DNA from: a virus
Length of the DNA: 64,000 nucleotides
Strand: one strand, 5' to 3'
IMG/VR virus record: IMGVR_UViG_3300046004_000518
Span: 1-64,000 of that record
This document shows positions 1-64,000 of this stretch, one piece after another. How positions within the stretch are numbered: position 1 is the first letter of the stretch; each line of letters starts with the position of its first letter. The position numbers were made by a program, and so were the translations under genes. The notes under the pieces are model-generated. The model was not told the DNA's origin and searched no databases. It worked only from the letters and a program-made list of their open reading frames with translations.

Positions 1-546
1 GTATTTAGGTGATTGATCTACTGAGGGTAATTTTTCTAGTGCTTGTTCGGCTTCTTCTATAGTTGGGCGATAGTGATACCCAACTTCAAATACTTTTTGT
101 GATTCCCACGGTGTTATCCTTAGGTCTCTACCATCGCTACGTTGACGTATTAATGACTCATATACCCGTTGATCATCTAATAGGATAGCGCCACCACGAC
201 CAATCTCTAGCGGCTTGCTGTAGCCAAAGCTCAAACACTGCATCTGTCCACTACGATACATACCTGTACGTAGTAATCTTGCACTATCCCATATCCGTGT
301 ACCAAGTATAGGATATTCTCCAACCCATTCATTATCGGGCACTAAACCATATGAAATGCCTAATTTATGCATGGTCATTGGCACACTAAGGTAGGTAAAT
401 GCCGTAAAACGACACCGTTTTACCTTGTCGTAACGTAGACACAGTTCTAGTGCATGTGTACATGAATCTGTCATAACAACAAAAGGTGCGCCCGTAAGCT
501 CACCTAATGCTCGTTCAAACTGGTATATTGGATCAAATGCTGACAT
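1..546 (-). CDS. DegT/DnrJ/EryC1/StrS-family PLP aminotransferase-like protein (3' end beyond window)
   Basis: Not in ORF track. Manual translation MSAFDPIYQFERALGELTGAPFVVMTDSCTHALELCL...WDSA...CLSFGYSKPLEIGRGGAILLDD; ATG overlaps the upstream stop (TAATG). Confidence 0.8.
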   Translation of the reverse strand, partial: MSAFDPIYQFERALGELTGAPFVVMTDSCTHALELCLRYDKVKRCRFTAFTYLSVPMTMHKLGISYGLVPDNEWVGEYPILGTRIWDSARLLRTGMYRSGQMQCLSFGYSKPLEIGRGGAILLDDQRVYESLIRQRSDGRDLRITPWESQKVFEVGYHYRPTIEEAEQALEKLPSVDQSPKY

Positions 547-1643
547 TACTTAATATTCTTTAATAGTTCAGTTGCCGAAAAGAAATCATGATGTAAACTA
601 CGTGCCTGCTGTGGAACTAACTTAGCATATTCATCATAGTCAGTCATGAACTCTACAATCTTATCACATAATGCTTGCTTATTATGTAAGAAACTACTGT
701 AGGATTCAGTCCATTCACTAGGATAGCGCCATATCTCAGCATACATCTCTGTATAACTTAGTCTATCTGGTACCATTGGAATAGCATCAGTGAGTGCACC
801 TTCGTACATACTAATACCCAATGTTTCTTGTAGGTTGGCACTGAATACTATCTTAGCTTCGCCTAGTAAAGTATGATACCCTGCTTTTGTCAAGTTCTGT
901 TCTTGACATACAATCCATTCATACTGTGGTAGTGCGGCCGCAAGTTCTTTAAATATCTCAACCTGCTTCTCTGGTGCTACGCGATGTGGAAATAAAATCA
1001 AATCACGTTTGGTAGTCTTATAAGGTGTAATAGTTTCTGGCATATATTCCATAGGCCAACCACTGCGTACAATCTTATCTGTTAAGGTACCTGCACGTAG
1101 TTCTGCTAGGTCTTCATCAAACCACGGATTTTCAGTAGGATAATCATTTAATAGATTAGTAAAGAACATCTCGATATGAAAATCAGTGGCAAAGTAGTTA
1201 TAGTCAACTGCATGAAAGAAACTCTTTTCAGCATGTCTAACCCACGGAGCATCACCGATAAGACGTCCTAGGAAGTCTTGCGGATCATAACTGCCAGCAT
1301 GCCAAAGTGCATGTATAGTTACAGGAATACCCAGTAGCTCACTCATATATTTAAGATTGATGATGCCAGGATGCCATGCATCGGTAAAGATGAAATGATC
1401 TCCTTTGACAATCCTACCTTCTGTGAATAATCTTGCTATTTGCTCAACTTGACTAGCTTTGTAGATATTTGTGCCACCAAAGTTCAAGAAAGCACCCGGA
1501 GTAGTAGCCGCTGGGATATCATGAGGTCCTGCAATAACATAAACTTCATGTCCATGTTCCTCGAGCAACTTAGGTACATGAGACTTCCACTGTCCCGTGT
1601 ACCTAGTTTCGACTGCTTCTAGATCAACTAGATAAACAGTCAT
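546..1643 (-). CDS. GT-B fold glycosyltransferase
   Basis: FPHRVAPEKQ and LQETLGISMYEG motifs. Start moved to MTVYLVDLE (1643), just after the stop of the upstream gene. Confidence 0.75.
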   Translation of the reverse strand: MTVYLVDLEAVETRYTGQWKSHVPKLLEEHGHEVYVIAGPHDIPAATTPGAFLNFGGTNIYKASQVEQIARLFTEGRIVKGDHFIFTDAWHPGIINLKYMSELLGIPVTIHALWHAGSYDPQDFLGRLIGDAPWVRHAEKSFFHAVDYNYFATDFHIEMFFTNLLNDYPTENPWFDEDLAELRAGTLTDKIVRSGWPMEYMPETITPYKTTKRDLILFPHRVAPEKQVEIFKELAAALPQYEWIVCQEQNLTKAGYHTLLGEAKIVFSANLQETLGISMYEGALTDAIPMVPDRLSYTEMYAEIWRYPSEWTESYSSFLHNKQALCDKIVEFMTDYDEYAKLVPQQARSLHHDFFSATELLKNIK

Positions 1644-1644
1644 G

Positions 1645-1875
1645 CTATCTACGTCCTTGATAGCCTGGAGTTTGTCCTTGTTGCTGACGCCATTGTTCAC
1701 GACGTTTGCGTTTTTCCTGCCATTCTTTGTACGCTGGGCTAACATACAAATCAGCCTCATCATACTTGATCATGTGGAAACGACAGTAGTTGCACCATGC
1801 ATCTAAATCGTTGTAGATTTGTCTTACTTCAGGCTTCATAGTAAGATACTTTTTAAGCCAAACTGGATTTGCCAC
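1645..1875 (-). CDS. hypothetical protein
   Basis: 76-aa ORF with AAGGAG RBS, tiles the operon. Confidence 0.7.
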   Translation of the reverse strand: MANPVWLKKYLTMKPEVRQIYNDLDAWCNYCRFHMIKYDEADLYVSPAYKEWQEKRKRREQWRQQQGQTPGYQGRR

Positions 1876-1887
1876 GGAAAATTCTCC

Positions 1888-2316
1888 TTAAATAGTGACA
1901 GACTGCAAGGGACGAGTACAATTGTACTCAACGGAACATCCATTCTCGCCATCTTCGGATACTTCTATCCAAACATCGCGATTGGGATATTTTATAGCGA
2001 TTTGCATATACAAATCATCTGATATCATTTCACAACTCTTATAATCTAACTGTAATGTAGTATTTACATACAGTGCTTCTAACCAACGTTTAAATTGAAT
2101 AAATTCAATATCGCGGTCATTGTGCGTAACTTCAATTGCCACTCTAAAATGGAATATATGACGATGCGGTGATGCTAAAAAAGCAACATCTGCTAGTGTT
2201 GGTTCATTAGCCGCCGCAGGATAACAATGTATACCTTCACGTTGGAAAGTTACCCATATCTTTTTCTTGGCAGCCTGCATAACTCTATCTATTTGTTCAC
2301 GTTCTGCTTGTATCAT
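1888..2316 (-). CDS. T-fold protein, QueD/6-pyruvoyl-tetrahydropterin synthase-like
   Basis: EGIHCYP...PHRHIFHFRV...DRDIEFIQFK...SCEMI...VSEDGENG; start at MIQAERE overlapping the upstream stop. Confidence 0.6.
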   Translation of the reverse strand: MIQAEREQIDRVMQAAKKKIWVTFQREGIHCYPAAANEPTLADVAFLASPHRHIFHFRVAIEVTHNDRDIEFIQFKRWLEALYVNTTLQLDYKSCEMISDDLYMQIAIKYPNRDVWIEVSEDGENGCSVEYNCTRPLQSVTI

Positions 2317-2834
2317 TATTTGATCTCTGTATCTTGAGTATATTGATCCCAATAGGTAAATTTGTCCTTACCCATTAGACTTTGAAGGTGATGTGTCCAC
2401 ACACCGGGATTGGTAGCTCCCCATGTTATATCATCTAATTTAATTGTTGCATTATAATTAAGTTGATTGATATATGGTAATTTAACACTAATCATTGGCA
2501 CAAATCTAGCATATTCTGAATAACCACTCTCAATAACACCTTCGATGTGTTCGACTCCAAAATCTAATGCTACCCAAAAGCCTGCATCTAAACAGCCTTT
2601 GATAACTTCATCCCAGGCTGAATATTCTTCATTAGTTACTGCTTGAGGATTAAAACTTTGGCTAGTACCAAAATAAATTTGTGTTACCAGCTGTGTTCGT
2701 GCTTGCTCTAAAATTTCTGCCAACGGTGGAGTACCCACTACAAACAAAGTTTTCATACCATAACATATTGTATGCTCTACTTCATATCCTGTAAAATATA
2801 CTACTTCCTGACGTTCTTCTGTGTTTAATCCCAC
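2316..2834 (-). CDS. hypothetical protein in modification cluster
   Basis: 172-aa ORF translationally coupled to neighbours. Confidence 0.7.
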   Translation of the reverse strand: MGLNTEERQEVVYFTGYEVEHTICYGMKTLFVVGTPPLAEILEQARTQLVTQIYFGTSQSFNPQAVTNEEYSAWDEVIKGCLDAGFWVALDFGVEHIEGVIESGYSEYARFVPMISVKLPYINQLNYNATIKLDDITWGATNPGVWTHHLQSLMGKDKFTYWDQYTQDTEIK

Positions 2835-3721
2835 TTAATGTATCCTCTACTGTAGCCTGCTGGTCTATTAACGCCATCTGCAAATGCAGATTGCCACTCT
2901 GTCTTTCTATTATACGACTTTGTCCAGAACTTGTCAACAGTTAATTGACCAGAAGCAACCCAATCACGTGCTAACACCATTGCTTCATAAAAGCGTGGTG
3001 TGCGTGGGCTCGGAAAACTAATAGTAACAGCTTTCCAAATCAATTGTCCAAATGTTTGATTAATATGTTTGTCTGTACCAATAATAATTAATCCATTATT
3101 TGCAACACAGTCGCCTTGTAAGTAATCAGTGCGTTCAGTTAAGTCGATAATAACATCATAAACACCAGTAATTTCTTGAGATAATTTACCCTGCCACAAG
3201 TCTTGATTACTGCGGCCAATTACTGTGATATCAAACTCTAAATGATTAATTAACAAGGTGTTATACGCTACCCATGCAAGGAAGCCACTGCCCAATATTA
3301 ACAAGCGACGACCTTCACCAGCACGTTCAGCAACTTCGCGTAAGTTTTGATTTACTACATTAATACCACAAGCAACTGGTTCTAATATATATTTAGGTTC
3401 TGCTGCGGGCACACTAACATATTCTCGTGCCCTAACATTGTACATATCTGCATAAGCAGGTTCACCACGTGTGGCAACATAATCGCCAACTTTTACATCG
3501 GTAATATTAGCACCTACATTAGTTACTTGCCCAAGTCCTTCGTGTCCGTGCATACTAATAGGCAATGGACCAAACTCGCCCTGCATCATATCAATATCAC
3601 TACGGCATACTCCAGTTAAGACAGCACGTACTTCAATATCATCTGCTGTAATTGCTGGTTTATCCCATGCAATTTCACTGAATGTGCCCTTGCCATCTGT
3701 ACATAATAATTTTACTCTCAC
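2825..3721 (-). CDS. MDR/zinc-type alcohol dehydrogenase-like oxidoreductase
   Basis: GVCRSD, GHEGLG, VKVGDYV, EPVACG and ILGSGFLA motifs; lacks the four-Cys structural zinc loop. Confidence 0.85.
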   Translation of the reverse strand: MRVKLLCTDGKGTFSEIAWDKPAITADDIEVRAVLTGVCRSDIDMMQGEFGPLPISMHGHEGLGQVTNVGANITDVKVGDYVATRGEPAYADMYNVRAREYVSVPAAEPKYILEPVACGINVVNQNLREVAERAGEGRRLLILGSGFLAWVAYNTLLINHLEFDITVIGRSNQDLWQGKLSQEITGVYDVIIDLTERTDYLQGDCVANNGLIIIGTDKHINQTFGQLIWKAVTISFPSPRTPRFYEAMVLARDWVASGQLTVDKFWTKSYNRKTEWQSAFADGVNRPAGYSRGYIKWD

Positions 3722-4905
3722 GCAACTTCCTTTTTATTAACATGTTTCCAGTAATGTAACATGCTGGTTAATACAATTCCAATTAAAACTGCATACGCTA
3801 AGTTAAGTATAACAGTTAATATAGTCACTGTCAATATTAATATCATATCTTCTTTCGGTTGTGCTAATGTCAAACTTTTCCAATTGAATGTATGATAACA
3901 AACAACAAACATTACTCCAATTAGTGCCGCCATTGGTATATTCTCAATTACAACACTGGCAAATAAAATATAAGCAAGTATACACAATGATTGTACTATG
4001 CCAGCTAATCTGTTGAAACCGCCCGCCTCTAAGTTAATCACAGTTTGTCCAATCATTGCACACCCACCCATACCGCCAAACAATCCTGTAAGTAAATTAC
4101 CTGCACCTTGTGCCATACTTTCTTTGTTTGGATGAGTACTGCCGATTGGTTTGTGGTGATGTACATAATCATCAACTAATTGCGCTGTTAGTAAGGTTTC
4201 TATTAATCCAATAGCTGCAAGTATAAATGAATATGGAGCAATAATGGCTAGTGTCGCCCATGTAAATGGTACATCGGGTATATGGAAACTAGGAAATGCT
4301 CCGGATATAGTTGCAATATCCTTGACATAATGTGTATCTAGATTGAAAGTTAATGCTACCACAGTGGCTATAACAATGCCAAACAAACTAGCTGGCATAC
4401 GTTTAATAAGTTTTGGAGCCGCAACTACTGCTATGACTGTTAATAATATCAGTCCTGCGGTTGTGTATAATTGTTGTCCTTGTAGCCACACTCCGTCGGT
4501 TTTAAGCTGATGAAACTGCGCAATGAAAATAACAAGCGCAAGCCCGTTAACAAAACCAGTCATAACAGTTGAGCTAACTAATTTAATTAGTTTACCCATC
4601 TGCATGTAACCAAATGCCAATTGTATTATACCCATTAGTACAATACTAGCAAACAGATATTCCACTCCGTGAGTAACTACTAACGCAACAGAAACAACTG
4701 CCAGACTACCTGCGCCACCACTTATAAGTCCCGGCCTTCCGCCAAAAACTGCAGCCACTAATCCTAGTATAAATGCAGCATATAATCCAACCAATGGATT
4801 AACGTGCGCTAATAAAGCAAATGCCACTACCTCTGGCACCATGGCCAAACTAGTAGTGACACCTGCTAATGTATTTCTTAAAACAAAACTGTTTTTAGTT
4901 GACAA
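3718..4905 (-). CDS. SulP-family anion permease, no STAS domain
   Basis: VPEVVAFA, GGRPGLISG, GFVNGLA, GLIETLLT and GGCAMIGQT motifs; many TM helices; TTG start. Confidence 0.9.
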   Translation of the reverse strand: MSTKNSFVLRNTLAGVTTSLAMVPEVVAFALLAHVNPLVGLYAAFILGLVAAVFGGRPGLISGGAGSLAVVSVALVVTHGVEYLFASIVLMGIIQLAFGYMQMGKLIKLVSSTVMTGFVNGLALVIFIAQFHQLKTDGVWLQGQQLYTTAGLILLTVIAVVAAPKLIKRMPASLFGIVIATVVALTFNLDTHYVKDIATISGAFPSFHIPDVPFTWATLAIIAPYSFILAAIGLIETLLTAQLVDDYVHHHKPIGSTHPNKESMAQGAGNLLTGLFGGMGGCAMIGQTVINLEAGGFNRLAGIVQSLCILAYILFASVVIENIPMAALIGVMFVVCYHTFNWKSLTLAQPKEDMILILTVTILTVILNLAYAVLIGIVLTSMLHYWKHVNKKEVA

Positions 4906-4906
4906 A

Positions 4907-5785
4907 CTATTCTACTTTCTTATGAATCCACAAATCGTAGTCTAATTGTACACTAAACCAAGCATCGTTGTCAATGTTTTCGACAGCATCTTTAATCATT
5001 GCTTGATATGCTTCTGCTGGGCACAATCCTAATTCAAAGCGTTCTACTGTGCCATCTGCCATATGAAAGTTAATACCACGATCATCGTCAGTTAAACTGC
5101 GCCAGTCTGCTATCAATCTCCACTTACGGTTAGGTTCTTCAAATATAAACTCACATAAATCATCTACATCATATATACCATCTGCTTTAACTGTACCATA
5201 TTCAGTATCCGATACTTCTGCTAATGTATAACGTTGTGCTACGTTGTAATGAGTTAGTGATGGCTTAGTATAATCATCGCTAAGTGCTATGTAAAGACTT
5301 AATAAATGTGTCATTAAATCACGACTAACACCACCATATGCTAAGTCTTTAGTTGTAAACCAAGTACCTGGACCAGGAACGCGATTGCGATTAACCCAAT
5401 TAAGTTCTACTTTAATACTACGTTGCGCAAGTGCTTGCAATTCTGCAATATTTTCACGCCATTGATTGTTTTTAACCATCATAAAGCGTGTGTACGGAAA
5501 GTCCTTAACTAACTGTTGCCAAATTTCTGAAGTTTTAACACCTGGCTTTTCAATGAATACAAGTTTAGCGTAAGTAGCAACTTCTCTTGCTATTGTTTCG
5601 TGAGTAAAGTTTGGAGTACAAATATGTACGGTATCAAAATATTCGTGCGCCGCCACTGCATCCTTTACAGATGTAAAATCTGCCTTGCTGGGATCAAGGT
5701 CAACTGTCACAATTTCGTGATCTAAGTTAGTTAGTACTTCTTTGTACAGGTTACCAATACCCATACCTACGATTAAACTTTTCAT
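4907..5785 (-). CDS. Gfo/Idh/MocA-family oxidoreductase
   Basis: IVGMGIG, ICTPNFTH, FIEKP and GGVSRDLMTH motifs. Confidence 0.85.
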   Translation of the reverse strand: MKSLIVGMGIGNLYKEVLTNLDHEIVTVDLDPSKADFTSVKDAVAAHEYFDTVHICTPNFTHETIAREVATYAKLVFIEKPGVKTSEIWQQLVKDFPYTRFMMVKNNQWRENIAELQALAQRSIKVELNWVNRNRVPGPGTWFTTKDLAYGGVSRDLMTHLLSLYIALSDDYTKPSLTHYNVAQRYTLAEVSDTEYGTVKADGIYDVDDLCEFIFEEPNRKWRLIADWRSLTDDDRGINFHMADGTVERFELGLCPAEAYQAMIKDAVENIDNDAWFSVQLDYDLWIHKKVE

Positions 5786-5970
5786 TGTTGTGCCTTAAGT
5801 TTTGTTTTTGCTTCTTCAAGTTGACGTTTAACTATTAATTTTTCTAACTTCATTTTACCTAGATGCACATCATCTAAATAATGTGTAAATCCATCAGTAA
5901 TTTGTTGTTTGAGTAATTGATGTTTTTCTTCTAACTGTGCGATATGATGCGGTAATTTATCTGCGTCCAT
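5782..5970 (-). CDS. small coiled-coil protein (DUF465/YdcH-like)
   Basis: LEEKHQLL...MKLEKLIVK pattern. Confidence 0.55.
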   Translation of the reverse strand: MDADKLPHHIAQLEEKHQLLKQQITDGFTHYLDDVHLGKMKLEKLIVKRQLEEAKTKLKAQQ

Positions 5971-5971
5971 A

Positions 5972-7645
5972 CTAGTCCTCCAATCCTGCTTCTAGGTTAT
6001 TAAGATTTGTTTCGTCAAAGCCGCTATCGTCTATGTGATGTTCTTCTTCAACTTCGGGCACTGCCACTTCTTCAAAGAATTTACCAAAAGTAGTGCTGGT
6101 ATTCATAGTTTTCTTACCAACCGCACCACGCGAACCTGGAATACTCATCCAATATTGATTGTAATGTTCTATCATTGCTTCTGCATCTGCTCTGTTATCA
6201 ATAGCAAATATAGCATCAACAATATCTCTAAAGTAGATTAAATCATATGCCCTGTGTGACTTTTTATCGGCAGTAATTGCTGACATCATAGCAGGACGTA
6301 TACCTTGATCATATTGTCTATTTGCTTCTTGCACACTAGTTAAATGACTCCAAACATTATGACCCATTTGTATGGCATAAGCAAAGCTATCCCAACTAGT
6401 CTTACCAACCTTGTTAATCTTATTAAGTGCAGGCGGCGTGCTATAATGATCTTGATTAGTTACATCAAATGGTTCACCGTTTAATTCTGCAGCAGTTTTA
6501 CGCACACCATCGTGATAAACACAAACATCATTAATTTTAATACGTGCGCTAATAGGACTTTCAGTAAAAGATTTAAATTTACCATCTTGTAACACAGCAT
6601 CACGGAAACTACGTGTATCTAATGCATACTTCTTATTGTCCACACTAGGTACCATACGGTATACCCATTTCTTACCATCTTCAACTTCAGTTTGCGTATA
6701 AATTTGTCCGTTTGCACTAGCAAGGAATGGACTTGCACAGTCAAAGCTGATTGTAAATTTAGGATTATGATACTTACGTACAGCACGTTGAATGTCAGTT
6801 AATAAGCATGCCCACTCTAGTTTACTTGTACCCAAGAAGTGCATCCAATCATGTAGACCTTCTTCTAATAAACCATCGAAACGTAGGGCAACAAGTCTGC
6901 GCAATACCAAGTGTACATCACACATGTTCTGTCCACCCATAGCCCAGCCATTAAAATGACGACCTGGATACTGTTTAGGATCACAGTACTTCTTCATACG
7001 ATCATACCAATCGTCTGCATCTGCATGATTCTCACCTTGCAGTACGTTTAAAAACTTACAGTTACCATTGCGATTGTTAATAAACCAATCGTTATTAATA
7101 TAAGTGCCTTGTACAGCTTCTTCGTATGTATTAATACCAGTTGCTTTGCGACCATTTGGACTACGAGCTACCCAGGCTGGAATATCTAAACACATACCAT
7201 AGTCCATGTATGCATCCATCCAAGTTAATACTAGCTCACGTTTCTTTTGCGCTTTGGGACAGTTTGGATTCTTCCAATCTCCTTCCCAAACACCTTTACC
7301 AATTTGGAAACCACCAGAGTCGCCTAGGATAAAACTACGACTACGATCTCTATTACGAACCATATCTTCTTTTGGGCTAAACTTATTAACATCTAACTCT
7401 GCATGCCCTGCTGAATATAAACTCCAATGATATGGGAAGTATGCAGCATCTGGATTGAGCCAATTAAGTCCTTCGATACCATTTTCAAAGTCTGCTGGCA
7501 TACGAGTAGAATCAACATATAATCCTTTTACAGGATCTGGAAATCGTTGCTTGCCCACATAAGTAGCATAAAAGCCTGATAGTGCAGGTAAAAAGACTGC
7601 ATAGTCTAGTTGTTTTGCGGTTAAATTATCTATTTCATGTGCCAC
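5972..7645 (-). CDS. tRNA-guanine transglycosylase-fold protein (TGT/DpdA-like)
   Basis: LGDSGGFQ, MCLDIP, LNVLQG, WAMGG, HFLG and SFDCASP motifs of the TGT fold; no C-terminal CxCxxC zinc site. Confidence 0.75.
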   Translation of the reverse strand: MAHEIDNLTAKQLDYAVFLPALSGFYATYVGKQRFPDPVKGLYVDSTRMPADFENGIEGLNWLNPDAAYFPYHWSLYSAGHAELDVNKFSPKEDMVRNRDRSRSFILGDSGGFQIGKGVWEGDWKNPNCPKAQKKRELVLTWMDAYMDYGMCLDIPAWVARSPNGRKATGINTYEEAVQGTYINNDWFINNRNGNCKFLNVLQGENHADADDWYDRMKKYCDPKQYPGRHFNGWAMGGQNMCDVHLVLRRLVALRFDGLLEEGLHDWMHFLGTSKLEWACLLTDIQRAVRKYHNPKFTISFDCASPFLASANGQIYTQTEVEDGKKWVYRMVPSVDNKKYALDTRSFRDAVLQDGKFKSFTESPISARIKINDVCVYHDGVRKTAAELNGEPFDVTNQDHYSTPPALNKINKVGKTSWDSFAYAIQMGHNVWSHLTSVQEANRQYDQGIRPAMMSAITADKKSHRAYDLIYFRDIVDAIFAIDNRADAEAMIEHYNQYWMSIPGSRGAVGKKTMNTSTTFGKFFEEVAVPEVEEEHHIDDSGFDETNLNNLEAGLED

Positions 7646-7976
7646 TTTGTTCTTCCTCGTATACTAGTGCTTCTATTATTTTATATTGCTCGTAAGCGTG
7701 TTTAAGTGATGGATACTTCTCTAGTTTAGCCTTAAGCTCGCGTTCTTCTGCCATCTTTTCACCGGCCCAACGTATAGCTTCATCAGCAGTCCAACTTAGC
7801 CCGATACTAGCATTTTGACTAATGTTAATCCACATATTACCGTCATATACTTCCATTTGCTGTGTCATAGTATTGTAGCGCACATTACCAGCACTCTGTC
7901 CATTGTTGCCAATGTACGGAGCACTGTAGGAACTGCCAGTCAAATGTGGACTAGTAATATCTAAATTTTTAATCAT
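7635..7976 (-). CDS. hypothetical protein
   Basis: 113-aa ORF overlapping neighbours. Confidence 0.7.
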   Translation of the reverse strand: MIKNLDITSPHLTGSSYSAPYIGNNGQSAGNVRYNTMTQQMEVYDGNMWINISQNASIGLSWTADEAIRWAGEKMAEERELKAKLEKYPSLKHAYEQYKIIEALVYEEEQSGT

Positions 7977-8598
7977 AAAATGTTATCTCATTGATTAATT
8001 TATAGTCATCTGCATATACTTCTTTTAGTCTATCAATCAATTTTGTATCTTGATCTAATACAGCCTTGAGAAAATTTACTAATTTTTTGTGTTGCGGGTT
8101 GTCATCTAATTCAATATCTACACTGATATTTAGGTTTATATTATGTTCATGTAAATATTTTTGTAATGATTCGCCGATGCCGTGAACTCCATTAAAGTAT
8201 ACACAAGATTCTTTTGGTATTGTATTAATAAAGTATAGTTGTTTTTCGGTATGGTCGTCAAATATTACTCTATCAAATATTAAAGATTCCATTACTGGAT
8301 TCCAGTTATCGATAATAGTGTCTGCTGTATAACCCTGACTGACTATGGCTGAACAAAGGTATTGCGCCATTCCGCTAATCCATCTACTAACAGGATCACG
8401 CAATACTACAATTATTTTCTTATTAGTTAAATCAGTTTTTAAAAAATTGGCAACTTTCCAATTGTTAGCTAATACCAGTTTACCAATATAACTGCTAGAA
8501 TTCTTAGGAATCGGAATATAAACTACATCTTCGGTGACAAACATGCCACCTGGAACAAATCCTCTAGCGGTGTATTGATTAAACCAGTAGGCAATCAT
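7969..8598 (-). CDS. sulfotransferase-family protein
   Basis: YIPIPKNSSS (5'-PSB-like), VLRDPVSRWISG (3'-PB-like), C-terminal YADDY. Confidence 0.7.
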   Translation of the reverse strand: MIAYWFNQYTARGFVPGGMFVTEDVVYIPIPKNSSSYIGKLVLANNWKVANFLKTDLTNKKIIVVLRDPVSRWISGMAQYLCSAIVSQGYTADTIIDNWNPVMESLIFDRVIFDDHTEKQLYFINTIPKESCVYFNGVHGIGESLQKYLHEHNINLNISVDIELDDNPQHKKLVNFLKAVLDQDTKLIDRLKEVYADDYKLINEITFYD

Positions 8599-9330
8599 TT
8601 ATTTGCTTTGTGCAGGTAAAATATAGTTGTAAGTTGCCATGCCGCTATCAACAGTAATCTGTGCTGCACCTTCATCACTAATACGGAATGTTTTATCACC
8701 TGGCAGGTTAAGAATACTAATAACTGCCGCAACTGGCCATGACCACCCTTTAGTTAAAGTACCAGCAACATCGCTTTGGAATACAAAGTTACCAGCATGA
8801 CTACTATGATCACCAAAGAACAATTTTAAGTCAGTGCCTTCTGTTTTAGCAGTAAACGTAGTTTCGTCACTGTTAGCACTTGCTTGGAATTTTAAACGTA
8901 AAATGTTAGCAACTGTTGGTTGGAACTCAACGTTCCACTTAACACCTTTAAACTTAACTGTTTTAAGTTTGTCATTGACAATTTCTGAACTCATAAAACG
9001 ATAGTCATTTTTAAAGTCGCCTGCTTTGTTTTCAAAGTGTAGGCCTACCGGAACTGATTCACCATTGCGATCTTGTCTAGTTAATGAAATCTTAGCATCG
9101 TCTTTGTATTCTGGAATGTTAAGGATAGTGTTTAGTTTGCCTAAGTTTGGCATACCAAATGTACCAACAAACTCTGGCACTGGATTGTTTACTTTTGCCT
9201 GTACAATAACTGAACGATCTTCAGCAATTGCTTCGATGCTTGTTTCTGTATCTGTGCCTGTTACCTTAACTAGGTCAATAATACCCAGTCCGTACGTATT
9301 TTTAACGATGTCTAATAAATGATCACGCAT
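8599..9330 (-). CDS. DNA polymerase sliding clamp (gp45-like)
   Basis: 243 aa with beta-rich clamp-like pattern ending YNYILPA; near the polymerase; own sigma70 promoter and AGGAG RBS. Confidence 0.65.
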   Translation of the reverse strand: MRDHLLDIVKNTYGLGIIDLVKVTGTDTETSIEAIAEDRSVIVQAKVNNPVPEFVGTFGMPNLGKLNTILNIPEYKDDAKISLTRQDRNGESVPVGLHFENKAGDFKNDYRFMSSEIVNDKLKTVKFKGVKWNVEFQPTVANILRLKFQASANSDETTFTAKTEGTDLKLFFGDHSSHAGNFVFQSDVAGTLTKGWSWPVAAVISILNLPGDKTFRISDEGAAQITVDSGMATYNYILPAQSK

Positions 9331-9359
9331 GTAGTTCTCCTAATAAAGTGTTATAATGT

Positions 9360-9388
9360 ATTGTATATGATGTATTTAGAAAATGCAA
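9360..9388 (-). promoter_or_regulatory. sigma70-type promoter for the clamp operon
   Basis: TTGCAT-N17-TACAAT on minus strand; spacer also contains TAAATA. Confidence 0.6.
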
Positions 9389-9402
9389 GAGATATGGTAA
9401 AA

Positions 9403-10659
9403 TTATTTTTCAATTATGGAGCCTAATACCTGATGCGCTTTTGATGTGGTAAGTATTCCAAATTTTTGAGCAGTTATCAGTATAGATATATTTTCTGCCA
9501 CGGCTAGTTCGTTTGATGATAAAATAGTATAACCCAAGCGATTGAATAGTTTTTCTAAAATCAGGTTGATTGTGTAATTAAAATATTTTTTATCATCTGT
9601 ATTGTGCAAAAACTGCATATTGCATATTAACTTGCCACCAGGCCTTAATAACTTGTTAAACGTAGCAAGTAACTGTTCGATAGTTGATAGATCAAATAAG
9701 TTTAAAAAATTACAACAGGTAATACAACCAAATTGTCCCTGCGGCAATATAGAATAATCGTTATCAACCGTGTATACTCTTAATCGTTGTACATATTCGA
9801 TTGGGTAATTATCAAGTAACGCAGAAAGATTATCGTTGTTGGGGCGGTTTACTACATACAACGGATCTGCGGTAACCATACAATCAATCCATTCTTTTGA
9901 ACTAGGATTAATTTGTAATCCGGGATAGTGCCAGTCGCAGTGTGATCGAATAGTTAACAATGTTAAATTTAATATATGTTTATCGTCGGGCAATATATCG
10001 GGCAATAAACATGTTTTTATAAATTCTTGCTGATACTCTTGAGAATTACACAATTCATTTATTTTAGCTATGGCAATCGATTCTGATAATTGCAGACTAA
10101 CAGTGTTGATATTATTATCTATATTTTTAATTAATGCCCATAGAAAATTAATACTAGCATTAAGAATTTTATTATTTGTTATTAATAAATTATCGGCACT
10201 TGTTCGAATTAATTGATTTTGTTGTTTATCTAATTTTCGACTATCTTTCATCAACTGTCGATTTTCAGTTAATAATGTTCGTCTAGTCTGATCTAATATT
10301 CGACAGTCATTATCTATTCGTCGACTTTCGGCAAGTAATGCTCGACTTTTCTTTAATTTTTGCTGGCGCAGTACTTCTAACCGTTGACTTTCTTTAATTA
10401 ATTGTTGGGCTCGGTTAACCTTTTGCCGACTCTTAGTGGCCATTTGTTGATTAATTTTAATTCGTGCATAATTGGCGGTATCAACAGCTCGACTGCGTTG
10501 ATCTCGATAATATCTTGCAATTTCCTGATATATTACACTGTCGGGCCCCGATGATTCTGCTAATTTATCTATATCTTCTAAACGAAAATGATCGATTATA
10601 CTAGTCAGGGTTTGTTTACGTGCAAGTAATTCATCTAATTGTTTTTGAATATCATTCAT
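9403..10659 (-). CDS. coiled-coil repeat protein with C-terminal SAM-methyltransferase-like domain
   Basis: C-terminal GQFGCITCCNFL...LLRPGGKL; N-terminal charged helical repeats. Confidence 0.6.
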   Translation of the reverse strand: MNDIQKQLDELLARKQTLTSIIDHFRLEDIDKLAESSGPDSVIYQEIARYYRDQRSRAVDTANYARIKINQQMATKSRQKVNRAQQLIKESQRLEVLRQQKLKKSRALLAESRRIDNDCRILDQTRRTLLTENRQLMKDSRKLDKQQNQLIRTSADNLLITNNKILNASINFLWALIKNIDNNINTVSLQLSESIAIAKINELCNSQEYQQEFIKTCLLPDILPDDKHILNLTLLTIRSHCDWHYPGLQINPSSKEWIDCMVTADPLYVVNRPNNDNLSALLDNYPIEYVQRLRVYTVDNDYSILPQGQFGCITCCNFLNLFDLSTIEQLLATFNKLLRPGGKLICNMQFLHNTDDKKYFNYTINLILEKLFNRLGYTILSSNELAVAENISILITAQKFGILTTSKAHQVLGSIIEK

Positions 10660-13322
10660 TAATCAAAACTAAACAATGCATCAAATGTAGTCTTAATGTC
10701 TGTGCTTTCGGTAATATTCCAGTTTAGCACACCTAGTAAGTTTTCTACTTTTTGATCAACGATTGTTGACTCCATTAAATCATTATCAAATGGCAGGTCT
10801 TTGAACCATTGCGGAATATGAGTTCCATCTGTTGGATAGCCTACACTAGTAAACCCAATTGGATTATCCTTTAACTTGCACACAATAGTTTTCATGCCAT
10901 CGACAATACTAATTGAATAGTTATCACCATGCATACGCTTTAGGTTATTCCAATTCATAGCCGCACGTACATGCCCTGGCATATTAGCACGACCTTCACG
11001 TTCTTCTGCTTTGGTAAACTTGGTTAGATTGTTTACACGTTTAGGCGTGCCTTTCTCCCAAGCTGGCCTATCTTGGAACGCAAGTTTAAACTCACGTACC
11101 ATATCAATAATAGCAGTCTTATCTACACCAGTAAGTGTCGCTAGTAAAATATCACTTAAGAAATCTTGCACAACCTTAGGAGTATCGGAACGTTTTAAGT
11201 CTAAGCCCATGGCTTTAACTTTACCCGGCTTGCCATGTGTATCCATTCGCTTGCCATCTAAGTCTGTAATCAGCACAGCATACCGTTTCTTCTTAATAAA
11301 CAAACCTTTACTTGCAACCAACTCTCGCCCGCCTTTAATTACACTACCCATTTCACGTGGTACATGAAACGCACGTTCCATCATAGCTGGAAAACTTTCA
11401 TTAACTTGGTCTGAAATATCATCGTACAGTTTAATAGCAATACTAGGATTCCAATCCATAGTACCAGCTTCGACTTCATCTTTAATCATAGGCCAAGCAC
11501 TAAAATAACAGGAGTCGGTATCACCATATATAATGGCATCGCCTGTGTGATCATACACACCTGTCAAGCATTCATTAATAAACGCATCCATGTGCTTGGC
11601 AATAGTACGACCGGTGAGTGTAGTTGATTGTCCAATCCGCTTATCAAAGAAACGACAGCCCGGATTAAGTAGCGCACCATACAGACTGTTCAAGTTAATC
11701 TTCTTAACCAACTGTCGTTTATCCCAGAACGCAATCTCTTCTGGGTCAGTACATGAACGCATCTTAGCCTGTAGTTCTTTACGTTCAGCATACCAGCGTT
11801 TTAATAAACCTGGGACAACTGCTTCTTTCTCAAAACTAAAGATAGTACCGTTGGCACTGAGTATCCAAGGTTGATTACTATCGAATATCAACTTCCATAC
11901 TTCGGCCGCACTGTGTACAGTACTTTCACCAGAAGTTTCCCAATCGATTGTAAGCTCGATGCCGGGTTTACTTTCCATAACCGCAGTATACTCCAGGGTA
12001 GCGAACAAGCCCTCCCAAGCATCTGCGAAACTTGACTTATTAGCCATCTTTTCATTGATGTAATGGTCGGTCATGATAGGACGTATCTGTCCAATAATCG
12101 ACTCTGGCCCCATGTTTAACGCACGAATTGCACTTGGGTATAGTGAGTTAATATCAACTGACCCAATCCAATCATGCATGCCTGCTTTAGGAGTTGCTAC
12201 ATACGCACCTGCCGCTTGTGTATCGCCCATGTCGTCTCTGTTTTTACGATTAGGAACAATTAAGCCTTGTTGATGTGCTTGGTTAATAATAGCCTGTTCA
12301 GTAACTGCCACAGCACCCATAGTTGTTTGTAGCAACACTGTGTTGTCATGTGCTAGTTCGTTGGCTAGGTCTAAGAAGCGTAGTTTCTTATCTAGTTTAC
12401 CTAGCAACATAGTATCCTGACGGTTATAGTCAATAAACTTAGGAAAGTCTTTGTTGTACAATTGATCCAATGTACCTTCATAAGCAACCTTGCGCTCATC
12501 TAGTTCATATTCACCGATAGCATCCAAACTATAACTATGTCGTTCTTCATAGGTATATTTACGGTATAGTTGCATGTAGTCTAAATGCACCCTGCCAATC
12601 AAGTCAAAAGTGATGTTTGCGGCGCCAAAACGTTCAAATTCACGCTGTTTTGGGTACTGACCCCATAGACAAAAGCGTCTAGTGTCATCTTTACTTAACA
12701 CACGTGTAACACGCCCAATAGTATATGGAATATCATAGCCTTCACTGTTCCAGCCACTTAACACATCTGCATCATCGATTAGATTAAGGAATGTATCCAA
12801 CATGTCTGCTTCACGTTCAAACATAAAACAGTTTTCATATTGGTCGCATATTTCTTGCGCAGTTTCCCAACTATAGCTCTTGGGCGGAATAACAAGTGTA
12901 ACTAACTTGTCTAGCCAATCTAAGTAAACTGATATGGCTGTGATAGGATTGAATGGATCGCTGGTAGGAGCATACCCACGTGCTGGGTCAAAGTCTGTTT
13001 CAATATCCCAAAACGCAGTTTGTAGTTTAGGTGAATCGACACCAAGATAGTTATCTGATAAACAACGGAATACAGGATTGATATCACTTTCCCATATCCG
13101 CTTGCCTGATTGAATACGTGTCTCTTTATGAAATTCTTTACCTATACGAGTGCTGAATCGACTTACTGGAGTGTCGTATACAGTACGATACTTGCCTTTA
13201 GGATCGTCCATGTACATGACATAATTTGCTGGATACTCGACATACTCACGTATACCTTCTTTTCTTTCTACTACATAGATGCGATCTTTTGCTCTATCGA
13301 ATAATGCATCGACGTATGAAAT
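10659..13322 (-). CDS. family B DNA polymerase (T4 gp43-like), probable ATT start
   Basis: ExoI DIET, GWNSEGYDIPY, DINSLYPS, KINLNSLYG and YGDTDS motifs. Frame stays open 35 codons upstream of the tracked ATG (13217), to an ATT 6 nt after AAGGAG. Confidence 0.95.
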   Translation of the reverse strand: MSYVDALFDRAKDRIYVVERKEGIREYVEYPANYVMYMDDPKGKYRTVYDTPVSRFSTRIGKEFHKETRIQSGKRIWESDINPVFRCLSDNYLGVDSPKLQTAFWDIETDFDPARGYAPTSDPFNPITAISVYLDWLDKLVTLVIPPKSYSWETAQEICDQYENCFMFEREADMLDTFLNLIDDADVLSGWNSEGYDIPYTIGRVTRVLSKDDTRRFCLWGQYPKQREFERFGAANITFDLIGRVHLDYMQLYRKYTYEERHSYSLDAIGEYELDERKVAYEGTLDQLYNKDFPKFIDYNRQDTMLLGKLDKKLRFLDLANELAHDNTVLLQTTMGAVAVTEQAIINQAHQQGLIVPNRKNRDDMGDTQAAGAYVATPKAGMHDWIGSVDINSLYPSAIRALNMGPESIIGQIRPIMTDHYINEKMANKSSFADAWEGLFATLEYTAVMESKPGIELTIDWETSGESTVHSAAEVWKLIFDSNQPWILSANGTIFSFEKEAVVPGLLKRWYAERKELQAKMRSCTDPEEIAFWDKRQLVKKINLNSLYGALLNPGCRFFDKRIGQSTTLTGRTIAKHMDAFINECLTGVYDHTGDAIIYGDTDSCYFSAWPMIKDEVEAGTMDWNPSIAIKLYDDISDQVNESFPAMMERAFHVPREMGSVIKGGRELVASKGLFIKKKRYAVLITDLDGKRMDTHGKPGKVKAMGLDLKRSDTPKVVQDFLSDILLATLTGVDKTAIIDMVREFKLAFQDRPAWEKGTPKRVNNLTKFTKAEEREGRANMPGHVRAAMNWNNLKRMHGDNYSISIVDGMKTIVCKLKDNPIGFTSVGYPTDGTHIPQWFKDLPFDNDLMESTIVDQKVENLLGVLNWNITESTDIKTTFDALFSFD

Positions 13323-13390
13323 TTGAAACTCCTTTTACCGCTTATGGCCGGTTAACCTTGTGCTTGTACGTAAAGTGTACGACTCTTTTA

Positions 13391-13678
13391 TTATAACATT
13401 AATAGCTTATAGTAGCCTACTAAATCGATTAAAAATATAGTTACGCTGGTCATTAATAGACCAAAACTGCCTCTACTTGCCGCTGAATAGATACTAATAG
13501 ACAGGGCAGTAAAAAACATTGGATATACTACTAACAACGGAACATTGGGTACAGTTAATGTAAATGTCATTGCAACCGCAAAGTTCAATGCCCAATTGAC
13601 TGTTTCTAATATTAGTCGTATTGGGTGGCTATGCCAATCTCGACGAATAAATTCAACAGTTTTGTGCCAATTGATCAA
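13391..13678 (-). CDS. small membrane protein
   Basis: 95 aa, about 3 hydrophobic segments, TTG start. Confidence 0.7.
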   Translation of the reverse strand: MINWHKTVEFIRRDWHSHPIRLILETVNWALNFAVAMTFTLTVPNVPLLVVYPMFFTALSISIYSAASRGSFGLLMTSVTIFLIDLVGYYKLLML

Positions 13679-13932
13679 AGTGTACGACCAACTGTTTCTA
13701 AAATATCAGTAACAGTTTCGTGATCTTCGTTTGTCTCACCAAATTTAGATTTTTGTGCAATTTTAATTGCTTTTTTAAGTAAGCTCGGTTTAATTTCCAA
13801 TTCTTCCGCTACTGCTTTGATTGTATCGCTAAGGCCTGCACTTAAATCTTCTACTTCTTGTAGTACTTGTACGCCCTCATTGACTATTTGTATAAGTTTT
13901 GCCTTTTGTTCAGCTGAAAACATTAATGCCAT
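13675..13932 (-). CDS. small dsDNA-binding protein (T4 DsbA-like)
   Basis: Helical 85 aa, IKAVAEELEIKPSLLKKAIKIA; preceded by a sigma70 promoter. Confidence 0.55.
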   Translation of the reverse strand: MALMFSAEQKAKLIQIVNEGVQVLQEVEDLSAGLSDTIKAVAEELEIKPSLLKKAIKIAQKSKFGETNEDHETVTDILETVGRTL

Positions 13933-13958
13933 TGTGTCATTCCTTTAGTTAAAAATAT

Positions 13959-13987
13959 ATTGTATATGAATTACTTATCGGAGTCAA
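13959..13987 (-). promoter_or_regulatory. sigma70-type promoter for the DsbA-like/polymerase operon
   Basis: TTGACT-N17-TACAAT on minus strand. Confidence 0.75.
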
Positions 13988-13996
13988 GCGGTATGG

Positions 13997-14416
13997 TTAA
14001 GATATTCTACATTTCCGTAGAACTTGGGTAACTGTTGTAAATTCTAATGCTAAATCATCGTAAATATCTTCTACAGGCCTAACTACAAACGCACGTGTAA
14101 CATAAGCAGATTGACCCATTTCAGCATAGTAAGTGTCACTGGGCCAACGGCGCTTGTTCCATTCCATTGCGTTAATTAGTAAGCATTCATCACCTACATC
14201 TTTAAGCAATACTTTGCGTTGAGCTACTGGTAAGTTGGCACTGGCCATTAGTTTAATACCCACAGGTTCTGTATTGACCTGTGGTTTGTCTAGAAAGTGT
14301 GCGAATAAGTGTACAACGTATGCTTCTACATTGTGGGTTAGTGTAATTGAAAGCGATGTTTCTGCTTCTTTAATAAGCTCATAGGATTCTTTAACGTAAG
14401 TTTCCCAATTGGTCAT
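13997..14416 (-). CDS. hypothetical protein
   Basis: Start moved to MTNWETY, 1 nt after the upstream stop. Confidence 0.7.
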   Translation of the reverse strand: MTNWETYVKESYELIKEAETSLSITLTHNVEAYVVHLFAHFLDKPQVNTEPVGIKLMASANLPVAQRKVLLKDVGDECLLINAMEWNKRRWPSDTYYAEMGQSAYVTRAFVVRPVEDIYDDLALEFTTVTQVLRKCRIS

Positions 14417-14417
14417 A

Positions 14418-15230
14418 TTACCACTTACGACAGCTCCAATATCTGGCAGATGTTCTTGGTCCTGGGTTAGCACAGTTATGACGTGCTCTAAATGACTTGC
14501 GACGTGCTGGATTAGATTTCTTAATACGCATGTTAGGATCACCAAAGTTTACTTTTTTGATGTTGCCTGTGCTAGGATCTTTAACGTAGACTTTAAACTT
14601 CTTAACATCACCTTGCATTGGTTTGCCTAAGGGAACTTTGCGGCCGTGATATTCAGCTTCATCTAGTTGTTCATCTTCGTTGTACCACAGTTCACCGTAG
14701 GCTTCAAAGAATTCATCACCATCATATGATTCTTCAATGGGTACACAGTTGTTTACACGTGTGTCACCTTTCATTTTAGTGCCTTGCTTTTTGTAACCTT
14801 TCCAACATTTAGCATCTAAACGTTGTTTACTTTCTGGCAATACTACAGAATCTGTAGTTAAATAGTTGGGGAATTTTTGGTTAAACAAACGCATAATAAC
14901 ACCAGCTTCTGCATTGGCTTCGTCCTCAATCGGACTGCCTGTTTCGCCGGAAGTGCTATCAAGTTGATCGTCTTGCCCTTGCGCATAGTGTACCATTTCG
15001 TGTGCTAGTGTACGCAATACATCAACAGGATTACGTTGGTCAACAACTACATAAATTACTTGTTCATCATTAACATAACGACCGAACGTTGTATCATCTA
15101 ATGATTTAACTAAACGAATTTTAGGAATGCGATCTAACTTTAAATGTTTAATGGCAATAGGCAAGAAGTCACGCAATGCATCAATTAGCGTAGCTTCCTT
15201 GGGTTCGTCAAACATTTCAAATAAGTTCAT
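14418..15230 (-). CDS. modular putative head protein: HExxH metallopeptidase-like domain plus two small Cys-containing basic modules
   Basis: MNLFEMFDE tag; TLAHEMVH; CWKGY...NNCVP; EAEYHGRKV...FRARHNC...ARYWSCRKW. Confidence 0.7.
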   Translation of the reverse strand: MNLFEMFDEPKEATLIDALRDFLPIAIKHLKLDRIPKIRLVKSLDDTTFGRYVNDEQVIYVVVDQRNPVDVLRTLAHEMVHYAQGQDDQLDSTSGETGSPIEDEANAEAGVIMRLFNQKFPNYLTTDSVVLPESKQRLDAKCWKGYKKQGTKMKGDTRVNNCVPIEESYDGDEFFEAYGELWYNEDEQLDEAEYHGRKVPLGKPMQGDVKKFKVYVKDPSTGNIKKVNFGDPNMRIKKSNPARRKSFRARHNCANPGPRTSARYWSCRKW

Positions 15231-15242
15231 ATTGACTGCTGC

Positions 15243-15512
15243 TTATTCAGTTAACAGAGTTGCTACAAACGCTTGACCTGCAAGTATTGCATCTGTGTAT
15301 ACAGTTTTATCGGTACTATCGGCAATAATATAATCTCTAGCTAAAATTATTTCTAAATGCAATATATTAGCATTTATTCTATCGTAAATCTCTTTGCTAC
15401 GCACATCTTCGGATACTAATTGATTAATTAAAGTTACGCTATCTAATGCATTTTTTAAATGCAATACAGTGCGTTCTTCGCTGCTAAGTGGTGTTAAATT
15501 TTGGTAAGACAT
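15243..15512 (-). CDS. hypothetical protein
   Basis: 89-aa ORF with AAAGGA RBS. Confidence 0.65.
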   Translation of the reverse strand: MSYQNLTPLSSEERTVLHLKNALDSVTLINQLVSEDVRSKEIYDRINANILHLEIILARDYIIADSTDKTVYTDAILAGQAFVATLLTE

Positions 15513-15633
15513 TATACATTTCCTTTATTAATTAATGTTTCTAATGCGTCTAAACGAGCAAGTAATGTGGCCCAAGAAAGCGTACCTCAAATGCAGAGCA
15601 GCAAGCTCCGCATTTCATACAATCAAATGTCAT
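15512..15633 (-). pseudogene. deletion scar: YkgJ-like CxxCGACC N-terminus joined out of frame to a coiled-coil gene C-terminus
   Basis: 15633-15550 encodes MTFDCMKCGACCSAFEVRFLGPHYLLV*. Another frame gives ATLLARLDALETLINKGNV*, whose TAA overlaps the next ATG. Confidence 0.55.
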
Positions 15634-15637
15634 TTAA

Positions 15638-18064
15638 TTATTGATATAATGGTGTAAAGTATGTTTGACCGCCAACTACAATTGGTGCCCATTTAACAAC
15701 GGTTGTTTTATTTATTGGAGCTGGACTACTATTAACTGTATATTCAATAACTACTGAAGATGCATAAGCCTCAGGTGAAACAACACCACCAGAAATCATG
15801 GTAAATTGTGCTTGATAACGCTGTGGACCTAGATATAAATCTTGTGTTAATTCAATAACAAATGTACCATAGTTTGGATCGGTTAAGGTAACTTTTGTAC
15901 CAGTTACAAATTTATTCGTGTCAAACGGTGGAGTAGGATCGGGCGTTGGGAAATCGAATTTCCCGTTAGAATCAATTCTAAACTGGCCCATACCACCAGA
16001 AATAGTTTCAGTCGTTAAAGTTAAGGCTGGCGGTTCAACATAAAGTGACAATGCACCAGTAACTTGTAAGGCATTAAACACTACAGATGATGTGGTGTTT
16101 AGACTTTGATTATATGAACTGGCCGCGTTGGCATTAATCCACTGTGGTACTGATTGATTTGTGGTAAATTTAAAATAGCTTGAATAATTCTCCGCCAGAT
16201 TGCTAGCCATCATATTACTGCCGCCGCCGATCCAAGTTACTCCTACCTCAATAGTAGTTGAATCGGTAGTTGTGACTGAAGTTACTTCGTAAATATCTTC
16301 GGACCAATATGTTAGTTTATATTTAAACTGTTGTCCAACAGTAAATTTAGAATAAAAGGATTCCGGAAATGTACCCGCAAGCAACAAATTATTGCTATCA
16401 CTGACATCATTGGTTATTGAATAATTAACAGCACCTGGAAGTTCTTCTATTGCTGGATATTGTGTAGTATAATTGGTATAGGTATTTTCGACAGGGCCCA
16501 ATGCAGTACCATAGCTTATAACTTGTCCGGCAGATGGGCTAGTGATAGTAACACCTACTCCGGCTATACTACTATTACCATACGATATTTCTTTTGTAGT
16601 TGTATCATAGTATACAGATTGCGATGTAACTGCATTTCTGACTGGATTTACATAAAATGCCGATGCCGCATTACCTGTCATAACCATATCAGTTCCGCTG
16701 GCATTAAGCACTATCGAATAATTTGGTTGATCTGTTTTACCTGCACCTTTACCTATAGCTATAGAACTAATTCCTTGATAGGTTTTTCCAGCAACATTAC
16801 CTATAGCTACCGCATCATTGCCTTGGCTGGTGTACGCAGCATTTGTACCAATAGCCACTGCACTTTCACCTTGAGCGGTCCTTCCGGCAGTTGTGCCAAT
16901 AGCCACCGCATAGATATTTTGACTACCACCGCCAGCAAGAACACCAATAGCAATCGTACTATCGTACTGGTTAGTTTGCCCGGCATTTGATCCTAGAGCA
17001 ATCCGAGAGTCTACTAAGCCAAAGATACCGCCGACTTGAGTTTTAGTGGCAGTGGCTATACCGATAGTGCCACTGGTATTTGTAAGGCCACTGGCATCCA
17101 CTGCGGGTACAATTACTCCGCCCTTAACAGTGGTGCTAGCCGTAGGCAAAGTATAACTACTGGTTATGCCAGTTAGTTGACTACCGTTACCGATGAAGTA
17201 TCCTGAAGTTACTACGTTGGCTGTGGTCTTTACATTACCAATATTACCTGTATAAGAAGTTAGATAACTTGCTACATCAGTATTACCATAACTGCTGACT
17301 ATACCAGTTAGTTGACTACCATTACCTATAAAATAACTAGAAGTTACTACATTGGCTGTGGTCTTTACATTACCAATATTACCTGTATAAGAAGTTAGAT
17401 AACTTGCTACATCAGTATTACCGTAAGATGATCCACCAAAACTTACAGCAGCTCCGTTGGCGTAAAAATAGTTGTCTGTTTTAATACTTGTGGTTGTAAA
17501 GCTACCCCCAAAAGTCAACGAAGTAGCATTTAACCATCCACCGGAAGCGTTTGGCGCTGTACCTTGCCATGACACATTTGATAATCTGAATGATGGATTG
17601 TCGCCACCGATAAACGTCCAAAGTTCTGTACTTACACCATTATATGTAGTTCCAGATATAACTACACTAAATGCAGTTCCCACTGGCCATTGAGAAATAG
17701 TCCCAGTCACTATAGTTGGGATAGTCCACTCTCCAGAGTCAACTTGTAAAGTAGTTGCCGGATTGTCGCCAGACTGCCCTACAAAAAATCCAGTGAAATC
17801 ACCGTCACTAGTATATGTACTGGCACTAACACTAACCAAATTGAATGCCGCTACGCCGCCACCTGTTGCGCTAATAGTACCAGCAGTAATATCAATACCA
17901 GATCCGGCTGTTAGTTCACCTTGTAACGGGAAGCCACCAGCAGTGCTGCCATCCATGACCACTACTGTGTCTTTGGTGGTATCAATAAAAATCTCACCTA
18001 ATGCACCAGTTATTGATGCTAGATTACCTGTGGTATCTCTTCTAAATTGTAACGTTTTTGCCAT
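15638..18064 (-). CDS. tail fibre / receptor-binding protein
   Basis: N-terminal LQFRR...GEIFIDTTKDTVVVMDGSTAGGFPL (Mtd-N-like anchor); 14-aa AIG..AG YadA-head-like repeats; G/S/T rich. Confidence 0.8.
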   Translation of the reverse strand: MAKTLQFRRDTTGNLASITGALGEIFIDTTKDTVVVMDGSTAGGFPLQGELTAGSGIDITAGTISATGGGVAAFNLVSVSASTYTSDGDFTGFFVGQSGDNPATTLQVDSGEWTIPTIVTGTISQWPVGTAFSVVISGTTYNGVSTELWTFIGGDNPSFRLSNVSWQGTAPNASGGWLNATSLTFGGSFTTTSIKTDNYFYANGAAVSFGGSSYGNTDVASYLTSYTGNIGNVKTTANVVTSSYFIGNGSQLTGIVSSYGNTDVASYLTSYTGNIGNVKTTANVVTSGYFIGNGSQLTGITSSYTLPTASTTVKGGVIVPAVDASGLTNTSGTIGIATATKTQVGGIFGLVDSRIALGSNAGQTNQYDSTIAIGVLAGGGSQNIYAVAIGTTAGRTAQGESAVAIGTNAAYTSQGNDAVAIGNVAGKTYQGISSIAIGKGAGKTDQPNYSIVLNASGTDMVMTGNAASAFYVNPVRNAVTSQSVYYDTTTKEISYGNSSIAGVGVTITSPSAGQVISYGTALGPVENTYTNYTTQYPAIEELPGAVNYSITNDVSDSNNLLLAGTFPESFYSKFTVGQQFKYKLTYWSEDIYEVTSVTTTDSTTIEVGVTWIGGGSNMMASNLAENYSSYFKFTTNQSVPQWINANAASSYNQSLNTTSSVVFNALQVTGALSLYVEPPALTLTTETISGGMGQFRIDSNGKFDFPTPDPTPPFDTNKFVTGTKVTLTDPNYGTFVIELTQDLYLGPQRYQAQFTMISGGVVSPEAYASSVVIEYTVNSSPAPINKTTVVKWAPIVVGGQTYFTPLYQ
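17160..17430 (-). repeat. tandem duplication, 2 x 135 bp (45 aa), in the tail fibre
   Basis: SSYGNTDVASYLTSYTGNIGNVKTTANVVTSxYFIGNGSQLTGI occurs twice; ccagttagttgactacc at 17169 and 17304. Confidence 0.9.
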
Positions 18065-18090
18065 TTTATTTAAATCCTAGTTTTATTATA

Positions 18091-18096
18091 TATTTA
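18091..18096 (-). promoter_or_regulatory. putative late promoter (TAAATA) for the tail fibre
   Basis: ATAAATA upstream of the fibre RBS; same motif recurs before many virion-type genes. Confidence 0.5.
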
Positions 18097-18111
18097 TGTT
18101 GGAATTAATAA

Positions 18112-18381
18112 TTACACCATTAAATCTACTGTTCCTGTTGCAGTCAAGAAATCTTCAACACCACTTTGACTTAACAAATCACCTGCTAACTCAAGATTGA
18201 GATCCTCGGTTCCGCTGCCTATCATTAAGTCGATGGCACTACCAACTAGCAGTGCTAGATCACCTTCAAAGTTAAAATTATCCGGTGTTGGGGGTGTAAT
18301 AGGTTCACTGCGCATAGGATCGCCGCTGGAAATTGCCATGCCAGCTCCAATTCTCATACCTGCGCCGATAATAATTGCCAT
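18112..18381 (-). CDS. small putative virion protein
   Basis: MAIIIGAGMRIGAGMAIS N-terminus, GDL...G..DL repeats; TAAATA at 18415-18420. Confidence 0.55.
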   Translation of the reverse strand: MAIIIGAGMRIGAGMAISSGDPMRSEPITPPTPDNFNFEGDLALLVGSAIDLMIGSGTEDLNLELAGDLLSQSGVEDFLTATGTVDLMV

Positions 18382-18417
18382 TAGAACTCTCCGGATTTTT
18401 CTACTACTTTAATGTAT

Positions 18418-19185
18418 TTAGCTATTTAACAGATAAGATTGTTGTTCAGGTGTATGTAATTGCACATACATATCTACAAACTTATCAGTCTGTGCATTGC
18501 CTTGTAGACCCAATTGATCGAATAATATATGGCCTTTGGTTTTGATTAGGTCTTGTAATTTTACTTTAATATCGGCTTGATCTATATCTATTACATTTTT
18601 TAAATCAGCTAGAACATAGTCGCCTTTATATAAAATTTGCTGTGATTCTCGAAATAATTTTATAAATTTAGTTGAATCAACAAAATCATCAAAGTTCCAT
18701 TTGGTCAAACATTCTTCTTTGATGTGATCTGGTAAATTATTAAAATCAACCAACGAAGAACAAGCTGGCCAGTCCGGAGTCTTGATATTTGCATAGCGTA
18801 TTGCTAGCCATTTATCTAGAGGACTGTTTTTATAAAACCAAAAGGCATTTTTTGTTTTTGCTAGATATATTTGTGTTTCAATATCTGTATAAATTACCAC
18901 AGTTTTTCCTGTGTATAAAAATAATGAACGTGCTGTTGCTGGGTTGCATTTTAGATATAGTTTATTTGATAAATTGGAATGTAATGTTCGATCATTCTCA
19001 ATCATAGTTTCGGACGTTTTCCAATTACTAACTTGGTTAATGTTCCATTGGTTTTGAAATATAACGTTGAAATCCTGAATGTCGCTGTTGAATATACAAT
19101 TATAATTTCCGGTTAACAGTAATAGATGCGCACAAAAATTACCACCACTGCCACCATAGTAAAATAAAGCTACATCTTGGGACAC
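18418..19185 (-). CDS. hypothetical protein (P-loop/sulfotransferase-like)
   Basis: YYGGSGGNF N-terminal loop; GTG start overlapping the upstream stop. Confidence 0.55.
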   Translation of the reverse strand: MSQDVALFYYGGSGGNFCAHLLLLTGNYNCIFNSDIQDFNVIFQNQWNINQVSNWKTSETMIENDRTLHSNLSNKLYLKCNPATARSLFLYTGKTVVIYTDIETQIYLAKTKNAFWFYKNSPLDKWLAIRYANIKTPDWPACSSLVDFNNLPDHIKEECLTKWNFDDFVDSTKFIKLFRESQQILYKGDYVLADLKNVIDIDQADIKVKLQDLIKTKGHILFDQLGLQGNAQTDKFVDMYVQLHTPEQQSYLLNS

Positions 19186-22019
19186 TACTTTAACCCTGCC
19201 AATCGGCGTAATTGTTTGATTGATTCGTTTGTTGTTGGTAATGCTCTAACTGTTAATGCACCGCTTTCTAAGCCTAGGTCTTGTTCTAATTCACGTGCTT
19301 TACGATGAGCATAAACCATATCAGCACCTTGTATTCTTGACACTACACTACCATCAGCTTTAACTACTTCAAAATCTGTAGCAGTGGTCTGTGCTACAGT
19401 TGGTTCTAATGGTAATTCTTGTTGTACTGGAGTTGCACCTTGTTCGCTAGCATCACGCTCACCGCTGATACCACGACGACGTAGTTCACGTTTAATAATA
19501 ACTCTAAAGTAAGCAGTCTGTTGATCATTTAATACTGCGGTTGTGCTGACATTACGTAATACGTTGATTAGATCCATGTCACTCTTATCTGCTACATTGT
19601 CTAACCATTCACGATGTGCTTGAGGTAAACTATCACGCACTGCGTTTTCAGCACCACCTGCGTTTGCTCTATCTGCTGCCGCCTGCGCATCTGCAAAACT
19701 AGTGTACGTGCCTGCACTTGGCGTTGTTTCGGCTGGTGTTGCTCTATAGTATCTAGTATCAACATTATTAACACTACCGTATACATGTAGTGCTTCGTCA
19801 CTGGTTCTTGCGTTAACAGTACCAGCAGGTTCACCTAGTCCGTTTATAATATTCCAAGTTACTTCCGGACGGCCAGCATCTTGTGTGGTAGCAATGGCTT
19901 CTAAATCGTGTAGGCCCACTGATATCCGTTGCTCTCGCATGAATATATCTGCGGCTTTAAGTTTAGCCTGACGAGGACTATCAGCATCGACGAATACCGG
20001 GTCTTGATCTACATGTCTACCACGAGCAAAATAAACCTTCCAGCGTGTTTCATTGCCGTCGACTACTCCTTGATCCATTCTACTGCGTAGTTCGGCATCA
20101 ATCTGTTTAACTATCCAGCCACTGGCATCGGCATCTAAATTATCACCACCATTTATTACTCGTTGTCTCACAGAGTTTGCTGTATCTACTGTAACAGTAG
20201 GTAATGTTTCTTCAACCCAATCCTTCCAACTCTGTGACAATGATGCTGGTGCAGCATCACCTATTTCTTCACTCTTAAACAATTCAGCTTTTAGTTGGCT
20301 GATACTTTGTTCGCGATTCATACCCATTTGCTTACCGCCTAGGATGATAGCGGCTGTTTCACTAGCGGCAAACACCATTTGCTTGCCACCAGTGCCATCT
20401 TTGTTCATGACCCAGTACTGTACTTCTTCGCCTTTCTTCTCTTTACGAGCTGTTTGTGCTTGACGAACATTACTTACTAATTCTGATTTGTTGATCTGTC
20501 CTAGAGCATAGCGACTGAACAATGCTACGCTATTATTAGGATCAGTCCATTCGCCTTCTGGGCTGATTAGTTTGTATAATTTCTTAGCGTATTCTTGTTT
20601 GTATGCTGACTCGTCTGTGGCAATACGTAGGCTTTGTGCTAGACGTAGAGCAGTATTAACAAGTTTAGGTATGTCTTCGTTTAGATAATCACCACCTGGA
20701 CCACGGAATTCTACGTAGTTGCCTTTGGTATTGATACTTGTATACTTTTGTGTAACGCCACTGTGTACTAGTTTACTAGCTGCCGCTCCAAGATGTTCTT
20801 TCATCTTGGCCAACAATTCTGTGGCGTTTTCTGGATTGGCCTGAATCTTTTCTTTAACAATCTTCATGGCACTTTTAGCATAGGTATTGTACTGACGACC
20901 AAACTCTTGAAGTACGTATTCGTCACCTAGGAATAATGCTAGTTTAACATAGTCTAGATTATCAGTGGTCATGTTAGGCACACTGATGTTCATGTGTAGG
21001 CCCGTTGATTTGTTAGTATAACAACCTGCCAACTTAGCCCATTGTTTAACTTTTTTCAACATAGTCAAGCCATCTTTAAGCGGCATTGCTGGACTGATAA
21101 ACTCTAGGCCGGCGTCACCTTGGTTAGCATCAATTGACGCATCGGGTTCAATGATAAAATAACCTTGTTCTTGTTGTTGACTACGACTACCACTGTGGTA
21201 ATTACTAAACCCGCGTGCTTCATATCCAGTAGCACCATAAAAGTCATCTGCTACTTGATCTATGTCTGCATCACCACCATCATTGCCTTCGTTAGCGTCA
21301 TACATGTGAGGCCAATCAAAGCCCCAATGACGTTCAGCGTCCTGCATATCACCAATGCCAATGTCGCTTAACCAAGCACCTTCATCGCCATCACCACCGT
21401 TACGGAAGTCATCTTCCATTTCTTGACGTGCTTGGTCGTAGGCATATTGATACTCTCTACCGCTGGTATCTGCCATTAATTCATCTACTCGATCTTCGAT
21501 CATTTCTAATGTTATGACACGAATTTCTGCATCGGCATCATCACTGTCAGGATCTTCGTCAGGGTTTGCTTCTATCCAGCGAGTGCGTGCCGCATCTTCG
21601 ACATCATCACGATCAATTTCACCTTCTAGTCGATCTCGGATAAGGCTATCTAATTCATCAGTGTTGTCGTCTATGTAACGATTGGCAGCTTCATTGGTCC
21701 AATCTAAGTATTCATCATACAGTTCACTGCGATAACGCTCAGCACCACTACGACTCATGTTACTGAAATCACCGTTGCGGAAGAAGTTAAGAATGTCATC
21801 GATATTGTAGGCGCTTTCGTTGTATTCGTAATCGTATTCCCACTCAGGCTCGTTATCACCTGTGCTGGCATTTGGCACGCACATTTCAAATTCGATACCC
21901 ATAAGCATACCATCAGCTTCTGGACTGTTGGCAAATGCTTCTAGGCTGGATGGACTCATCGATACTTCATCAATGATCTCTGCTTCTTTTAAGGCTTGTT
22001 TAATTTGACTATAACGCAT
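19185..22019 (-). CDS. putative amidoligase (COOH-NH2 ligase type 2) domain protein with acidic insert and C-terminal modules
   Basis: GIEFE, IEPDASI, LEFISP, TNKSTGLHMNIS and YVEFRGPG motifs; ends NESIKQLRRLAGLK. Confidence 0.75.
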   Translation of the reverse strand: MRYSQIKQALKEAEIIDEVSMSPSSLEAFANSPEADGMLMGIEFEMCVPNASTGDNEPEWEYDYEYNESAYNIDDILNFFRNGDFSNMSRSGAERYRSELYDEYLDWTNEAANRYIDDNTDELDSLIRDRLEGEIDRDDVEDAARTRWIEANPDEDPDSDDADAEIRVITLEMIEDRVDELMADTSGREYQYAYDQARQEMEDDFRNGGDGDEGAWLSDIGIGDMQDAERHWGFDWPHMYDANEGNDGGDADIDQVADDFYGATGYEARGFSNYHSGSRSQQQEQGYFIIEPDASIDANQGDAGLEFISPAMPLKDGLTMLKKVKQWAKLAGCYTNKSTGLHMNISVPNMTTDNLDYVKLALFLGDEYVLQEFGRQYNTYAKSAMKIVKEKIQANPENATELLAKMKEHLGAAASKLVHSGVTQKYTSINTKGNYVEFRGPGGDYLNEDIPKLVNTALRLAQSLRIATDESAYKQEYAKKLYKLISPEGEWTDPNNSVALFSRYALGQINKSELVSNVRQAQTARKEKKGEEVQYWVMNKDGTGGKQMVFAASETAAIILGGKQMGMNREQSISQLKAELFKSEEIGDAAPASLSQSWKDWVEETLPTVTVDTANSVRQRVINGGDNLDADASGWIVKQIDAELRSRMDQGVVDGNETRWKVYFARGRHVDQDPVFVDADSPRQAKLKAADIFMREQRISVGLHDLEAIATTQDAGRPEVTWNIINGLGEPAGTVNARTSDEALHVYGSVNNVDTRYYRATPAETTPSAGTYTSFADAQAAADRANAGGAENAVRDSLPQAHREWLDNVADKSDMDLINVLRNVSTTAVLNDQQTAYFRVIIKRELRRRGISGERDASEQGATPVQQELPLEPTVAQTTATDFEVVKADGSVVSRIQGADMVYAHRKARELEQDLGLESGALTVRALPTTNESIKQLRRLAGLK

Positions 22020-22025
22020 ATTAAG

Positions 22026-22031
22026 TATTTA
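22026..22031 (-). promoter_or_regulatory. putative late promoter (TAAATA), 6 nt upstream of ATG
   Basis: gATAAATActtaatATG, no Shine-Dalgarno. Confidence 0.6.
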
Positions 22032-22039
22032 TCGTTGTG

Positions 22040-22552
22040 TTAATCATTGACCCACAGTTCGAGTGAGTAGTTGCCGCGCTGGCTGGACCATGGCTGGCCT
22101 AGTTGCTTAAAGCCCTGTGCTACTAAATTATTCTTTGATGCTGTGTTATCTGATCTGGTTGTGGCAAATATGTTCGAGCCAGCAGATGCTAATAATTTTT
22201 GACTTACAGCGGTGTTTAATCCCTGTCGACGATAGTTAGGATCTGTATATGAATAGCCCTTTTCATAACGATAACGATTGGCTAACTCACTAACGCCGGC
22301 AGCAGTGAATACTTTAGTCTTGTATGTATCCAATGGTGTTTTTAATGCTGTAATAGCAATAATATCACCTTGTTCATTTGTGGCATAGCTCAACATCTGT
22401 GCTCGTTGTACACCCGCACGGGCATTGGCGGCTGATACCTCACTGCCCTGAGCAATAAAGTCGCTGAGTTTACCTAGTTGCTCTGCTGACAGTTGACCTG
22501 GTCGCACAGCAACTACACTATTATCTTCAGTTAAAAATTCATTTGCTCTCAT
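22040..22552 (-). CDS. GNAT acetyltransferase with N-terminal tag MRANEFLTE
   Basis: YTDPNYRRQGLN acetyl-CoA motif; N..S...L...GF. Confidence 0.8.
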   Translation of the reverse strand: MRANEFLTEDNSVVAVRPGQLSAEQLGKLSDFIAQGSEVSAANARAGVQRAQMLSYATNEQGDIIAITALKTPLDTYKTKVFTAAGVSELANRYRYEKGYSYTDPNYRRQGLNTAVSQKLLASAGSNIFATTRSDNTASKNNLVAQGFKQLGQPWSSQRGNYSLELWVND

Positions 22553-22569
22553 AGTCAATCCACGTATTC

Positions 22570-22651
22570 TTGCTCACTTTTGGCATCCCTCCAGGCCAGC
22601 AGCCGGCCACACCAAACACCATAACGAGTATGGGCCTAAGGTAGGTGTTCT
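22570..22651 (-). ncRNA. candidate structured RNA (unassigned)
   Basis: GC-rich intergenic island with several complementary segments (AACACC/GGUGUU, CCAUA/UAUGG, CCUUAGGCC/GGCCUGGAGG, GGCCGG/CUGGCC). Confidence 0.45.
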
Positions 22652-22960
22652 TTAATCTATTCGTTCGCCTTCTTCTCTTGCTATACGGGCAATATTGTTT
22701 GACGCACGAGCAGGTTGTATATCAAAATTTTCGTATCTTCTTGCTATAGATTGTAATATCCTAGTAACATTGATATACTCATCACCTACTATGTTATCAG
22801 GAACAATAACTAAGATATCCCAGTCACTTTCATCGTGTTCAGTTCCAATTACCCTGCTACCGTGAAACCATATTTCTTCTGCTGGCACTTGAGCTTTGAT
22901 TTGATCTACTATAGTATCAAAAAACTCGTACGACTCGGTTAAGAATTCATTGGCTCTCAT
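22652..22960 (-). CDS. minimal nucleotidyltransferase (MNT, pol-beta fold) with tag MRANEFLTE
   Basis: WFHGSRVIG...SDWDILV (GS...DxD). Confidence 0.85.
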   Translation of the reverse strand: MRANEFLTESYEFFDTIVDQIKAQVPAEEIWFHGSRVIGTEHDESDWDILVIVPDNIVGDEYINVTRILQSIARRYENFDIQPARASNNIARIAREEGERID

Positions 22961-22961
22961 A

Positions 22962-23957
22962 TTAGCTCTTATAATAGAAGTAGTGTATATCTTCTTCTGG
23001 ATTATACTTTACTACTAAATCGTCTAACACAAACTCATCGCCGTATTCGTCAACCAACTGCGCAAACGTGGTGGCATCACCGAAAATATATTCAATAACA
23101 TCATCATCGGTACAATTACCTTGATAGCTTAATCCTTCGTCTTCGCTTATAAATTCATTTGCTCTCATATCAGTCTGATTCAACACATACCTATCATACA
23201 AATCACTTAATTGAAAATCACTACGAATTAGTTGCTCTTCAGCACTGCCTGTAGGCCACGGTTTCTTTTTATTATATGCTATTTGATATGCTTTTTCTGG
23301 AGTTAACGGCACATTTTTTCTAACTGCGTCCTTAAACACGCTGTATAGAATAGGGTAGTCTTCATCACCTACCATACCTGACGCAACAGGCTGTTGGCCA
23401 CCTTCACGGCGAATAAAATCAGCAAATACTTCTTGAAACACTTTTTTTGGATTACGACAGTAATCTCTGCTGGATTGACAGTCATCAGTAAAGCCTTCAA
23501 AGTGTACACGGTAATCACCTACTTCATCTACACCAACATCTTCCGGTGTTAGGTCATTTAAAAATTCTTCAACTTCTGGATCTAAGGATTCAGTTAATTC
23601 TTTAACAGGCACATACGCTGATATGTGCGTTATTCCTAATTCTCTTGCCTGCCACGCACGATGATTACCATCTAAGATATGCCCTTGGGCGTCTATGACA
23701 ATAGGCTTACGCTTAATATCGTCAGGTGAGATTTCATCAGCATAGTCTACATCAACGTGTACTACACGACCATATGGATCATCGTCTGCGTCAATTTGTA
23801 ATTGATCTACTGCTACAGTTTTTAGTACATATTCTGTATTGGCTAATATTATTCGATCTAAGTTACTGTCTTTTTGTGATACTGGATGTATGCTGTTGAC
23901 ATAGTCTAAGACCTTGCCAGCACTAACTGTTTCTAAGATAAATTCTTTAGCTCTCAT
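22962..23957 (-). CDS. ParB/Srx-like domain multi-module protein with tag MRAKEFILE
   Basis: PIVID...ILDGNHRA; internal LTES site and a second internal tag MRANEFISE. Confidence 0.75.
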   Translation of the reverse strand: MRAKEFILETVSAGKVLDYVNSIHPVSQKDSNLDRIILANTEYVLKTVAVDQLQIDADDDPYGRVVHVDVDYADEISPDDIKRKPIVIDAQGHILDGNHRAWQARELGITHISAYVPVKELTESLDPEVEEFLNDLTPEDVGVDEVGDYRVHFEGFTDDCQSSRDYCRNPKKVFQEVFADFIRREGGQQPVASGMVGDEDYPILYSVFKDAVRKNVPLTPEKAYQIAYNKKKPWPTGSAEEQLIRSDFQLSDLYDRYVLNQTDMRANEFISEDEGLSYQGNCTDDDVIEYIFGDATTFAQLVDEYGDEFVLDDLVVKYNPEEDIHYFYYKS

Positions 23958-24658
23958 TATTTTAAACTCAAATCATCGTCTTGTTGTTGACGGTATGCTT
24001 TACTTAATTTGTCCATGTACTTCATATTACGTAGGATTTTAAATGCTAGATTTTCTGTGCTGAATTCACCGTTGGCATCTAACCCTGCACGGCGCATTTT
24101 ACGAATCTTTTCTGATATGCGTTTAATATCTTCTGGATCATCAGCGGCTATTATAGCATGATCAATTTGGCTACGTAGATCTAATACTTTGGCATTAACA
24201 CTAGCACGATCAATTGATGGTACTTTAAAGTCAGGAGTTTTAAGCCACTTATTGTTTAACAAACTATACACACCTTCGCTAACTGGAGGTTGCGCAACAT
24301 CTTCTACATACAATTCTACATCATAACCGTAGATAGTAATGTCGTGTCCATCATTCCAAATTTGTTTCTTGGCACGATAGAACGCTTCGGCAATATCATC
24401 ACATTGTAGATCACTGTAGTTGGTAACAACATGTACATCAAAGTCACTGAACTTAGTCCAGTTATAGTTGGCCATGCTACCTGTGAGTACAACATCTTCT
24501 ACTTTAAAATTAGGAATCTCTAAGTAGCTGACAAAACGTTCAGCTATTTCTAACAAGCGATTGCGAACTTCTTCGATGAGTGTGTTATCGTCCCATGCCG
24601 CTGGATTCAGCTGACTGTTATAAGCAACGTTGTTCTTGGTAAAGTCTCTAGCTCTCAT
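23957..24658 (-). CDS. pol-beta-fold nucleotidyltransferase with tag MRARDF
   Basis: VLTGSMANYNW...SDFDVHV...VELYV. Confidence 0.8.
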   Translation of the reverse strand: MRARDFTKNNVAYNSQLNPAAWDDNTLIEEVRNRLLEIAERFVSYLEIPNFKVEDVVLTGSMANYNWTKFSDFDVHVVTNYSDLQCDDIAEAFYRAKKQIWNDGHDITIYGYDVELYVEDVAQPPVSEGVYSLLNNKWLKTPDFKVPSIDRASVNAKVLDLRSQIDHAIIAADDPEDIKRISEKIRKMRRAGLDANGEFSTENLAFKILRNMKYMDKLSKAYRQQQDDDLSLK

Positions 24659-24666
24659 TGTTTATC

Positions 24667-25044
24667 CTAACCGTTTGTAAAATCAAATAACGCATCTTCG
24701 CCTTTGTCTGTTAAGGCAGAATTATGTACTAGACCATTGGCTGCTAATGATTGTTGTAGTGCGTCAAAGTCTTTAGTTTGCCCTAGACTATCATAGCCAT
24801 ACCCTAGCTCGTTGTCGTGTGCAGTTTGAATTGCTTTTAGCACTAACATAGTGCCGTACCCTTTTCTTTGAAATTCTGGGGAAATACTCACGTCGTGAAA
24901 TGCATCACCTTCTTCGTCAACACTATATTTGTATGCGCCAACCTTAACGTTGCTGACAAATAATTCCACAGTGAATCCACGAGCAAAGTTACTTTGGCTA
25001 CTTACTCGAAATTTATTAGTGTTAGTAACTTCGTTTATCAGCAT
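24667..25044 (-). CDS. GNAT acetyltransferase with tag MLINE
   Basis: VSISPEFQRKGYG motif. Confidence 0.75.
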   Translation of the reverse strand: MLINEVTNTNKFRVSSQSNFARGFTVELFVSNVKVGAYKYSVDEEGDAFHDVSISPEFQRKGYGTMLVLKAIQTAHDNELGYGYDSLGQTKDFDALQQSLAANGLVHNSALTDKGEDALFDFTNG

Positions 25045-25045
25045 A

Positions 25046-26407
25046 TTAGTGTATTGCGTATTCTACACGCTTGCCTTCTTTATCTGTGTACAGCAAACTA
25101 ACGTCCCATGCTCCATTACCACCTGCACGTTTAACGTAGATGTGATCTTTAATCCATTCTGCTACACCACCGTCACTATCTCTGCCGCTGATATTTTGTT
25201 CTAGGCTGTAGATAAAGATTTGATCGAGATCTGATATTTCTTGTGTATCGGCACCCCACTCACGACCTGTTTCTTCGGCTAGCGCACGCACATCCCATGG
25301 CTGTAAATCCACAGCATTGTTGATAGAGACAATAAAATCATTTGCTTCGTAATTCCAACTGGTGTAACTTTCGTCAGCATCTGCTGCAGCATCAAAGTCA
25401 ATTTCGCCTTCTTCCTCGTGGCCTTCTGGATATACATATCCTTTTTCACGTAGGTAATCCCACCAGTAGTCGTCCCCAACTTCCCAATCATTGACTATTT
25501 CACTAACATGATCGTTTACGGCTGTTTTAATTTTTTCTATTAACGGTTTTAGTACTTCGTCGGAAGCAAAGACTATCCAATCATTCAAATAGCCTTCTGG
25601 CATTTCTTCCTGGAAAAACGGTACTAAATTGCCAAAGCGCACTGTTAGTAAATCTACAATACTGTCTACACTGTTGTCGCCTTCGTCCATAAACTGACCA
25701 CTAGGGAAGTGTAGTTGATATTTTTCACCTTCGTAGTCAGGCCGTTTAGGCAGTAGGATATACATTTGTCCATCGCGGGCATACTGCTCGAATCTATTGT
25801 TTTCACGTGCGGCTGTACACCATCTAGTGCCTTGACCATAGTAACAGGCTGCATCTTCGTCATGCGGCACAATAATGCGCACAGCTTCATTTTCGAACGC
25901 AGTGTAGGCATCGCCCTTGCTCATAGTTTTAGCAGCATCCTGTTCTTCTTTGGCCGCTAAGGCGTTACGCAGATCGAGATTTTGTGCAATATCTTCTAGT
26001 CCAGCAAAGTCAATGCGACCAATGTCACGATACTCTGCAGGTAAGATTTTTTTAACTTTAAATTCGTGATACATTTTAAGCGCACTGTTACCACGGCTTA
26101 TTATATCTTCTAATTTGATGCCTTGGTTAGCATATACTTTAGTCAACCATTGTACATACTCTTTATTAGGAGTAGGGTCGGAATTTTCAATTACAACCAT
26201 GATATGGTCAATGATTATTTGACGTTGTTCTGCTGTAATCGCATCATTAATCTTGATCTTTTGATCAATGAACGCACGGTCTGTGCCTAATTGTGTACCA
26301 GAAAGAGTATGGCTCTTGTCCTTACCCAAGGCCGCAACAAGTTTATTGCCAAAGACATTAACTGTCTTTTCTCTACTGTATTCTCTTAAAAATTCTTTAA
26401 ATCGCAT
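25046..26407 (-). CDS. hypothetical protein with tag MRFKEFLRE (central YG.GTRWC domain, acidic C-terminus)
   Basis: DPTPNKEYVQW; AACYYGQGTRWCTAA; EKYQLHF. Confidence 0.7.
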   Translation of the reverse strand: MRFKEFLREYSREKTVNVFGNKLVAALGKDKSHTLSGTQLGTDRAFIDQKIKINDAITAEQRQIIIDHIMVVIENSDPTPNKEYVQWLTKVYANQGIKLEDIISRGNSALKMYHEFKVKKILPAEYRDIGRIDFAGLEDIAQNLDLRNALAAKEEQDAAKTMSKGDAYTAFENEAVRIIVPHDEDAACYYGQGTRWCTAARENNRFEQYARDGQMYILLPKRPDYEGEKYQLHFPSGQFMDEGDNSVDSIVDLLTVRFGNLVPFFQEEMPEGYLNDWIVFASDEVLKPLIEKIKTAVNDHVSEIVNDWEVGDDYWWDYLREKGYVYPEGHEEEGEIDFDAAADADESYTSWNYEANDFIVSINNAVDLQPWDVRALAEETGREWGADTQEISDLDQIFIYSLEQNISGRDSDGGVAEWIKDHIYVKRAGGNGAWDVSLLYTDKEGKRVEYAIH

Positions 26408-27338
26408 CAAACTGTCCTAATATACGCTGTGCTTCTCTAGTCAATAATGCTTTAGTATCCTCGGCTTTTTTCTTAGCCTCTGGAGTTTCTGCCTTATCAA
26501 ACTTACTGCTATTAACTGCCTTGCTTATTTTACTTATGTAAATTGCTTTGACTTGTTCTATTAGCTCAGGACGACCTAGACTTTCGGCAATGCCAACAAT
26601 ACTGTTAATAGTATTTGAAGTTTTTATTTCGTCACCCATGCCCGGATACTTGGCTAGACGTGCGCTGATAGTTGGTGCACCGAGAAACTTAGCAATATCT
26701 ACGGCCCATGTATCAGGATTGTTAGTTATAGTTCTAAGCTCTGTATCTTTAGTTTGTCTAAAACTAACCGGTACACCATTCTGCAATTTAACCTGTACAC
26801 CGCGCCCGCCAAAGCTAAGATTTAATGCTTCTGCCAAGGATGAATATAAACTTGCACTTAGTACACCCTTAACATTGTACTCTGGGCCCAATGCACGACT
26901 CCACTGTTCATTCTCATAGTAAGCTGTAACAAAGTCAACTTGTACATATTGATCGCCTACTTTAATTATAACATTTGTACCGTTGCTAGTCGAGTAGTTT
27001 GGGTTACTGTCGCAAAACTCTTTGATAGCTGAACTGTATGTTTGTTCGTTAGCATTGTCTGACATGTCGGGTAGTCGTGGCACAAAGAAATTAACATCAA
27101 TGTCACCATACTCGCGTTGAGGATTTTGCGCAAGGTCACGTTTGTAGTAGGTTGTACTGCCAACCGGTGTGCCTATCTTAACTGGTGCTAGGTCTTTGGT
27201 TTTTAAGAAAGCATTTAATGCTTGTTCAAATGCAGGTAATGATTGTACAACAACATCAACTAGTGCAGGTGTGATATGTGTACCTTGTGTTAAAGTACTT
27301 GCCCAACCGCCTTCTAGAATAAATTCCTTTGCTCTCAC
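26397..27338 (-). CDS. pol-beta-fold nucleotidyltransferase-like protein with tag MRAKEFILE
   Basis: PVGSTTYY...YGDIDV...YVQVDF; GTG start overlapping the upstream stop. Confidence 0.65.
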   Translation of the reverse strand: MRAKEFILEGGWASTLTQGTHITPALVDVVVQSLPAFEQALNAFLKTKDLAPVKIGTPVGSTTYYKRDLAQNPQREYGDIDVNFFVPRLPDMSDNANEQTYSSAIKEFCDSNPNYSTSNGTNVIIKVGDQYVQVDFVTAYYENEQWSRALGPEYNVKGVLSASLYSSLAEALNLSFGGRGVQVKLQNGVPVSFRQTKDTELRTITNNPDTWAVDIAKFLGAPTISARLAKYPGMGDEIKTSNTINSIVGIAESLGRPELIEQVKAIYISKISKAVNSSKFDKAETPEAKKKAEDTKALLTREAQRILGQFDAI

Positions 27339-28072
27339 AGCACTGCCTTCCAGTTCTTAAACCATGCCGCTGAACCTTCACCTACTATCTCTTGACGTGT
27401 TTCTGGCAATTGTACATTTTCTTTGCCTAAGGTTTCACGTGCATCTGCTACTAAGGCATTGTAGTTAGGCAAATTTTTAATCTTAGCTAGTATAGTTTCA
27501 ACTGATGCTAGATCAGCTGCACTACCATTGAATAGTTTGTGTGCAATTTCACTTGGGTCTTTAGAAACGACTTCATTAGTCTCACGATCCATTAGGCCGT
27601 TTTTGTATGACCATTTCATGCCCTGTGCTTTGGCAATTGATGCTAGTAACACATGGCGATGCATGCCTTTGAATGGGCTACCTTCTGGACTACCTGTCAT
27701 ACTAAAACGTTGGAAACTAGGATCACCAAACATAAAATCAGTTTGTACATAGCCATTCTTTGCTTCGCCATTGATGGGTGTTTTAAAATGTACGCTGTCG
27801 CCTGTCTTTTTAATGTCAGTAGGTTCAATGCCTTTCTTTAATAGTTGTTGTACCAGTACATCTTTGCTGATTTTACTCACATCAACTGCTAGGTCTAGGT
27901 CGCCACTTGTTTCTTTGTAGCCAGTTGACCCTAGCATATTGTCTACTAGATTAAGTCCTGTTAATTGCTCTAACCATTTAACTGTAGGAATGACATCTGC
28001 ACGATTGATACGTCCGGTTGCTTCGCTACCATCAGCTAGTTTAAATACATTCCCACCTTCAGTTATTTTCAT
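27335..28072 (-). CDS. pol-beta-fold nucleotidyltransferase-like protein with tag MKITE
   Basis: LGSTG...SGDLDLAVD...YVQTDF. Confidence 0.7.
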   Translation of the reverse strand: MKITEGGNVFKLADGSEATGRINRADVIPTVKWLEQLTGLNLVDNMLGSTGYKETSGDLDLAVDVSKISKDVLVQQLLKKGIEPTDIKKTGDSVHFKTPINGEAKNGYVQTDFMFGDPSFQRFSMTGSPEGSPFKGMHRHVLLASIAKAQGMKWSYKNGLMDRETNEVVSKDPSEIAHKLFNGSAADLASVETILAKIKNLPNYNALVADARETLGKENVQLPETRQEIVGEGSAAWFKNWKAVL

Positions 28073-28097
28073 ACCGGACCTTTTATACTCTATTAAG

Positions 28098-28107
28098 TAT
28101 TTATTTA
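28098..28107 (-). promoter_or_regulatory. putative late promoter (TAAATA) heading the tagged-enzyme array
   Basis: TAAATAAATA upstream of 28072. Confidence 0.55.
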
Positions 28108-28112
28108 AAATA

Positions 28113-29174
28113 CTATATGACTGGCCGGGACTGGCCTTTACGTTTAATATCCAGTGTTAGACAGTGTATACCGGCTTCCCAGAATACCCCGTGTCTAATA
28201 GGACAAACGTGACTATTGACACCTAGACTATCTAATAATTTAAATAGTTTAGTATTGTGTGTTGTGAATATAACATTGTGTGGATCAACTACTAATGGAT
28301 TAAAATCAAAACAGACTTCTTGGGCATATCCCTTCCATTCATTTAACCAACAGTCTAGCCACTTGTCAGTTATTTTAATTTCTCCAGATAGATAACCATT
28401 GGTTAGGGGTGCGGTATTTCTACGTTCCCCTAATAGAACTCCTACAGGCAGTAGTCGTTTGTGCTGTAATGCATCGGGTACCCATGTTTTATTTTCGCAT
28501 AAAATTATTTCATCATTGACACTAAAGAATCCGTGATCAATGTGCCCAAATTTATCTTGAACTATAATACGTCCTTGGGGAGTATTTCTGCGCATCCATT
28601 CTAACCCCAATGCCGTGCCTGGACTACGGTTAGATATTAAGGCATCTCCGTATTTAAACATACAAGCAGTATGCCATAATAGTTTATCTACGTATTTTTC
28701 TTTATAGAATTGTTCTCCACTTTCAGTCCAATTGTCTGTATCGGTTGTGATAGTGGTCAATTCTGGTGGAGGTTGACTTATCCAGTTGTGCCCTTGTTTA
28801 AATAAGTCAGCAAATATTTCATAGTAACTTAGACTGTCTATATATCTGTCAGGTAATGATGTATATGTTTGATAGACTGTTTCACCGTAGACCATATACT
28901 GATCTCGTGGAACCATAGGCGCTGTGGCTAGTTTAATATCAAAATCGGCAATTCTTATATCTTGATTATTAAGTTTGGGTCGGGGGCGATGTACTTTAAC
29001 TCCTAGTTTAGAGAGATAATCTGCTAGATTATTTAAATCCTCTTTACTCTCTTCTAAGATTCGACTAAAATTGTCAGCTGTTTTTTTAGGTAGTTGCCAA
29101 TTTAATTCATTGTATAAAAAACAATCGCCAACTATAACTTCTTCGAGTGGATCCCACTCTGTCCAACAGGCCAT
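28113..29174 (-). CDS. amidinotransferase (glycine/inosamine-phosphate amidinotransferase family)
   Basis: EWDPLEEVIVG, PRD, GHIDH and AGIHCLTLDIKR motifs. Confidence 0.85.
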   Translation of the reverse strand: MACWTEWDPLEEVIVGDCFLYNELNWQLPKKTADNFSRILEESKEDLNNLADYLSKLGVKVHRPRPKLNNQDIRIADFDIKLATAPMVPRDQYMVYGETVYQTYTSLPDRYIDSLSYYEIFADLFKQGHNWISQPPPELTTITTDTDNWTESGEQFYKEKYVDKLLWHTACMFKYGDALISNRSPGTALGLEWMRRNTPQGRIIVQDKFGHIDHGFFSVNDEIILCENKTWVPDALQHKRLLPVGVLLGERRNTAPLTNGYLSGEIKITDKWLDCWLNEWKGYAQEVCFDFNPLVVDPHNVIFTTHNTKLFKLLDSLGVNSHVCPIRHGVFWEAGIHCLTLDIKRKGQSRPVI

Positions 29175-29185
29175 GTATATCCTTG

Positions 29186-29989
29186 TTATTTACATTTGAT
29201 TTGTTTTGCTTTGGTTAATGCACCAAAGTCTACTGGAAAATCTTTAGTTGTTTTGTTTAAAATTGCACCTGCGGGTAATGGAAATTTAAGACCAGTTTGT
29301 TGTTCTACTGTTGCCAAACTAGTTTGTACTACACTAATATCATTACCTTGACTACCTTTGTGCTCAAATATAAATGATAACACCTCTTTGGTGGTATTGT
29401 CAATGACAATTTTATAAAAGGCATGCGGTACAACTACCTTGTTGGTGCCAATTGTTGGGTCTGCCGCACTATAGATAGGACCTGCATATACGGTAATATT
29501 AGTATTACGTTGTACTGCCCATCCACGTGTATATGTTTCTACTAGTTTCCAAATGCCACGATTTAATCCACCTGATTGTGGCATCATGTTAGTCATTAAG
29601 AAACTTTCGTATTCTACCTGTTGATCAAAGCTCAAGTCACCGTCTGGAGCAACGTGTCCTTTATCGTAACCTGTACCCGCATAGTCATCTGGTTCTGCAC
29701 GTGAGCCTTTGGGTAAACTAGCATCAGCTACGAACGCATTAGTACGTGCAATACAACCAATTGCCTCGGTTGGTGTGATTGTCCAAACTGTCCACACTGG
29801 TAATTTAGCCACTGTATCGTTTAATGTAGCATAGGCTAATCTACATTGCTGTACACCTTGCTTACCTGTAGGAAAGCCGTATGGTGCTTCTTGTTTGCAA
29901 AACGACAATGCTCGAGGAGGTGTTTGATTCCACGCATAACTGTTTAAACTTATTAAAAAAATTGATAATGCCAGAATAATTTTGTTCAT
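29186..29989 (-). CDS. DNA/RNA non-specific endonuclease (NucA family) with signal peptide
   Basis: YDKGHVAP, FLMTNMMPQ...LNRGIW, VPHAFYKI; N-terminal signal ending SYA. Confidence 0.9.
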   Translation of the reverse strand: MNKIILALSIFLISLNSYAWNQTPPRALSFCKQEAPYGFPTGKQGVQQCRLAYATLNDTVAKLPVWTVWTITPTEAIGCIARTNAFVADASLPKGSRAEPDDYAGTGYDKGHVAPDGDLSFDQQVEYESFLMTNMMPQSGGLNRGIWKLVETYTRGWAVQRNTNITVYAGPIYSAADPTIGTNKVVVPHAFYKIVIDNTTKEVLSFIFEHKGSQGNDISVVQTSLATVEQQTGLKFPLPAGAILNKTTKDFPVDFGALTKAKQIKCK

Positions 29990-30007
29990 TGAAAGATCCT
30001 TGTTGTT

Positions 30008-30544
30008 TTATTTATAGATGTAATTTAAGTTGATGACGCATCTGGTTCGTTGATCTGTACAGGTTGTTCCTGTATGCTCATTATCAGCAGAAAATGCCAC
30101 TAATCTATTCTCGACGGAGTTGACTTTTGTGCCATCGGCAAATATAGTGAATCCGTTGTTGGTGTTTACATAGAATACAGCAGTTTTTTTCTCAACATTA
30201 TCGAAATCGCTGGAGTATTCGATGTCAGTATGATAATCATATTGAATTATATCATGTGTGGCTGGTAATAGATTGGCTTTGATTCTCACAAGTTCAATTG
30301 TTTTACCTGGCACTACAACTAAGTTGATTAATGGAGCTATCATATTAAACCAATCACTGCGCACAGTATAATTATTGTAGAATATATGGGTAAATTGATA
30401 ATTGTACTTGTCTTCTACTAATGATTTTTCATCATACAATACTTTTGTTGGGCACAGATACCATGGAAAATCCGACCCTAGCATAGCAGTTTTAATTACA
30501 GAAAAATCTTCATTACTTAAACAATTATCTATTATATTATACAT
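30008..30544 (-). CDS. 2OG-Fe(II) oxygenase
   Basis: YHTD, TAVFYVNTNNG, NRLVAF...H and RCVINLNY motifs. Confidence 0.85.
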   Translation of the reverse strand: MYNIIDNCLSNEDFSVIKTAMLGSDFPWYLCPTKVLYDEKSLVEDKYNYQFTHIFYNNYTVRSDWFNMIAPLINLVVVPGKTIELVRIKANLLPATHDIIQYDYHTDIEYSSDFDNVEKKTAVFYVNTNNGFTIFADGTKVNSVENRLVAFSADNEHTGTTCTDQRTRCVINLNYIYK

Positions 30545-30550
30545 ATTACT

Positions 30551-30579
30551 ATTATATAGTATGTGTAATCGATAATCAA
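30551..30579 (-). promoter_or_regulatory. sigma70-type promoter giving a probable leaderless mRNA
   Basis: TTGATT-N17-TATAAT, 6 nt before ATG. Confidence 0.6.
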
Positions 30580-33179
30580 CCTGGTGCTATGCCAGACCAT
30601 GTAATTATACCAAAACCAGATTGACCTGCTGATCCAGGGATATTTTTGTATCCTGCTGCTGACCCAGCACCGCCACGTGCACCGCCATTAGTAGAGCCTC
30701 GGCCTGGACTGAAGTAACTTTGAGCTCTGGCTGCTCCACTTGCACCGCCGCTCTGTAATAAGATAGTGCTTGCACCCAGAGCAATAGTAGACGACCCTCC
30801 TGCGGCACCTGCACCTTGGCCACCGCCACCCGCACCACCTGTACCGATATCATATGAATATGTTTGCCCTGCTGATACAGTTCGAGTTACTGATACTAAA
30901 TCCGATGCACCACCACCAAGACCAAACAACCAGTGATTTTTATCGCCGCCATCTGATCCGCCACCACCGCCGCCGCCACCGCATATAGTAAATGTAGCTG
31001 AGGTTACATAAGCTGGAACAGTCCAACTACCGCTACCTGATATTGTCAATGATCCAGTAAATGGTACAGGAGTTCTTGACGTATCTGCAATTGCACAACT
31101 AGCACTTGCACCTTTACCGTCTAGTGTAATAGTTATATTTTCTACACCTTCTGTAGTCAAGTCGTTACTAAGAGTAAACGCAGCAGATTCAGCTGAGCCA
31201 ACTATAAATTGTCCAGTCATGGCTCCTGATGATAAATCGGCAGCATTAACGCCACTTAGTGACCATCGAACTACTTCTCCGGTGGTTGCTCCAACAGATG
31301 ACATGGTAAAGGTTACTGTCTCGCCTTCATCTATAGATGCGGTATCTCCGAATATACTGTACACAGGACTAAGTGATATATTATTTACTATACACGATGC
31401 ACTAACTCCTTTATTGTCAAGAAATACTTTTAATGTTCTTGCTCCGTATGTTGTATGATTTAATTTTGGAGTAAAGCTAATTGTGTCAGTTGTACCTACT
31501 ACAAAATTACCACTCAACGCACCAGCCGTTAATGCAGTTGCGTCTATACCAGTTGCGGTATAATGAACTACTGTACCATTTGTTAGGCCAGTACCACCCA
31601 AAGTGAATGTAACTGTATCGCCTTCATCTACTGAACTAAAATCAGGAGTCAGCGTGTAGATTACTGTAGGGTCATTTAGATTTTCCGCACCTTGGATTGA
31701 TCTGGATGTAATTAACGGTTGCCATGCACCACTAACTTTAGTCCAACCATTTAATAATTCTTTCCACATGCCATCAACTTTAACCCATGCACGATCAATA
31801 CTTCTCCAATTATTAGATTTTTTTAAATTAATATTAAAAGATTTTGTAAAGACTAAAAGCGCAGCTCCATTTTTGTCTGGATATCCGGGATTAGTACTTG
31901 GATACTCAGGTATTGAGGCGCCGCCTGGGCCAGAACCAGAACCTGCTTGTATAATAGTTCCGTAGCTTATACCGCCTTCGCCACCGTCGGATCCATTGGT
32001 ACTACTAGCACCAGCCAGGCCGCCAAAATATCCACCACCGCCACCACCACCAGTAGATGGACCTTCTGCTGAATCAGCACCTTGGCTTGTTCCGCCACTG
32101 CCTCCGACTATCTGAGCATTGCCGCCAACTTTACCTTGAGTCCCAATTATACCACCACCTCCGCCACCGCCACCACCTGCAGCAACAGCAACTACCACAC
32201 CGTTAACTGTGATAACAGTGGCTCCACCGCCACCACCACCGCGTCCTTCCCTAGATGCAGCACCGGCAGTGCCGCCGCTGAAATTAGTTGGACTAGTTAA
32301 TCCTTTACCACCAGCATATCTTACTCCGGCGCCACCGACTGACACTACAACAATATCGCCCTGCGTTACTCTTATTTTTCTATTTGCATATCCGCCTGTT
32401 CCGCCTGTTCCGCCTTGGCCGCCACCATACGAAGTGTATACCGGTTCGTACACTGGAGCATATACTGGTTCATATACTGCTTGTACTCCCTCGGGTACTG
32501 CGGCCCACGACACAATAACTGTACCAGAACTACCTGCTGCACCCGATGATCCATATCCGCGCGGTGATCCTGACCCACCGGAACCAGCACCGATAGCAGA
32601 AGATGCGCCTGGAGATACAGCTTTAACTGCTCTGTTTGCACCTCCGCCGCCACCTGCAGCCTTTACGATAGTTGCTCCGTTTACTGCAACAACAGTTGCT
32701 GATCCTGCTCGTCCTGCCCTATCTGTGCCGCCGCCTTTTCCACCAGCACCTACAGTGGCAGTAATTATTTGGCCCGGTGTCACGGCTACAGTTGTTGTAG
32801 CCAATTCCCCAGCTTGTCCGCCTAGTCCATATATATTATGATTCTTATCGCCACCATCAGAGCCGCCGCCTCCACCACCGCCACCAACGGCAGTTATGTT
32901 AACGGATGTAACTCCTTTTGGAACAACTAACTCTTTACTTACAATTGCTTGCCCGGCAGCAACGCCCGCTCTTACTACAACCGTTCCAACTACTTGAGTT
33001 CCAGTTTGTACACTACCGACTTGGCGTGTCCCAGTCTGACGAGCAACCGTTTCACCAGCGGTGCCGCTTCCACCGCCACCGCCCCATAAGAAAAACTCAA
33101 GTGCGCTGACTCCTTGCGGAATAACGTAGATGTATGTACCAGGTATAGTATATTCTGTAGTTTGACTTATAAGACTCAT
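30576..33179 (-). CDS. glycine-rich virion/tail-associated protein with Ig-like repeats
   Basis: Three VP.GV...GGGGG domains, WVKVDGMWK motif, two S(V/I)DEG.TVTFT repeats. Confidence 0.75.
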   Translation of the reverse strand: MSLISQTTEYTIPGTYIYVIPQGVSALEFFLWGGGGGSGTAGETVARQTGTRQVGSVQTGTQVVGTVVVRAGVAAGQAIVSKELVVPKGVTSVNITAVGGGGGGGGSDGGDKNHNIYGLGGQAGELATTTVAVTPGQIITATVGAGGKGGGTDRAGRAGSATVVAVNGATIVKAAGGGGGANRAVKAVSPGASSAIGAGSGGSGSPRGYGSSGAAGSSGTVIVSWAAVPEGVQAVYEPVYAPVYEPVYTSYGGGQGGTGGTGGYANRKIRVTQGDIVVVSVGGAGVRYAGGKGLTSPTNFSGGTAGAASREGRGGGGGGATVITVNGVVVAVAAGGGGGGGGGIIGTQGKVGGNAQIVGGSGGTSQGADSAEGPSTGGGGGGGYFGGLAGASSTNGSDGGEGGISYGTIIQAGSGSGPGGASIPEYPSTNPGYPDKNGAALLVFTKSFNINLKKSNNWRSIDRAWVKVDGMWKELLNGWTKVSGAWQPLITSRSIQGAENLNDPTVIYTLTPDFSSVDEGDTVTFTLGGTGLTNGTVVHYTATGIDATALTAGALSGNFVVGTTDTISFTPKLNHTTYGARTLKVFLDNKGVSASCIVNNISLSPVYSIFGDTASIDEGETVTFTMSSVGATTGEVVRWSLSGVNAADLSSGAMTGQFIVGSAESAAFTLSNDLTTEGVENITITLDGKGASASCAIADTSRTPVPFTGSLTISGSGSWTVPAYVTSATFTICGGGGGGGGSDGGDKNHWLFGLGGGASDLVSVTRTVSAGQTYSYDIGTGGAGGGGQGAGAAGGSSTIALGASTILLQSGGASGAARAQSYFSPGRGSTNGGARGGAGSAAGYKNIPGSAGQSGFGIITWSGIAPG

Positions 33180-33868
33180 TAATCAGTTTCCTTGGTGTTG
33201 CAAATTGTGTCGTAATCTTGCATTGTTAGTGTATTACCTTCATGACTTAGAGCAATTAAACGTTCTGCTAAATCGTGTAAATCCGCATCTGTTTCGGCAT
33301 CTTCGCGAGCAAATTCAAATAAGCGTATTAATAGTGGAATATCGACACTAATAACATCTTGTGGATTAAATTCTTCCTTAACTGGTATCTCGCCGGTTAA
33401 CGGACCTGCCGCTGGAGTTGCTGCACCGCCACTTGCACCATCATCTGCGCTGTGCCATTGATCTGTGCCGTCATTCCATTGATCATTACCGTTGTGCCAT
33501 GCTGGATTATCACCGGCCCACGCATCTTCTTTAACGTGTTTAAAATAGTTAACCTGACGTTCACGTTTTTCAGCACCAGCTCGAGTTGGATATTTACCTA
33601 AGTTCTTACCAGTATGTGATTTAAGTTCATACTGGCTGCCCACTTTTACAATTGTTTCGTCTACAGGTTTAGCCAGTGCTGTTGCTTTTTGGTGAATACG
33701 TGTGCTGTATTCTTTACCATATTTGTTACGCAAATGCGTCATGTAATCAAAATATTCCTGACGTGCCTTAGTATCAGATAGTGCTCTATTCACTAGACCG
33801 TGTGCAGTAACAACATCTGCTACTTCATTATCTTCGTTAACTGCTGGATTAAAATCTTGTATACGCAT
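33179..33868 (-). CDS. modular putative head protein with tag MRIQDF
   Basis: Modules separated by VNED, VDET, VKED, VKEE; GKNLGKYPTRAGAEKRERQVNYFKH module; TAAATA at 33897-33902. Confidence 0.65.
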   Translation of the reverse strand: MRIQDFNPAVNEDNEVADVVTAHGLVNRALSDTKARQEYFDYMTHLRNKYGKEYSTRIHQKATALAKPVDETIVKVGSQYELKSHTGKNLGKYPTRAGAEKRERQVNYFKHVKEDAWAGDNPAWHNGNDQWNDGTDQWHSADDGASGGAATPAAGPLTGEIPVKEEFNPQDVISVDIPLLIRLFEFAREDAETDADLHDLAERLIALSHEGNTLTMQDYDTICNTKETD

Positions 33869-33938
33869 AATTGCTCTCAGATTGACTCATATAAGATATT
33901 TATGCTAATTTAATTCTAAGTAAAACTTATAAAAAGAC

Positions 33939-33967
33939 TTGACTTTAACGGTAAAAGATAGTATAAT
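33939..33967 (+). promoter_or_regulatory. strong sigma70-type promoter
   Basis: TTGACT-N17-TATAAT with A-rich upstream region. Confidence 0.8.
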
Positions 33968-34001
33968 AGCTATGTCTTTAATCAACCTATGAGTAAACTC
34001 A

Positions 34002-34448
34002 ATGACACAAATAGCAGAATTATTAAATGAAATTATCGGTGACCCAATTAACGGACCATATGAAGGTGAGGATTATTGGATTGACACTGATGGCACAATA
34101 CAAGTAGCTGAGAACAATGTTAAGTTGGCGGCCATAATTATGCGTCGAGCAAATAGTAGTGGATACTTTGATACTAAGTTAGTTAAAGTAGGCAACAAGG
34201 GTGATAGTATATTACTTGGCTTTGATACTATGGCTGACATTGAGCCGGTGTACACATCAAAAATTGGATTCAAACGTGATACCTTAGCCGAAGTAAAGCG
34301 AGATTTGGCTGGCAAGTTCTGTGTGTATCTTAATAAGAAACGTGCTAGTCGTATGTTTAGTAAACTATCAGCGGTTAAAGCGTATCTAAAGAAATTAGAC
34401 TTGGATTTACAAACAGACGGGCAAGAGCCAGAAGCACTAGACGATTAA
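34002..34448 (+). CDS. hypothetical early protein
   Basis: 148-aa plus-strand ORF between its own promoter and terminator. Confidence 0.75.
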   Translation: MTQIAELLNEIIGDPINGPYEGEDYWIDTDGTIQVAENNVKLAAIIMRRANSSGYFDTKLVKVGNKGDSILLGFDTMADIEPVYTSKIGFKRDTLAEVKRDLAGKFCVYLNKKRASRMFSKLSAVKAYLKKLDLDLQTDGQEPEALDD

Positions 34449-34466
34449 AGGGTTGCCCCTTTAATC
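34443..34466. terminator. hairpin between convergent genes (probable bidirectional terminator)
   Basis: gattaaaggg-ttgc-ccctttaatc, perfect 10-bp inverted repeat. Confidence 0.7.
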
Positions 34467-37352
34467 TTATGGTGTTAGTTTAGCTTGATTTGCTATAGTT
34501 TTAAACTGTGATGCAAGTTTAGGATCTGCAGCGGCTTTGTTAAGCACACCCATTATTGGAGCAAGTGCTTTTACATCAGTTGATGTTGCTGTGCCTAACG
34601 TAGCTGAATCAAGTGCTTTATCCAATGTGGCCGGAGCAACCGTAGTGCCTGTTGCGGTTTTTAGTGTATTAGTTGCCGCAGCCGCTTTTGCTACAGCCGC
34701 TGGATCAGCTGGTTTAGCACCCGGTGTTGCGGTAGCTACTGTGGCTGCACCAGGAACTGCAAACTCTTTAACGGGCTTTTTTACAGCGGCTTTTTCCTTA
34801 CGTAAGCGTATTTGTTCTTGGCGTTCTGCTGGTGTAGGAACCTGAACATTCTGCATACGATCCATATTACCTAACTTAGTAGCAATAACTTTATGTCCAC
34901 GTGATTCTTTAAATTCACGCAACTTGCTTTGTAAGTCTGAATACTGTTGATTTAAACTGCCTAATCTACGTGCTAATTCATCTTTAAGTTGTGGATCTTG
35001 TGATGTAGTCGGATCCATTTGAATTTGTTGTAATGCACTACGTTTAGCCTGATAATCTTCTCGATCAAGTAATGGGGTTTCACTGCCTTCACCTAGACGA
35101 TTGCGACTAGCCGCACGTGCTGCCATACTGCTTACACCTGCTTGTGCTTGCTTTTTATCCTTCATAGGATCTTCATTCTTAACAGTTAAAATTTCATTAG
35201 AGAATTTAACTTTAGTAGGATTAATACTGTCAACATAGTGTTGAATAGCTGGACTATTGTTGTTAGCATCTACTAGATCTTTAAGTAAGAATGGTTGACT
35301 TGTAGCGGCTACTACCATATTAGTAATAACTTCTGGTGCAACTTCTGTATGTCCCTGTTGAATAAGTTCTTGTACTGCGGCCAACACAGCGCCTTCAACT
35401 GGATCGTTAGATTCAATACCTTCATTAATAGCACGGTAAGCTAAGTTCTTACCATAGTTAGATTGGATGTAGGCCATAGCGTGCCCTTTAGTTGGGAACA
35501 CTTTATCGGTGACTGGCTGACGTGTATCAAGGCTAACTACGTGATACCCTTTAGCTTCTGGTTCTTTTTGAGCATAAGGCGCATCTAATTTCTCTTGACG
35601 ATGTGCATCATATTCAGCATCTGGATCACGTTCAACTCTGGTACGCTCTTCAGGACCACTTTCCCAACCTTCTTCTACGTCTTTACTAACAGTATCATGA
35701 TAGTATTCGGCGCTTGCTACTTTTAAACCATTGGCTTCTGCGTACTGTTTAGCACCTTTATGTGTGCGGAATTTTTTCTTAACTGTTTTAGTTTTTGGAT
35801 CGTATACATAGAAATCGTTGTTCCAAGTAGTACGTGCTTCCACCACACCTTGATTTTGCTTTTTAATCCATGCATTGGCTTCTTCAGCTGATTTAAATGG
35901 ACCAGCAACACTTCCGCCTTGACCATCTTTAAATACACGCCAAACACCGTCTTTAGTTTCACGACCAGTGTAGTTTTCTGCTAGGTCTTTTACTAAACGT
36001 ACATCTTGTTTAAGCACTACTGCTTGCCCACCATCTTCTAAGTCTAGGTCAAGATATACACGATTTCTTAACTTGTCAGTTTTGATCTGACGAACATATC
36101 CAGTTTTACCAGCATCACGACCTTTAACGATAGTAACTTTTTTGTGTAGACCTTTGCTAGGACCACGACCTTCTGCCATGTTACCATGATCTACGTAAAA
36201 GCGTTCGTTGCTACTACCATTAGCCGCTGCATTGTCTTTAGCATTGTTTAAATTTTGTACCAATGATTCAATACTCTTTGGGTTAAGATTGATTTTTCTG
36301 TTACCACGTTCATGTTCGTATGATTTACCAGTTTCTAATGTGTAGCCATAGTATTCAATAAGTTCAGCTAACGTACCTGACTTACTACGCTCTCTACCAT
36401 TTCTTTCTGATGTTATTGAGTAAACATCAGCCGCACCTTCACCAACTTGTGTATAAGGATGTGGATCGTTTTCTTCTTCATCACGATTGCGATTACGCTC
36501 TTGTTCGGCATCAGTTGGAACTTCTTTAGGCCAAGGAATTGATTTTCTTTTTGCTGCACGTTGTTTAGCTTGAGATTTGGCAAATTCTTCCATACCTTCT
36601 CCTAATAAATCTTCGTCGTCATCATGATCCCAGCTATCGTCATCTTCTTCGTCATCATAGTCATCATCTTCTTCCGCAGGACCGTAGTCCATAACGTCTA
36701 AACTGTCCCAACCTTGGTTAGGGTGATAGTTACCATTGGCTTTAAGAGCAAACTCTGTAGCTTTGTGTGCTAGATCGTCGTAGCTGGTAACCGGACCAAT
36801 ATACTGTTCTAGTTGTCTATAACTTGCTTGGTTAAATTCATCACCATCATTGAAGTGACGATAGACAATTTTACTAGCCGCACGCAACACTTCACCTTCA
36901 ATAGTTTCTGCCGCACCCTGTGCCGGTACTAATTTTTCATATAGTGCTTCGTATTCTTTTTGTAATGCTCCGGTACCATTCCAGTAGGTACGTGGCTCAT
37001 CAGGTAAACTAACACGATCACTACCTGTGTTCCAACCTTCTTCAACAGTGGTATAACGTTTACTTGGCTTACCATGTTTAGTATATTCACGACCTGGTCT
37101 GCTACCTTTACGACTTGGACGTTTTTCTTCTACACCAATGTCATCTTCCATAAAATTAGCGTATGCTTCTGCTAATTCTTCTTCTTTAGTTTTAGGAGTA
37201 GGACCTTTAGCTAGATCTTTGATGATGCTATCTCCTACTAATTTTTTACCCGGGGTACCTTTGTCTGTACCCTTCCATTGCTCACCTGGTTTTTGTTCAG
37301 GCTCACCGGCAAATTTAGACATAGCTTCTAATAGTTTTCGCATCATACTCAT
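34467..37352 (-). CDS. large modular putative internal head polyprotein
   Basis: MSMMRKLLE N-terminus; about 11 internal hydrophobic-x-E-(G/A/S/N) sites separating short domains. Confidence 0.65.
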   Translation of the reverse strand: MSMMRKLLEAMSKFAGEPEQKPGEQWKGTDKGTPGKKLVGDSIIKDLAKGPTPKTKEEELAEAYANFMEDDIGVEEKRPSRKGSRPGREYTKHGKPSKRYTTVEEGWNTGSDRVSLPDEPRTYWNGTGALQKEYEALYEKLVPAQGAAETIEGEVLRAASKIVYRHFNDGDEFNQASYRQLEQYIGPVTSYDDLAHKATEFALKANGNYHPNQGWDSLDVMDYGPAEEDDDYDDEEDDDSWDHDDDEDLLGEGMEEFAKSQAKQRAAKRKSIPWPKEVPTDAEQERNRNRDEEENDPHPYTQVGEGAADVYSITSERNGRERSKSGTLAELIEYYGYTLETGKSYEHERGNRKINLNPKSIESLVQNLNNAKDNAAANGSSNERFYVDHGNMAEGRGPSKGLHKKVTIVKGRDAGKTGYVRQIKTDKLRNRVYLDLDLEDGGQAVVLKQDVRLVKDLAENYTGRETKDGVWRVFKDGQGGSVAGPFKSAEEANAWIKKQNQGVVEARTTWNNDFYVYDPKTKTVKKKFRTHKGAKQYAEANGLKVASAEYYHDTVSKDVEEGWESGPEERTRVERDPDAEYDAHRQEKLDAPYAQKEPEAKGYHVVSLDTRQPVTDKVFPTKGHAMAYIQSNYGKNLAYRAINEGIESNDPVEGAVLAAVQELIQQGHTEVAPEVITNMVVAATSQPFLLKDLVDANNNSPAIQHYVDSINPTKVKFSNEILTVKNEDPMKDKKQAQAGVSSMAARAASRNRLGEGSETPLLDREDYQAKRSALQQIQMDPTTSQDPQLKDELARRLGSLNQQYSDLQSKLREFKESRGHKVIATKLGNMDRMQNVQVPTPAERQEQIRLRKEKAAVKKPVKEFAVPGAATVATATPGAKPADPAAVAKAAAATNTLKTATGTTVAPATLDKALDSATLGTATSTDVKALAPIMGVLNKAAADPKLASQFKTIANQAKLTP

Positions 37353-37516
37353 TTTGTTTTTCTCTTTTTAGGTTGTTTATACGTGCCACCAAACAATGTG
37401 CCCACTTTAGGACCTGTGCCTACACCTGGTACAGTAGCAATAGCGCCAGAGCTAGTTGCTCCGCTGGTTGCATCTTCGGTTAAGTCTGGTCGTTTGATAA
37501 TATCGGTTATTTTCAT
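37349..37516 (-). CDS. 55-aa putative head protein with tag MKITDII
   Basis: Below ORF cutoff: MKITDIIKRPDLTEDATSGATSSGAIATVPG...KQPKKRKTK; TAAATA 5 nt upstream; ATGA overlap with next gene. Confidence 0.7.
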   Translation of the reverse strand: MKITDIIKRPDLTEDATSGATSSGAIATVPGVGTGPKVGTLFGGTYKQPKKRKTK

Positions 37517-37524
37517 ATATGTAT

Positions 37525-37827
37525 TTATTGTAATGTAAAACTTATGGTATGTTCATTGATCTGTTCAACATTAAATGTTTGATTGACAATTTGTAAATTA
37601 CGCAGGGAGAATTGTGCTATGGAGTTGCTCTGAGAGATTATTTCAATTCTAGCAATATTGTTATTATTGTTAGGCATCACTATCCAGATATTTTCGTTAA
37701 TTAACGTTTTAGAATCCCAAATCCAAGTGCGTTCTGTTAATAAATCATCATTTATATACAATCGATAATTATTTTGTTCAACAGGATCTATACAATGTAC
37801 TTCTACTGTAAGATTTATTGCGTTCAT
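37525..37827 (-). CDS. hypothetical protein
   Basis: 100-aa ORF, YRLYINDDLLTERTWIW. Confidence 0.65.
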   Translation of the reverse strand: MNAINLTVEVHCIDPVEQNNYRLYINDDLLTERTWIWDSKTLINENIWIVMPNNNNNIARIEIISQSNSIAQFSLRNLQIVNQTFNVEQINEHTISFTLQ

Positions 37828-37828
37828 A

Positions 37829-38563
37829 TTAGATTAAGCGTAATGCTTTGAGATTTTTATTAATAGCACCGGGTTTGATATCTACAGTAAGCGCACTGGC
37901 CCATCGTGGATCATTGGCTTCTTTCTTATTCTTTGGAATATAACCACTACATTCTGCTAATTCTGGATCTGCTAACATCATACCTTTACGCACTGCTTGG
38001 TATAAAGGTTCAGCTAGTTTACCTGCACCTGTTGCCTGCGCAAATGCTTGTAAGTCATTATTAGCCGCTGCCTCACGTGCTGAACTAGCACTAACACCTG
38101 CTATACCATCTGCATCAGGATCACGTTCACCACTAGAAACAAATTTAATATCATCAAACTTGTAGTAAGCACCATTAACACCTTCTACGCCATTGTACTT
38201 AGGTATCAATTCTTGGAAACTATCAATACGATCACTACCTGCAACCATTGTTATATTTCTATAACCCTTGGCATATAACCAATGAATAACGTCCATGATA
38301 GTTTTTATGTTAGTATCGTATACAACATGGCCTGCTTGATCTGGAAATAATGCTCGAACAAACTTAACTTTGGTAGCGTAATCTAACGGATTCTTTTTCT
38401 TATCTTGTGATTGGCTAACAAACACAAAGTAATCACCACCTTGACTAGCTTTGGCTACAGTGTTGATTAATTGTCCGTGCCCTACAGTAGGAGGATTCAT
38501 GCGGCCAAAACAAAATGCTGCATGTTTAGTAGTTGTTGATTCAAAAATTTCAGTGAGAAACAT
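37829..38563 (-). CDS. HIGH-superfamily cytidylyltransferase-like protein with tag MFLTEIFE
   Basis: FGRMNPPTVGH, KNPL, MVAGSDR and SSGERDPD...SAS motifs; TAAATA at 38586-38591. Confidence 0.85.
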   Translation of the reverse strand: MFLTEIFESTTTKHAAFCFGRMNPPTVGHGQLINTVAKASQGGDYFVFVSQSQDKKKNPLDYATKVKFVRALFPDQAGHVVYDTNIKTIMDVIHWLYAKGYRNITMVAGSDRIDSFQELIPKYNGVEGVNGAYYKFDDIKFVSSGERDPDADGIAGVSASSAREAAANNDLQAFAQATGAGKLAEPLYQAVRKGMMLADPELAECSGYIPKNKKEANDPRWASALTVDIKPGAINKNLKALRLI

Positions 38564-38593
38564 AGTAATCCTGTAGCTATTACTATATTTAGT

Positions 38594-39043
38594 TTATAAT
38601 TTTTCTAATAGCCAAATATAAAATGGACTAGAAAATTTAAGGGTATATGAACCATTCCAACCAAGGTTAACACATTCAGCTAACTCGGTTATTTCTTTGC
38701 CCTGATATTGTTGTGGTGTATCTAGTATAAATTTTGATTCGGACCATAATAATTCGCCGATTGATATATCATCAATAGTAATATCATTGATATTAAGCAA
38801 CATATCTTTAGTTACTTCGTTATTGGTAACTAAAGTGTCGCTATCAGTTTTATTTTCTAGTTTAATTCTGAGAGTATGTTCGCCCTCGTCAATCGTATGG
38901 GTAAATTTGTGAGTTTGCGGAGATTCACTAGAAATTTCAGTTTGTATAATAACCTTGTTATCAAGCCAGATAGAGAACTGTGGTTTTTTATTCCAATATG
39001 TTCCGCTAACTGTAACTGCAACTTCTAGTGATTCTTGTTCCAT
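38594..39043 (-). CDS. hypothetical protein
   Basis: 149-aa beta-rich ORF ending LGWNG...FSSPFYIWLLEKL. Confidence 0.7.
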   Translation of the reverse strand: MEQESLEVAVTVSGTYWNKKPQFSIWLDNKVIIQTEISSESPQTHKFTHTIDEGEHTLRIKLENKTDSDTLVTNNEVTKDMLLNINDITIDDISIGELLWSESKFILDTPQQYQGKEITELAECVNLGWNGSYTLKFSSPFYIWLLEKL

Positions 39044-39045
39044 TT

Positions 39046-39873
39046 TTATACTGGGTGATGTTGTGCAGTTTGTGCGGCTTTAGCTGCAATTTGATCCGGT
39101 GTAATATCTGGCATAGTTGGTTTACCACCAGTTAATACACTTAAATCACCTGCAAACTCATAATGACCACAGTGGTTCAATAATACTTTAGCATGAGCAT
39201 AAATCTCACCTCCTAGAGCAGACCAACGACGACAGAATGTCCAGTCTTCACTTAGATAGTGACCTTTCTCATCAATTTCTGTGTCAAACAATGAGTACAT
39301 AAATGGCTCGTATTGTTTACCAAGACCAACATCATCTACATATTTTGTATCAGTACCGTATGCTTCGATCATTTTTTCAACAACTGTTTTCTTAAACATC
39401 ATAAAACCAGTGCCCATAGTATCAACTGGGAAAATATCGTTAACAATCTGTGTACCTGGCTTAACGTTAATTACATAAGAAATTGGCAATGCTTTCTTAG
39501 GATATAGTCCACCAATGATGTCTTTTTCACATAACAACATTTGGAAAATACTTTCTGGTTGGAATCTAATATCAGCATCAATAAACATAAAATGTGTGGC
39601 TTTTTCGTTAGTCATCATTTTAGCAACTAAGTTGTTACGAGCACGGGTTACCAATGACTCGTTAACCATAGTATCTAATGACCATTGTAAACCAACACGT
39701 TGCGCCATAAGAATGAAACGTAGGAAACTTGTAAATGTTGGTTCGTTAATCATACCACCGTAACATGGGATAGCAAAGTGAATATGATATTTGCTAAAAT
39801 CTGGTTGTGCTTGTTGTGCTTGTGGTAGCGTGGCATTCATCGCCGGCTGATTAGGTTTAATACGTTTTGCCAT
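39046..39873 (-). CDS. GT-A fold glycosyltransferase-like protein
   Basis: AIPCYGG, ESLVTRARN, FMFIDADI, GTGFMM and YLSEDWTFC motifs. Confidence 0.75.
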   Translation of the reverse strand: MAKRIKPNQPAMNATLPQAQQAQPDFSKYHIHFAIPCYGGMINEPTFTSFLRFILMAQRVGLQWSLDTMVNESLVTRARNNLVAKMMTNEKATHFMFIDADIRFQPESIFQMLLCEKDIIGGLYPKKALPISYVINVKPGTQIVNDIFPVDTMGTGFMMFKKTVVEKMIEAYGTDTKYVDDVGLGKQYEPFMYSLFDTEIDEKGHYLSEDWTFCRRWSALGGEIYAHAKVLLNHCGHYEFAGDLSVLTGGKPTMPDITPDQIAAKAAQTAQHHPV

Positions 39874-39899
39874 TGAAAATCTCTCTTTATTGAATTAAA

Positions 39900-40064
39900 T
39901 TATGCTCTTTCGATTTCTACTAATGTGCCTGCGCCCGCAAGCTCTTCTACTACTGCTTCGAGACTATGCAATATATCATTGCTGATAATCTCTGTTGAGT
40001 TTTCGCTGTCTTTCAACAGTTTACTTACTTTGATTACTAATACTTCTTCTTGTAATTTTGCCAT
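39900..40064 (-). CDS. 54-aa hypothetical protein
   Basis: Below cutoff: MAKLQEEVLVIKVSKLLKD...LVEIERA; AAGGA RBS; TAAATA at 40094-40099. Confidence 0.7.
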   Translation of the reverse strand: MAKLQEEVLVIKVSKLLKDSENSTEIISNDILHSLEAVVEELAGAGTLVEIERA

Positions 40065-40121
40065 GATATATCCTTATAATAGCTGTATATAATTATTTAT
40101 CATGGCAAATACTAATACAAA

Positions 40122-42431
40122 TTATTCTACTATAATAAAACCTTCATCGTCAACTGTTTTGTTTTCTAATAAAATCAGTTCATCTGTTGGTTCAACTACA
40201 ATAAACTCTATTGCATCATTGACATAGTCTGCTGTAACTGCACTACCAATGGCAATATTTTCAAACAGTATTTTCTTACTTAATGGCACTTTAATTAGCT
40301 CACTAATCTTACGTGCTAGTGGACGTGCGCCCATTGCACGATCAAATCCAACTTCAACTAAGTGATCAACTAATGCTTCTGTTGAACGTAGTTTAATTTG
40401 TTTCTCTGCTAGTAATTCGTTAAGCTCGTTTAAGAATTTAACAACAATCTTCTTCATGCTAATCTTATCAAGTCCATTGAACTTAACTACAGCATCTAAA
40501 CGATTGCGGAACTCTGGTTTAAAGAACTTTTTAACAGCACTATCATCTTCGCCTGTTTTTTGTAAGTCGCGCCCAAAGCCAATGTTGTTTTGCTCATTGT
40601 CTGCTGAACCTAAGTTACTGGTTAATACTAACATAGCATTACGACAATCCGCTTTCTTACCATTGGATCCAGTAATAGTACCTTCATCCATGATCTGTAA
40701 CAATAAGTTACTAATGTCGGGGTGAGCCTTTTCAATTTCATCTAACAAGATAATTGAATGTGGATTACGCTCTACTTCACTGATTAACAAGCCGCCACCT
40801 AAGTTACCATCTTCGTAACCAACATAGCCCGGAGGAGCACCAATAAGTTTAGCCATAGCATGTTTCTCTTGATATTCACTCATATCAAAACGTATTAACT
40901 TCATGCCTAAGTTTTCACTAAGCAATTTAGCTAACTCTGTTTTACCTGTACCAGTTGGGCCTAAGAATAAGAAATTACCAATTGGTTTGTTATGTGCTTT
41001 TAATCCAGCTTTAGCAACATAAATCTTCTCAAGTACTGCATCAACTGCGGTATCTTGTCCGTATAGTTTATCTTTAATGTTACTTTCTAAACTTGGTAAT
41101 GAAGTTGATGCATGTTTGCTATCAAAGTTTTCTTTTGGAATCTTAGTTGCTTTGGCCAAAGTATCGACAATCGCATCACCATTAACTACCCAAGTTGGAT
41201 TATTAATTTTAAGACGTGCGCAACTCATATCAATTAGGTCAATGGCCTTATCTGGTAAGCGTTTGTCTGTTTGATAGCGTACACTTAAATCAACTGCTAG
41301 TTCAATTGCTTCATCTAAAATCACACCATTGTGGAAACGTTCAAAGTGACCTTTAAGTCCGAGTAAGATGTCTTTGGCTACTTCTGGACTTGGTTCATCA
41401 ATGTTTAGTTTGTAGAATCTGCGCATTAACGCACGATCTTTTTCAAATGATTGTGTATATTCTTCATAGGTAGTCGAAGCAATAACTTTAATGCCGCCTT
41501 TGGCCAATGCTGGTTTGAGCATATTAGCAAAGTCTACACTACTTGAGCTACCTGCACCTGCGCCCTGCATTTGATGTGCTTCATCAATGAACAATATAGA
41601 ATTACCTTTGGTGTTCAGTGATTCAAGTACGTCTTTAAGTTTTTCTTCAAACTCGCCACGGTATTTGCTACCGGCTAATAAGCTACCGATCTCTAAATTA
41701 TAAACAGTATAGGGTTTTAAGTATTCTGGTACATCACCGTTGACAATTTTGTATGCCAAGCCCTCTGCAATAGCAGTTTTACCCACACCCGGATCACCAA
41801 TCATTAACACGTTGGATTTATGACGACGAGCCAGCACTTGTGCAATCTCTTCCAACTCATATTCACGACCAATAACTGGATCTATCTTACCATCAGTGGC
41901 AACTGCATTTAGATTTGTGCAATACTCTTCTAATATTGCATCAGAAAAATCTTGTTTAGCTTTTGAATCTTTGGTCTTAACTGCTTTACCATCGACAAAT
42001 TTATCGGCATAATATTTTACTAGATCTTTGCGGTTAATACCCCATTTAAGCATAAAGTAAGCGGCATGACTGTTGGTCTCTTGACTGATACTTAAGAATA
42101 AATCAACTGGTTCCATTTGCTCACGTGCTGTAAACAACACCTGCGTAAACGCACGATTGAACACACGCTCTAAACTATGGGTACGCTGCGGTACAATTTC
42201 TTTATCCGATAGGTCAACCAGATGATCTTGTTGAGCAGTATATTCGTACAAGTCTGCCAATAATGGATTAGTATCAACACCATATTCGGTTAGTAACTTT
42301 TTAAATGCTCTAAATTCGATAAGTGCAATTAACAAATGTTCAAGTGTTACGTATTCATGCCTATAATCACGTGCAAGTTCAGTTGCCGCTGCAATGATTT
42401 CTTCAATTTCGGGATTAGAATTTATTGCCAT
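40122..42431 (-). CDS. clpA: ATP-dependent Clp protease ATP-binding subunit ClpA
   Basis: HEYVTLEHLL N-domain, two AAA modules (GDPGVGKT, GPTGTGKT), RFDMSEY, IGF loop, no ClpB middle domain. Confidence 0.92.
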   Translation of the reverse strand: MAINSNPEIEEIIAAATELARDYRHEYVTLEHLLIALIEFRAFKKLLTEYGVDTNPLLADLYEYTAQQDHLVDLSDKEIVPQRTHSLERVFNRAFTQVLFTAREQMEPVDLFLSISQETNSHAAYFMLKWGINRKDLVKYYADKFVDGKAVKTKDSKAKQDFSDAILEEYCTNLNAVATDGKIDPVIGREYELEEIAQVLARRHKSNVLMIGDPGVGKTAIAEGLAYKIVNGDVPEYLKPYTVYNLEIGSLLAGSKYRGEFEEKLKDVLESLNTKGNSILFIDEAHQMQGAGAGSSSSVDFANMLKPALAKGGIKVIASTTYEEYTQSFEKDRALMRRFYKLNIDEPSPEVAKDILLGLKGHFERFHNGVILDEAIELAVDLSVRYQTDKRLPDKAIDLIDMSCARLKINNPTWVVNGDAIVDTLAKATKIPKENFDSKHASTSLPSLESNIKDKLYGQDTAVDAVLEKIYVAKAGLKAHNKPIGNFLFLGPTGTGKTELAKLLSENLGMKLIRFDMSEYQEKHAMAKLIGAPPGYVGYEDGNLGGGLLISEVERNPHSIILLDEIEKAHPDISNLLLQIMDEGTITGSNGKKADCRNAMLVLTSNLGSADNEQNNIGFGRDLQKTGEDDSAVKKFFKPEFRNRLDAVVKFNGLDKISMKKIVVKFLNELNELLAEKQIKLRSTEALVDHLVEVGFDRAMGARPLARKISELIKVPLSKKILFENIAIGSAVTADYVNDAIEFIVVEPTDELILLENKTVDDEGFIIVE

Positions 42432-42443
42432 TTTTAGTCCTTG

Positions 42444-43277
42444 CTAATTAATTGTTTTAAGTATTTGTATCTGTGCCGCGGTTAATGTTGGTGTTTTAAT
42501 TATTGTATTAACAATTAAATCACCTCTATATTGAGTATTCATTTGATATAAGCCTTTACCTTGTAGACCAAACTTAGTACCAAATTGACATCCTACTGGA
42601 ATCTTAATTAAGTACGTACTACCATCAATTCCTTCTACTTCTTTTTCTGTGCCTGTCATTGCTTCAATTGAGGAAATTTCTAAATTACTAACTAAATTAA
42701 CACCGTGTATCTCAAAACGTGGATCATCGATTACATTAATAATAACATACAGATCACCCCTTGTCAATGATTCAAAGAAGTTGTCACCCATTTGTGTATA
42801 TTTAATCGTTGTACCATTACTTACACCGCGCGGCATTTTTACATCTACATTAAATTTATCATTCTTGGTAGTCTGTACACTTACTGTTTTTTGCTGTTCG
42901 ATTAATGTACTGGCAAGGGTAACAGTTATATTAATACGTAGGTCTTTATTACGTCTTGGTTGTTGCTGTTGGAAAGGGCTACCACCACGTTGACTAAAGA
43001 ACTGACTGAATATATCCTGTGGGCCACCACCACCAAAATGAAATTCAAATCCACCAGGCCCACTGCCGCCTGCACCGAATGGATTGGGATTATCATGTTC
43101 TTGTCTTTTTTGTGGATCAGTTAAGGTGTCGTAAGCACCCTGTATCTCTTGAAACTTAGCAGTATCGCCGCCTTCTTTATCAGGATGATGTTTAGCAGCG
43201 AGCTTACGATAAGCCCGTTTAATTTCTTCGTCTGTGGCGCCGCGATGTACGCCTAGTGTTGAGTATGCATCTGTCAT
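42444..43277 (-). CDS. dnaJ: class II DnaJ/CbpA-like co-chaperone
   Basis: J-domain with HPD, G/F region, C-terminal domain, no zinc finger; start at MTDAY. Confidence 0.9.
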
Positions 43278-43284
43278 AATAGTT

Positions 43285-43313
43285 ATTATATGTGAAAAAA
43301 GGAGAATTGTCAA
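43285..43313 (-). promoter_or_regulatory. consensus sigma70 promoter for dnaJ-clpA (probably leaderless)
   Basis: TTGACA-N17-TATAAT, 7 nt before ATG. Confidence 0.85.
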
Positions 43314-43326
43314 GCTCTCCTTTTTA
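43295..43326. terminator. intrinsic terminator of the lysis operon
   Basis: aaaaaaggaga-attgtcaagc-tctcctttttt; T-tracts on both strands. Confidence 0.75.
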
Positions 43327-43349
43327 TTTACTATCAAAATTACATATGG

Positions 43350-43586
43350 TTAAGTTTTCTTTCTACGTAACGGTCTATTTGGATCTACAGCCACTGGTTC
43401 AGGTGCAACTTCAGTTTCCTCAGCAATTTCAACCATTTCCTGTCCCACTGCTATTTCTGCAATCTCAAAAGTTTCAACAACCGATTCGACTGTCTCGGCT
43501 ATTGGCTGCGCATCTGTCGGACTACTTTGGCTTAACCAGACTGGTTCTGAAGGACTTGTTACAGGGGTGTCCTCAAACCCTGTTAC
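43350..43586 (-). CDS. -1 frame extension of the holin (78 codons), predicted programmed frameshift product
   Basis: Open -1 frame beginning at the slippery site, closed upstream by TGA, no early start codon; acidic E/V/P/A-rich with basic end. Confidence 0.65.
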   Translation of the reverse strand, partial: VTGFEDTPVTSPSEPVWLSQSSPTDAQPIAETVESVVETFEIAEIAVGQEMVEIAEETEVAPEPVAVDPNRPLRRKKT

Positions 43587-43592
43587 TTTCCC
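43551..43592 (-). promoter_or_regulatory. -1 frameshift signal: G GGA AAG plus H-type pseudoknot
   Basis: GGGAAAG-uaaca-GGGU-uu-GAGGAC-ACCC-cuguaacaa-GUCCUU. Confidence 0.7.
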
Positions 43593-43873
43593 GCATCACC
43601 GTTTTCAATTGATGCTACTTTTTCTTTACCACGTGTCCAAGCTGCAATACCTAAGATAGCACCCATGGAGATATGGTACAAACCACCACCTTGAAGTGTT
43701 AGCGGTACCCACATACCTACTGCCTGTCCAGGATTCCAATATTGAAGTAAGTTGAATAAGATTGGACCTAAGATAAAGTCAAACCAAATTGTAGCCATGT
43801 ATGTAATAGCCATTAATGGGCGCCATTTGCTGGTCATCCAATCTTCTGATTTTTTTTCTGCTGCTGTTACCAT
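43583..43873 (-). CDS. holin-like membrane protein
   Basis: WRPLMA...FDFILGP...W.PLTLQGGGLYHISMGAILG...RGKEK; last gene of the lysis cassette. Confidence 0.7.
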   Translation of the reverse strand: MVTAAEKKSEDWMTSKWRPLMAITYMATIWFDFILGPILFNLLQYWNPGQAVGMWVPLTLQGGGLYHISMGAILGIAAWTRGKEKVASIENGDAGK

Positions 43874-43919
43874 TTTTTGCTCCTAATTATTATTGTTATT
43901 ATTATTTATTAGTTTGTGA

Positions 43920-44129
43920 TTAACTTACTGCGCTGGCTAGATCAATTAAATCATTAATTATTTCGTTTAATTGACTTAATTTTGCTAGATCACCGGCCGC
44001 TGCTTCAATAACTTTAGTGCTTTGTAAATCTTTAAGTAATTCTTTATATTCACTCGGCGATAGCTTACCAGCTGTAAATTCTGCTTCTAATGCATGTACT
44101 TCTATTAATACATTGTCTACACTGCTCAT
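43920..44129 (-). CDS. hypothetical protein
   Basis: 69-aa ORF, ATGA overlap. Confidence 0.65.
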   Translation of the reverse strand: MSSVDNVLIEVHALEAEFTAGKLSPSEYKELLKDLQSTKVIEAAAGDLAKLSQLNEIINDLIDLASAVS

Positions 44130-44539
44130 CTTGGTTTGGCTCCTATTACTGTTTTCATTGTACCTGAACTATTTTCTATATTATTAAATTTAAGTTCGCA
44201 GTATTTTTGACTCACAACTTCGCCGCTATCGTAACGCTCTTTGAGACCTTTGGTAATAGCTGCAAGTTCTGTAGTCATTGTTATTGTATCTTTATTTTGT
44301 GGAATACTTGCTGAATAGTTACGTAGTTCAATACTCTTAACATAAACGGTGTCTACATACACTAGCACTTCTTTAGTACCACATTTAGTTACACCTACTT
44401 GTGCTTGTGTATGGATTTGATTAACTAAACTATATTCGTTGCTGTCAAACCTAGCCATACGATACGCATCAATTATTGTACTAATACTAGCACACCCCGA
44501 CAATAGAACTACTAGACTAACTAAGGCTAGTTTTTTCAT
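44126..44539 (-). CDS. lipoprotein
   Basis: Lipobox LLSGC after a basic/hydrophobic signal. Confidence 0.75.
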   Translation of the reverse strand: MKKLALVSLVVLLSGCASISTIIDAYRMARFDSNEYSLVNQIHTQAQVGVTKCGTKEVLVYVDTVYVKSIELRNYSASIPQNKDTITMTTELAAITKGLKERYDSGEVVSQKYCELKFNNIENSSGTMKTVIGAKPR

Positions 44540-44796
44540 TTAATTTCCTCGTAGATACGACGTTGTTCTTTATACCAAATACCCCAGGCTTCGTGTTTGG
44601 CCTGGCACTCATAGTAGGTGCTGTAATTTTCTGTAACATTACCTACAACATCACTTAATTTGTTAGTGTCTGTTGGTAGTTGTTTAAGAATCGGACAATC
44701 TATAGCAAGTTCACTAGGAACATCCGGAAATGGTGCTTTAACTGGCACTAGAGTTGAGCAACCTGAGAGTAATAATACTGCTAATAGATATCTCAT
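44536..44796 (-). CDS. o-spanin (Rz1-like lipoprotein)
   Basis: Lipobox LLSGC, Pro-rich, two further Cys, follows the i-spanin. Confidence 0.8.
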   Translation of the reverse strand: MRYLLAVLLLSGCSTLVPVKAPFPDVPSELAIDCPILKQLPTDTNKLSDVVGNVTENYSTYYECQAKHEAWGIWYKEQRRIYEEIK

Positions 44797-45242
44797 TTAG
44801 TTTCTCCCACTGGTTTCTCTGCGGCCTTGTTTAGTAGTTCGATAGCTTCTTTAGGCACCACACATTCACCGTTGATAATCTTTTCTTTCTCTACAATTTC
44901 TTTCTGTAGTTGGACCTGTACTTCTTTAATTTTTTTGATCTTAGTAACTACTTTAGTTTTGATCACTGTGTTTGTTTCTTGGCTTTTAACCACAGCCGCA
45001 TCTATTTTTGCCTGTAATTCTGCGGCACGTTCTCTCCATTGTGTTTCAACTTCGTAGCCGCCTTTAAAATACACACCTGCTACCAACAGCATGATACCTA
45101 CAACCTGTACTATTAGTCGATAGGGTCTAAGATAACTAAAATTGAATACAAAACCTAATAATGAAGTAATGATACCAGCATAGAATACTAAATTAACAAA
45201 CGCATGCAAGATGCTATCTGGAATAAATGTCAACATCCACAT
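44793..45242 (-). CDS. i-spanin (Rz-like)
   Basis: N-terminal TM segments, coiled coil, C-terminal Cys; follows the endolysin. Confidence 0.75.
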   Translation of the reverse strand: MWMLTFIPDSILHAFVNLVFYAGIITSLLGFVFNFSYLRPYRLIVQVVGIMLLVAGVYFKGGYEVETQWRERAAELQAKIDAAVVKSQETNTVIKTKVVTKIKKIKEVQVQLQKEIVEKEKIINGECVVPKEAIELLNKAAEKPVGETK

Positions 45243-45243
45243 A

Positions 45244-46089
45244 TTATTCTCCTAACATTTTTTTGATAGTTGCTGGACCAACAATACCATCTGCTGTCAA
45301 ACCATGTGCTGTTTGCCACGCTTTAACTGCTTTCTCTGTACCTGGACCAAACTTACCATCTGCTGTTTGTCCTAATGCTTTTTGTACCGCTTTGACTGTG
45401 TCGTTATTGCTGCCTACACGCACTGTTACGTACTCTGTAGCAGACGCAGGCGCCGCATGTGACTCTGCTACATGCCCACCACCTAACAAGTGTTTAGCTT
45501 CTTTGTAGTGCTTTGTACGATCTTCTAGGCCAATTGTACCACCGTTAATACGTTTGGTCATTTTAACTATATCATCTGCATCACATATAGCATTTAAGCC
45601 ATTTGTTTTCCAGAACCAACAAGCTGATTCAATGGCACCATCTAAGGTTTCTAAGTCAGCCACTGCTTCTTCTACTGTCATGCCTACTGATTTAGCAAAC
45701 TTAGTATAGTTATCACGACCAGTTAGTTGGATAGCACCGCGACCACAGAACTTAAATCCATCACCACTGGACTCTGGGCCATTGCCCATACGTCCACCGT
45801 AGACTTTGTTAGCAATCTTTTCTGGTTGACGATTGTATGGTTGCGCACTTGCTAGTGTAGGGAAGTATTTTTTAAAGATCTTACTTAAACCCTCTGCTGA
45901 GTAGTTTAAGTTTTCTTTAAGAATTGTAAAGCCTGCTGACTCATGCCCGCATTGTGCTAGGAAACCTGCAGCACGATTAACTGTGTTAATCTCGTACTTT
46001 TCAAATTGCTCTGTAAGTACTTCTGCCAGGTCTTCTGGATGCTTGTACTTGGGAAATAGTGCTTTGATTAAACCTGCTGTAATTTGCAT
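45244..46089 (-). CDS. GH19 endolysin with C-terminal peptidoglycan-binding domain
   Basis: FLAQCGHES, ENLNYS, GRGAIQLTGRDNY, TKRINGG; DGKFGPGT/DGIVGPAT PG-binding repeats. Confidence 0.92.
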   Translation of the reverse strand: MQITAGLIKALFPKYKHPEDLAEVLTEQFEKYEINTVNRAAGFLAQCGHESAGFTILKENLNYSAEGLSKIFKKYFPTLASAQPYNRQPEKIANKVYGGRMGNGPESSGDGFKFCGRGAIQLTGRDNYTKFAKSVGMTVEEAVADLETLDGAIESACWFWKTNGLNAICDADDIVKMTKRINGGTIGLEDRTKHYKEAKHLLGGGHVAESHAAPASATEYVTVRVGSNNDTVKAVQKALGQTADGKFGPGTEKAVKAWQTAHGLTADGIVGPATIKKMLGE

Positions 46090-46108
46090 AATTGAAAAAT
46101 CCTTGTTG

Positions 46109-46675
46109 TTATTTTATTCCTGCCGCCCGTCTTAAACTTTCTGTAAATTCATTTATTGGTGCAGTTGTAGTTACATCAACTCCTGCGGCTGTTTTAAGTT
46201 GATCTAATTCTCTATCTAATTCTTCATCTTTTTCATACTTAGCGCGATATTTTTCTGGAGTTAATGCCATAATTTGACCTAATACCTCAACTGTTAGTTC
46301 GTGCTCACTGTTAGATTTAAAATAACGTACACGCCAATCGGTAATATCTTGTTCTGTTAAGTTTACAATGTCTGAGATCAATTTATAAACTTGTTCTGGT
46401 ACTTCTGGTGTACGATCGAGTTCAACAAACACTAGATAATCGCCACCTTCTTTTTCACCTGAGCTAACATCAGCATCAAGAACCCAATCGTAGCCTTTTT
46501 CAATGAAACTAACTAGATCAATTGCTGGCTCTTTGCCGGCAACTTTAAAGCTAATCACGCAAATATCGGCATCGTCGCCCATTTTACTTTTATATTCGTC
46601 GATGTGTAGTTCATTGTGAACTAAACGTTTTAAGTCGCCACTTTCTAAGTTTTCGTTAAGCTGGTTGTTGTGCAT
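46109..46675 (-). CDS. hypothetical protein (putative head-associated)
   Basis: Start at MHNNQLNE; ends FTESLRRAAGIK, similar to the C-terminus of 19185..22019. Confidence 0.7.
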   Translation of the reverse strand: MHNNQLNENLESGDLKRLVHNELHIDEYKSKMGDDADICVISFKVAGKEPAIDLVSFIEKGYDWVLDADVSSGEKEGGDYLVFVELDRTPEVPEQVYKLISDIVNLTEQDITDWRVRYFKSNSEHELTVEVLGQIMALTPEKYRAKYEKDEELDRELDQLKTAAGVDVTTTAPINEFTESLRRAAGIK

Positions 46676-46676
46676 T

Positions 46677-47213
46677 TTATGCGATACCTTGTTCATTGCC
46701 TTGTTGATCTTCACTTGATATGTTTTCTGCTGCGTCATCACCTTCTTCGTATGCTTGATTTATATCTTCAAGATCTAGGGTTTCGCTTTCTAACTCTAAA
46801 CTACCTTGCTGTATTTCTTGCATTAGCTTTTTAGGCATAACAATTTTAACCAGCCACACTGGAACTTTTTTCATTTTTGGCATTTTACCGCCCGGTTCAA
46901 AGTCATCTGGTTCTTTAACTTTAACTGGATATTCAAGCATGTCTTTACTATAATAAACTTCACAGTCGTAACTTAGTAAACGCTCGCCACCACGTGGGTC
47001 TGGCATACGCTTGTGCGGCCACATGAATGTACAGGTTACAAAATATTTTTCGTATGCTGGCCCTTGTACTAACTCACCTTCTTTCCAGTGTTTAAACACA
47101 TAAAGATCAAGTTCGTCTAATACTCGTTCAAAGTCCAATAGAGTATTCAGACTGCTGTCAGTCATAAATATTTCTTTTGTATTTTGTATAACGTCTGTAA
47201 TTGCTTGTGTCAT
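46677..47213 (-). CDS. hypothetical protein
   Basis: 178-aa ORF, LLDFERVLD...MPDPRGG; TAAATA at 47233-47238. Confidence 0.75.
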   Translation of the reverse strand: MTQAITDVIQNTKEIFMTDSSLNTLLDFERVLDELDLYVFKHWKEGELVQGPAYEKYFVTCTFMWPHKRMPDPRGGERLLSYDCEVYYSKDMLEYPVKVKEPDDFEPGGKMPKMKKVPVWLVKIVMPKKLMQEIQQGSLELESETLDLEDINQAYEEGDDAAENISSEDQQGNEQGIA

Positions 47214-47235
47214 AGTTTTAGGTTCTTTATGTTAT

Positions 47236-47886
47236 TTATTCAATTCCGCGAGCTTGCTTGGATTGTACACCGTGCCATACTTCCTGATCTAACCAGTATT
47301 CATCTACGTGTTTAACATACTTGGCATTAGGATCACTGGATATAAATTTAAATATATCCGGATTAGCGTAGTCTATAGGAAAACTTAATAGTTTACTAAT
47401 ATATTTAAGGTAATGCTCGCGATGTAAAAATAATGCTTCGTTTGATAGGAAATGTATAGGAAAATCGCTGGTTAACAGCTGATTATAGTAGTATTCTTGC
47501 GCAATTGGTGTGGTTATTTCCTTACGCACTCGTAACTGTTGTTCTGCATTAATATTCATATCACGAGTGATAATAGCAATCTTAACATCTATCCCAAACC
47601 CACGTGCTTGTTGTGCTACTTCAAGTATTTTAGGAATATAACGTTGCCCATCGTAAAAGAAAGGACAGCTAACATTAGCTAGCCAATAATCCTTACCTTC
47701 AAATTGACCGGCAGTGAGACGCTCGGGGCGAACCCAATATTCAGCGAACGGTTCTAGGTCACTAGGTACCCAATATTTGTCTAGTAGACTCTTCCAACCA
47801 CCTACATTTGGATGTGTACTAAGAATACGGCTGAATAAATGATTGCCACTGCCTTGTGGCCCGGTGATGATTATTAATCGTTTCAT
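47236..47886 (-). CDS. P-loop/sulfotransferase-like protein (paralogue A)
   Basis: ITGPQGSGNHLFS. Confidence 0.65.
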   Translation of the reverse strand: MKRLIIITGPQGSGNHLFSRILSTHPNVGGWKSLLDKYWVPSDLEPFAEYWVRPERLTAGQFEGKDYWLANVSCPFFYDGQRYIPKILEVAQQARGFGIDVKIAIITRDMNINAEQQLRVRKEITTPIAQEYYYNQLLTSDFPIHFLSNEALFLHREHYLKYISKLLSFPIDYANPDIFKFISSDPNAKYVKHVDEYWLDQEVWHGVQSKQARGIE

Positions 47887-48521
47887 GGTTTAGTTTTAAA
47901 TGTTGTTCCAAATTTATTGCCGTTGTCTAATTCATTATAGTCGATGCTGTGTATGTATTTTGCATTAGCATCATCTGTTAATATTTCATCTATTCTAGGA
48001 TTATCATGTGCCACTGGTATATTAAGTTTTAAACTTTTTAAATAATCCTGTTTATATAGATACAATAGTTCATAACTTAAAAATGTTGGATTTGATAATT
48101 TAGGCAACTGCTCCAAGAACAATGGCAAGGTACTTTGTGTTCTAATGCGAGTTTGTTGAGTTGCGAGTATAGTTTGATCACGGCCAACTATAGCTAGCTC
48201 AACTTCAACTCCTTGTGCTAATACTGCGTCTTTGAAGCCTTGTACATCAGCAGTCCATATAGGATTAATGTCACTACCGATGATACCCAACGGTAAACTA
48301 ATACTAGTAAAATAATAGTCACTTTGATTCCAATCAAATTCAGCCAATAAACTATGATCCTTCCAATGCTTGGCGAATGGCTCTGCGAAACGATGTGCCT
48401 CCCAGTAGTTGTCTAATAGCGTTTTCCACCCATATACTTCTGGATGCAGGCTAAAGATCTTACTCCACAAATGGTTGCCAGCACCTTGCGGACCAGTCAA
48501 TATTAACATCTTCTTAGCCAT
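47883..48521 (-). CDS. P-loop/sulfotransferase-like protein (paralogue B)
   Basis: LTGPQGAGNHLWS; shares GWK.LLD.YW...EPFA and NAKY with paralogue A. Confidence 0.65.
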   Translation of the reverse strand: MAKKMLILTGPQGAGNHLWSKIFSLHPEVYGWKTLLDNYWEAHRFAEPFAKHWKDHSLLAEFDWNQSDYYFTSISLPLGIIGSDINPIWTADVQGFKDAVLAQGVEVELAIVGRDQTILATQQTRIRTQSTLPLFLEQLPKLSNPTFLSYELLYLYKQDYLKSLKLNIPVAHDNPRIDEILTDDANAKYIHSIDYNELDNGNKFGTTFKTKP

Positions 48522-49053
48522 ATAATACCTTTGCTAGATCGTCTAACAATATTCCCTCGGTCCTCTCTGGATGCCACACCAAGCCCCATATAGGTAAGTG
48601 ACTATGTTTAAATGCTTCAACAGTGCCATCATGGGGGCAAGTTGCTATGGATACTAAGTCAATCCCCAATCTGCCAATACTATTAGTATGATGACTATTT
48701 ACATAGTTTATATTACCATCGATTTCAATTTCGTGCGCAGTATTGTTGTGTCCATCGACAGGCAGGTTGACGCCACTGTGAAATTCATTAATGAAAAACG
48801 CACCGTGGCATACTCCTAATATAGGTATTCCTTTTAATAAGGCAATATTGTAGTACATTGTTTCTGTGTGGGTACGGTTTGGTGTTGCATCACCACCTGA
48901 CAGAATTAACATATCGAAATCAAGAGGAATATTCGATACATTGGGTATAGGCTCTATATCGCAGTGATTTAATAACCCATACCAACCATGTTCTAAACAG
49001 TCATATGTAATGTTATTGTGTACTATTTCACGTTGTGAGATTGCTATTTTCAT
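48514..49053 (-). CDS. class I glutamine amidotransferase / peptidase C26
   Basis: LSGG, PILGVCHG, VNSHH and WHPER motifs. Confidence 0.85.
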   Translation of the reverse strand: MKIAISQREIVHNNITYDCLEHGWYGLLNHCDIEPIPNVSNIPLDFDMLILSGGDATPNRTHTETMYYNIALLKGIPILGVCHGAFFINEFHSGVNLPVDGHNNTAHEIEIDGNINYVNSHHTNSIGRLGIDLVSIATCPHDGTVEAFKHSHLPIWGLVWHPERTEGILLDDLAKVLYG

Positions 49054-49280
49054 TTGTAGTATGCAAAGTAGATTAACCCAGCAATAATCATAAAGATCTG
49101 TGGTAAGAAGTTAGTGATTAAACTTTTCTCATTCCACTTAAATCCCACATACACCCATCCACTGGCACCGATAATTTGCAAGATGCTATTCCATGGAGTA
49201 ATGCCTAAAATATGCAAAGGCATAGCACATAGAATCATTGTTGCCGAGAACCACTTGACTATTTGTGTATAATCTTTCAT
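49050..49280 (-). CDS. small membrane protein
   Basis: 76 aa, 3 TM segments. Confidence 0.7.
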   Translation of the reverse strand: MKDYTQIVKWFSATMILCAMPLHILGITPWNSILQIIGASGWVYVGFKWNEKSLITNFLPQIFMIIAGLIYFAYYK

Positions 49281-49295
49281 TGAAATCCTAGAGGT

Positions 49296-49324
49296 AAAAA
49301 AAGGGACCTAAGTCCCTTTTATTT
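49296..49324 (-). terminator. intrinsic terminator
   Basis: aaaagggac-cta-agtcccctttt-type hairpin (GGGAC/GTCCC stem) with a T-tract on the minus strand. Confidence 0.7.
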
Positions 49325-49341
49325 GAAACTTATACTATTAA

Positions 49342-50037
49342 TTATGCGCCGTAAGCGTCAGCAATTAATTTTGCAGCTTCGGGCAATGCTGTTGTGTTCA
49401 TGCATGATACAGCAAACAAGTCCATGCGCATTGTACGTGCAATTTCTTCAACACGTGCTTGTGCATCAGCATCTGTTGCTAACAATTCTAATGAACGTGC
49501 ACCAATGTTACTGTGGAAGCCTTCATCTTTAGCAATTTTAGCATAGGTTGTTGAGATGAATTCGTCTTGAATACAGTCAGCCATTTTGTTCCATACACGT
49601 TCTGCACGACCTTCAGCAATGAACTGATATGCAGCAAGTGCTAGTGGATCTTGTTGTGCTTCGTACTTAGCTAACAATGCAGCACCTTTAGCAGTTGGGT
49701 TAGCTTCTTCGTTAGCAATTGCAGCCGCAACGTCTAATTTCTCACCAGTCATGTGTTCGATAACATCACGCACCATACGGAAGTGATTGGCTTCATCTAA
49801 TGCTTGTTTGCTAATTAACGCACAATATTCTGCTGTTGCATCTGCAGGCATATTAGCAACTTTATTAGCAATCTCTACCATGTTCATACGTTCGTTAACC
49901 ATACGACCAACAAAGTGTGTTACTAATTGCTCTTGTGTTGGGTTACTGTTGAAATATGCTTCAACTTGCATTTCACTTGCTTGAAATAGTGCTTCGTTGT
50001 CTTGTGCCATTTTAGCAACAAATTGTTTTGAGTTCAT
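49342..50037 (-). CDS. ferritin-like di-iron protein
   Basis: DEANH and DEGFH (ExxH pair) plus E in helices 1 and 3; strong RBS and terminator. Confidence 0.8.
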   Translation of the reverse strand: MNSKQFVAKMAQDNEALFQASEMQVEAYFNSNPTQEQLVTHFVGRMVNERMNMVEIANKVANMPADATAEYCALISKQALDEANHFRMVRDVIEHMTGEKLDVAAAIANEEANPTAKGAALLAKYEAQQDPLALAAYQFIAEGRAERVWNKMADCIQDEFISTTYAKIAKDEGFHSNIGARSLELLATDADAQARVEEIARTMRMDLFAVSCMNTTALPEAAKLIADAYGA

Positions 50038-50058
50038 TTTATTATCCTTTTAATAACG

Positions 50059-50643
50059 TTATTTTTTAATTAATGTAACTAATATATCTGGCCAGACGTT
50101 AGTTACATTAATGTCTGCGTCGAAATTATCTTTAATCCACCCGGATGTAAAGTACTCCCACTTACAGTTATTTATCATTCCGAATTCCAAAATAGCTTTG
50201 TTTTGTGCTGAAATTTCTGCCAACATGCCTACACTATCCTTGTAAGCATTGTAGCACGGGTATTTAATTTGAAATCCACCAGCTTCGTGCCACCATGCAT
50301 AGCTTGTCATATCTGGACGGTACACTAACATAATCCACGCATCTGAGAATGTATCTTTAATTTCGTGTAACTTGTATGCCCAATCGTGACTCTTAACTAA
50401 CTTAGTACCGCCATCTGCGGTCCATGCACTGTTTATGTGCGCTGCATCTAACGTAGTTTCAAACTCCATACTGCGACCAAAGTATGCACCAACATGTCCT
50501 GTGTAACTGTGATGACTGTATGTACGTGCAGGAGTACGGTCACTGGTATTCATGTTAGGCATTGACTCTAACACCTGTGCTATGCCACTCCATCGTGATC
50601 CGGGTACGCCTGTAAAAAATATGTGATTAGGTAATTTGCTCAT
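50059..50643 (-). CDS. P-loop/sulfotransferase-like hypothetical protein
   Basis: FTGVPGSRWS, VKSH; start at MSKLPNH. Confidence 0.65.
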   Translation of the reverse strand: MSKLPNHIFFTGVPGSRWSGIAQVLESMPNMNTSDRTPARTYSHHSYTGHVGAYFGRSMEFETTLDAAHINSAWTADGGTKLVKSHDWAYKLHEIKDTFSDAWIMLVYRPDMTSYAWWHEAGGFQIKYPCYNAYKDSVGMLAEISAQNKAILEFGMINNCKWEYFTSGWIKDNFDADINVTNVWPDILVTLIKK

Positions 50644-50655
50644 ATAAGTAATTAT

Positions 50656-51171
50656 ATGAATCAAACAGCACTTAATAATTATTTTGGTACCACGTGGCAA
50701 TCAAATTTAAAACAATACACATACTCCGGGTGGGCATTAGTTGATAAAATTAACCCCAACGAATTAGTATTAGATGTGGGCTGTGGATTCAATGAGTTTA
50801 AATCTCGTATACCCAATCTTGTAGGTATCGATCCTGCAAACGACAAAGCCGATTTTAAACTACCTATAGAATATTTTAGAAATGATATAAAGTTTGATGT
50901 AGCATTTTGTCTAGGTAGCATTAACTTTGGTAAAGAAATTAATATAGTCAATCAGATTAGACATGTAGTTGCATGTCTCAAGCCTAAAAGTAGAATCTAC
51001 TGGCGTTGCAATCCTGGCCTAGCTGATCATAACAATGAAGAATGTAAAGAGATAGACTTTTATCCATGGACTATAGAAAAACATGTAGAGTTTGCTGAAT
51101 TATTTGGTTATAAGCTAACAGTTGCTAGATGGGACACTGGTAATAGAATTTATGCAGAGTGGATCTCTTAG
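50656..51171 (+). CDS. class I SAM-dependent methyltransferase
   Basis: VLDVGCG, VGID and FDVAFCLGS motifs. Confidence 0.8.
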   Translation: MNQTALNNYFGTTWQSNLKQYTYSGWALVDKINPNELVLDVGCGFNEFKSRIPNLVGIDPANDKADFKLPIEYFRNDIKFDVAFCLGSINFGKEINIVNQIRHVVACLKPKSRIYWRCNPGLADHNNEECKEIDFYPWTIEKHVEFAELFGYKLTVARWDTGNRIYAEWIS

Positions 51172-51478
51172 CTCAGTATTTAGTAATTAAATCTCAAACA
51201 TAACTGTGTACTTTCAACCATTTTCTTATAGTTAAATAAATTTAACATAGGAGGACAAGCGATACATAAATCAGCATAAGTTTAATAAATTGTATACTCA
51301 GACGACAATGGTTTTAATACACTGACACTACAAGAAGGCATATTCAGACAGTCTCAATTAAACTCTGCACTACTGTATTCACAACTACAATAATAAATTC
51401 GACCAACCTTTAATTAACAGTGGCGCAACATTTACCACACCGCATGATTAATAACTAATTAACTAACAATGGTGGACT

Positions 51479-52258
51479 ATGACAAAACGCAGAAGCAATA
51501 CAACTACAAAAGCACGTGAATTCGTAAGATTTATAGATAGTAACCCGATACCAATACCAACAGCATATAACCAAAAGAAATTTTCAAGTTTTGATTTAGT
51601 AAATGTAAGCCCAAAAACAACAAACCAACAAAAAGTTTTTGATATGTGGAATGAAGATTATTCCATGATATTAGCTGGGTCCGCCGGATCAGGTAAGAGT
51701 TTTATTGCATTATATCTTTCATTGTCTGATGTACTTGATAAGGTTAATGGATATGAAAAAATAATTATTGTACGTAGTGCAGTTCAGGCTCGAGAGCAGG
51801 GGTATGTACCTGGTACACAAGAAGAAAAGAATGCAATTTACGAATTGCCCTATACACAACTGTTTAATGATTTATTTAGAAAAACAAACCAGTATAGATT
51901 CTTAAAAGAAGCAGGCATTGTAGAATTTCACACTACTGGTAACATTCGTGGTGTAACATGGGATAATAGTATTGTTATCTTTGATGAATTTCAAAATGCT
52001 AACTACGAAGAACTTTCAACAGTGGCAACCCGTGTTGGTCAACACTCTAAACTTATTTACTGTGGCGATATTGCACAAAACGACCTACATCGTAAAAAGA
52101 ATGACATCAGTGGCTTTGCTAAATTTGTGAAGATTGCCGAAATGATACCATCATTTCGTAGTGTCTACTTCAATCATGACGATATTGTACGTAGTGGATT
52201 TGTTCGTGAATTTATCATTGCTGAGGAAATGTGGAACGAAGCTAATCCGAATGGGTAA
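51479..52258 (+). CDS. phoH: PhoH-family ATPase
   Basis: GSAGSGKS, GYVPG, RGVTW, DEFQN, TRVG, GDIAQND and DIVRSG motifs. Confidence 0.92.
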   Translation: MTKRRSNTTTKAREFVRFIDSNPIPIPTAYNQKKFSSFDLVNVSPKTTNQQKVFDMWNEDYSMILAGSAGSGKSFIALYLSLSDVLDKVNGYEKIIIVRSAVQAREQGYVPGTQEEKNAIYELPYTQLFNDLFRKTNQYRFLKEAGIVEFHTTGNIRGVTWDNSIVIFDEFQNANYEELSTVATRVGQHSKLIYCGDIAQNDLHRKKNDISGFAKFVKIAEMIPSFRSVYFNHDDIVRSGFVREFIIAEEMWNEANPNG

Positions 52259-52841
52259 TTAACTCAAAGATTTCTTTCCAGTTTTTAACTACAGGATATG
52301 GGCACTCATGATGCATGTTGTGCCCATGTTCGAACAATATTGATTTTAACCCAATTGCATGCCCTAAGTCTGCATTTTCGGGCTTGTCTTCAACCCACCA
52401 GAGACCACTATCTCTGTACTTCTCAAGTGCTTCGTGTTTATCTGCACCAGTATCTAAGCACACAATCTCATCAAATGTATTAGCACCAAATAACTTATTA
52501 AGATTCATTGCACGTAACTTTTGCGCATTAACATCTTTGCTTATGCTAGTGATACAGTTAAACACATAGCCATATTCTTCATGTAAGCGTTTAACATAGT
52601 ACACAGCGTCACGCAATGCGGGTACAAAGCCCATAGCCGCACTTTCATTAAACAAGCGTACTAACTTCTTACTTTCATCATGCTCGAGATCATTGTACAT
52701 TAAGTGAATGTAGTATGTTAGCTTTGCATCTTCTTTAAGCACATATCCACGTTCTTGCATCCACACACGAAACGCCCATTCCCAATCGAGCAAACAACCG
52801 TCGACATCAGTTAATATTATTTTTTTACCTTTATAATCCAT
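52242..52841 (-). CDS. HAD-family 5'-nucleotidase/phosphatase
   Basis: LTDVDGCL, ITS, K and VEDK motifs. Confidence 0.8.
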   Translation of the reverse strand: MDYKGKKIILTDVDGCLLDWEWAFRVWMQERGYVLKEDAKLTYYIHLMYNDLEHDESKKLVRLFNESAAMGFVPALRDAVYYVKRLHEEYGYVFNCITSISKDVNAQKLRAMNLNKLFGANTFDEIVCLDTGADKHEALEKYRDSGLWWVEDKPENADLGHAIGLKSILFEHGHNMHHECPYPVVKNWKEIFELITHSD

Positions 52842-52878
52842 AATTACCCAATCTAGTAGTACATTGATAAATAAGTAT

Positions 52879-53550
52879 ATGTTCATACAAAACAAATACA
52901 CTAAAACTTATTATAACATAATTAATCGAGCTAAGTCAAGAGCAATTGACGGTTATACTGAAACACACCATATCATTCCCAGATCACTTGGTGGCGACAA
53001 TAATATCGACAACTTAGTAAAATTAACTGCACGTGAACATTTTATTTGTCATCTATTATTACCTAAGATGACAACTGGTGCAAACTATCAAAAAATGTTG
53101 TATGCGTACACTATAATGTCCGGGCGCACTCTATACAATGCTAAGAAGTATGAATTCTATAGAAAAGAATATACTGTAATTAATAGCATACTTAGAACAG
53201 GATCAGGTAATGGTATGTTTGGCGCTGATAGAAGTGGTATGAAAAATACATTTTTTGGCAAGACTCATAGTGAAGAAACTAAACGAAAAATATCAATTGC
53301 AAAAACAGGTGTCAGTACGATCATGCCACCATTCTCGCTCGAACATAAAAGAAATTTAAGTCGTGCAATGCAGGGACGTAATGCTGTAACATATAATTTT
53401 GTGCATGACGAGCACGGTAACTTTACAGGTACTATTCAGGCATTGATAAAACATTATCCCGACACATTTACTAAAAAATATCACAATGCAGAGATATGGA
53501 AACTTACGGCTGGACTTTACAAATCATGTAAGGGCTGGAAGTTGCTATAA
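52879..53550 (+). mobile_element. free-standing HNH homing endonuclease with NUMOD3 motif
   Basis: ETHHIIPRSLGGDN...NLVKLTAREHFICH; FFGKTHSEETKRKIS; antisense to neighbours; TAAATA at 52868-52873. Confidence 0.85.
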
Positions 53551-53865
53551 AAGATACTTGTCGCTAGGAATACTAGGAGTTTTGACGCTTATTATAGTGG
53601 TTTCTTCGAGATATTCAGATTGACTAATATCATTAGGGTATAATATATAACCCTCACCTGGACCAAATAATTTTCCATTGGTTAATACTTTACCAGATAC
53701 TATTAAAGTAATTTCTGTTATCTCGGTGTGATAATGGCTAGCACATTGACCACGAGGATTAGTCTGTACGCCAACTTCAAACTCTTTGGTACGGAATACA
53801 GCTTCAGCAAAATCTCCAATAAACCAGCCACGGGCGCCGGATTCAGATAATTTAAATTCCTTCAT
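53545..53865 (-). CDS. cupin-fold protein
   Basis: GWFIGDF, HYH...EIT...SG and VKTPS motifs. Confidence 0.7.
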   Translation of the reverse strand: MKEFKLSESGARGWFIGDFAEAVFRTKEFEVGVQTNPRGQCASHYHTEITEITLIVSGKVLTNGKLFGPGEGYILYPNDISQSEYLEETTIISVKTPSIPSDKYLL

Positions 53866-54157
53866 TTAAATTATTCACTGCATCATCAATATATTCAGCG
53901 TAGCCATCATAATAGTGTGTGAATAGCTCTTCGAAATTATTGGCATTTTTGAAGGTGTTTTTAATGATTTTAGCTTCGGTTAGGTTCAAAATCACTTGGT
54001 TTACAAGCTGTTTGTTATGTAATCCGCGGGTGATGTACACTTGCTCTTCATATTCAATATTAGCAGGATCTTTCATATAACCTGCTTTATGAGTCTGTTT
54101 AGGATCTTTAGGTTGCCCTGTGTACTTGGCAATTAGGTAAATGCTTAGGTCTGCCAT
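53852..54157 (-). CDS. hypothetical protein
   Basis: 101-aa ORF coupled to the clamp loader. Confidence 0.7.
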   Translation of the reverse strand: MADLSIYLIAKYTGQPKDPKQTHKAGYMKDPANIEYEEQVYITRGLHNKQLVNQVILNLTEAKIIKNTFKNANNFEELFTHYYDGYAEYIDDAVNNLNEGI

Positions 54158-55080
54158 TATTGTGATACCTGACTTAGTTCAATCATCATTGCCGATAGGT
54201 TAATTTCGTGATCTGCAACAAGTGGTGCGTTAACTGCGGCCTTACGAATAATTAGTATTGCTTCGTCTTGCCCTTCGTCTGTCTTAGACCATAAACTTAA
54301 ATTGTTATATGCCCAAGAAATAATTTCTTCCATTTCTTCTGGACGAGCTTGTTCACATAACAGTTTACGTGCTTCACGAATTTTACCATGTTTAAACAAA
54401 TCAATCATAGCAAGTTTGTAATCACTTGTACCCGTGCCTGTTTCGTTTGGTGCTTTGAGTACATTATCTGTACTGTTCATTTGTAACAAGTTTAGGCACT
54501 TACGTAAATCTGGATAGGTTGCTTTAACATAGCTGTCCAATGTATCTAAGTCAAACTCTACACCTTCTGTTACTAACACAGTGGCCGCACGTGCTGTAAA
54601 CTCTGTGTGATCAACTTTCTCGATATGAAAACCTTGACAACGACTGTGTAGCGCAGGAATAATCTTGTGCGGATAGTTACAGGTCATAATAAAACGTGCT
54701 GTATCACTATATGTTTCCATTAGCCCACGCAACACTGCCTGCGCACCTGGTGATAAGTAATCAGCTTCATCTAACAGGACAATTTTAAACTTGCCAAACG
54801 GCATTGTACTAACAAAGCCTTCGATGCGTGTTCTAATAAAGTCTACACCATTATCACGTGACGCATTGATTTGTAAAATATCATACTCGTCAATGTTTAA
54901 CGCTGTAATAAGAATCTTTGCTAGTGTTGTTTTACCGATACCAGCCGAACCACTGAATAGTAAGTGAGGTATTGCACCTTCCTTAATCCATTGTTTAACT
55001 TGTTCACGTTGTGCTTCGTCGCGAAACACATAACCGTCTACGTCTTTAGGACGGTATGCTTCTACCCATAATTGTTTCAT
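54157..55080 (-). CDS. clamp loader ATPase subunit (RFC small / T4 gp44-like)
   Basis: LWVEAYRP, GSAGIGKTT, INAS, LDEAD and SRC motifs. Confidence 0.92.
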   Translation of the reverse strand: MKQLWVEAYRPKDVDGYVFRDEAQREQVKQWIKEGAIPHLLFSGSAGIGKTTLAKILITALNIDEYDILQINASRDNGVDFIRTRIEGFVSTMPFGKFKIVLLDEADYLSPGAQAVLRGLMETYSDTARFIMTCNYPHKIIPALHSRCQGFHIEKVDHTEFTARAATVLVTEGVEFDLDTLDSYVKATYPDLRKCLNLLQMNSTDNVLKAPNETGTGTSDYKLAMIDLFKHGKIREARKLLCEQARPEEMEEIISWAYNNLSLWSKTDEGQDEAILIIRKAAVNAPLVADHEINLSAMMIELSQVSQ

Positions 55081-55241
55081 TGATCGCCTTTGGCTGTTGA
55101 TGGTTTAAATGGACTGTTGAGAGTGGACAATTCGTCGGCTATTCTGCGCATATCTATGCTTAATTTGCATTGCCCAAATGCTTCTTCAACTTTTCTTGCT
55201 AGATTATGTTGGTCAATTATTACTTGATCTAAATCGTTCAC
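55077..55241 (-). CDS. 54-aa hypothetical protein
   Basis: Below cutoff: GTG start, MNDLDQVIIDQHNLARKVE...MRRIADELS; overlaps both neighbours by 4 nt. Confidence 0.6.
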   Translation of the reverse strand: MNDLDQVIIDQHNLARKVEEAFGQCKLSIDMRRIADELSTLNSPFKPSTAKGDQ

Positions 55242-55396
55242 ACTAATTCCTCTACGATTCCTAATATTTCTGCCAGGATAAACAAAACCCCAGCACTTAC
55301 TAACATATTAGCACATAAAAAGCCGCCTGCCAATATGCGCAGGCCACTTTTGGCAAAACTAACTACTTGATGTTTCCACGGATCTGGATGTTGCAT
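55238..55396 (-). CDS. 52-aa membrane protein
   Basis: Below cutoff: MQHPDPWKHQVVSFAKSGLRI...AEILGIVEELV. Confidence 0.65.
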   Translation of the reverse strand: MQHPDPWKHQVVSFAKSGLRILAGGFLCANMLVSAGVLFILAEILGIVEELV

Positions 55397-55752
55397 TATG
55401 TTAACCCTCTTCCAATAATTTCGTCTACAGTTGGTGTATCTCTAACTAATAAAATATCATTATGATCGATTCTGCGTAAGGTATGTTCACCGTCTGCATC
55501 TTCGATTTCGATTCCACGTGTCCAACGTCCATGTTTAACTAAAACATATTGTCCGACTTGTACATCTTTTTGGCGATTACCGATAGCATATACTCGACCC
55601 CATCGTGCATGTATACCTTCTAACTTGCCGTCTGTGTTTTGTATAATAATACCACTAGTAGTAACACGTTGATCAAAATTCATATCAGTTACCAGCACGT
55701 GATCTTGCAGTGCTCTAATCTTGTTTATTTTGTGTGCTTCAAATGCGGCCAT
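55396..55752 (-). CDS. groES: GroES-like co-chaperonin
   Basis: IRALQDHVLV...TTSGIII...GRVYAIG...VQVGQYVL...DILLV. Confidence 0.85.
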   Translation of the reverse strand: MAAFEAHKINKIRALQDHVLVTDMNFDQRVTTSGIIIQNTDGKLEGIHARWGRVYAIGNRQKDVQVGQYVLVKHGRWTRGIEIEDADGEHTLRRIDHNDILLVRDTPTVDEIIGRGLT

Positions 55753-55761
55753 AATATTCCT

Positions 55762-56184
55762 TTAAATTCTTCTAATACCCGGAGTAGGATCCGATAATGG
55801 AGTTAATAATTCTTGTTTAACTTCGGTGTCGCTAGCAATTGCGCCAGCAAAACTACCACGTGGTTTACTAGTCGATGCAGCGACAGGTGCACTGCTTGTA
55901 ATTGGCACGTCTTTTGCTGTTGGCTGTACAAGTTTAGTGGGTGCCGGAGCTGTATTTGACGAGCTATCGGATATAATATCATTATCCTGTGATGCTACTG
56001 GTGTATTTAATTTATGATATTCCTGCATTATTTGACTGCGAGTTTTTACAATTTGACCTCCTGCACCTAACTCATCGCCACGTGCATTAGTTTTCATATT
56101 GCCTACTGCAATTACATTTTCATTTGCCACACGAAGAGAGTCGATGTCGATCGCTTTCCCCATTGCTGTTTTATATGTTGCCAT
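55762..56184 (-). CDS. hypothetical protein
   Basis: YKTAMGK...AVGNMKTNARGDELG; AGGAG RBS; TAAATA at 56210-56215. Confidence 0.75.
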   Translation of the reverse strand: MATYKTAMGKAIDIDSLRVANENVIAVGNMKTNARGDELGAGGQIVKTRSQIMQEYHKLNTPVASQDNDIISDSSSNTAPAPTKLVQPTAKDVPITSSAPVAASTSKPRGSFAGAIASDTEVKQELLTPLSDPTPGIRRI

Positions 56185-56212
56185 ATCTTTCTCCTATTAT
56201 ACGTGTACTTAT

Positions 56213-56725
56213 TTACTTTAAGAATTCTGTGATGTCAAGTTGATAGTGCAAGGAGTCAATTTTATGCACGCCTAACAAGAACAATACATAACTTGCCACA
56301 CTCGATCCACGTCCAACACCCCAAACTAATTTATTCTTACGTAATGTATCCACAAGATATTTTAAATAACGTAATAGGTTAAACAAATCACGTTCTTGAT
56401 ATAATAATAACTCTTGTGCTACACGCTGTAATTCGTAGTCTTCTCGACATAAACTTAGAATGTATTCTGCGATATCTAATTCTTTATAATCATCGGGCAT
56501 GTGCCACTGTGACTGCATAGCATCATCATACTTGTCTACGGGCATACGTTTACTAGTATACAATCCTAGTTTGTTTATTTCGGCATGCAGTGCATCAACA
56601 CTACTATTGAACTCATCAGGATCTTCAACTTGAAATAAATTAATATTTAAATCAGGTTTGGTATATAATAGGTCACACAATTCTTTTGTGTCTGTGTAAC
56701 CTTGACCGTATTCATCGTACTTCAT
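56213..56725 (-). CDS. DNA polymerase III alpha-like fragment protein
   Basis: RV..EL...WGVGRGSSVASYVLFLLGVHKID...L.ITEFL matches part of DnaE; stops before PDIDxD. Confidence 0.75.
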   Translation of the reverse strand: MKYDEYGQGYTDTKELCDLLYTKPDLNINLFQVEDPDEFNSSVDALHAEINKLGLYTSKRMPVDKYDDAMQSQWHMPDDYKELDIAEYILSLCREDYELQRVAQELLLYQERDLFNLLRYLKYLVDTLRKNKLVWGVGRGSSVASYVLFLLGVHKIDSLHYQLDITEFLK

Positions 56726-56961
56726 TATTTGATATCAATTTTGTCTTTGAATGTTTTGCTATTCTTTTCTAAATCATCTAGCATTTTTTGATTACGACGT
56801 TGAACTTCCATATCATAATCGCCCATGACTAACTGTATCTGACCAATCATATCGCCATGCCCCATACGATATGCAAACATCATACGATTACTTAACTCAG
56901 CACGCTTTTTATGTAATTCATCATCTGATAAACCTGATAGGTCTGGTGTAAGTGGATGCAT
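56725..56961 (-). CDS. hypothetical protein
   Basis: 78-aa coupled ORF. Confidence 0.7.
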   Translation of the reverse strand: MHPLTPDLSGLSDDELHKKRAELSNRMMFAYRMGHGDMIGQIQLVMGDYDMEVQRRNQKMLDDLEKNSKTFKDKIDIK

Positions 56962-57395
56962 TATAAATCTCCGTCTTGTCTATTCTCACTATAGTAGGCA
57001 TCAAAACTTCCGCCTGGATAGCGTGATTGTAGTTTATTTACATTTTCTTGTATTACATCATTTGGATCTAAGTTTAAGGCACGACATGCATTAACCCAAT
57101 ACCACATGATATCACCAAGTTCACGCTTCATGTGGAATACATTCTCATCGTTAAGTGGTTTACCTTGGAATAACATTTTCTTTGGAATTTCACAAAACTC
57201 GCCAGACTCTGCCGCTAGCCCTAAGCATGCTGTAATTAGTAGCGGAACATTAACATCTGGACCATGCAAATTGGTTGCAGAATCATAATTACCATCCAAA
57301 TCATCTAAACGATTCATAAAAGTAGTTAAGTCGTTGCTGGGTTGGCTAGTTACTTCTTTTACAAAGTCTGAATATTTGTTTAAATCGATATGCAT
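56961..57395 (-). CDS. mazG: MazG-like nucleotide pyrophosphohydrolase
   Basis: GLAAESGEFCEIPKK...KRELGDIMWY...NVNKLQSRYP. Confidence 0.9.
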   Translation of the reverse strand: MHIDLNKYSDFVKEVTSQPSNDLTTFMNRLDDLDGNYDSATNLHGPDVNVPLLITACLGLAAESGEFCEIPKKMLFQGKPLNDENVFHMKRELGDIMWYWVNACRALNLDPNDVIQENVNKLQSRYPGGSFDAYYSENRQDGDL

Positions 57396-57422
57396 AAATG
57401 AGAACTCCTTAGTAATACTACT

Positions 57423-57451
57423 AGTTTATAGTAATATCGCTAAGGAGTCAA
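57423..57451 (-). promoter_or_regulatory. sigma70-type promoter for the mazG operon
   Basis: TTGACT-N17-TAAACT, embedded in an inverted repeat. Confidence 0.6.
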
Positions 57452-57466
57452 TGGGTTTGGTAAAAA

Positions 57467-58408
57467 TTAACCTATTTTATACCATTTAGTTTCTGATGCA
57501 TGGTAGAAATATGATACACTTGTGCCAGCAGACAACGTTACGTTGGCACTTGGTACTAATGTTGTACCCACGCTTGGATTAACTTTAAATGCTGTGATAG
57601 TTTGTGTTGAACTAACTGTAACAACTTTAGCTTCAACGTTGCCTGCAGGAAGTGTTAATGTACCTTTGGCTAATGTACTAGCTGGGTTATAAATCACACG
57701 TGAAACACTAGCACCAACAGTTTGATCAAAGTCTGACGTAGCAGCACTATACTGATAACCAGTAGCAATGGTAGCACCACCTAGTGTTAAATTGCCTGTG
57801 ATTGTAAAATCACCAGTGATATTATCACAATTACGTGTTAAATCTTCAATGGTAATTGTAGTACCTGCATTATATGTTGTAAATTCAAATACATATGATC
57901 CAGCGGCTGGGAATTTAATATATGATCCGTTCCAACCTTGAATATTTGTAAGTCCTACTGATACCGCCGCTGGCAATGTTATTGTATCTGTCGATGCTTG
58001 ACTAATAACAATTTCAAGTCTTAATTTAGCATACAATCCGCTAGTTGGCCAATTAGTAAATGCACTAATAGTTAATGCAGTGCCTGCTGTTGTGGTTACC
58101 TTTTGATAGTGGCCATCTGCAAAACTAATTATAGTCGATGATGTTTGTGGTCCGATATCTTTAATTGTTTCAACAGTTCTAATTAATTGCGCACCTTTTA
58201 TCTGTGCGTAGTTCAGTTCATTAGAAAAGCTACCGTCAGATAATGGTTCTGTTAATATTGATTTGAGTTGCAAATCTGCAATCTCATTTTTAGCAAACGT
58301 TAAATTGTTTTTAATGTTGGTAAAGTTATCACGAAAGCCTTGACTATCATTGTCCTGGCCTGCAATTGGATAACTTCCGTTTATATTATTTGGGTTAATT
58401 GATGACAT
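57467..58408 (-). CDS. virion structural protein (tail/baseplate)
   Basis: YPIAGQDNDSQGFRDNF N-terminus, beta-rich body. Confidence 0.7.
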   Translation of the reverse strand: MSSINPNNINGSYPIAGQDNDSQGFRDNFTNIKNNLTFAKNEIADLQLKSILTEPLSDGSFSNELNYAQIKGAQLIRTVETIKDIGPQTSSTIISFADGHYQKVTTTAGTALTISAFTNWPTSGLYAKLRLEIVISQASTDTITLPAAVSVGLTNIQGWNGSYIKFPAAGSYVFEFTTYNAGTTITIEDLTRNCDNITGDFTITGNLTLGGATIATGYQYSAATSDFDQTVGASVSRVIYNPASTLAKGTLTLPAGNVEAKVVTVSSTQTITAFKVNPSVGTTLVPSANVTLSAGTSVSYFYHASETKWYKIG

Positions 58409-61400
58409 TTAATTAAATACTCCGAGTTTAGCAAATTTAATGTATTTATCTCCGGCTTCAGGTATAGTATAACTATCTCGATAACTATAGAAACGTGTAC
58501 CATTTCCGTCGAACTGGGTGGATATTATTTGTATTTCTTCTGGTATAGCAGTGTAATTTGGTATTAAATTACCAGATTTAACAACTGGATCATAATAGAT
58601 GTTAGATGTACCGTAGGTAAATCCATTTCTTACGTACAATTTATTATAGAATGTTACTTCTTGTATATATGTTAGGGTGACTATATTATCGGCGTTGATA
58701 TTAATACGCCATATACCAATACGTTCATTGGCTATCAACGGATCAAAGTTATGTTCGTTGTAGCCCGGCACTGCACCAGCGGCATCCCAACCTAGATCAT
58801 CTAAGGTAACTGATCCTACATTACCTGGAGTTCCTGCGTCATAATCCCAGGAATCTCCGCCCCATACTGTGGTAACATCGCGCCATCCTTGATTATAATC
58901 GCCAATGTCGTTTTGTCCTTGTTTGAATTCTTGTTGAGCAAACACCAGAGTTTCACCATCTTTGAAGTGAGTCATACCGTCTAATCCACCGATACTAATA
59001 ATTGCTGATTTAGCACGATTATTAATATCCTCATAAGGTGTAGTTATAGCATAATCAACAGTGCCGGCATCAGCGAATACACTAGATAATCCAGGATAAC
59101 GGTCAAAGGTTGTTTCACTACTAGTAATAAATGCACCAGCAGTAATATCATAATTGGCAGAATATATATTATCAACTTGATAACGATCAACAGTAAAGTC
59201 AATTTCATTCATATTATAATTTTGTTGCGCAAATCTATAGGCAATTAAACTGCTAGCACCCGGCACTGTATATGCAAGTACCACAGCACGAGTGAATCCA
59301 AGTACGAAGCCATTTTCTTGTCTACTGGTCATCCAATCAGGCAATGCACCTTTGTTGGCATAGCCAAGCGCAGCAACAGTAACATCCTTCATATTACTAA
59401 AAGCATTTGGATATGCAGTGGTATAGGCATTTCCATCGTAATCGTAATACGGAGTAGCAATAGCTGGATATACAATATCCGCAGGACCCTGTCCACTTGC
59501 ATTGGTGTTATCATCAGTTACTTCTAAATATACAACTTCATATTTAATATTAAAATTACTATCACGTGCCACTGCTGTTTTTACACCACCAAGTGCAATT
59601 CGTTTTTCGTAATGATTAGTTGATACCACTGCAGCATATTCTGATAATAAACTTGGATTTAATCCTGGTAAAAATAATGTTTTAATATCATTAGCCAAAC
59701 CAAAGAATGGATCTTCGTTACGATATATTAGTTCTGGCGGAAATATAGATGTGTTGTGCATAATTGATGTAAATTGCGCACGCTGTTCTTTTGATGGTAG
59801 AGCTTTGCAATATAAATCTTCATATGGTGTATTATTTCTATTCAGCACTCGAATAGTAAATGTACGATCTGATGTAACACTAAGGGCAGAATCTTGAGCA
59901 GTAACAGTAAATGTATATGTACTATCAAATGTTGTTGTTGCTTCGCCTAATATATTACCATCTAAGAATGTAGTACCTTGATCCAAACTAAACAACTCGA
60001 AACTAACTCTGCCAGATAGTAATCCCCCAAGGGTAAGTATTAACCCCTGTGGTAATCGATGCGCACTATTAGCGGACAAATTATAATACAAAAGTTTACC
60101 TTTTGTTGATATAGCACTAATAGATAAATCACTGATTCGGCCGTTTTCAATTGTACCTAAGTCACTTGGGGTGATCCAATTAATTTTATTATTTAAATCA
60201 CCCAATACAGTTAATGTAAACAGGCCAGTGGCTTGATACGCTGGGTAATCTCTTTTATACACCACAACTTCAAATGGATATTGAATTTCATTAGCCGATA
60301 TAGTGGGTAATCTTCCAGTAAGCCAGCCTGAATTTATATCTATGGTTATCTCATCGGAAATATATAAAGGACTTTGATCAAATTTTGATTCATCAAACCC
60401 AATTGTACCTTCAGTAGATAATAGTCCCAATGTAACTCCAACACTGATTACAGAAGTGGGAGTAGCTCCAGTACTAACGGCATTTATATATGTTATTGCA
60501 CTAGTAGCAGATGAGTTAAGTGTAAAGGACTCTGCACTATTGTACACCATTCCGATATCGGCCTGGGCTATAACATCGATTGGATATACAGGTATATCAG
60601 TTGTATTAATAGTTAAGTTGCCGGATCCTGTAGTAAATGTACCAGAAGTAAATGCAACAGGAACATTGGTGGTAGATACAACATTCGCTGTTACTGTTGC
60701 AGTTGCACCCGAAGATGTCTGAGTAATCACATCACCGATATTAGCGGTTATTCCTACTGGAGTTTCGGCTCCGGCAAATGTGTATGGATATGCATCTATA
60801 TTGGTGCTGTTAATTGCTATATTACCCGATTCGAGTATAAATGCATTACCTGAATAGGTTACGGATAATTCATCTGAAATGACTACATTGGCAGTCACTG
60901 TGGCAATTGCTCCACTACTGGATTGTGTAATAATATCACCGATGTTGGCTGAAACTAATACATCATTGAATACTGTAGATATAGGATAAGCATTGATATA
61001 AGTGCCATTAATTTGTACATTACTATGTACACTTATATTACCAGCAATAAATGAACCAGCAGTTAGTTCAATTGCCACTGTGGGAGAATTTACCACGTTT
61101 GCTCGAACTGTTGCATTTGCTGTGCCGCTGGGTTGTGTAATAAAATCACCAACATTAGCAGTAATCAATTGGTCAGATACTGCTAAAACACCAATATTTG
61201 TATTTCCTCGGATAGTCAATGTGCCAACAATAACTTCACCTAAAACTTCTATACTACCCACAGTAGAACTTATAGTAGCGATAGTGGCATTGGCAGAACT
61301 TATTGTTTGGGTAATAAAATCACCCGGAGCTCCAGCAATTATAGTATCGCCTGTTAATCTTAATTTAATATAATTATTTACAGTAGCGTCATACCAATTT

Positions 61401-62530
61401 AATTCATCGAGAGTAGTTAAACTTAATATTTTAATATCATCACCGGATAACAGTGCCGGTTTGGTAATATTTTCTACTGAATTAACTCCTACGAATAAAT
61501 TGCCTCCGATTAATGTAGATGCAATATATGGACTACCATTACCTATAATAATCTGTTCGTCGAATGTAACTGAGGTTGTACTAGGTAAAGCATATTGTAA
61601 TACATCGCCATCTAAATCTAGCCCAACAATCTGAAACGAAAAATAACTACCTTGTCGTTGATCTTCTAATTCAACCTGTGTAGTTACTATAATCGGTTCG
61701 TGTCGTGCACCGACATCAATAGTAAGTTCGCCAGCACCTGTTACTGTTCTATCTGTGGTAATTAATGTAGAATCCGCTTCAAGTGTTTCTTGCGGAGTTA
61801 CTACTATGTTATACGGAGTTGCATCATAATTTACGCCATCGAATACTTCTACAGTAAAATTAAATGTTTTAGAAATCGCAATAGGCGAAAAATCCCAGCC
61901 AAGTTGACCCCAGGGTGTTACAATTGAATCGTATACTTGCCAGCTTGGATTTGTTACCGGATGAGCTGAATCAACATATCCAGGATCTCCGTTGTCTAAA
62001 TGGCCGCCCCACCCTGACTCGCTGCTCGGACCGGGTCCGATGATTGGTTGAATGTATCCGTAGAGTAGTCCACCGGCTGATAATGATATTCCTGGTGGGA
62101 GCTCACCGTCCTTTAGACGCCAACTTAATGTGGCACCGGGCGTAGCTTCAATTGCTTCTAATTGTATATTAAGTATAGTACCATCAAATCGTAGGCCAAG
62201 ATCAACATCGCGCGGTATGATGATTGGAGGAGCAACATTGGACACTGTGATATTAAATGTTCTATCAGCAAGTCCGTTTGTTACAGAATTTTTTACTCTA
62301 ATAGTAAATGTATATGTAACGTTTTGATCACCACCCAATTCACTTACTGGGATACCTTGCAATTTACCTGTAGGTATTAATTGTATACCTAAAGGTAATT
62401 TTCCTGAGATATGACTATAAACTAATGTACCGCCGGATGCATCATATGCATCTAAATCATAGTCGTAATACTCGAGCTCGGGTATTATACCTAGTTGTCC
62501 TGCAGAAGTAATCCACTTTGGTAATGCCAT
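58409..62530 (-). CDS. large tail/baseplate structural protein with Ig-like (He_PIG-type) repeats
   Basis: Repeated G.LP.G+.L...G.L.G and DRTF.I motifs; WIT..G.LG. Confidence 0.75.
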   Translation of the reverse strand: MALPKWITSAGQLGIIPELEYYDYDLDAYDASGGTLVYSHISGKLPLGIQLIPTGKLQGIPVSELGGDQNVTYTFTIRVKNSVTNGLADRTFNITVSNVAPPIIIPRDVDLGLRFDGTILNIQLEAIEATPGATLSWRLKDGELPPGISLSAGGLLYGYIQPIIGPGPSSESGWGGHLDNGDPGYVDSAHPVTNPSWQVYDSIVTPWGQLGWDFSPIAISKTFNFTVEVFDGVNYDATPYNIVVTPQETLEADSTLITTDRTVTGAGELTIDVGARHEPIIVTTQVELEDQRQGSYFSFQIVGLDLDGDVLQYALPSTTSVTFDEQIIIGNGSPYIASTLIGGNLFVGVNSVENITKPALLSGDDIKILSLTTLDELNWYDATVNNYIKLRLTGDTIIAGAPGDFITQTISSANATIATISSTVGSIEVLGEVIVGTLTIRGNTNIGVLAVSDQLITANVGDFITQPSGTANATVRANVVNSPTVAIELTAGSFIAGNISVHSNVQINGTYINAYPISTVFNDVLVSANIGDIITQSSSGAIATVTANVVISDELSVTYSGNAFILESGNIAINSTNIDAYPYTFAGAETPVGITANIGDVITQTSSGATATVTANVVSTTNVPVAFTSGTFTTGSGNLTINTTDIPVYPIDVIAQADIGMVYNSAESFTLNSSATSAITYINAVSTGATPTSVISVGVTLGLLSTEGTIGFDESKFDQSPLYISDEITIDINSGWLTGRLPTISANEIQYPFEVVVYKRDYPAYQATGLFTLTVLGDLNNKINWITPSDLGTIENGRISDLSISAISTKGKLLYYNLSANSAHRLPQGLILTLGGLLSGRVSFELFSLDQGTTFLDGNILGEATTTFDSTYTFTVTAQDSALSVTSDRTFTIRVLNRNNTPYEDLYCKALPSKEQRAQFTSIMHNTSIFPPELIYRNEDPFFGLANDIKTLFLPGLNPSLLSEYAAVVSTNHYEKRIALGGVKTAVARDSNFNIKYEVVYLEVTDDNTNASGQGPADIVYPAIATPYYDYDGNAYTTAYPNAFSNMKDVTVAALGYANKGALPDWMTSRQENGFVLGFTRAVVLAYTVPGASSLIAYRFAQQNYNMNEIDFTVDRYQVDNIYSANYDITAGAFITSSETTFDRYPGLSSVFADAGTVDYAITTPYEDINNRAKSAIISIGGLDGMTHFKDGETLVFAQQEFKQGQNDIGDYNQGWRDVTTVWGGDSWDYDAGTPGNVGSVTLDDLGWDAAGAVPGYNEHNFDPLIANERIGIWRININADNIVTLTYIQEVTFYNKLYVRNGFTYGTSNIYYDPVVKSGNLIPNYTAIPEEIQIISTQFDGNGTRFYSYRDSYTIPEAGDKYIKFAKLGVFN

Positions 62531-62538
62531 AATGTACC

Positions 62539-64000
62539 TTAAATAATCACTGCTTCAATAATACCGACATCTCTAGTGGTCTTATTTTCTAATGCTTTGC
62601 CAAATACTGCCGCGCCATAGTTTGTACTACGACTAACACTTATTGCTACTCCAGGAGTGTTACCTGTTACTAATAGATCACCTTTTTTAACAAATCCTTC
62701 TACTTTAACTGGAACACGACCACGTAATGCCACAGGTTGTCCGTCTAATTCGTTATTCATTAGGTACGCAGGATTGGTTGATATAACCCCTGCAACTGCT
62801 GTATCAGCAAATAATTGTGTAGTAGTAATTTCTTTATCACCACCAAATACTACCACAGTACCAGCTTCGTAGTTGGCATCACTTAGATAGTTTTCTGCCA
62901 AGTCGGCATATTTTGCTGTAGTTGATACACCACTGAATGTAGTAGCATATACTGTGGCAAATGTTGCGCCGACTGCACCGATATTAATTGTATTGTGTGT
63001 TGCTGCAGTAATCGTACTACCTACTGTTAGTCCGTTAGTAGCAATTAAATTACTGCTTGTTATGATATTACCAGTTACAGCCAATGAGCCAAGTGTACCC
63101 ACAGATTGTAAGTTTGAATTTACGATTGCTGTTGGTAATGTAGTGCCCGTAATTGCGCTTGCAGCAACTGATCCAGCAGTTCCATCGATGCTAACACCAC
63201 TTAATGATTGTATAGCACCGGTACGATTTAATGCAATAGCAGTTGTACCGATATACACAGTTGAATTACCCATTACTGTACTTGATATAGTGCCTATTAA
63301 ATTACCTGCTGTTAATACAGTTAAATTTGCACCACTAACATTACCAAATGTACCACTCCATGTACCAGCGGTGATTGTACCAACTGTGGCCAATGCACTT
63401 GCTGACGTAATATTATTCTGTGCCGCGGTTTGCAATGTTCCTGTTAAGTTTGTGAAATAACCGTAGTTAAATGTTGCACCACTAGCACCAATATTACCAG
63501 TAGCAGTTGTACCGCCATTTGAAATTGCAGTTGGAGTTGGAGCATTTAATACAATATTACCTAATACCAATGTGTCATATTTGGCATTGGTCAATGGCAT
63601 CTGTGTTGTAATTGTATCTGGAGTTACATTACTAAATAGATTCCATCTACCGTCGGAGTCATCACGTACAAAACCAGTAAGTTGCTCTACGTTGCCCACC
63701 GCGCCAGTAAATCTTCCATAAAAGCCAATATCAAAATTGTATGGATAGGAAGGAATAGTATCAAAATATACAAGTGGACTAGTTGATACTAATGTTGTTG
63801 TACTGGTTGCGACCGCATTGGCAACATATAAATTACCTTGAATATATACATCCTTAGCAATACCGACACCACCGTCGACTATCAATGCACCACTGTTGAA
63901 TTGTAATGCATTTGTAGCATCTGTTATATGTGTAACACCATTAACTGTTGCACCGGTAAGTATGCCAAGTGATGTAATTTGTGACTGAGTCGGTGTACGA
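62539..64000 (-). CDS. tail fibre-like structural protein with C-terminal autoproteolytic-chaperone-like domain (5' end beyond window)
   Basis: Frame open to window edge; AQ.NITS.GTL repeats; YADLAENY...GVISTNPAYLMN...VALRGRVPVKV...KGDLLV. Confidence 0.75.
   Translation of the reverse strand, partial: RTPTQSQITSLGILTGATVNGVTHITDATNALQFNSGALIVDGGVGIAKDVYIQGNLYVANAVATSTTTLVSTSPLVYFDTIPSYPYNFDIGFYGRFTGAVGNVEQLTGFVRDDSDGRWNLFSNVTPDTITTQMPLTNAKYDTLVLGNIVLNAPTPTAISNGGTTATGNIGASGATFNYGYFTNLTGTLQTAAQNNITSASALATVGTITAGTWSGTFGNVSGANLTVLTAGNLIGTISSTVMGNSTVYIGTTAIALNRTGAIQSLSGVSIDGTAGSVAASAITGTTLPTAIVNSNLQSVGTLGSLAVTGNIITSSNLIATNGLTVGSTITAATHNTINIGAVGATFATVYATTFSGVSTTAKYADLAENYLSDANYEAGTVVVFGGDKEITTTQLFADTAVAGVISTNPAYLMNNELDGQPVALRGRVPVKVEGFVKKGDLLVTGNTPGVAISVSRSTNYGAAVFGKALENKTTRDVGIIEAVII

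Follow-up and report, generated by a model that had tools for sequence, protein, structure and literature searches.

The window analysed here, a 64,000-nt stretch at positions 1 to 64,000 of IMG/VR virus record IMGVR_UViG_3300046004_000518 (a 110-kb contig, ~28% of the genome), carries nine consecutive minus-strand genes that encode largely unrelated proteins and open with related short peptides. Neighbouring genes in the block mostly abut (TAA-T-ATG) or overlap (ATGA/GTGA), and a clear ribosome-binding site is lacking. In order of transcription, the block comprises the following features:

28098..28104, minus strand: late-promoter-like motif ATAAATA, 32 nt upstream of the block's first gene
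27335..28072, minus strand: cargo 1, 245-aa nucleotidyltransferase of the Pol-beta/PolX fold, short leader MKITE before GGNVFK
26397..27338, minus strand: cargo 2, 313-aa candidate nucleotidyltransferase, tag RAKEFILE after a GTG start at 27338 that overlaps the upstream stop as GTGA
25046..26407, minus strand: cargo 3, 453 aa, fold unassigned, strict tag MRFKEFLRE from 26407
24667..25044, minus strand: cargo 4, 125-aa GNAT acetyltransferase (Pfam Acetyltransf_1, E 7e-6), weak leader MLINE
23957..24658, minus strand: cargo 5, 233-aa nucleotidyltransferase (Pfam NTP_transf_2), tag variant MRARDF, without Glu, from 24658
22962..23957, minus strand: cargo 6, 331-aa fusion of three modules (A, tag plus ParB-like domain; B; C), strict tag MRAKEFILE from 23957
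23589..23603, minus strand: tag remnant KELTE where modules A and B of cargo 6 meet
23142..23168, minus strand: full internal tag MRANEFISE where modules B and C of cargo 6 meet
22652..22960, minus strand: cargo 7, 102-aa minimal nucleotidyltransferase (Pfam Polbeta E 3e-7, NTP_transf_2 E 4e-6), strict tag MRANEFLTE from 22960
22040..22552, minus strand: cargo 8, 170-aa GNAT acetyltransferase (Pfam Acetyltransf_1 at 21.8 bits, cut-off 20.7), strict tag MRANEFLTE from 22552
22026..22032, minus strand: late-promoter-like motif ATAAATA, 13 nt upstream of the amidoligase gene
19185..22019, minus strand: cargo 9, 944-aa amidoligase-domain protein (Pfam Amidoligase_2, E 8e-7), leader MRYSQIKQALKE

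Looser versions of the leader head five genes elsewhere in the window:

14418..15230, minus strand: HExxH zincin-like module (Pfam zincin matches weak only), Alt-like leader MNLFEMFDE, fused at VVLPE/S (14832-14846) to a second module
33179..33868, minus strand: 229-aa protein, leader MRIQDF...VNE, ATAAATA 35 nt upstream (33897-33903)
34467..37352, minus strand: 961-aa polyprotein-like protein, leader M(SM)MRKLLE, internal module boundary VEE/GWNTG (37038-37052)
37349..37516, minus strand: 55-aa basic protein, leader MKITDII...LTE, ATAAATA 12 nt upstream (37522-37528)
37829..38563, minus strand: cytidylyltransferase-like protein (Pfam CTP_transf_like, E 2e-4), Alt-like leader MFLTEIFE

A sequence-only reading of the window had proposed that these leaders are capsid-targeting tags on a packaged enzyme payload, and the coordinates, the N-termini and the (A/G)TGAGAGC prefix common to five starts all read back as claimed. 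The strict consensus, M-R-[A/F]-x-E-F-[I/L]-x-E, opens the genes at 22552, 22960, 23957 and 26407, follows the GTG start at 27338 and recurs at the internal fusion point at 23168, on the minus strand in every case. Across the 110-kb contig, M[RK]xx[ED]F stands at the N-terminus of 6 of 140 called genes, against 0.06 expected; all six cluster at 22-34 kb, replication genes are without the tag, and the core [RK]xx[ED]F[LI]xE is seen nowhere except at residue 2 and at the internal Met. Similarity stops where the tag does, with BLASTP (E <= 0.01) detecting none past residue 12 among the 14 listed proteins, and AF2 models place the tag outside the folded domain. Selection on this conserved tag acts at the peptide level: the two MRANEFLTE copies (22552 and 22960) differ in 4 of 8 codons, as do the two RAKEFILE copies, every difference being synonymous, and what is invariant is the amino acids F6, I/L7 and E9, not the bases. 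The cargo had been described as having different folds, which is too loose, for there are two GNATs and three or four Pol-beta-type nucleotidyltransferases, although these are not alike in sequence.

Homologues lend the less regular leaders uneven support. MKITE (28072), weak by itself, gains from its family, since 113 of 120 homologues of cargo 1 place an M..[I/L]xE leader directly before an invariant GGN; leader length varies, the [I/L]xE ending is kept, and a few homologues begin straight at MGG. The cargo 1 model (pLDDT 87.7; residues 1-6 below 50) matches Pol lambda, beta and mu in Foldseek (E ~1e-4). Cargo 2, which has no match in Pfam or PDB, is probably a nucleotidyltransferase, an unconfirmed assignment suggested by a weak profile match to cargo 1 and an NTP_transf_2 lead from Atlas; its L007 orthologue has an ATG start and the N-terminus MRARDFIFE. 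Among 111 homologues of cargo 3, M-R-[A/F]-[R/K]-[Q/E/D]-F-[I/L]-x(1,2)-E is followed by a conserved YSREK, and despite indels P3 stays I/L and P1 stays Glu; AF2 models the tag as a short helix over residues 3-9, then a low-confidence break at 10-12. The leader MRYSQIKQALKE (22019) is backed by an orthologue of cargo 9 in G013, which has the strict-type tag MRATDFIILE at the matching junction. MLINE (25044), also on the original list, lacks significance when taken alone. The MRARDF variant of cargo 5 (which also matches phrog_36119, E 9e-51), with an MRAxD[F/Y] start in most of the 120 homologues listed, has no cleavable Glu and counts against a capsid-targeting role. At least three leader classes sit side by side in these phages.

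Fusion and splitting of modules occur exactly at the (L/I)xE of the tag. In an alignment of cargo 6, whose ParB-like assignment is weak (phrog_620, E 8e-4), with L004 and L005, module B stands alone in those relatives behind MRAREFITE/S; in L003, the second module of 14418..15230 is a separate gene headed MKSNEFLSE; and the L006 relative of 34467..37352 begins MRFGEIKKQLAE/GWNTG, precisely at the VEE/GWNTG boundary. In four such cases, split or fused relatives break exactly at tag ends and keep (L/V)xE at the junctions. Orthologues of 37829..38563 retain MFLTELFES and MFLSQLFES. Cargo turns over behind a constant tag, a comparison that the sequence-only reading had called for: six related loci carry different cassettes behind it.

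The reported TAAATA upstream of the block and of outlying genes proved to be ATAAATA 12-35 nt before 28072, 22019, 33868 and 37516, while 38563 is preceded by TAAATA only. ATAAATA has just 20 copies in the 110-kb contig, and 14 of them sit no more than 60 nt ahead of a gene in sense orientation, tail-fibre and baseplate-like genes included; in the relative G001, the motif also precedes the portal gene. The tag is confined to the block under this motif, which suggests late expression of the tagged genes.

No head or protease gene was found in the window's 110-kb contig, but the lineage has a protease gene. A gp21-type protease is encoded by a 219-kb relative of the contig; in G001, the PF03420 protease gene adjoins the portal gene and that of an acidic scaffold protein, and each of the four further tagged contigs with completeness of 50% or more likewise has a PF03420 protease. 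The cleavage specificity of the lineage's protease is presumably that of the T4 enzyme. Beside the G001 portal, a gene in head-core position starts with a related leader, MNLLEIFNSE. In IMG/VR, the tag DNA pattern returned more than 120 matches, against 0 for the reversed pattern, and all 96 matches examined lay at ORF starts; 87 tagged cargo proteins fell into 27 clusters (at least 27 in the clade). The commonest is a ~125-aa family with a basic C-terminal tail, and the repertoire includes an ADP-ribosyltransferase and peptidoglycan hydrolases (M23+LysM and SLT+LysM). The nearest cultured relatives, Phosso and Atu_ph07, lack the strict tag, as do PA5oct and T4. PA5oct carries a PF03420 protease, and its gp205, a homologue of the 453-aa cargo 3, is a virion protein by ESI-MS/MS.

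In T4, the gp21 prohead protease cleaves off the capsid-targeting sequence (CTS) that IPI, IPII, IPIII and Alt carry (Mullaney and Black 1996; PMC9026906, PMC3012670), and a conserved aromatic residue and (I/L)-x-E are needed for targeting and processing (PMC9026906). The T4 leaders (NC_000866) read MKTYQEFIAE in ipII and ipIII, MKTFKEF...ITE in ipI and MELITELFDE in Alt. The likeness drawn between MKTYQEFIAE and MRAxEF[I/L]xE is borne out: each is a leader of ~10 residues, a propeptide in T4 and a predicted one here, at the extreme N-terminus of unrelated proteins, and each contains E-F-[I/L]-x-E as its core and closes with the (I/L)-x-Glu of the cleavage rule. The parallel extends to late (here presumably late) genes, to a gp21-type protease, portal and acidic scaffold in the lineage, to a hypervariable cargo locus behind a constant tag, and to a clade ADP-ribosyltransferase like Alt. 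The tag here is nevertheless one residue shorter, with Arg2-Ala3 in place of Lys2-Thr3-Tyr4. Whereas the internal proteins of T4 are few, mostly small and non-enzymatic, these uncultivated giant T4-like phages (genomes ~350-525 kb) have a contiguous, presumably late operon of ~9 tagged enzymes plus at least five outlying genes, at least three coexisting leader classes, and modules fused into small polyproteins with tag-derived junctions. Only in T4 is packaging demonstrated; here it is predicted.

Polyvalent proteins of phages and conjugative elements (Iyer, Burroughs, Anand, de Souza, Aravind 2017, PMC5512222) share the effector repertoire — Pol-beta nucleotidyltransferase, GNAT, ADP-ribosyltransferase, zincin-like metallopeptidase, ParB-like and peptidoglycan hydrolase domains — and a predicted route of capsid packaging, delivery with DNA and proteolytic release. 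They hold 2-15 domains in one giant polypeptide without a shared N-terminal address tag, whereas here most domains are separate genes with their own tags, few are fused, and the head protease, not an in-built peptidase, is the predicted agent of release. Because nucleotidyltransferase, GNAT, ParB and zincin domains typify these head-packaged proteins (PMC5512222), and the clade's cargo adds an Alt-like ADP-ribosyltransferase and peptidoglycan hydrolases, the kinds of cargo support head packaging. Ejection proteins of phiKZ-like giant phages (SPN3US, phiKZ; PMC5694885) likewise bear N-terminal propeptides that target head-internal proteins, are cleaved behind a Glu by a protease related to gp21 and are sometimes identical at the N-termini of paralogues; these differ in being 80-130 residues long, with an A/S/G-x-E cleavage motif, and are not a short portable tag common to many unrelated enzymes.

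Could the shared 5' end instead be a nucleic-acid module, an initiation or reinitiation context or a recombination microhomology, whose peptide has no sorting role? We give this very little chance. An initiation context would suit tightly coupled genes without Shine-Dalgarno sites, as the abutting and overlapping block genes appear to be, and module breakpoints do fall on tags; recombination there is, however, compatible with and expected under targeting. Arg2 is AGA in 33 of 42 tags, against 19-36% of Arg codons, but AGA also occupies codon 2 in 20 of 40 untagged genes with Arg2 and therefore reflects a general start-context bias. The peptide is unchanged in tags that follow their own promoter directly, where no gene lies upstream, and the synonymous codon differences and invariant residues described above also speak against a nucleic-acid function.

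Recognition by other machinery, whether a modifying enzyme (such as one of the radical-SAM type) or sorting to tail, baseplate or export, is unlikely. Radical-SAM enzymes are numerous (1 in the window's own contig, 12 in G001, 11 in G013), yet they lie far from the tags: 62 kb away in the own contig, at least 18 kb for the nearest in G001, and distant from most tags in G013. Part of the cargo (LysM combined with M23 or with SLT, one of these proteins bearing a Tat-like motif) functions beyond the cytoplasm, but the tag lacks the hydrophobic core of a Sec or Tat signal, its match is specific to the T4 CTS and its cleavage rule, and the leader beside the G001 portal again points to the head. It is distinctly improbable that the tag loads the prohead with proteins that work there, in assembly, DNA modification or condensation, or as degraded material, and not as injected effectors. 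T4 core and shell proteins gp22, gp67, gp68 and gp24 do carry a similar propeptide without being effectors, and the commonest clade cargo, with its basic tail, could bind DNA. Against this, the ADP-ribosyltransferase, GNATs, nucleotidyltransferases and peptidoglycan hydrolases need NAD, acetyl-CoA, NTPs and cell wall, which sit in the host cell and not in a sealed capsid, and cargo changes quickly among close relatives, as is typical for conflict genes and not for assembly factors.

Taken together, a T4-CTS-like tag ending in a head-protease cutting motif on unrelated enzymes most likely means head loading and injection with DNA: at a probability of roughly 70%, the N-terminal peptide of 9-12 residues is a capsid-targeting propeptide of the T4 type, carried by late enzymes that are packaged in the head and injected. 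This plug-in interpretation agreed with every prediction that could be tested computationally. We infer docking, cleavage, packaging, injection and cargo action as follows. The tagged genes would be transcribed late from ATAAATA promoters and, because stop and start codons abut or overlap, those of the block would be translated by coupling. Arg2, Phe6 and Ile/Leu7 of the tag would dock each protein on the scaffolding core of the assembling prohead, where the gp21-type protease would cut after (I/L)-x-Glu, likewise at internal module junctions, freeing mature Pol-beta-type nucleotidyltransferases, GNATs, amidoligase, ParB-like protein, zincin and others inside the head. The tag's shortness and portability would explain why cargo genes are gained, lost, fused and split at its boundaries. 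At infection, the enzymes would exit with the DNA and strike host targets ahead of all phage gene expression, a payload that may serve anti-defence or host takeover.

A short N-terminal peptide is common to otherwise unrelated proteins in the block of minus-strand genes at 19185-28072, as in a T4-type propeptide, and the genes and N-termini described in the sequence-only reading are all present as it gave them, confirming the tag itself. The block holds six strict tags, one variant and one internal copy, among them the following:

22552, minus strand: gene start with strict tag M-R-[A/F]-[N/K]-E-F-[I/L]-x-E
22960, minus strand: gene start with the same strict tag
23957, minus strand: gene start with the same strict tag
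26407, minus strand: gene start with the same strict tag
27338, minus strand: gene start with the same-peptide tag after a GTG initiation codon, which overlaps the upstream stop; the orthologue at related locus L007 has ATG
24658, minus strand: gene start with variant MRARDF, without the Glu
23142-23168, minus strand: complete internal tag copy within gene 22962-23957

The pattern M[RK]xx[ED]F heads 6 of 140 called genes, where composition alone predicts 0.06; the six are confined to 22-34 kb. A longer core motif occurs only at residue 2 of proteins or at an internal Met (the 23142-23168 copy), and BLASTP among the 14 listed proteins found zero similarity past residue 12. The operon has a single sizeable gap (22560-22651; 92 nt, locally GC-rich), where a 27-codon out-of-frame ORF runs into the start of the next gene; the gap is no candidate for a structured RNA, with no Rfam match and folding no better than shuffles (z = +1.17).

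The sequence-only reading had proposed that orthologous loci might show cargo swapping behind a constant tag, and this was seen at six IMG/VR loci carrying orthologues of the 453-aa cargo (64-99% identity), where flanking genes are retained and intervening cassettes differ. Extra cassettes at these loci are headed MRAREFIIE, MRANEFIIE, MRATEFLTE, MKSNEFLSE, MKPSEFIKE and others. In four fusion or split cases, the breakpoint falls precisely at the tag end. The 331-aa protein comprises three modules with junctions KELTE/S and MRANEFISE/D (slashes mark the boundary); at two related loci (L004 and L005) its middle module stands directly behind MRAREFITE/S, with TELTE/D linking the middle to the last module. 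In a 270-aa zincin gene, VVLPE/S marks the fusion with a module that locus L003 encodes as a tagged gene of its own, and the boundary VEE/GWNTG (37038-37052) of the 961-aa protein is the point where a shorter relative at locus L006 begins MRFGEIKKQLAE/GWNTG. In the related contig G013, MRATDFIILE takes the place of the amidoligase leader MRYSQIKQALKE, with the junction unchanged. The 961-aa protein (34467-37352) has no Pfam match and resembles a chain of short modules. For the 55-aa protein (37349-37516), similarity to a strictly tagged 65-aa protein at locus L059 was too weak for use.

Among 120 homologues of the 245-aa cargo, 113 have 5-7-residue leaders whose closing [I/L]xE is followed by an invariant GGN; a few proteins begin at MGG. 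Across 111 homologues of the 453-aa cargo, indels of one residue leave P3 as I/L and P1 as E. As judged from these alignments, constraint within single cargo families bears on P3 and P1. In structure models the tag lies clear of the folded domain, and model confidence is low where the two join. The P3/P1 invariance, the junction motifs of the fused proteins and this low model confidence are indirect signs that the tag may be removed by cleavage after the Glu.

Across IMG/VR, a DNA pattern for M-R-A-x-E-F-[I/L/M]-x-E gave at least 120 matches and its backwards counterpart none, and all 96 of the matches examined lie at ORF starts. Clustering of 87 complete cargo proteins yielded 27 clusters. 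Roughly half of the 87 belong to a ~125-aa family with a conserved basic C-terminus that is absent from the window's contig and possibly corresponds to the small internal proteins of T4. This family, the commonest tagged cargo in the clade (L045:10711-11492 and 46 other IMG/VR loci; G013:258302-259068), often occurs as tandem pairs, with a central Y-R-F-G-V-A motif and the conserved C-terminus SPV..FKGYKRK; it has no match in Pfam or isolate genomes. Further tagged cargo includes GNATs, M23+LysM and SLT+LysM proteins, and an ADP-ribosyltransferase (200 aa, PF03496, E 1e-12) immediately after a strict tag (L066:6640-7242), which parallels T4 Alt, a packaged ADP-ribosyltransferase.

The closest known likeness is the T4 capsid-targeting sequence. 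In the T4 record, ipII and ipIII start MKTYQEFIAE, ipI starts MKTFKEF (with cleavage after ITE), Alt starts MELITELFDE and gp24 starts MAKINELLRE. The tag has E-F-[I/L]-x-E in common with this signal but is one residue shorter, and the looser leaders MNLFEMFDE and MFLTEIFE are similar to that of Alt. Comparison of the T4 record with tag logos shows that the tags terminate in (I/L)-x-Glu, the exception being MRARDF at 24658. The first ten residues suffice for T4 packaging, with aromatic positions serving targeting and positions 8 and 10 serving processing (PMC9026906). Capsid targeting is the best-supported reading, to which we assign a probability of about 0.7; the tagged proteins would be packaged into the head and cleaved behind the tag, making the tag system a variant of an already known, T4-type mechanism.

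We looked for the corresponding head machinery. The window's own 110-kb fragment contains zero head genes, and no gp21-type protease or scaffold was found on it. A 219-kb relative (G001), whose orthologues are ~80% identical, encodes in order a portal, a 74-aa protein with the N-terminus MNLLEIFNSE, an acidic protein resembling a scaffold and, at the contig end, a Peptidase_S77 (gp21-type) protease. Of 26 further tag-bearing contigs, the protease is encoded by 4/4 with a completeness of 50% or above and by one smaller contig (G006, G013, G021, G025 and G029). Repeated (L/I)xE motifs occur in the scaffold and major capsid protein N-termini of G013, a complete genome of 525 kb with scaffold-like genes at 352822-353652 and 354315-355418. 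Phage PA5oct also encodes a gp21-type protease, and its counterpart of the 453-aa cargo carries the annotation of a virion (structural) protein by ESI-MS/MS, an indirect indication that such cargo may be present in virions.

An ATAAATA motif, similar to the T4 late promoter TATAAATA, occurs only 20 times in the contig, with 14 of the copies closely upstream of genes in sense. In the window it precedes these tagged genes:

28072, minus strand: ATAAATA upstream of gene start
22019, minus strand: ATAAATA upstream of gene start
33868, minus strand: ATAAATA upstream of gene start
37516, minus strand: ATAAATA upstream of gene start

The motif also heads tail-fibre and baseplate-like genes, as well as the portal gene of G001, and no enrichment of sigma-70-like sites was found. 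Late expression alongside head genes is thereby suggested at motif level only. The stretches 29186-29989 and 30576-33179 of the window adjoin the block, next to which a DNA/RNA non-specific endonuclease (PF01223, E 5e-44) with a signal peptide and ATAAATA in front, and an 867-aa glycine-rich-domain protein, are encoded.

Several other explanations of the shared 5′ ends were weighed. A role purely at the nucleic-acid level is contradicted by synonymous variation between identical tag peptides: the two MRANEFLTE copies differ from each other at 4/8 codons, all synonymously, as do the two RAKEFILE copies, and we regard such a role as very improbable. Arg2 is mostly AGA in the tags, but AGA is likewise preferred where untagged genes have Arg as their second residue, so the preference is a general start-context bias, and a tag-specific codon bias was rejected. 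A Sec or Tat signal peptide would have a hydrophobic core of at least 10 residues after a basic N-region, whereas the tag is nine residues long, charged and Glu-ended. Radical-SAM enzymes are numerous in these phages (12 in G001, 11 in G013); PF04055 genes do not adjoin tag clusters in the window's own contig, G001 or G013, leaving the idea of a RiPP-like leader for a radical-SAM/SPASM enzyme unsupported, and it was rejected.

Head-packaged polyvalent proteins offer another comparison, with a repertoire (GNAT, ADP-ribosyltransferase and peptidoglycan hydrolase types, and NTase, ParB and zincin domains; PMC5512222) that overlaps the cargo here. Polyvalent proteins carry several effector domains per large polypeptide (Iyer et al. 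2017), whereas most cargo genes here are single-domain by Pfam, with small fusions only in the 331-aa, 270-aa and 961-aa proteins. That the tagged proteins act inside the capsid, and not in the host, we consider unlikely.

Among the cargo, Pfam recovered an amidoligase domain, two acetyltransferases of the GNAT type and two nucleotidyltransferases of the Pol-beta type, and for the first gene's 245-aa product the model (pLDDT 87.7) shows a palm-thumb fold as in Pol-beta/PolX; the nucleotidyltransferase identity of the 313-aa cargo was searched for without confirmation, and the ParB-like assignment rests on a weak match. For the 453-aa cargo, no PDB fold match was found, its relatives being uncharacterised viral proteins and weak PcfJ-like hits. 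Homologues of the 233-aa nucleotidyltransferase (23957-24658) from other metagenomic phages (P0011-P0013, P0038, P0049, P0070, P0108-P0110) fuse it to a GNAT, a dCMP-deaminase-type domain or a zincin-like module, and the fusion point in P0109 retains an internal MKFQDL tag. In cultured phages, homologues occur in Synechococcus phage DSL-LC02, a T4-like cyanophage (L024), and Maribacter phage Molly_1 (L025), with leaders MNLQEFVDKK in cultured T4-like cyanophages and MNLKTLVE in Maribacter phages; judging by these leaders, other phage groups may address this type of nucleotidyltransferase by variants of their own.

The window makes up the first 64 kb of an IMG/VR viral contig that is 110 kb long and ~28% complete according to CheckV. 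For the contig's family-B DNA polymerase, identity is 51% with Sinorhizobium phage Phosso and 46% with Agrobacterium phage Atu_ph07, with Rak2/121Q-like phages next at 43%; these identities indicate that the contig is a fragment of a giant phage, as yet uncultivated, within the wider T4 superfamily. The contig (83864-85775 and 87859-88062, past the window) and G001 (4850-6766) apparently encode GroEL-, GroES-, CspA- and DnaK-like proteins, by N-terminal sequences. No nucleotide match to the block emerged when 50,697 phage records were searched by megablast, and the strict tag DNA pattern is missing from Phosso, Atu_ph07, PA5oct, T4 and a 636-kb uncultured phage, so that no cultured carrier was found among these. 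In an isolate collection, tblastn found no match for the 313-aa cargo, the ~125-aa tagged family or the tagged ADP-ribosyltransferase. GTDB genomes gave 33 tag matches, about half of them chance or internal and the remainder on phage-like contigs within MAGs, and the host can therefore not be inferred from them.

Among the papers found that mention the T4 capsid-targeting signal, there was no description of such a tag for uncultivated giant phages. A wider proposition, for which we see even odds, is that the tag works throughout the clade as a portable address code: anything behind it would be head-loaded, clipped and injected, with genes shuffled, fused or split at tag boundaries and the head protease cutting fused chains. 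The T4 packaging signal is already used as a protein-delivery tool, which the tag would extend to a second, widely conserved variant. Giant-phage proteins injected with DNA are largely unknown because most giant phages are uncultivated; a short conserved tag would flag packaged proteins, making the injected proteome readable from sequence alone. The predicted payload (nucleotidyltransferases, acetyltransferases, an amidoligase and a ParB-like protein, with ADP-ribosyltransferase and wall hydrolases in relatives) would be a candidate list of enzymes acting ahead of phage gene expression, and cassette exchange and fusion at the tag illustrate how such an arsenal may evolve. If the portable code is real, the tag could serve to mine metagenomes for first-minute host-takeover and anti-defence effectors, and the plug-in arsenal of an abundant group of uncultivated aquatic giant phages would run to dozens or hundreds of enzyme families that are injected.

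Follow-up and report, generated by a model that had tools for sequence, protein, structure and literature searches.

A Probable Programmed −1 Ribosomal Frameshift in the Last Codons of a Predicted Holin Gene in Uncultured Freshwater Phages

Introduction

Holins serve as the clocks of phage infection, setting the time at which the host cell bursts. In lambda (S105/S107) and in phage 21 (S68/S71), one holin gene gives two membrane proteins differing at a charged end, and the ratio of the two sets the timing of lysis; in lambda S, this timing also shifts with the charge carried by the C-terminal cytoplasmic domain. To our knowledge, the single-gene tuning of holins known so far consists of such a pair of start codons, giving a holin and an antiholin. 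The locus considered here resembles these pairs in the two forms that would come from one holin gene, and their timing logic is the function proposed for it, but the described forms differ by 2–3 N-terminal residues through alternative initiation, whereas here 78 C-terminal residues would be added by recoding during elongation.

Several described recoding systems have parts in common with this locus. The G/GT tail-assembly-chaperone gene of lambda has the same heptamer, G_GGA_AAG, near the end of a short ORF, and the slip adds a C-terminal extension, giving two proteins with a common N-terminal part in a fixed ratio, an arrangement conserved in many phages. The lambda site is not known to need a strong downstream structure, whereas the holin site is followed by a covarying pseudoknot; furthermore, G/GT is a soluble chaperone, encoded at another genome position, that gains a folded domain, while the product here is a membrane holin gaining a predicted disordered tail. 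The E. coli dnaX gene (tau/gamma) likewise combines a heptamer with a downstream structure, and its slip leads to an immediate stop and a short product, as it would in the candidate mirror forms described below for three relatives (L011, L015 and L017). The gene studied here has the opposite polarity, the slip lengthening the protein, and has no conserved upstream Shine-Dalgarno-like stimulator. The T7-like capsid gene 10A/10B, according to genome papers, is likewise a late phage gene in which a −1 frameshift close to the end yields a minor isoform with a C-terminal extension, but the protein is structural and both the type of site and the function are different. The signals of IS3/IS911 (A_AAA_AAG or A_AAG with a pseudoknot or stem-loop) share with the holin locus the common AAR-ending bacterial-type motif and the compact H-type pseudoknot; however, they fuse two transposase ORFs and have no sequence similarity to the holin element. 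In E. coli, G_GGA_AAG ranks within the top three −1 motifs by efficiency, V_VVA_AAR being an efficient class, and the IS3 pseudoknot lifts this heptamer to among the highest efficiencies (PMC4066793).

In full-text searches that combined holins with frameshifting, no published case of holin isoforms made by a frameshift was found, only genome papers with frameshifts in tail or capsid genes. Holins are unmentioned in the PRFect paper, which does mention lysins and the MS2 lysis gene, in a 2025 survey, and in the accessible part of a 2016 recoding review.

The locus belongs to an uncultured phage from lake water, whose DNA polymerase shares 46–51% identity with its counterparts in the jumbo phages Phosso and Atu_ph07. 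The stretch of DNA analysed, hereafter the window, comprises 64,000 nucleotides (positions 1 to 64,000 of the IMG/VR record IMGVR_UViG_3300046004_000518). Its comparison with related loci is described below; it suggests that large freshwater phages of a widespread, uncultured group produce two holin isoforms through a −1 frameshift close to the 3' end of the gene, using a classical −1 frameshift signal in a gene class for which no published report of one was found.

The Holin Gene and the Lysis Cassette

The positions of the features within the window are collected in Table 1. The central gene is predicted to code for a small membrane protein with two helices, a putative holin belonging to the GTA_holin_3TM family. 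Its 96-aa product matches PF11351 (GTA_holin_3TM) with 28.2 bits against a cut-off of 24.8, over the profile positions 55–117 of 123, and phrog_3427 ("holin") with E = 4.5e-8. The Pfam match is marginal, and the long in-frame homologues, with 22–23 bits, fall just under the cut-off; the label "holin" is used because of this score and the gene context, and not of function. In the AlphaFold model of one in-frame long homologue (P0127), two long helices are formed by residues 4–46 and 58–91, while the tail residues 97–155 have a pLDDT below 50 and the C-terminal tip a somewhat higher one. The helices in this model number two, versus the three in the family name. Clusters of K/R stand at both ends of the holin core in its sequence, from which, by the positive-inside rule, we infer an N-in/C-in hairpin with the tail on the cytoplasmic side.

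Table 1. Positions of the features of the holin locus and its surroundings in the window
Feature	Position	Strand	Remarks
Endolysin, GH19 and peptidoglycan-binding domains	46089-45244	minus	profile matches
Rz-like i-spanin candidate	45242-44793	minus	
Rz1/LysC-like lipoprotein	44796-44536	minus	
Upstream 69-aa ORF	43920..44129	minus	equivalent of the N-terminal portion of the holin family domain
Ribosome-binding site AGGAG of the 96-aa ORF	43884-43880	minus	
Zero-frame holin-family ORF, 96 aa (short isoform)	43583..43873	minus	ATG 43873; stop TAA 43585-43583
Slippery heptamer G_GGA_AAG, phase X_XXY_YYZ	43592-43586	minus	holin ends GCG GGA AAG TAA
−1 frame extension	43350..43586	minus	78 codons 43586-43353; stop TAA 43352-43350
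H-type pseudoknot	43550..43583	minus	comparison with relatives
Stem S1	GGGU 43580-43577 with ACCC 43568-43565	minus	alternative: ACAGGG 43583-43578 with CCCUGU 43566-43561
Stem S2	GAGGAC 43574-43569 with GUCCUU 43555-43550	minus	
Hairpin GGAGA / TCTCC, then T-run, read as lysis-operon terminator	43320-43295	minus	just past the stop of the tail; called by eye, the loop exceeding the rule of the terminator scan
Perfect TTGACA-17-TATAAT promoter for the next gene	43313-43285		overlaps the terminator; promoter scan

The holin gene is the last of a lysis cassette with an endolysin and spanin-like neighbours: upstream of it, on the same strand, lie the genes for the GH19 endolysin, the Rz-like protein, the Rz1/LysC-like lipoprotein and a further lipoprotein, and the 69-aa ORF. 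The counterpart of this small ORF is fused to the holin core in some relatives, e.g., P0066, where the PF11351 positions 24–118 span residues 28–139.

A dual-start pair of the lambda S type was not found at the N-terminus (MVTAAEKKSEDWM...), where the second Met stands 12 residues in. This Met (M13) is invariant across the family, no ribosome-binding site was seen before it, and an arrangement of the M-K-M type is absent at the holin N-terminus. No match was obtained when the family profile was compared by sequence with solved structures or when the locus was searched with blastn in 50,697 deposited phage genomes, and tblastn of the holin against the deposited phage genomes gave only distant matches of 36–37% identity in the cultured jumbo phages Phosso and Atu_ph07. 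The products of these two homologues (174 and 127 aa) are annotated as hypothetical proteins and their genes adjoin DNA ligase genes rather than lysis genes; they are uninformative on the slip site.

The Slippery Heptamer and Its Conservation

In the preliminary description of the locus, the slippery heptamer had been placed in the last codons of the holin, GCG GGA AAG TAA, with a compact H-type pseudoknot after it and a −1 frame that is closed by an upstream TGA, has no start codon in its first half and stays open for 78 codons. All of these elements were found in their places on the minus strand; the TGA stands two codons before GGG, and the first ATG/GTG/TTG in the −1 frame of the window is codon 47.

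Protein searches gave hundreds of relatives, and the DNA was taken for 193 loci from IMG/VR and metagenome contigs, mostly of lakes and other fresh waters; further scans of IMG/VR with long-form queries gave almost no new contigs. The deduplicated loci fall into three classes: class A (n = 48), arranged like the window; class B (n = 51), with an in-frame C-terminal tail; and class C (n = 31), short, without the tail and without the heptamer. The in-phase GGGAAAR (G_GGA_AAR) is present in 48/48 distinct class A sequences, with the zero-frame stop 0, 3 or 9 nt past the heptamer. The codon before GGA is NCG in all 48, encoding Ala in 31, Ser in 13, Pro in 3 and Thr in 1, although NCG makes up only 10% of the NCN codons in the holin cores, and the glycine codon of the slip site is GGA in all 48, although GGA accounts for 12% of the Gly codons there. 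Since NCG is always kept while the amino acid varies, and GGA is fixed, both being rare in the cores, the constraint is on the nucleotides and not on the protein. An upstream GGUGAU, Shine-Dalgarno-like, was considered as a stimulator and rejected, as it is not conserved in the relatives (alignment of 47 sequences).

The Downstream Pseudoknot

The spacer between the heptamer and stem 1 is 2–5 nt, depending on the register of the stem, a length near the lower limit of what is usual. With a simple pseudoknot finder, applied to 25,520 positions of the window, a structure at least as good was found at 15 of them (0.06%), the window background of the finder being 0.06–0.34%; all 47 other class A sequences pass the finder, 37 of them under strict thresholds. 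The ordinary nested minimum-free-energy fold of the region is not better than that of shuffled sequences (z = −1.2), and because this fold is unexceptional the case for the pseudoknot rests on the relatives and not on folding energy. A search of Rfam at permissive thresholds gave chance-level matches only and no family for the element.

In the ungapped alignment A2 of 47 class A sequences, 88% of the cells are paired, versus at most 60% with the partners slid, and the cells with double changes number 29, the shuffles giving 7.4 ± 2.1. As the same related sequences had served to derive the structure, these slide and shuffle controls are indicative rather than exact, and the shuffles overstate the significance because the sequences share ancestry and the arms of stem 2 are part of a coding region. 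In stem 2, the paired fraction is 94% and three of the six pairs have changes on both sides (GC/AU, AU/GC, CG/AU/GC), the variants including GGAACA:UGUUCC, GAAACA:UGUUUC, GAAGA:UCUUC, GAGGAC:GUCCUU and GGAGA:UCUCC. The encoded amino acids shift along with the pairs (GT..VP, ED..SS, ED..SP, GD..SP, ET..VS), so that the compensating changes alter the protein, which points to selection on the RNA. In the register of stem 2, the version initially proposed is possible in the window, being one of two, while most relatives use the one shifted by one base. Stem 1 has an invariant core, GGG:CCC, and hence is not itself backed by covariation; the pairs flanking this core can adopt two registers.

The −1 Frame Tail

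The −1 frame, read from the last G of AAG, gives VTGFEDTPV...VAVDPNRPLRRKKT (…DPNRPLRRKKT), and the join at the slip site, ...DAGK-VTGFEDTPV..., would produce the long isoform of 174 aa with the predicted junction peptide DAGKVTGFEDTPV. Among the class A sequences with a complete −1 ORF, 43 of 44 keep it open for 61–92 codons, despite strong divergence and changes of length. In the exception (L136), which also has the weakest pseudoknot, the tail meets a nonsense codon four codons in, showing that it can be lost. None of the class A tails has an ATG/GTG/TTG in its first 15 codons, and four are without any; as read from these frames, the class A tail would be reachable only through a −1 shift at the heptamer.

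The conservation of the tail starts right at the heptamer, with GK[VI]TG[FY]..., and D-P-N-R-P-x-R-R ends all 43 open tails, with synonymous switches between CGN and AGR for Arg and between TTR and CTN for Leu. The entropies at the first, second and third codon positions are 0.66, 0.23 and 1.02, i.e., the variation is mostly in the third positions. The tails are acidic and proline-rich, with a mean of 0.33 K/R outside the last 10 residues versus 5.2 within them. The initial characterization of the tail as acidic and probably disordered agrees, therefore, with the acidic stretch and with the low pLDDT in the in-frame homologue P0127, but leaves out the basic conserved tip (RPLRRKK). The tail alone has no match among the Pfam and PHROG families.

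Relatives with 80–89% identical cores carry a clearly homologous tail in frame. Thus, the −1 tail of L009, QPQWITPSPEV...DFGSAPPAFGDAP...DDPNRPLRRKK, is found in L132 as the same tail but in frame, and the segments QPQW[IV]TPSPEV, DFGSAPPAFGDAP and DDPxRPLRR are common to the in-frame and the −1 tails. The existence of in-frame homologous tails in the relatives indicates, therefore, that the tail is a real protein attached to the membrane core. The openness of the −1 frame after gene ends, seen for 17 of 84 ORFs in the window, was dropped as a test, since overlapping downstream genes inflate the count.

The locus and its relatives combine, accordingly, an in-phase motif, a structure with covariation, and a start-less −1 ORF encoding a conserved polypeptide, and the comparison shows slip site, pseudoknot and the presumably translated tail all to be under selection. 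What the first description had put forward for checking in homologous holins came out in its favour, the heptamer being invariant in 48 distinct homologues with rare codons, stem 2 covarying in the alignment of 47, and the −1 frame staying open under protein-level selection. Its main claim, a programmed −1 frameshift with two products of 96 and 174 aa, is thereby strongly supported by the heptamer, stem 2, the open frame, the in-frame relatives and the lack of an indel (below), and the long isoform is very probably made by −1 frameshifting at G_GGA_AAG with the aid of the pseudoknot.

Relatives with a Possibly Reversed Polarity

Three relatives of two lineages (L011 in one, L015 and L017 in the other), with the tail in frame, carry an in-phase G_GGU_UUU at the homologous position. 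The AAU that follows would give an immediate UAA in the −1 frame, i.e., the dnaX-type early stop, a feature absent from the window, where the −1 frame runs for 78 codons. A strong pseudoknot comes after G_GGU_UUU, with the inner pairs of stem 1 starting 5 nt downstream and extended by the finder to 2 nt in L015 and L017; compared with class A, the three sequences have one extra spacer base, by which their tail comes into frame. In L015 and L017, stem 2 is entirely different, GGUGCU:AGCAUC or AGCGCC. In four further relatives with the tail in frame (L019, L132, L142 and L157), an in-phase U_UUU is followed by AG, which gives a UAG in the −1 frame, 5–6 nt before the pseudoknot. These arrangements suggest that the mirror relatives may make the long form by default and the short form after a slip, an idea drawn from three sequences bearing a canonical heptamer and from four in which the U_UUU tetramer alone is present. 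Among −1 motifs in E. coli, G_GGU_UUU does not belong to the best (PMC4066793).

The same ten bases, GGGTTTTAAT, occur a second time deep in the tail of L025, and this occurrence was dismissed, no pseudoknot following it and the bases being a by-product of a recurring G-F-N peptide motif. Such a by-product is a caution for the mirror reading. In a rough tree of the cores (about 83 residues), close relatives do not sort by architecture, class A, mirror and in-frame sequences being intermingled; the tree does not order the events.

Alternative Explanations

One continuous ORF of 174 aa, broken by the error of a single base, from assembly or sequencing, in the runs of G and A, would give the same picture, and it could be favoured by the tail being in frame in some relatives and by the database gene call P0034, which crosses the region in the wrong frame, so that errors or mutations do occur nearby. 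The frame arrangement is nevertheless the same in 48 distinct sequences from many independent metagenomes, and the exact 96-aa protein is found on 29 contigs. The indel joining both frames, which the preliminary description had named as the outcome that would overturn it, was not seen at the heptamer: contigs of four runs of three lake samples, two of them independent DNA runs and two of them RNA-library runs, cross the slip site without any difference, this being a check on assembled contigs and not on reads, in which the RNA-library contigs may derive from DNA and are blind to rare slipped transcripts. The explanation by error is effectively refuted and practically without probability. The same in-frame relatives, which may be ancestral, could also make the tail an untranslated, decaying remnant left after a fixed frameshift mutation, the heptamer and the fold being coincidental; the nonsense codon in the tail of L136 and the tolerance of tail-less forms in the family fit this view. 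Yet a remnant would gather stops and out-of-frame indels, while 43 of the 44 tails are open, their lengths vary by whole codons, and a coexisting strain variant lacks 135 nt of the tail through a deletion that keeps the frame; the preservation of the terminal motif through synonymous changes, of the heptamer by rare codons, and of stem 2 by covariation makes the remnant a very improbable reading. That the tail might instead be a separate small gene, with its own start or with re-initiation past the holin stop, draws on the frequency of termination and re-initiation at stop/start overlaps in phage operons and of open −1 stretches past gene ends in the window, which arise through overlapping neighbours. 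It is extremely improbable in view of the lack of start codons in the first part of every tail and of any start at all in four of them, of the conservation beginning at the heptamer, and of the relatives in which the tail is covalently a part of the holin.

The frameshift could also occur in transcription and not in translation, for transcriptional slippage, the stuttering of RNA polymerase, gives some bacteria and phages access to alternative frames. The runs at the slip site are only GGG and AAA(A), far below the known tract lengths, and slippage of the polymerase needs neither an in-phase motif for the re-pairing of tRNAs nor a pseudoknot at the spacing of frameshift signals, both of which are conserved; the RNA-library contigs are without an indel as well, though contigs hide rare variants. 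This origin of the long form is judged exceedingly improbable. A different objection accepts the frameshift but takes the protein for a lysis regulator or another membrane protein, and not for a lysis-triggering holin, so that the tail would not serve timing. The marginal Pfam score and the sub-threshold scores of the in-frame long homologues speak for it, together with the hypothetical status of the Phosso and Atu_ph07 homologues beside DNA ligase genes and the absence of a solved structure similar by sequence. On the other side, the gene closes a cassette with endolysin, Rz-like and Rz1/LysC-like genes, PHROGs groups it with holins, and the model shows what is typical of holins, a small membrane hairpin of two helices whose ends are charged; hence, a protein other than a holin is considered unlikely.

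Proposed Mechanism and Implications

By the preferred reading, a ribosomal −1 frameshift within a holin gene, most ribosomes would stop at the UAA right after G_GGA_AAG and release the 96-aa form. A fixed fraction would pause on the downstream H-type pseudoknot, and in these paused ribosomes the tRNAs would slip back by one base, from GGA to GGG and from AAG to AAA; the slipped ribosomes would then read 78 further codons in the −1 frame and make the 174-aa form, with the same membrane core and an added tail that is predicted to be cytoplasmic, disordered and acidic/proline-rich, followed by the basic tip DPNRPLRRKKT. The short and the long isoforms would presumably co-assemble in the membrane, the efficiency of frameshifting setting the ratio of tail-less to tailed subunits, and this ratio might tune the time of holin triggering, as the dual starts do for S105/S107 of lambda. 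Since the C-terminal charge of lambda S affects timing, a long acidic tail with a basic tip is a plausible regulator. A role of the isoform ratio in lysis timing is offered tentatively, as a proposal that at best approaches even confidence.

Both forms are expected to be competent membrane subunits, and neither a pure inhibitor, because relatives live with only the short or only the long one; likewise, neither isoform is indispensable to the family, since there are relatives that have the short form only (31 sequences) or the in-frame tail only. It is possible, if somewhat doubtful, that the family needs both tail-less and tailed subunits, with their ratio held by recoding in either polarity, and that the efficiency of frameshifting is the set-point of the lysis clock. 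In this picture, most members would make the short form by default and gain the tail through a −1 slip at G_GGA_AAR, and the mirror relatives would do the reverse.

If the reading is right, recoding would join the known mechanisms of lysis control. Gene callers would gain a new class of frameshifts, as annotation currently stops at the 96-aa ORF and passes over the tail, and the compact cassette of heptamer and pseudoknot (about 45 nt) would offer many natural variants for the study of bacterial frameshift stimulators. The holin family, if the ratio is indeed held by recoding in both polarities, would amount to an experiment of nature, a single regulatory ratio having been re-established with the polarity reversed, and, if the reversed-polarity relatives are confirmed, the isoform ratio, and not either isoform, would be directly shown to be the target of selection.

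Possible inverted frameshifting among the in-frame relatives

In some homologous loci whose tail is encoded in the zero frame, the long holin would be the default product, and a -1 slip at the end of the core would release the short one. Candidates for such reversed-polarity frameshifting are the IMG/VR contigs L011 (1501-2061), L015 and L017, in which the heptamer G_GGU_UUU, at the position homologous to the slip site of the window, is combined with an immediate UAA in the -1 frame and a pseudoknot. The canonical heptamer is absent from four other in-frame long forms (L019, L132, L142 and L157), which have retained an in-phase U_UUU with AG after it, giving UAG in the -1 frame, 5-6 nt 5' of a pseudoknot that is likewise retained. 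In their protein sequences, most of the in-frame long forms listed share F-[NS] two codons ahead of the stem 1 G[FYW].

Possible loss and replacement of the tail

Among the loci with a window-like -1 tail, L136 (764-829) is the only one whose tail is interrupted by a premature stop, a TAA four codons past the slip site that corresponds to GAA in its relative L014, and its pseudoknot is the weakest of this class. Because of both features, the L136 lineage may be losing the long isoform. In the short-only loci, such as L059, L060, L081, L084 and others, the holin carries no tail and its end is overlapped by the next gene, encoding a protein of about 144 aa that combines a coiled coil with a C-terminal transmembrane helix; the protein may be a separate lysis regulator in place of the tail.

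Gene context and the N-terminus of the holin

The PF11351 domain is divided in the window, where its N-terminal part is detached as a 69-aa ORF, whereas in relatives such as the database protein P0066 the counterpart of this ORF and the core form one protein, the Pfam match then covering PF11351 positions 24-118; therefore, the holin family domain is represented by two genes in this phage. Met13 of the holin core (DWMTSKWRP) is invariant throughout the family, and initiation there would give a third form, shorter at the N-terminus; no ribosome-binding site was seen ahead of Met13 in the window sequence. The neighbouring lipoprotein weakly matches the Cor superinfection-exclusion family (E about 1e-3) and DUF6491. 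The promoter at the end of the lysis operon is directed toward the DnaJ-like and ClpA/B-like genes.

Features of the holin locus and its surroundings in the window
Feature	Position	Strand	Remark
137-aa lipoprotein	44126-44539	minus	flanked by the Rz1-like gene and the holin genes
69-aa ORF	43920-44129	minus	immediately 5' of the holin core
Holin start to Met13 motif	43873-43835	minus
Tail region with deletion variant	43412-43548
Perfect TTGACA-17-TATAAT promoter	43285-43320	minus	inside and just past the terminator hairpin ending the lysis operon
DnaJ-like gene	43337-42444
ClpA/B-like gene	42431-40122

Annotation and polymorphism of the tail

In the database gene call P0034 (150 aa, JGI contig), the holin core continues in the +1 frame across the tail region (RENNGVRNSPRSK...), a reading that probably reflects a one-base error or mutation in its contig; P0034 exemplifies the mishandling of the holin locus by automatic annotation. 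One contig from an RNA-library run carries a variant whose tail lacks an internal stretch of 135 nt (45 codons), with the reading frame preserved; coexisting strains therefore differ in tail length, and they do so by whole codons.
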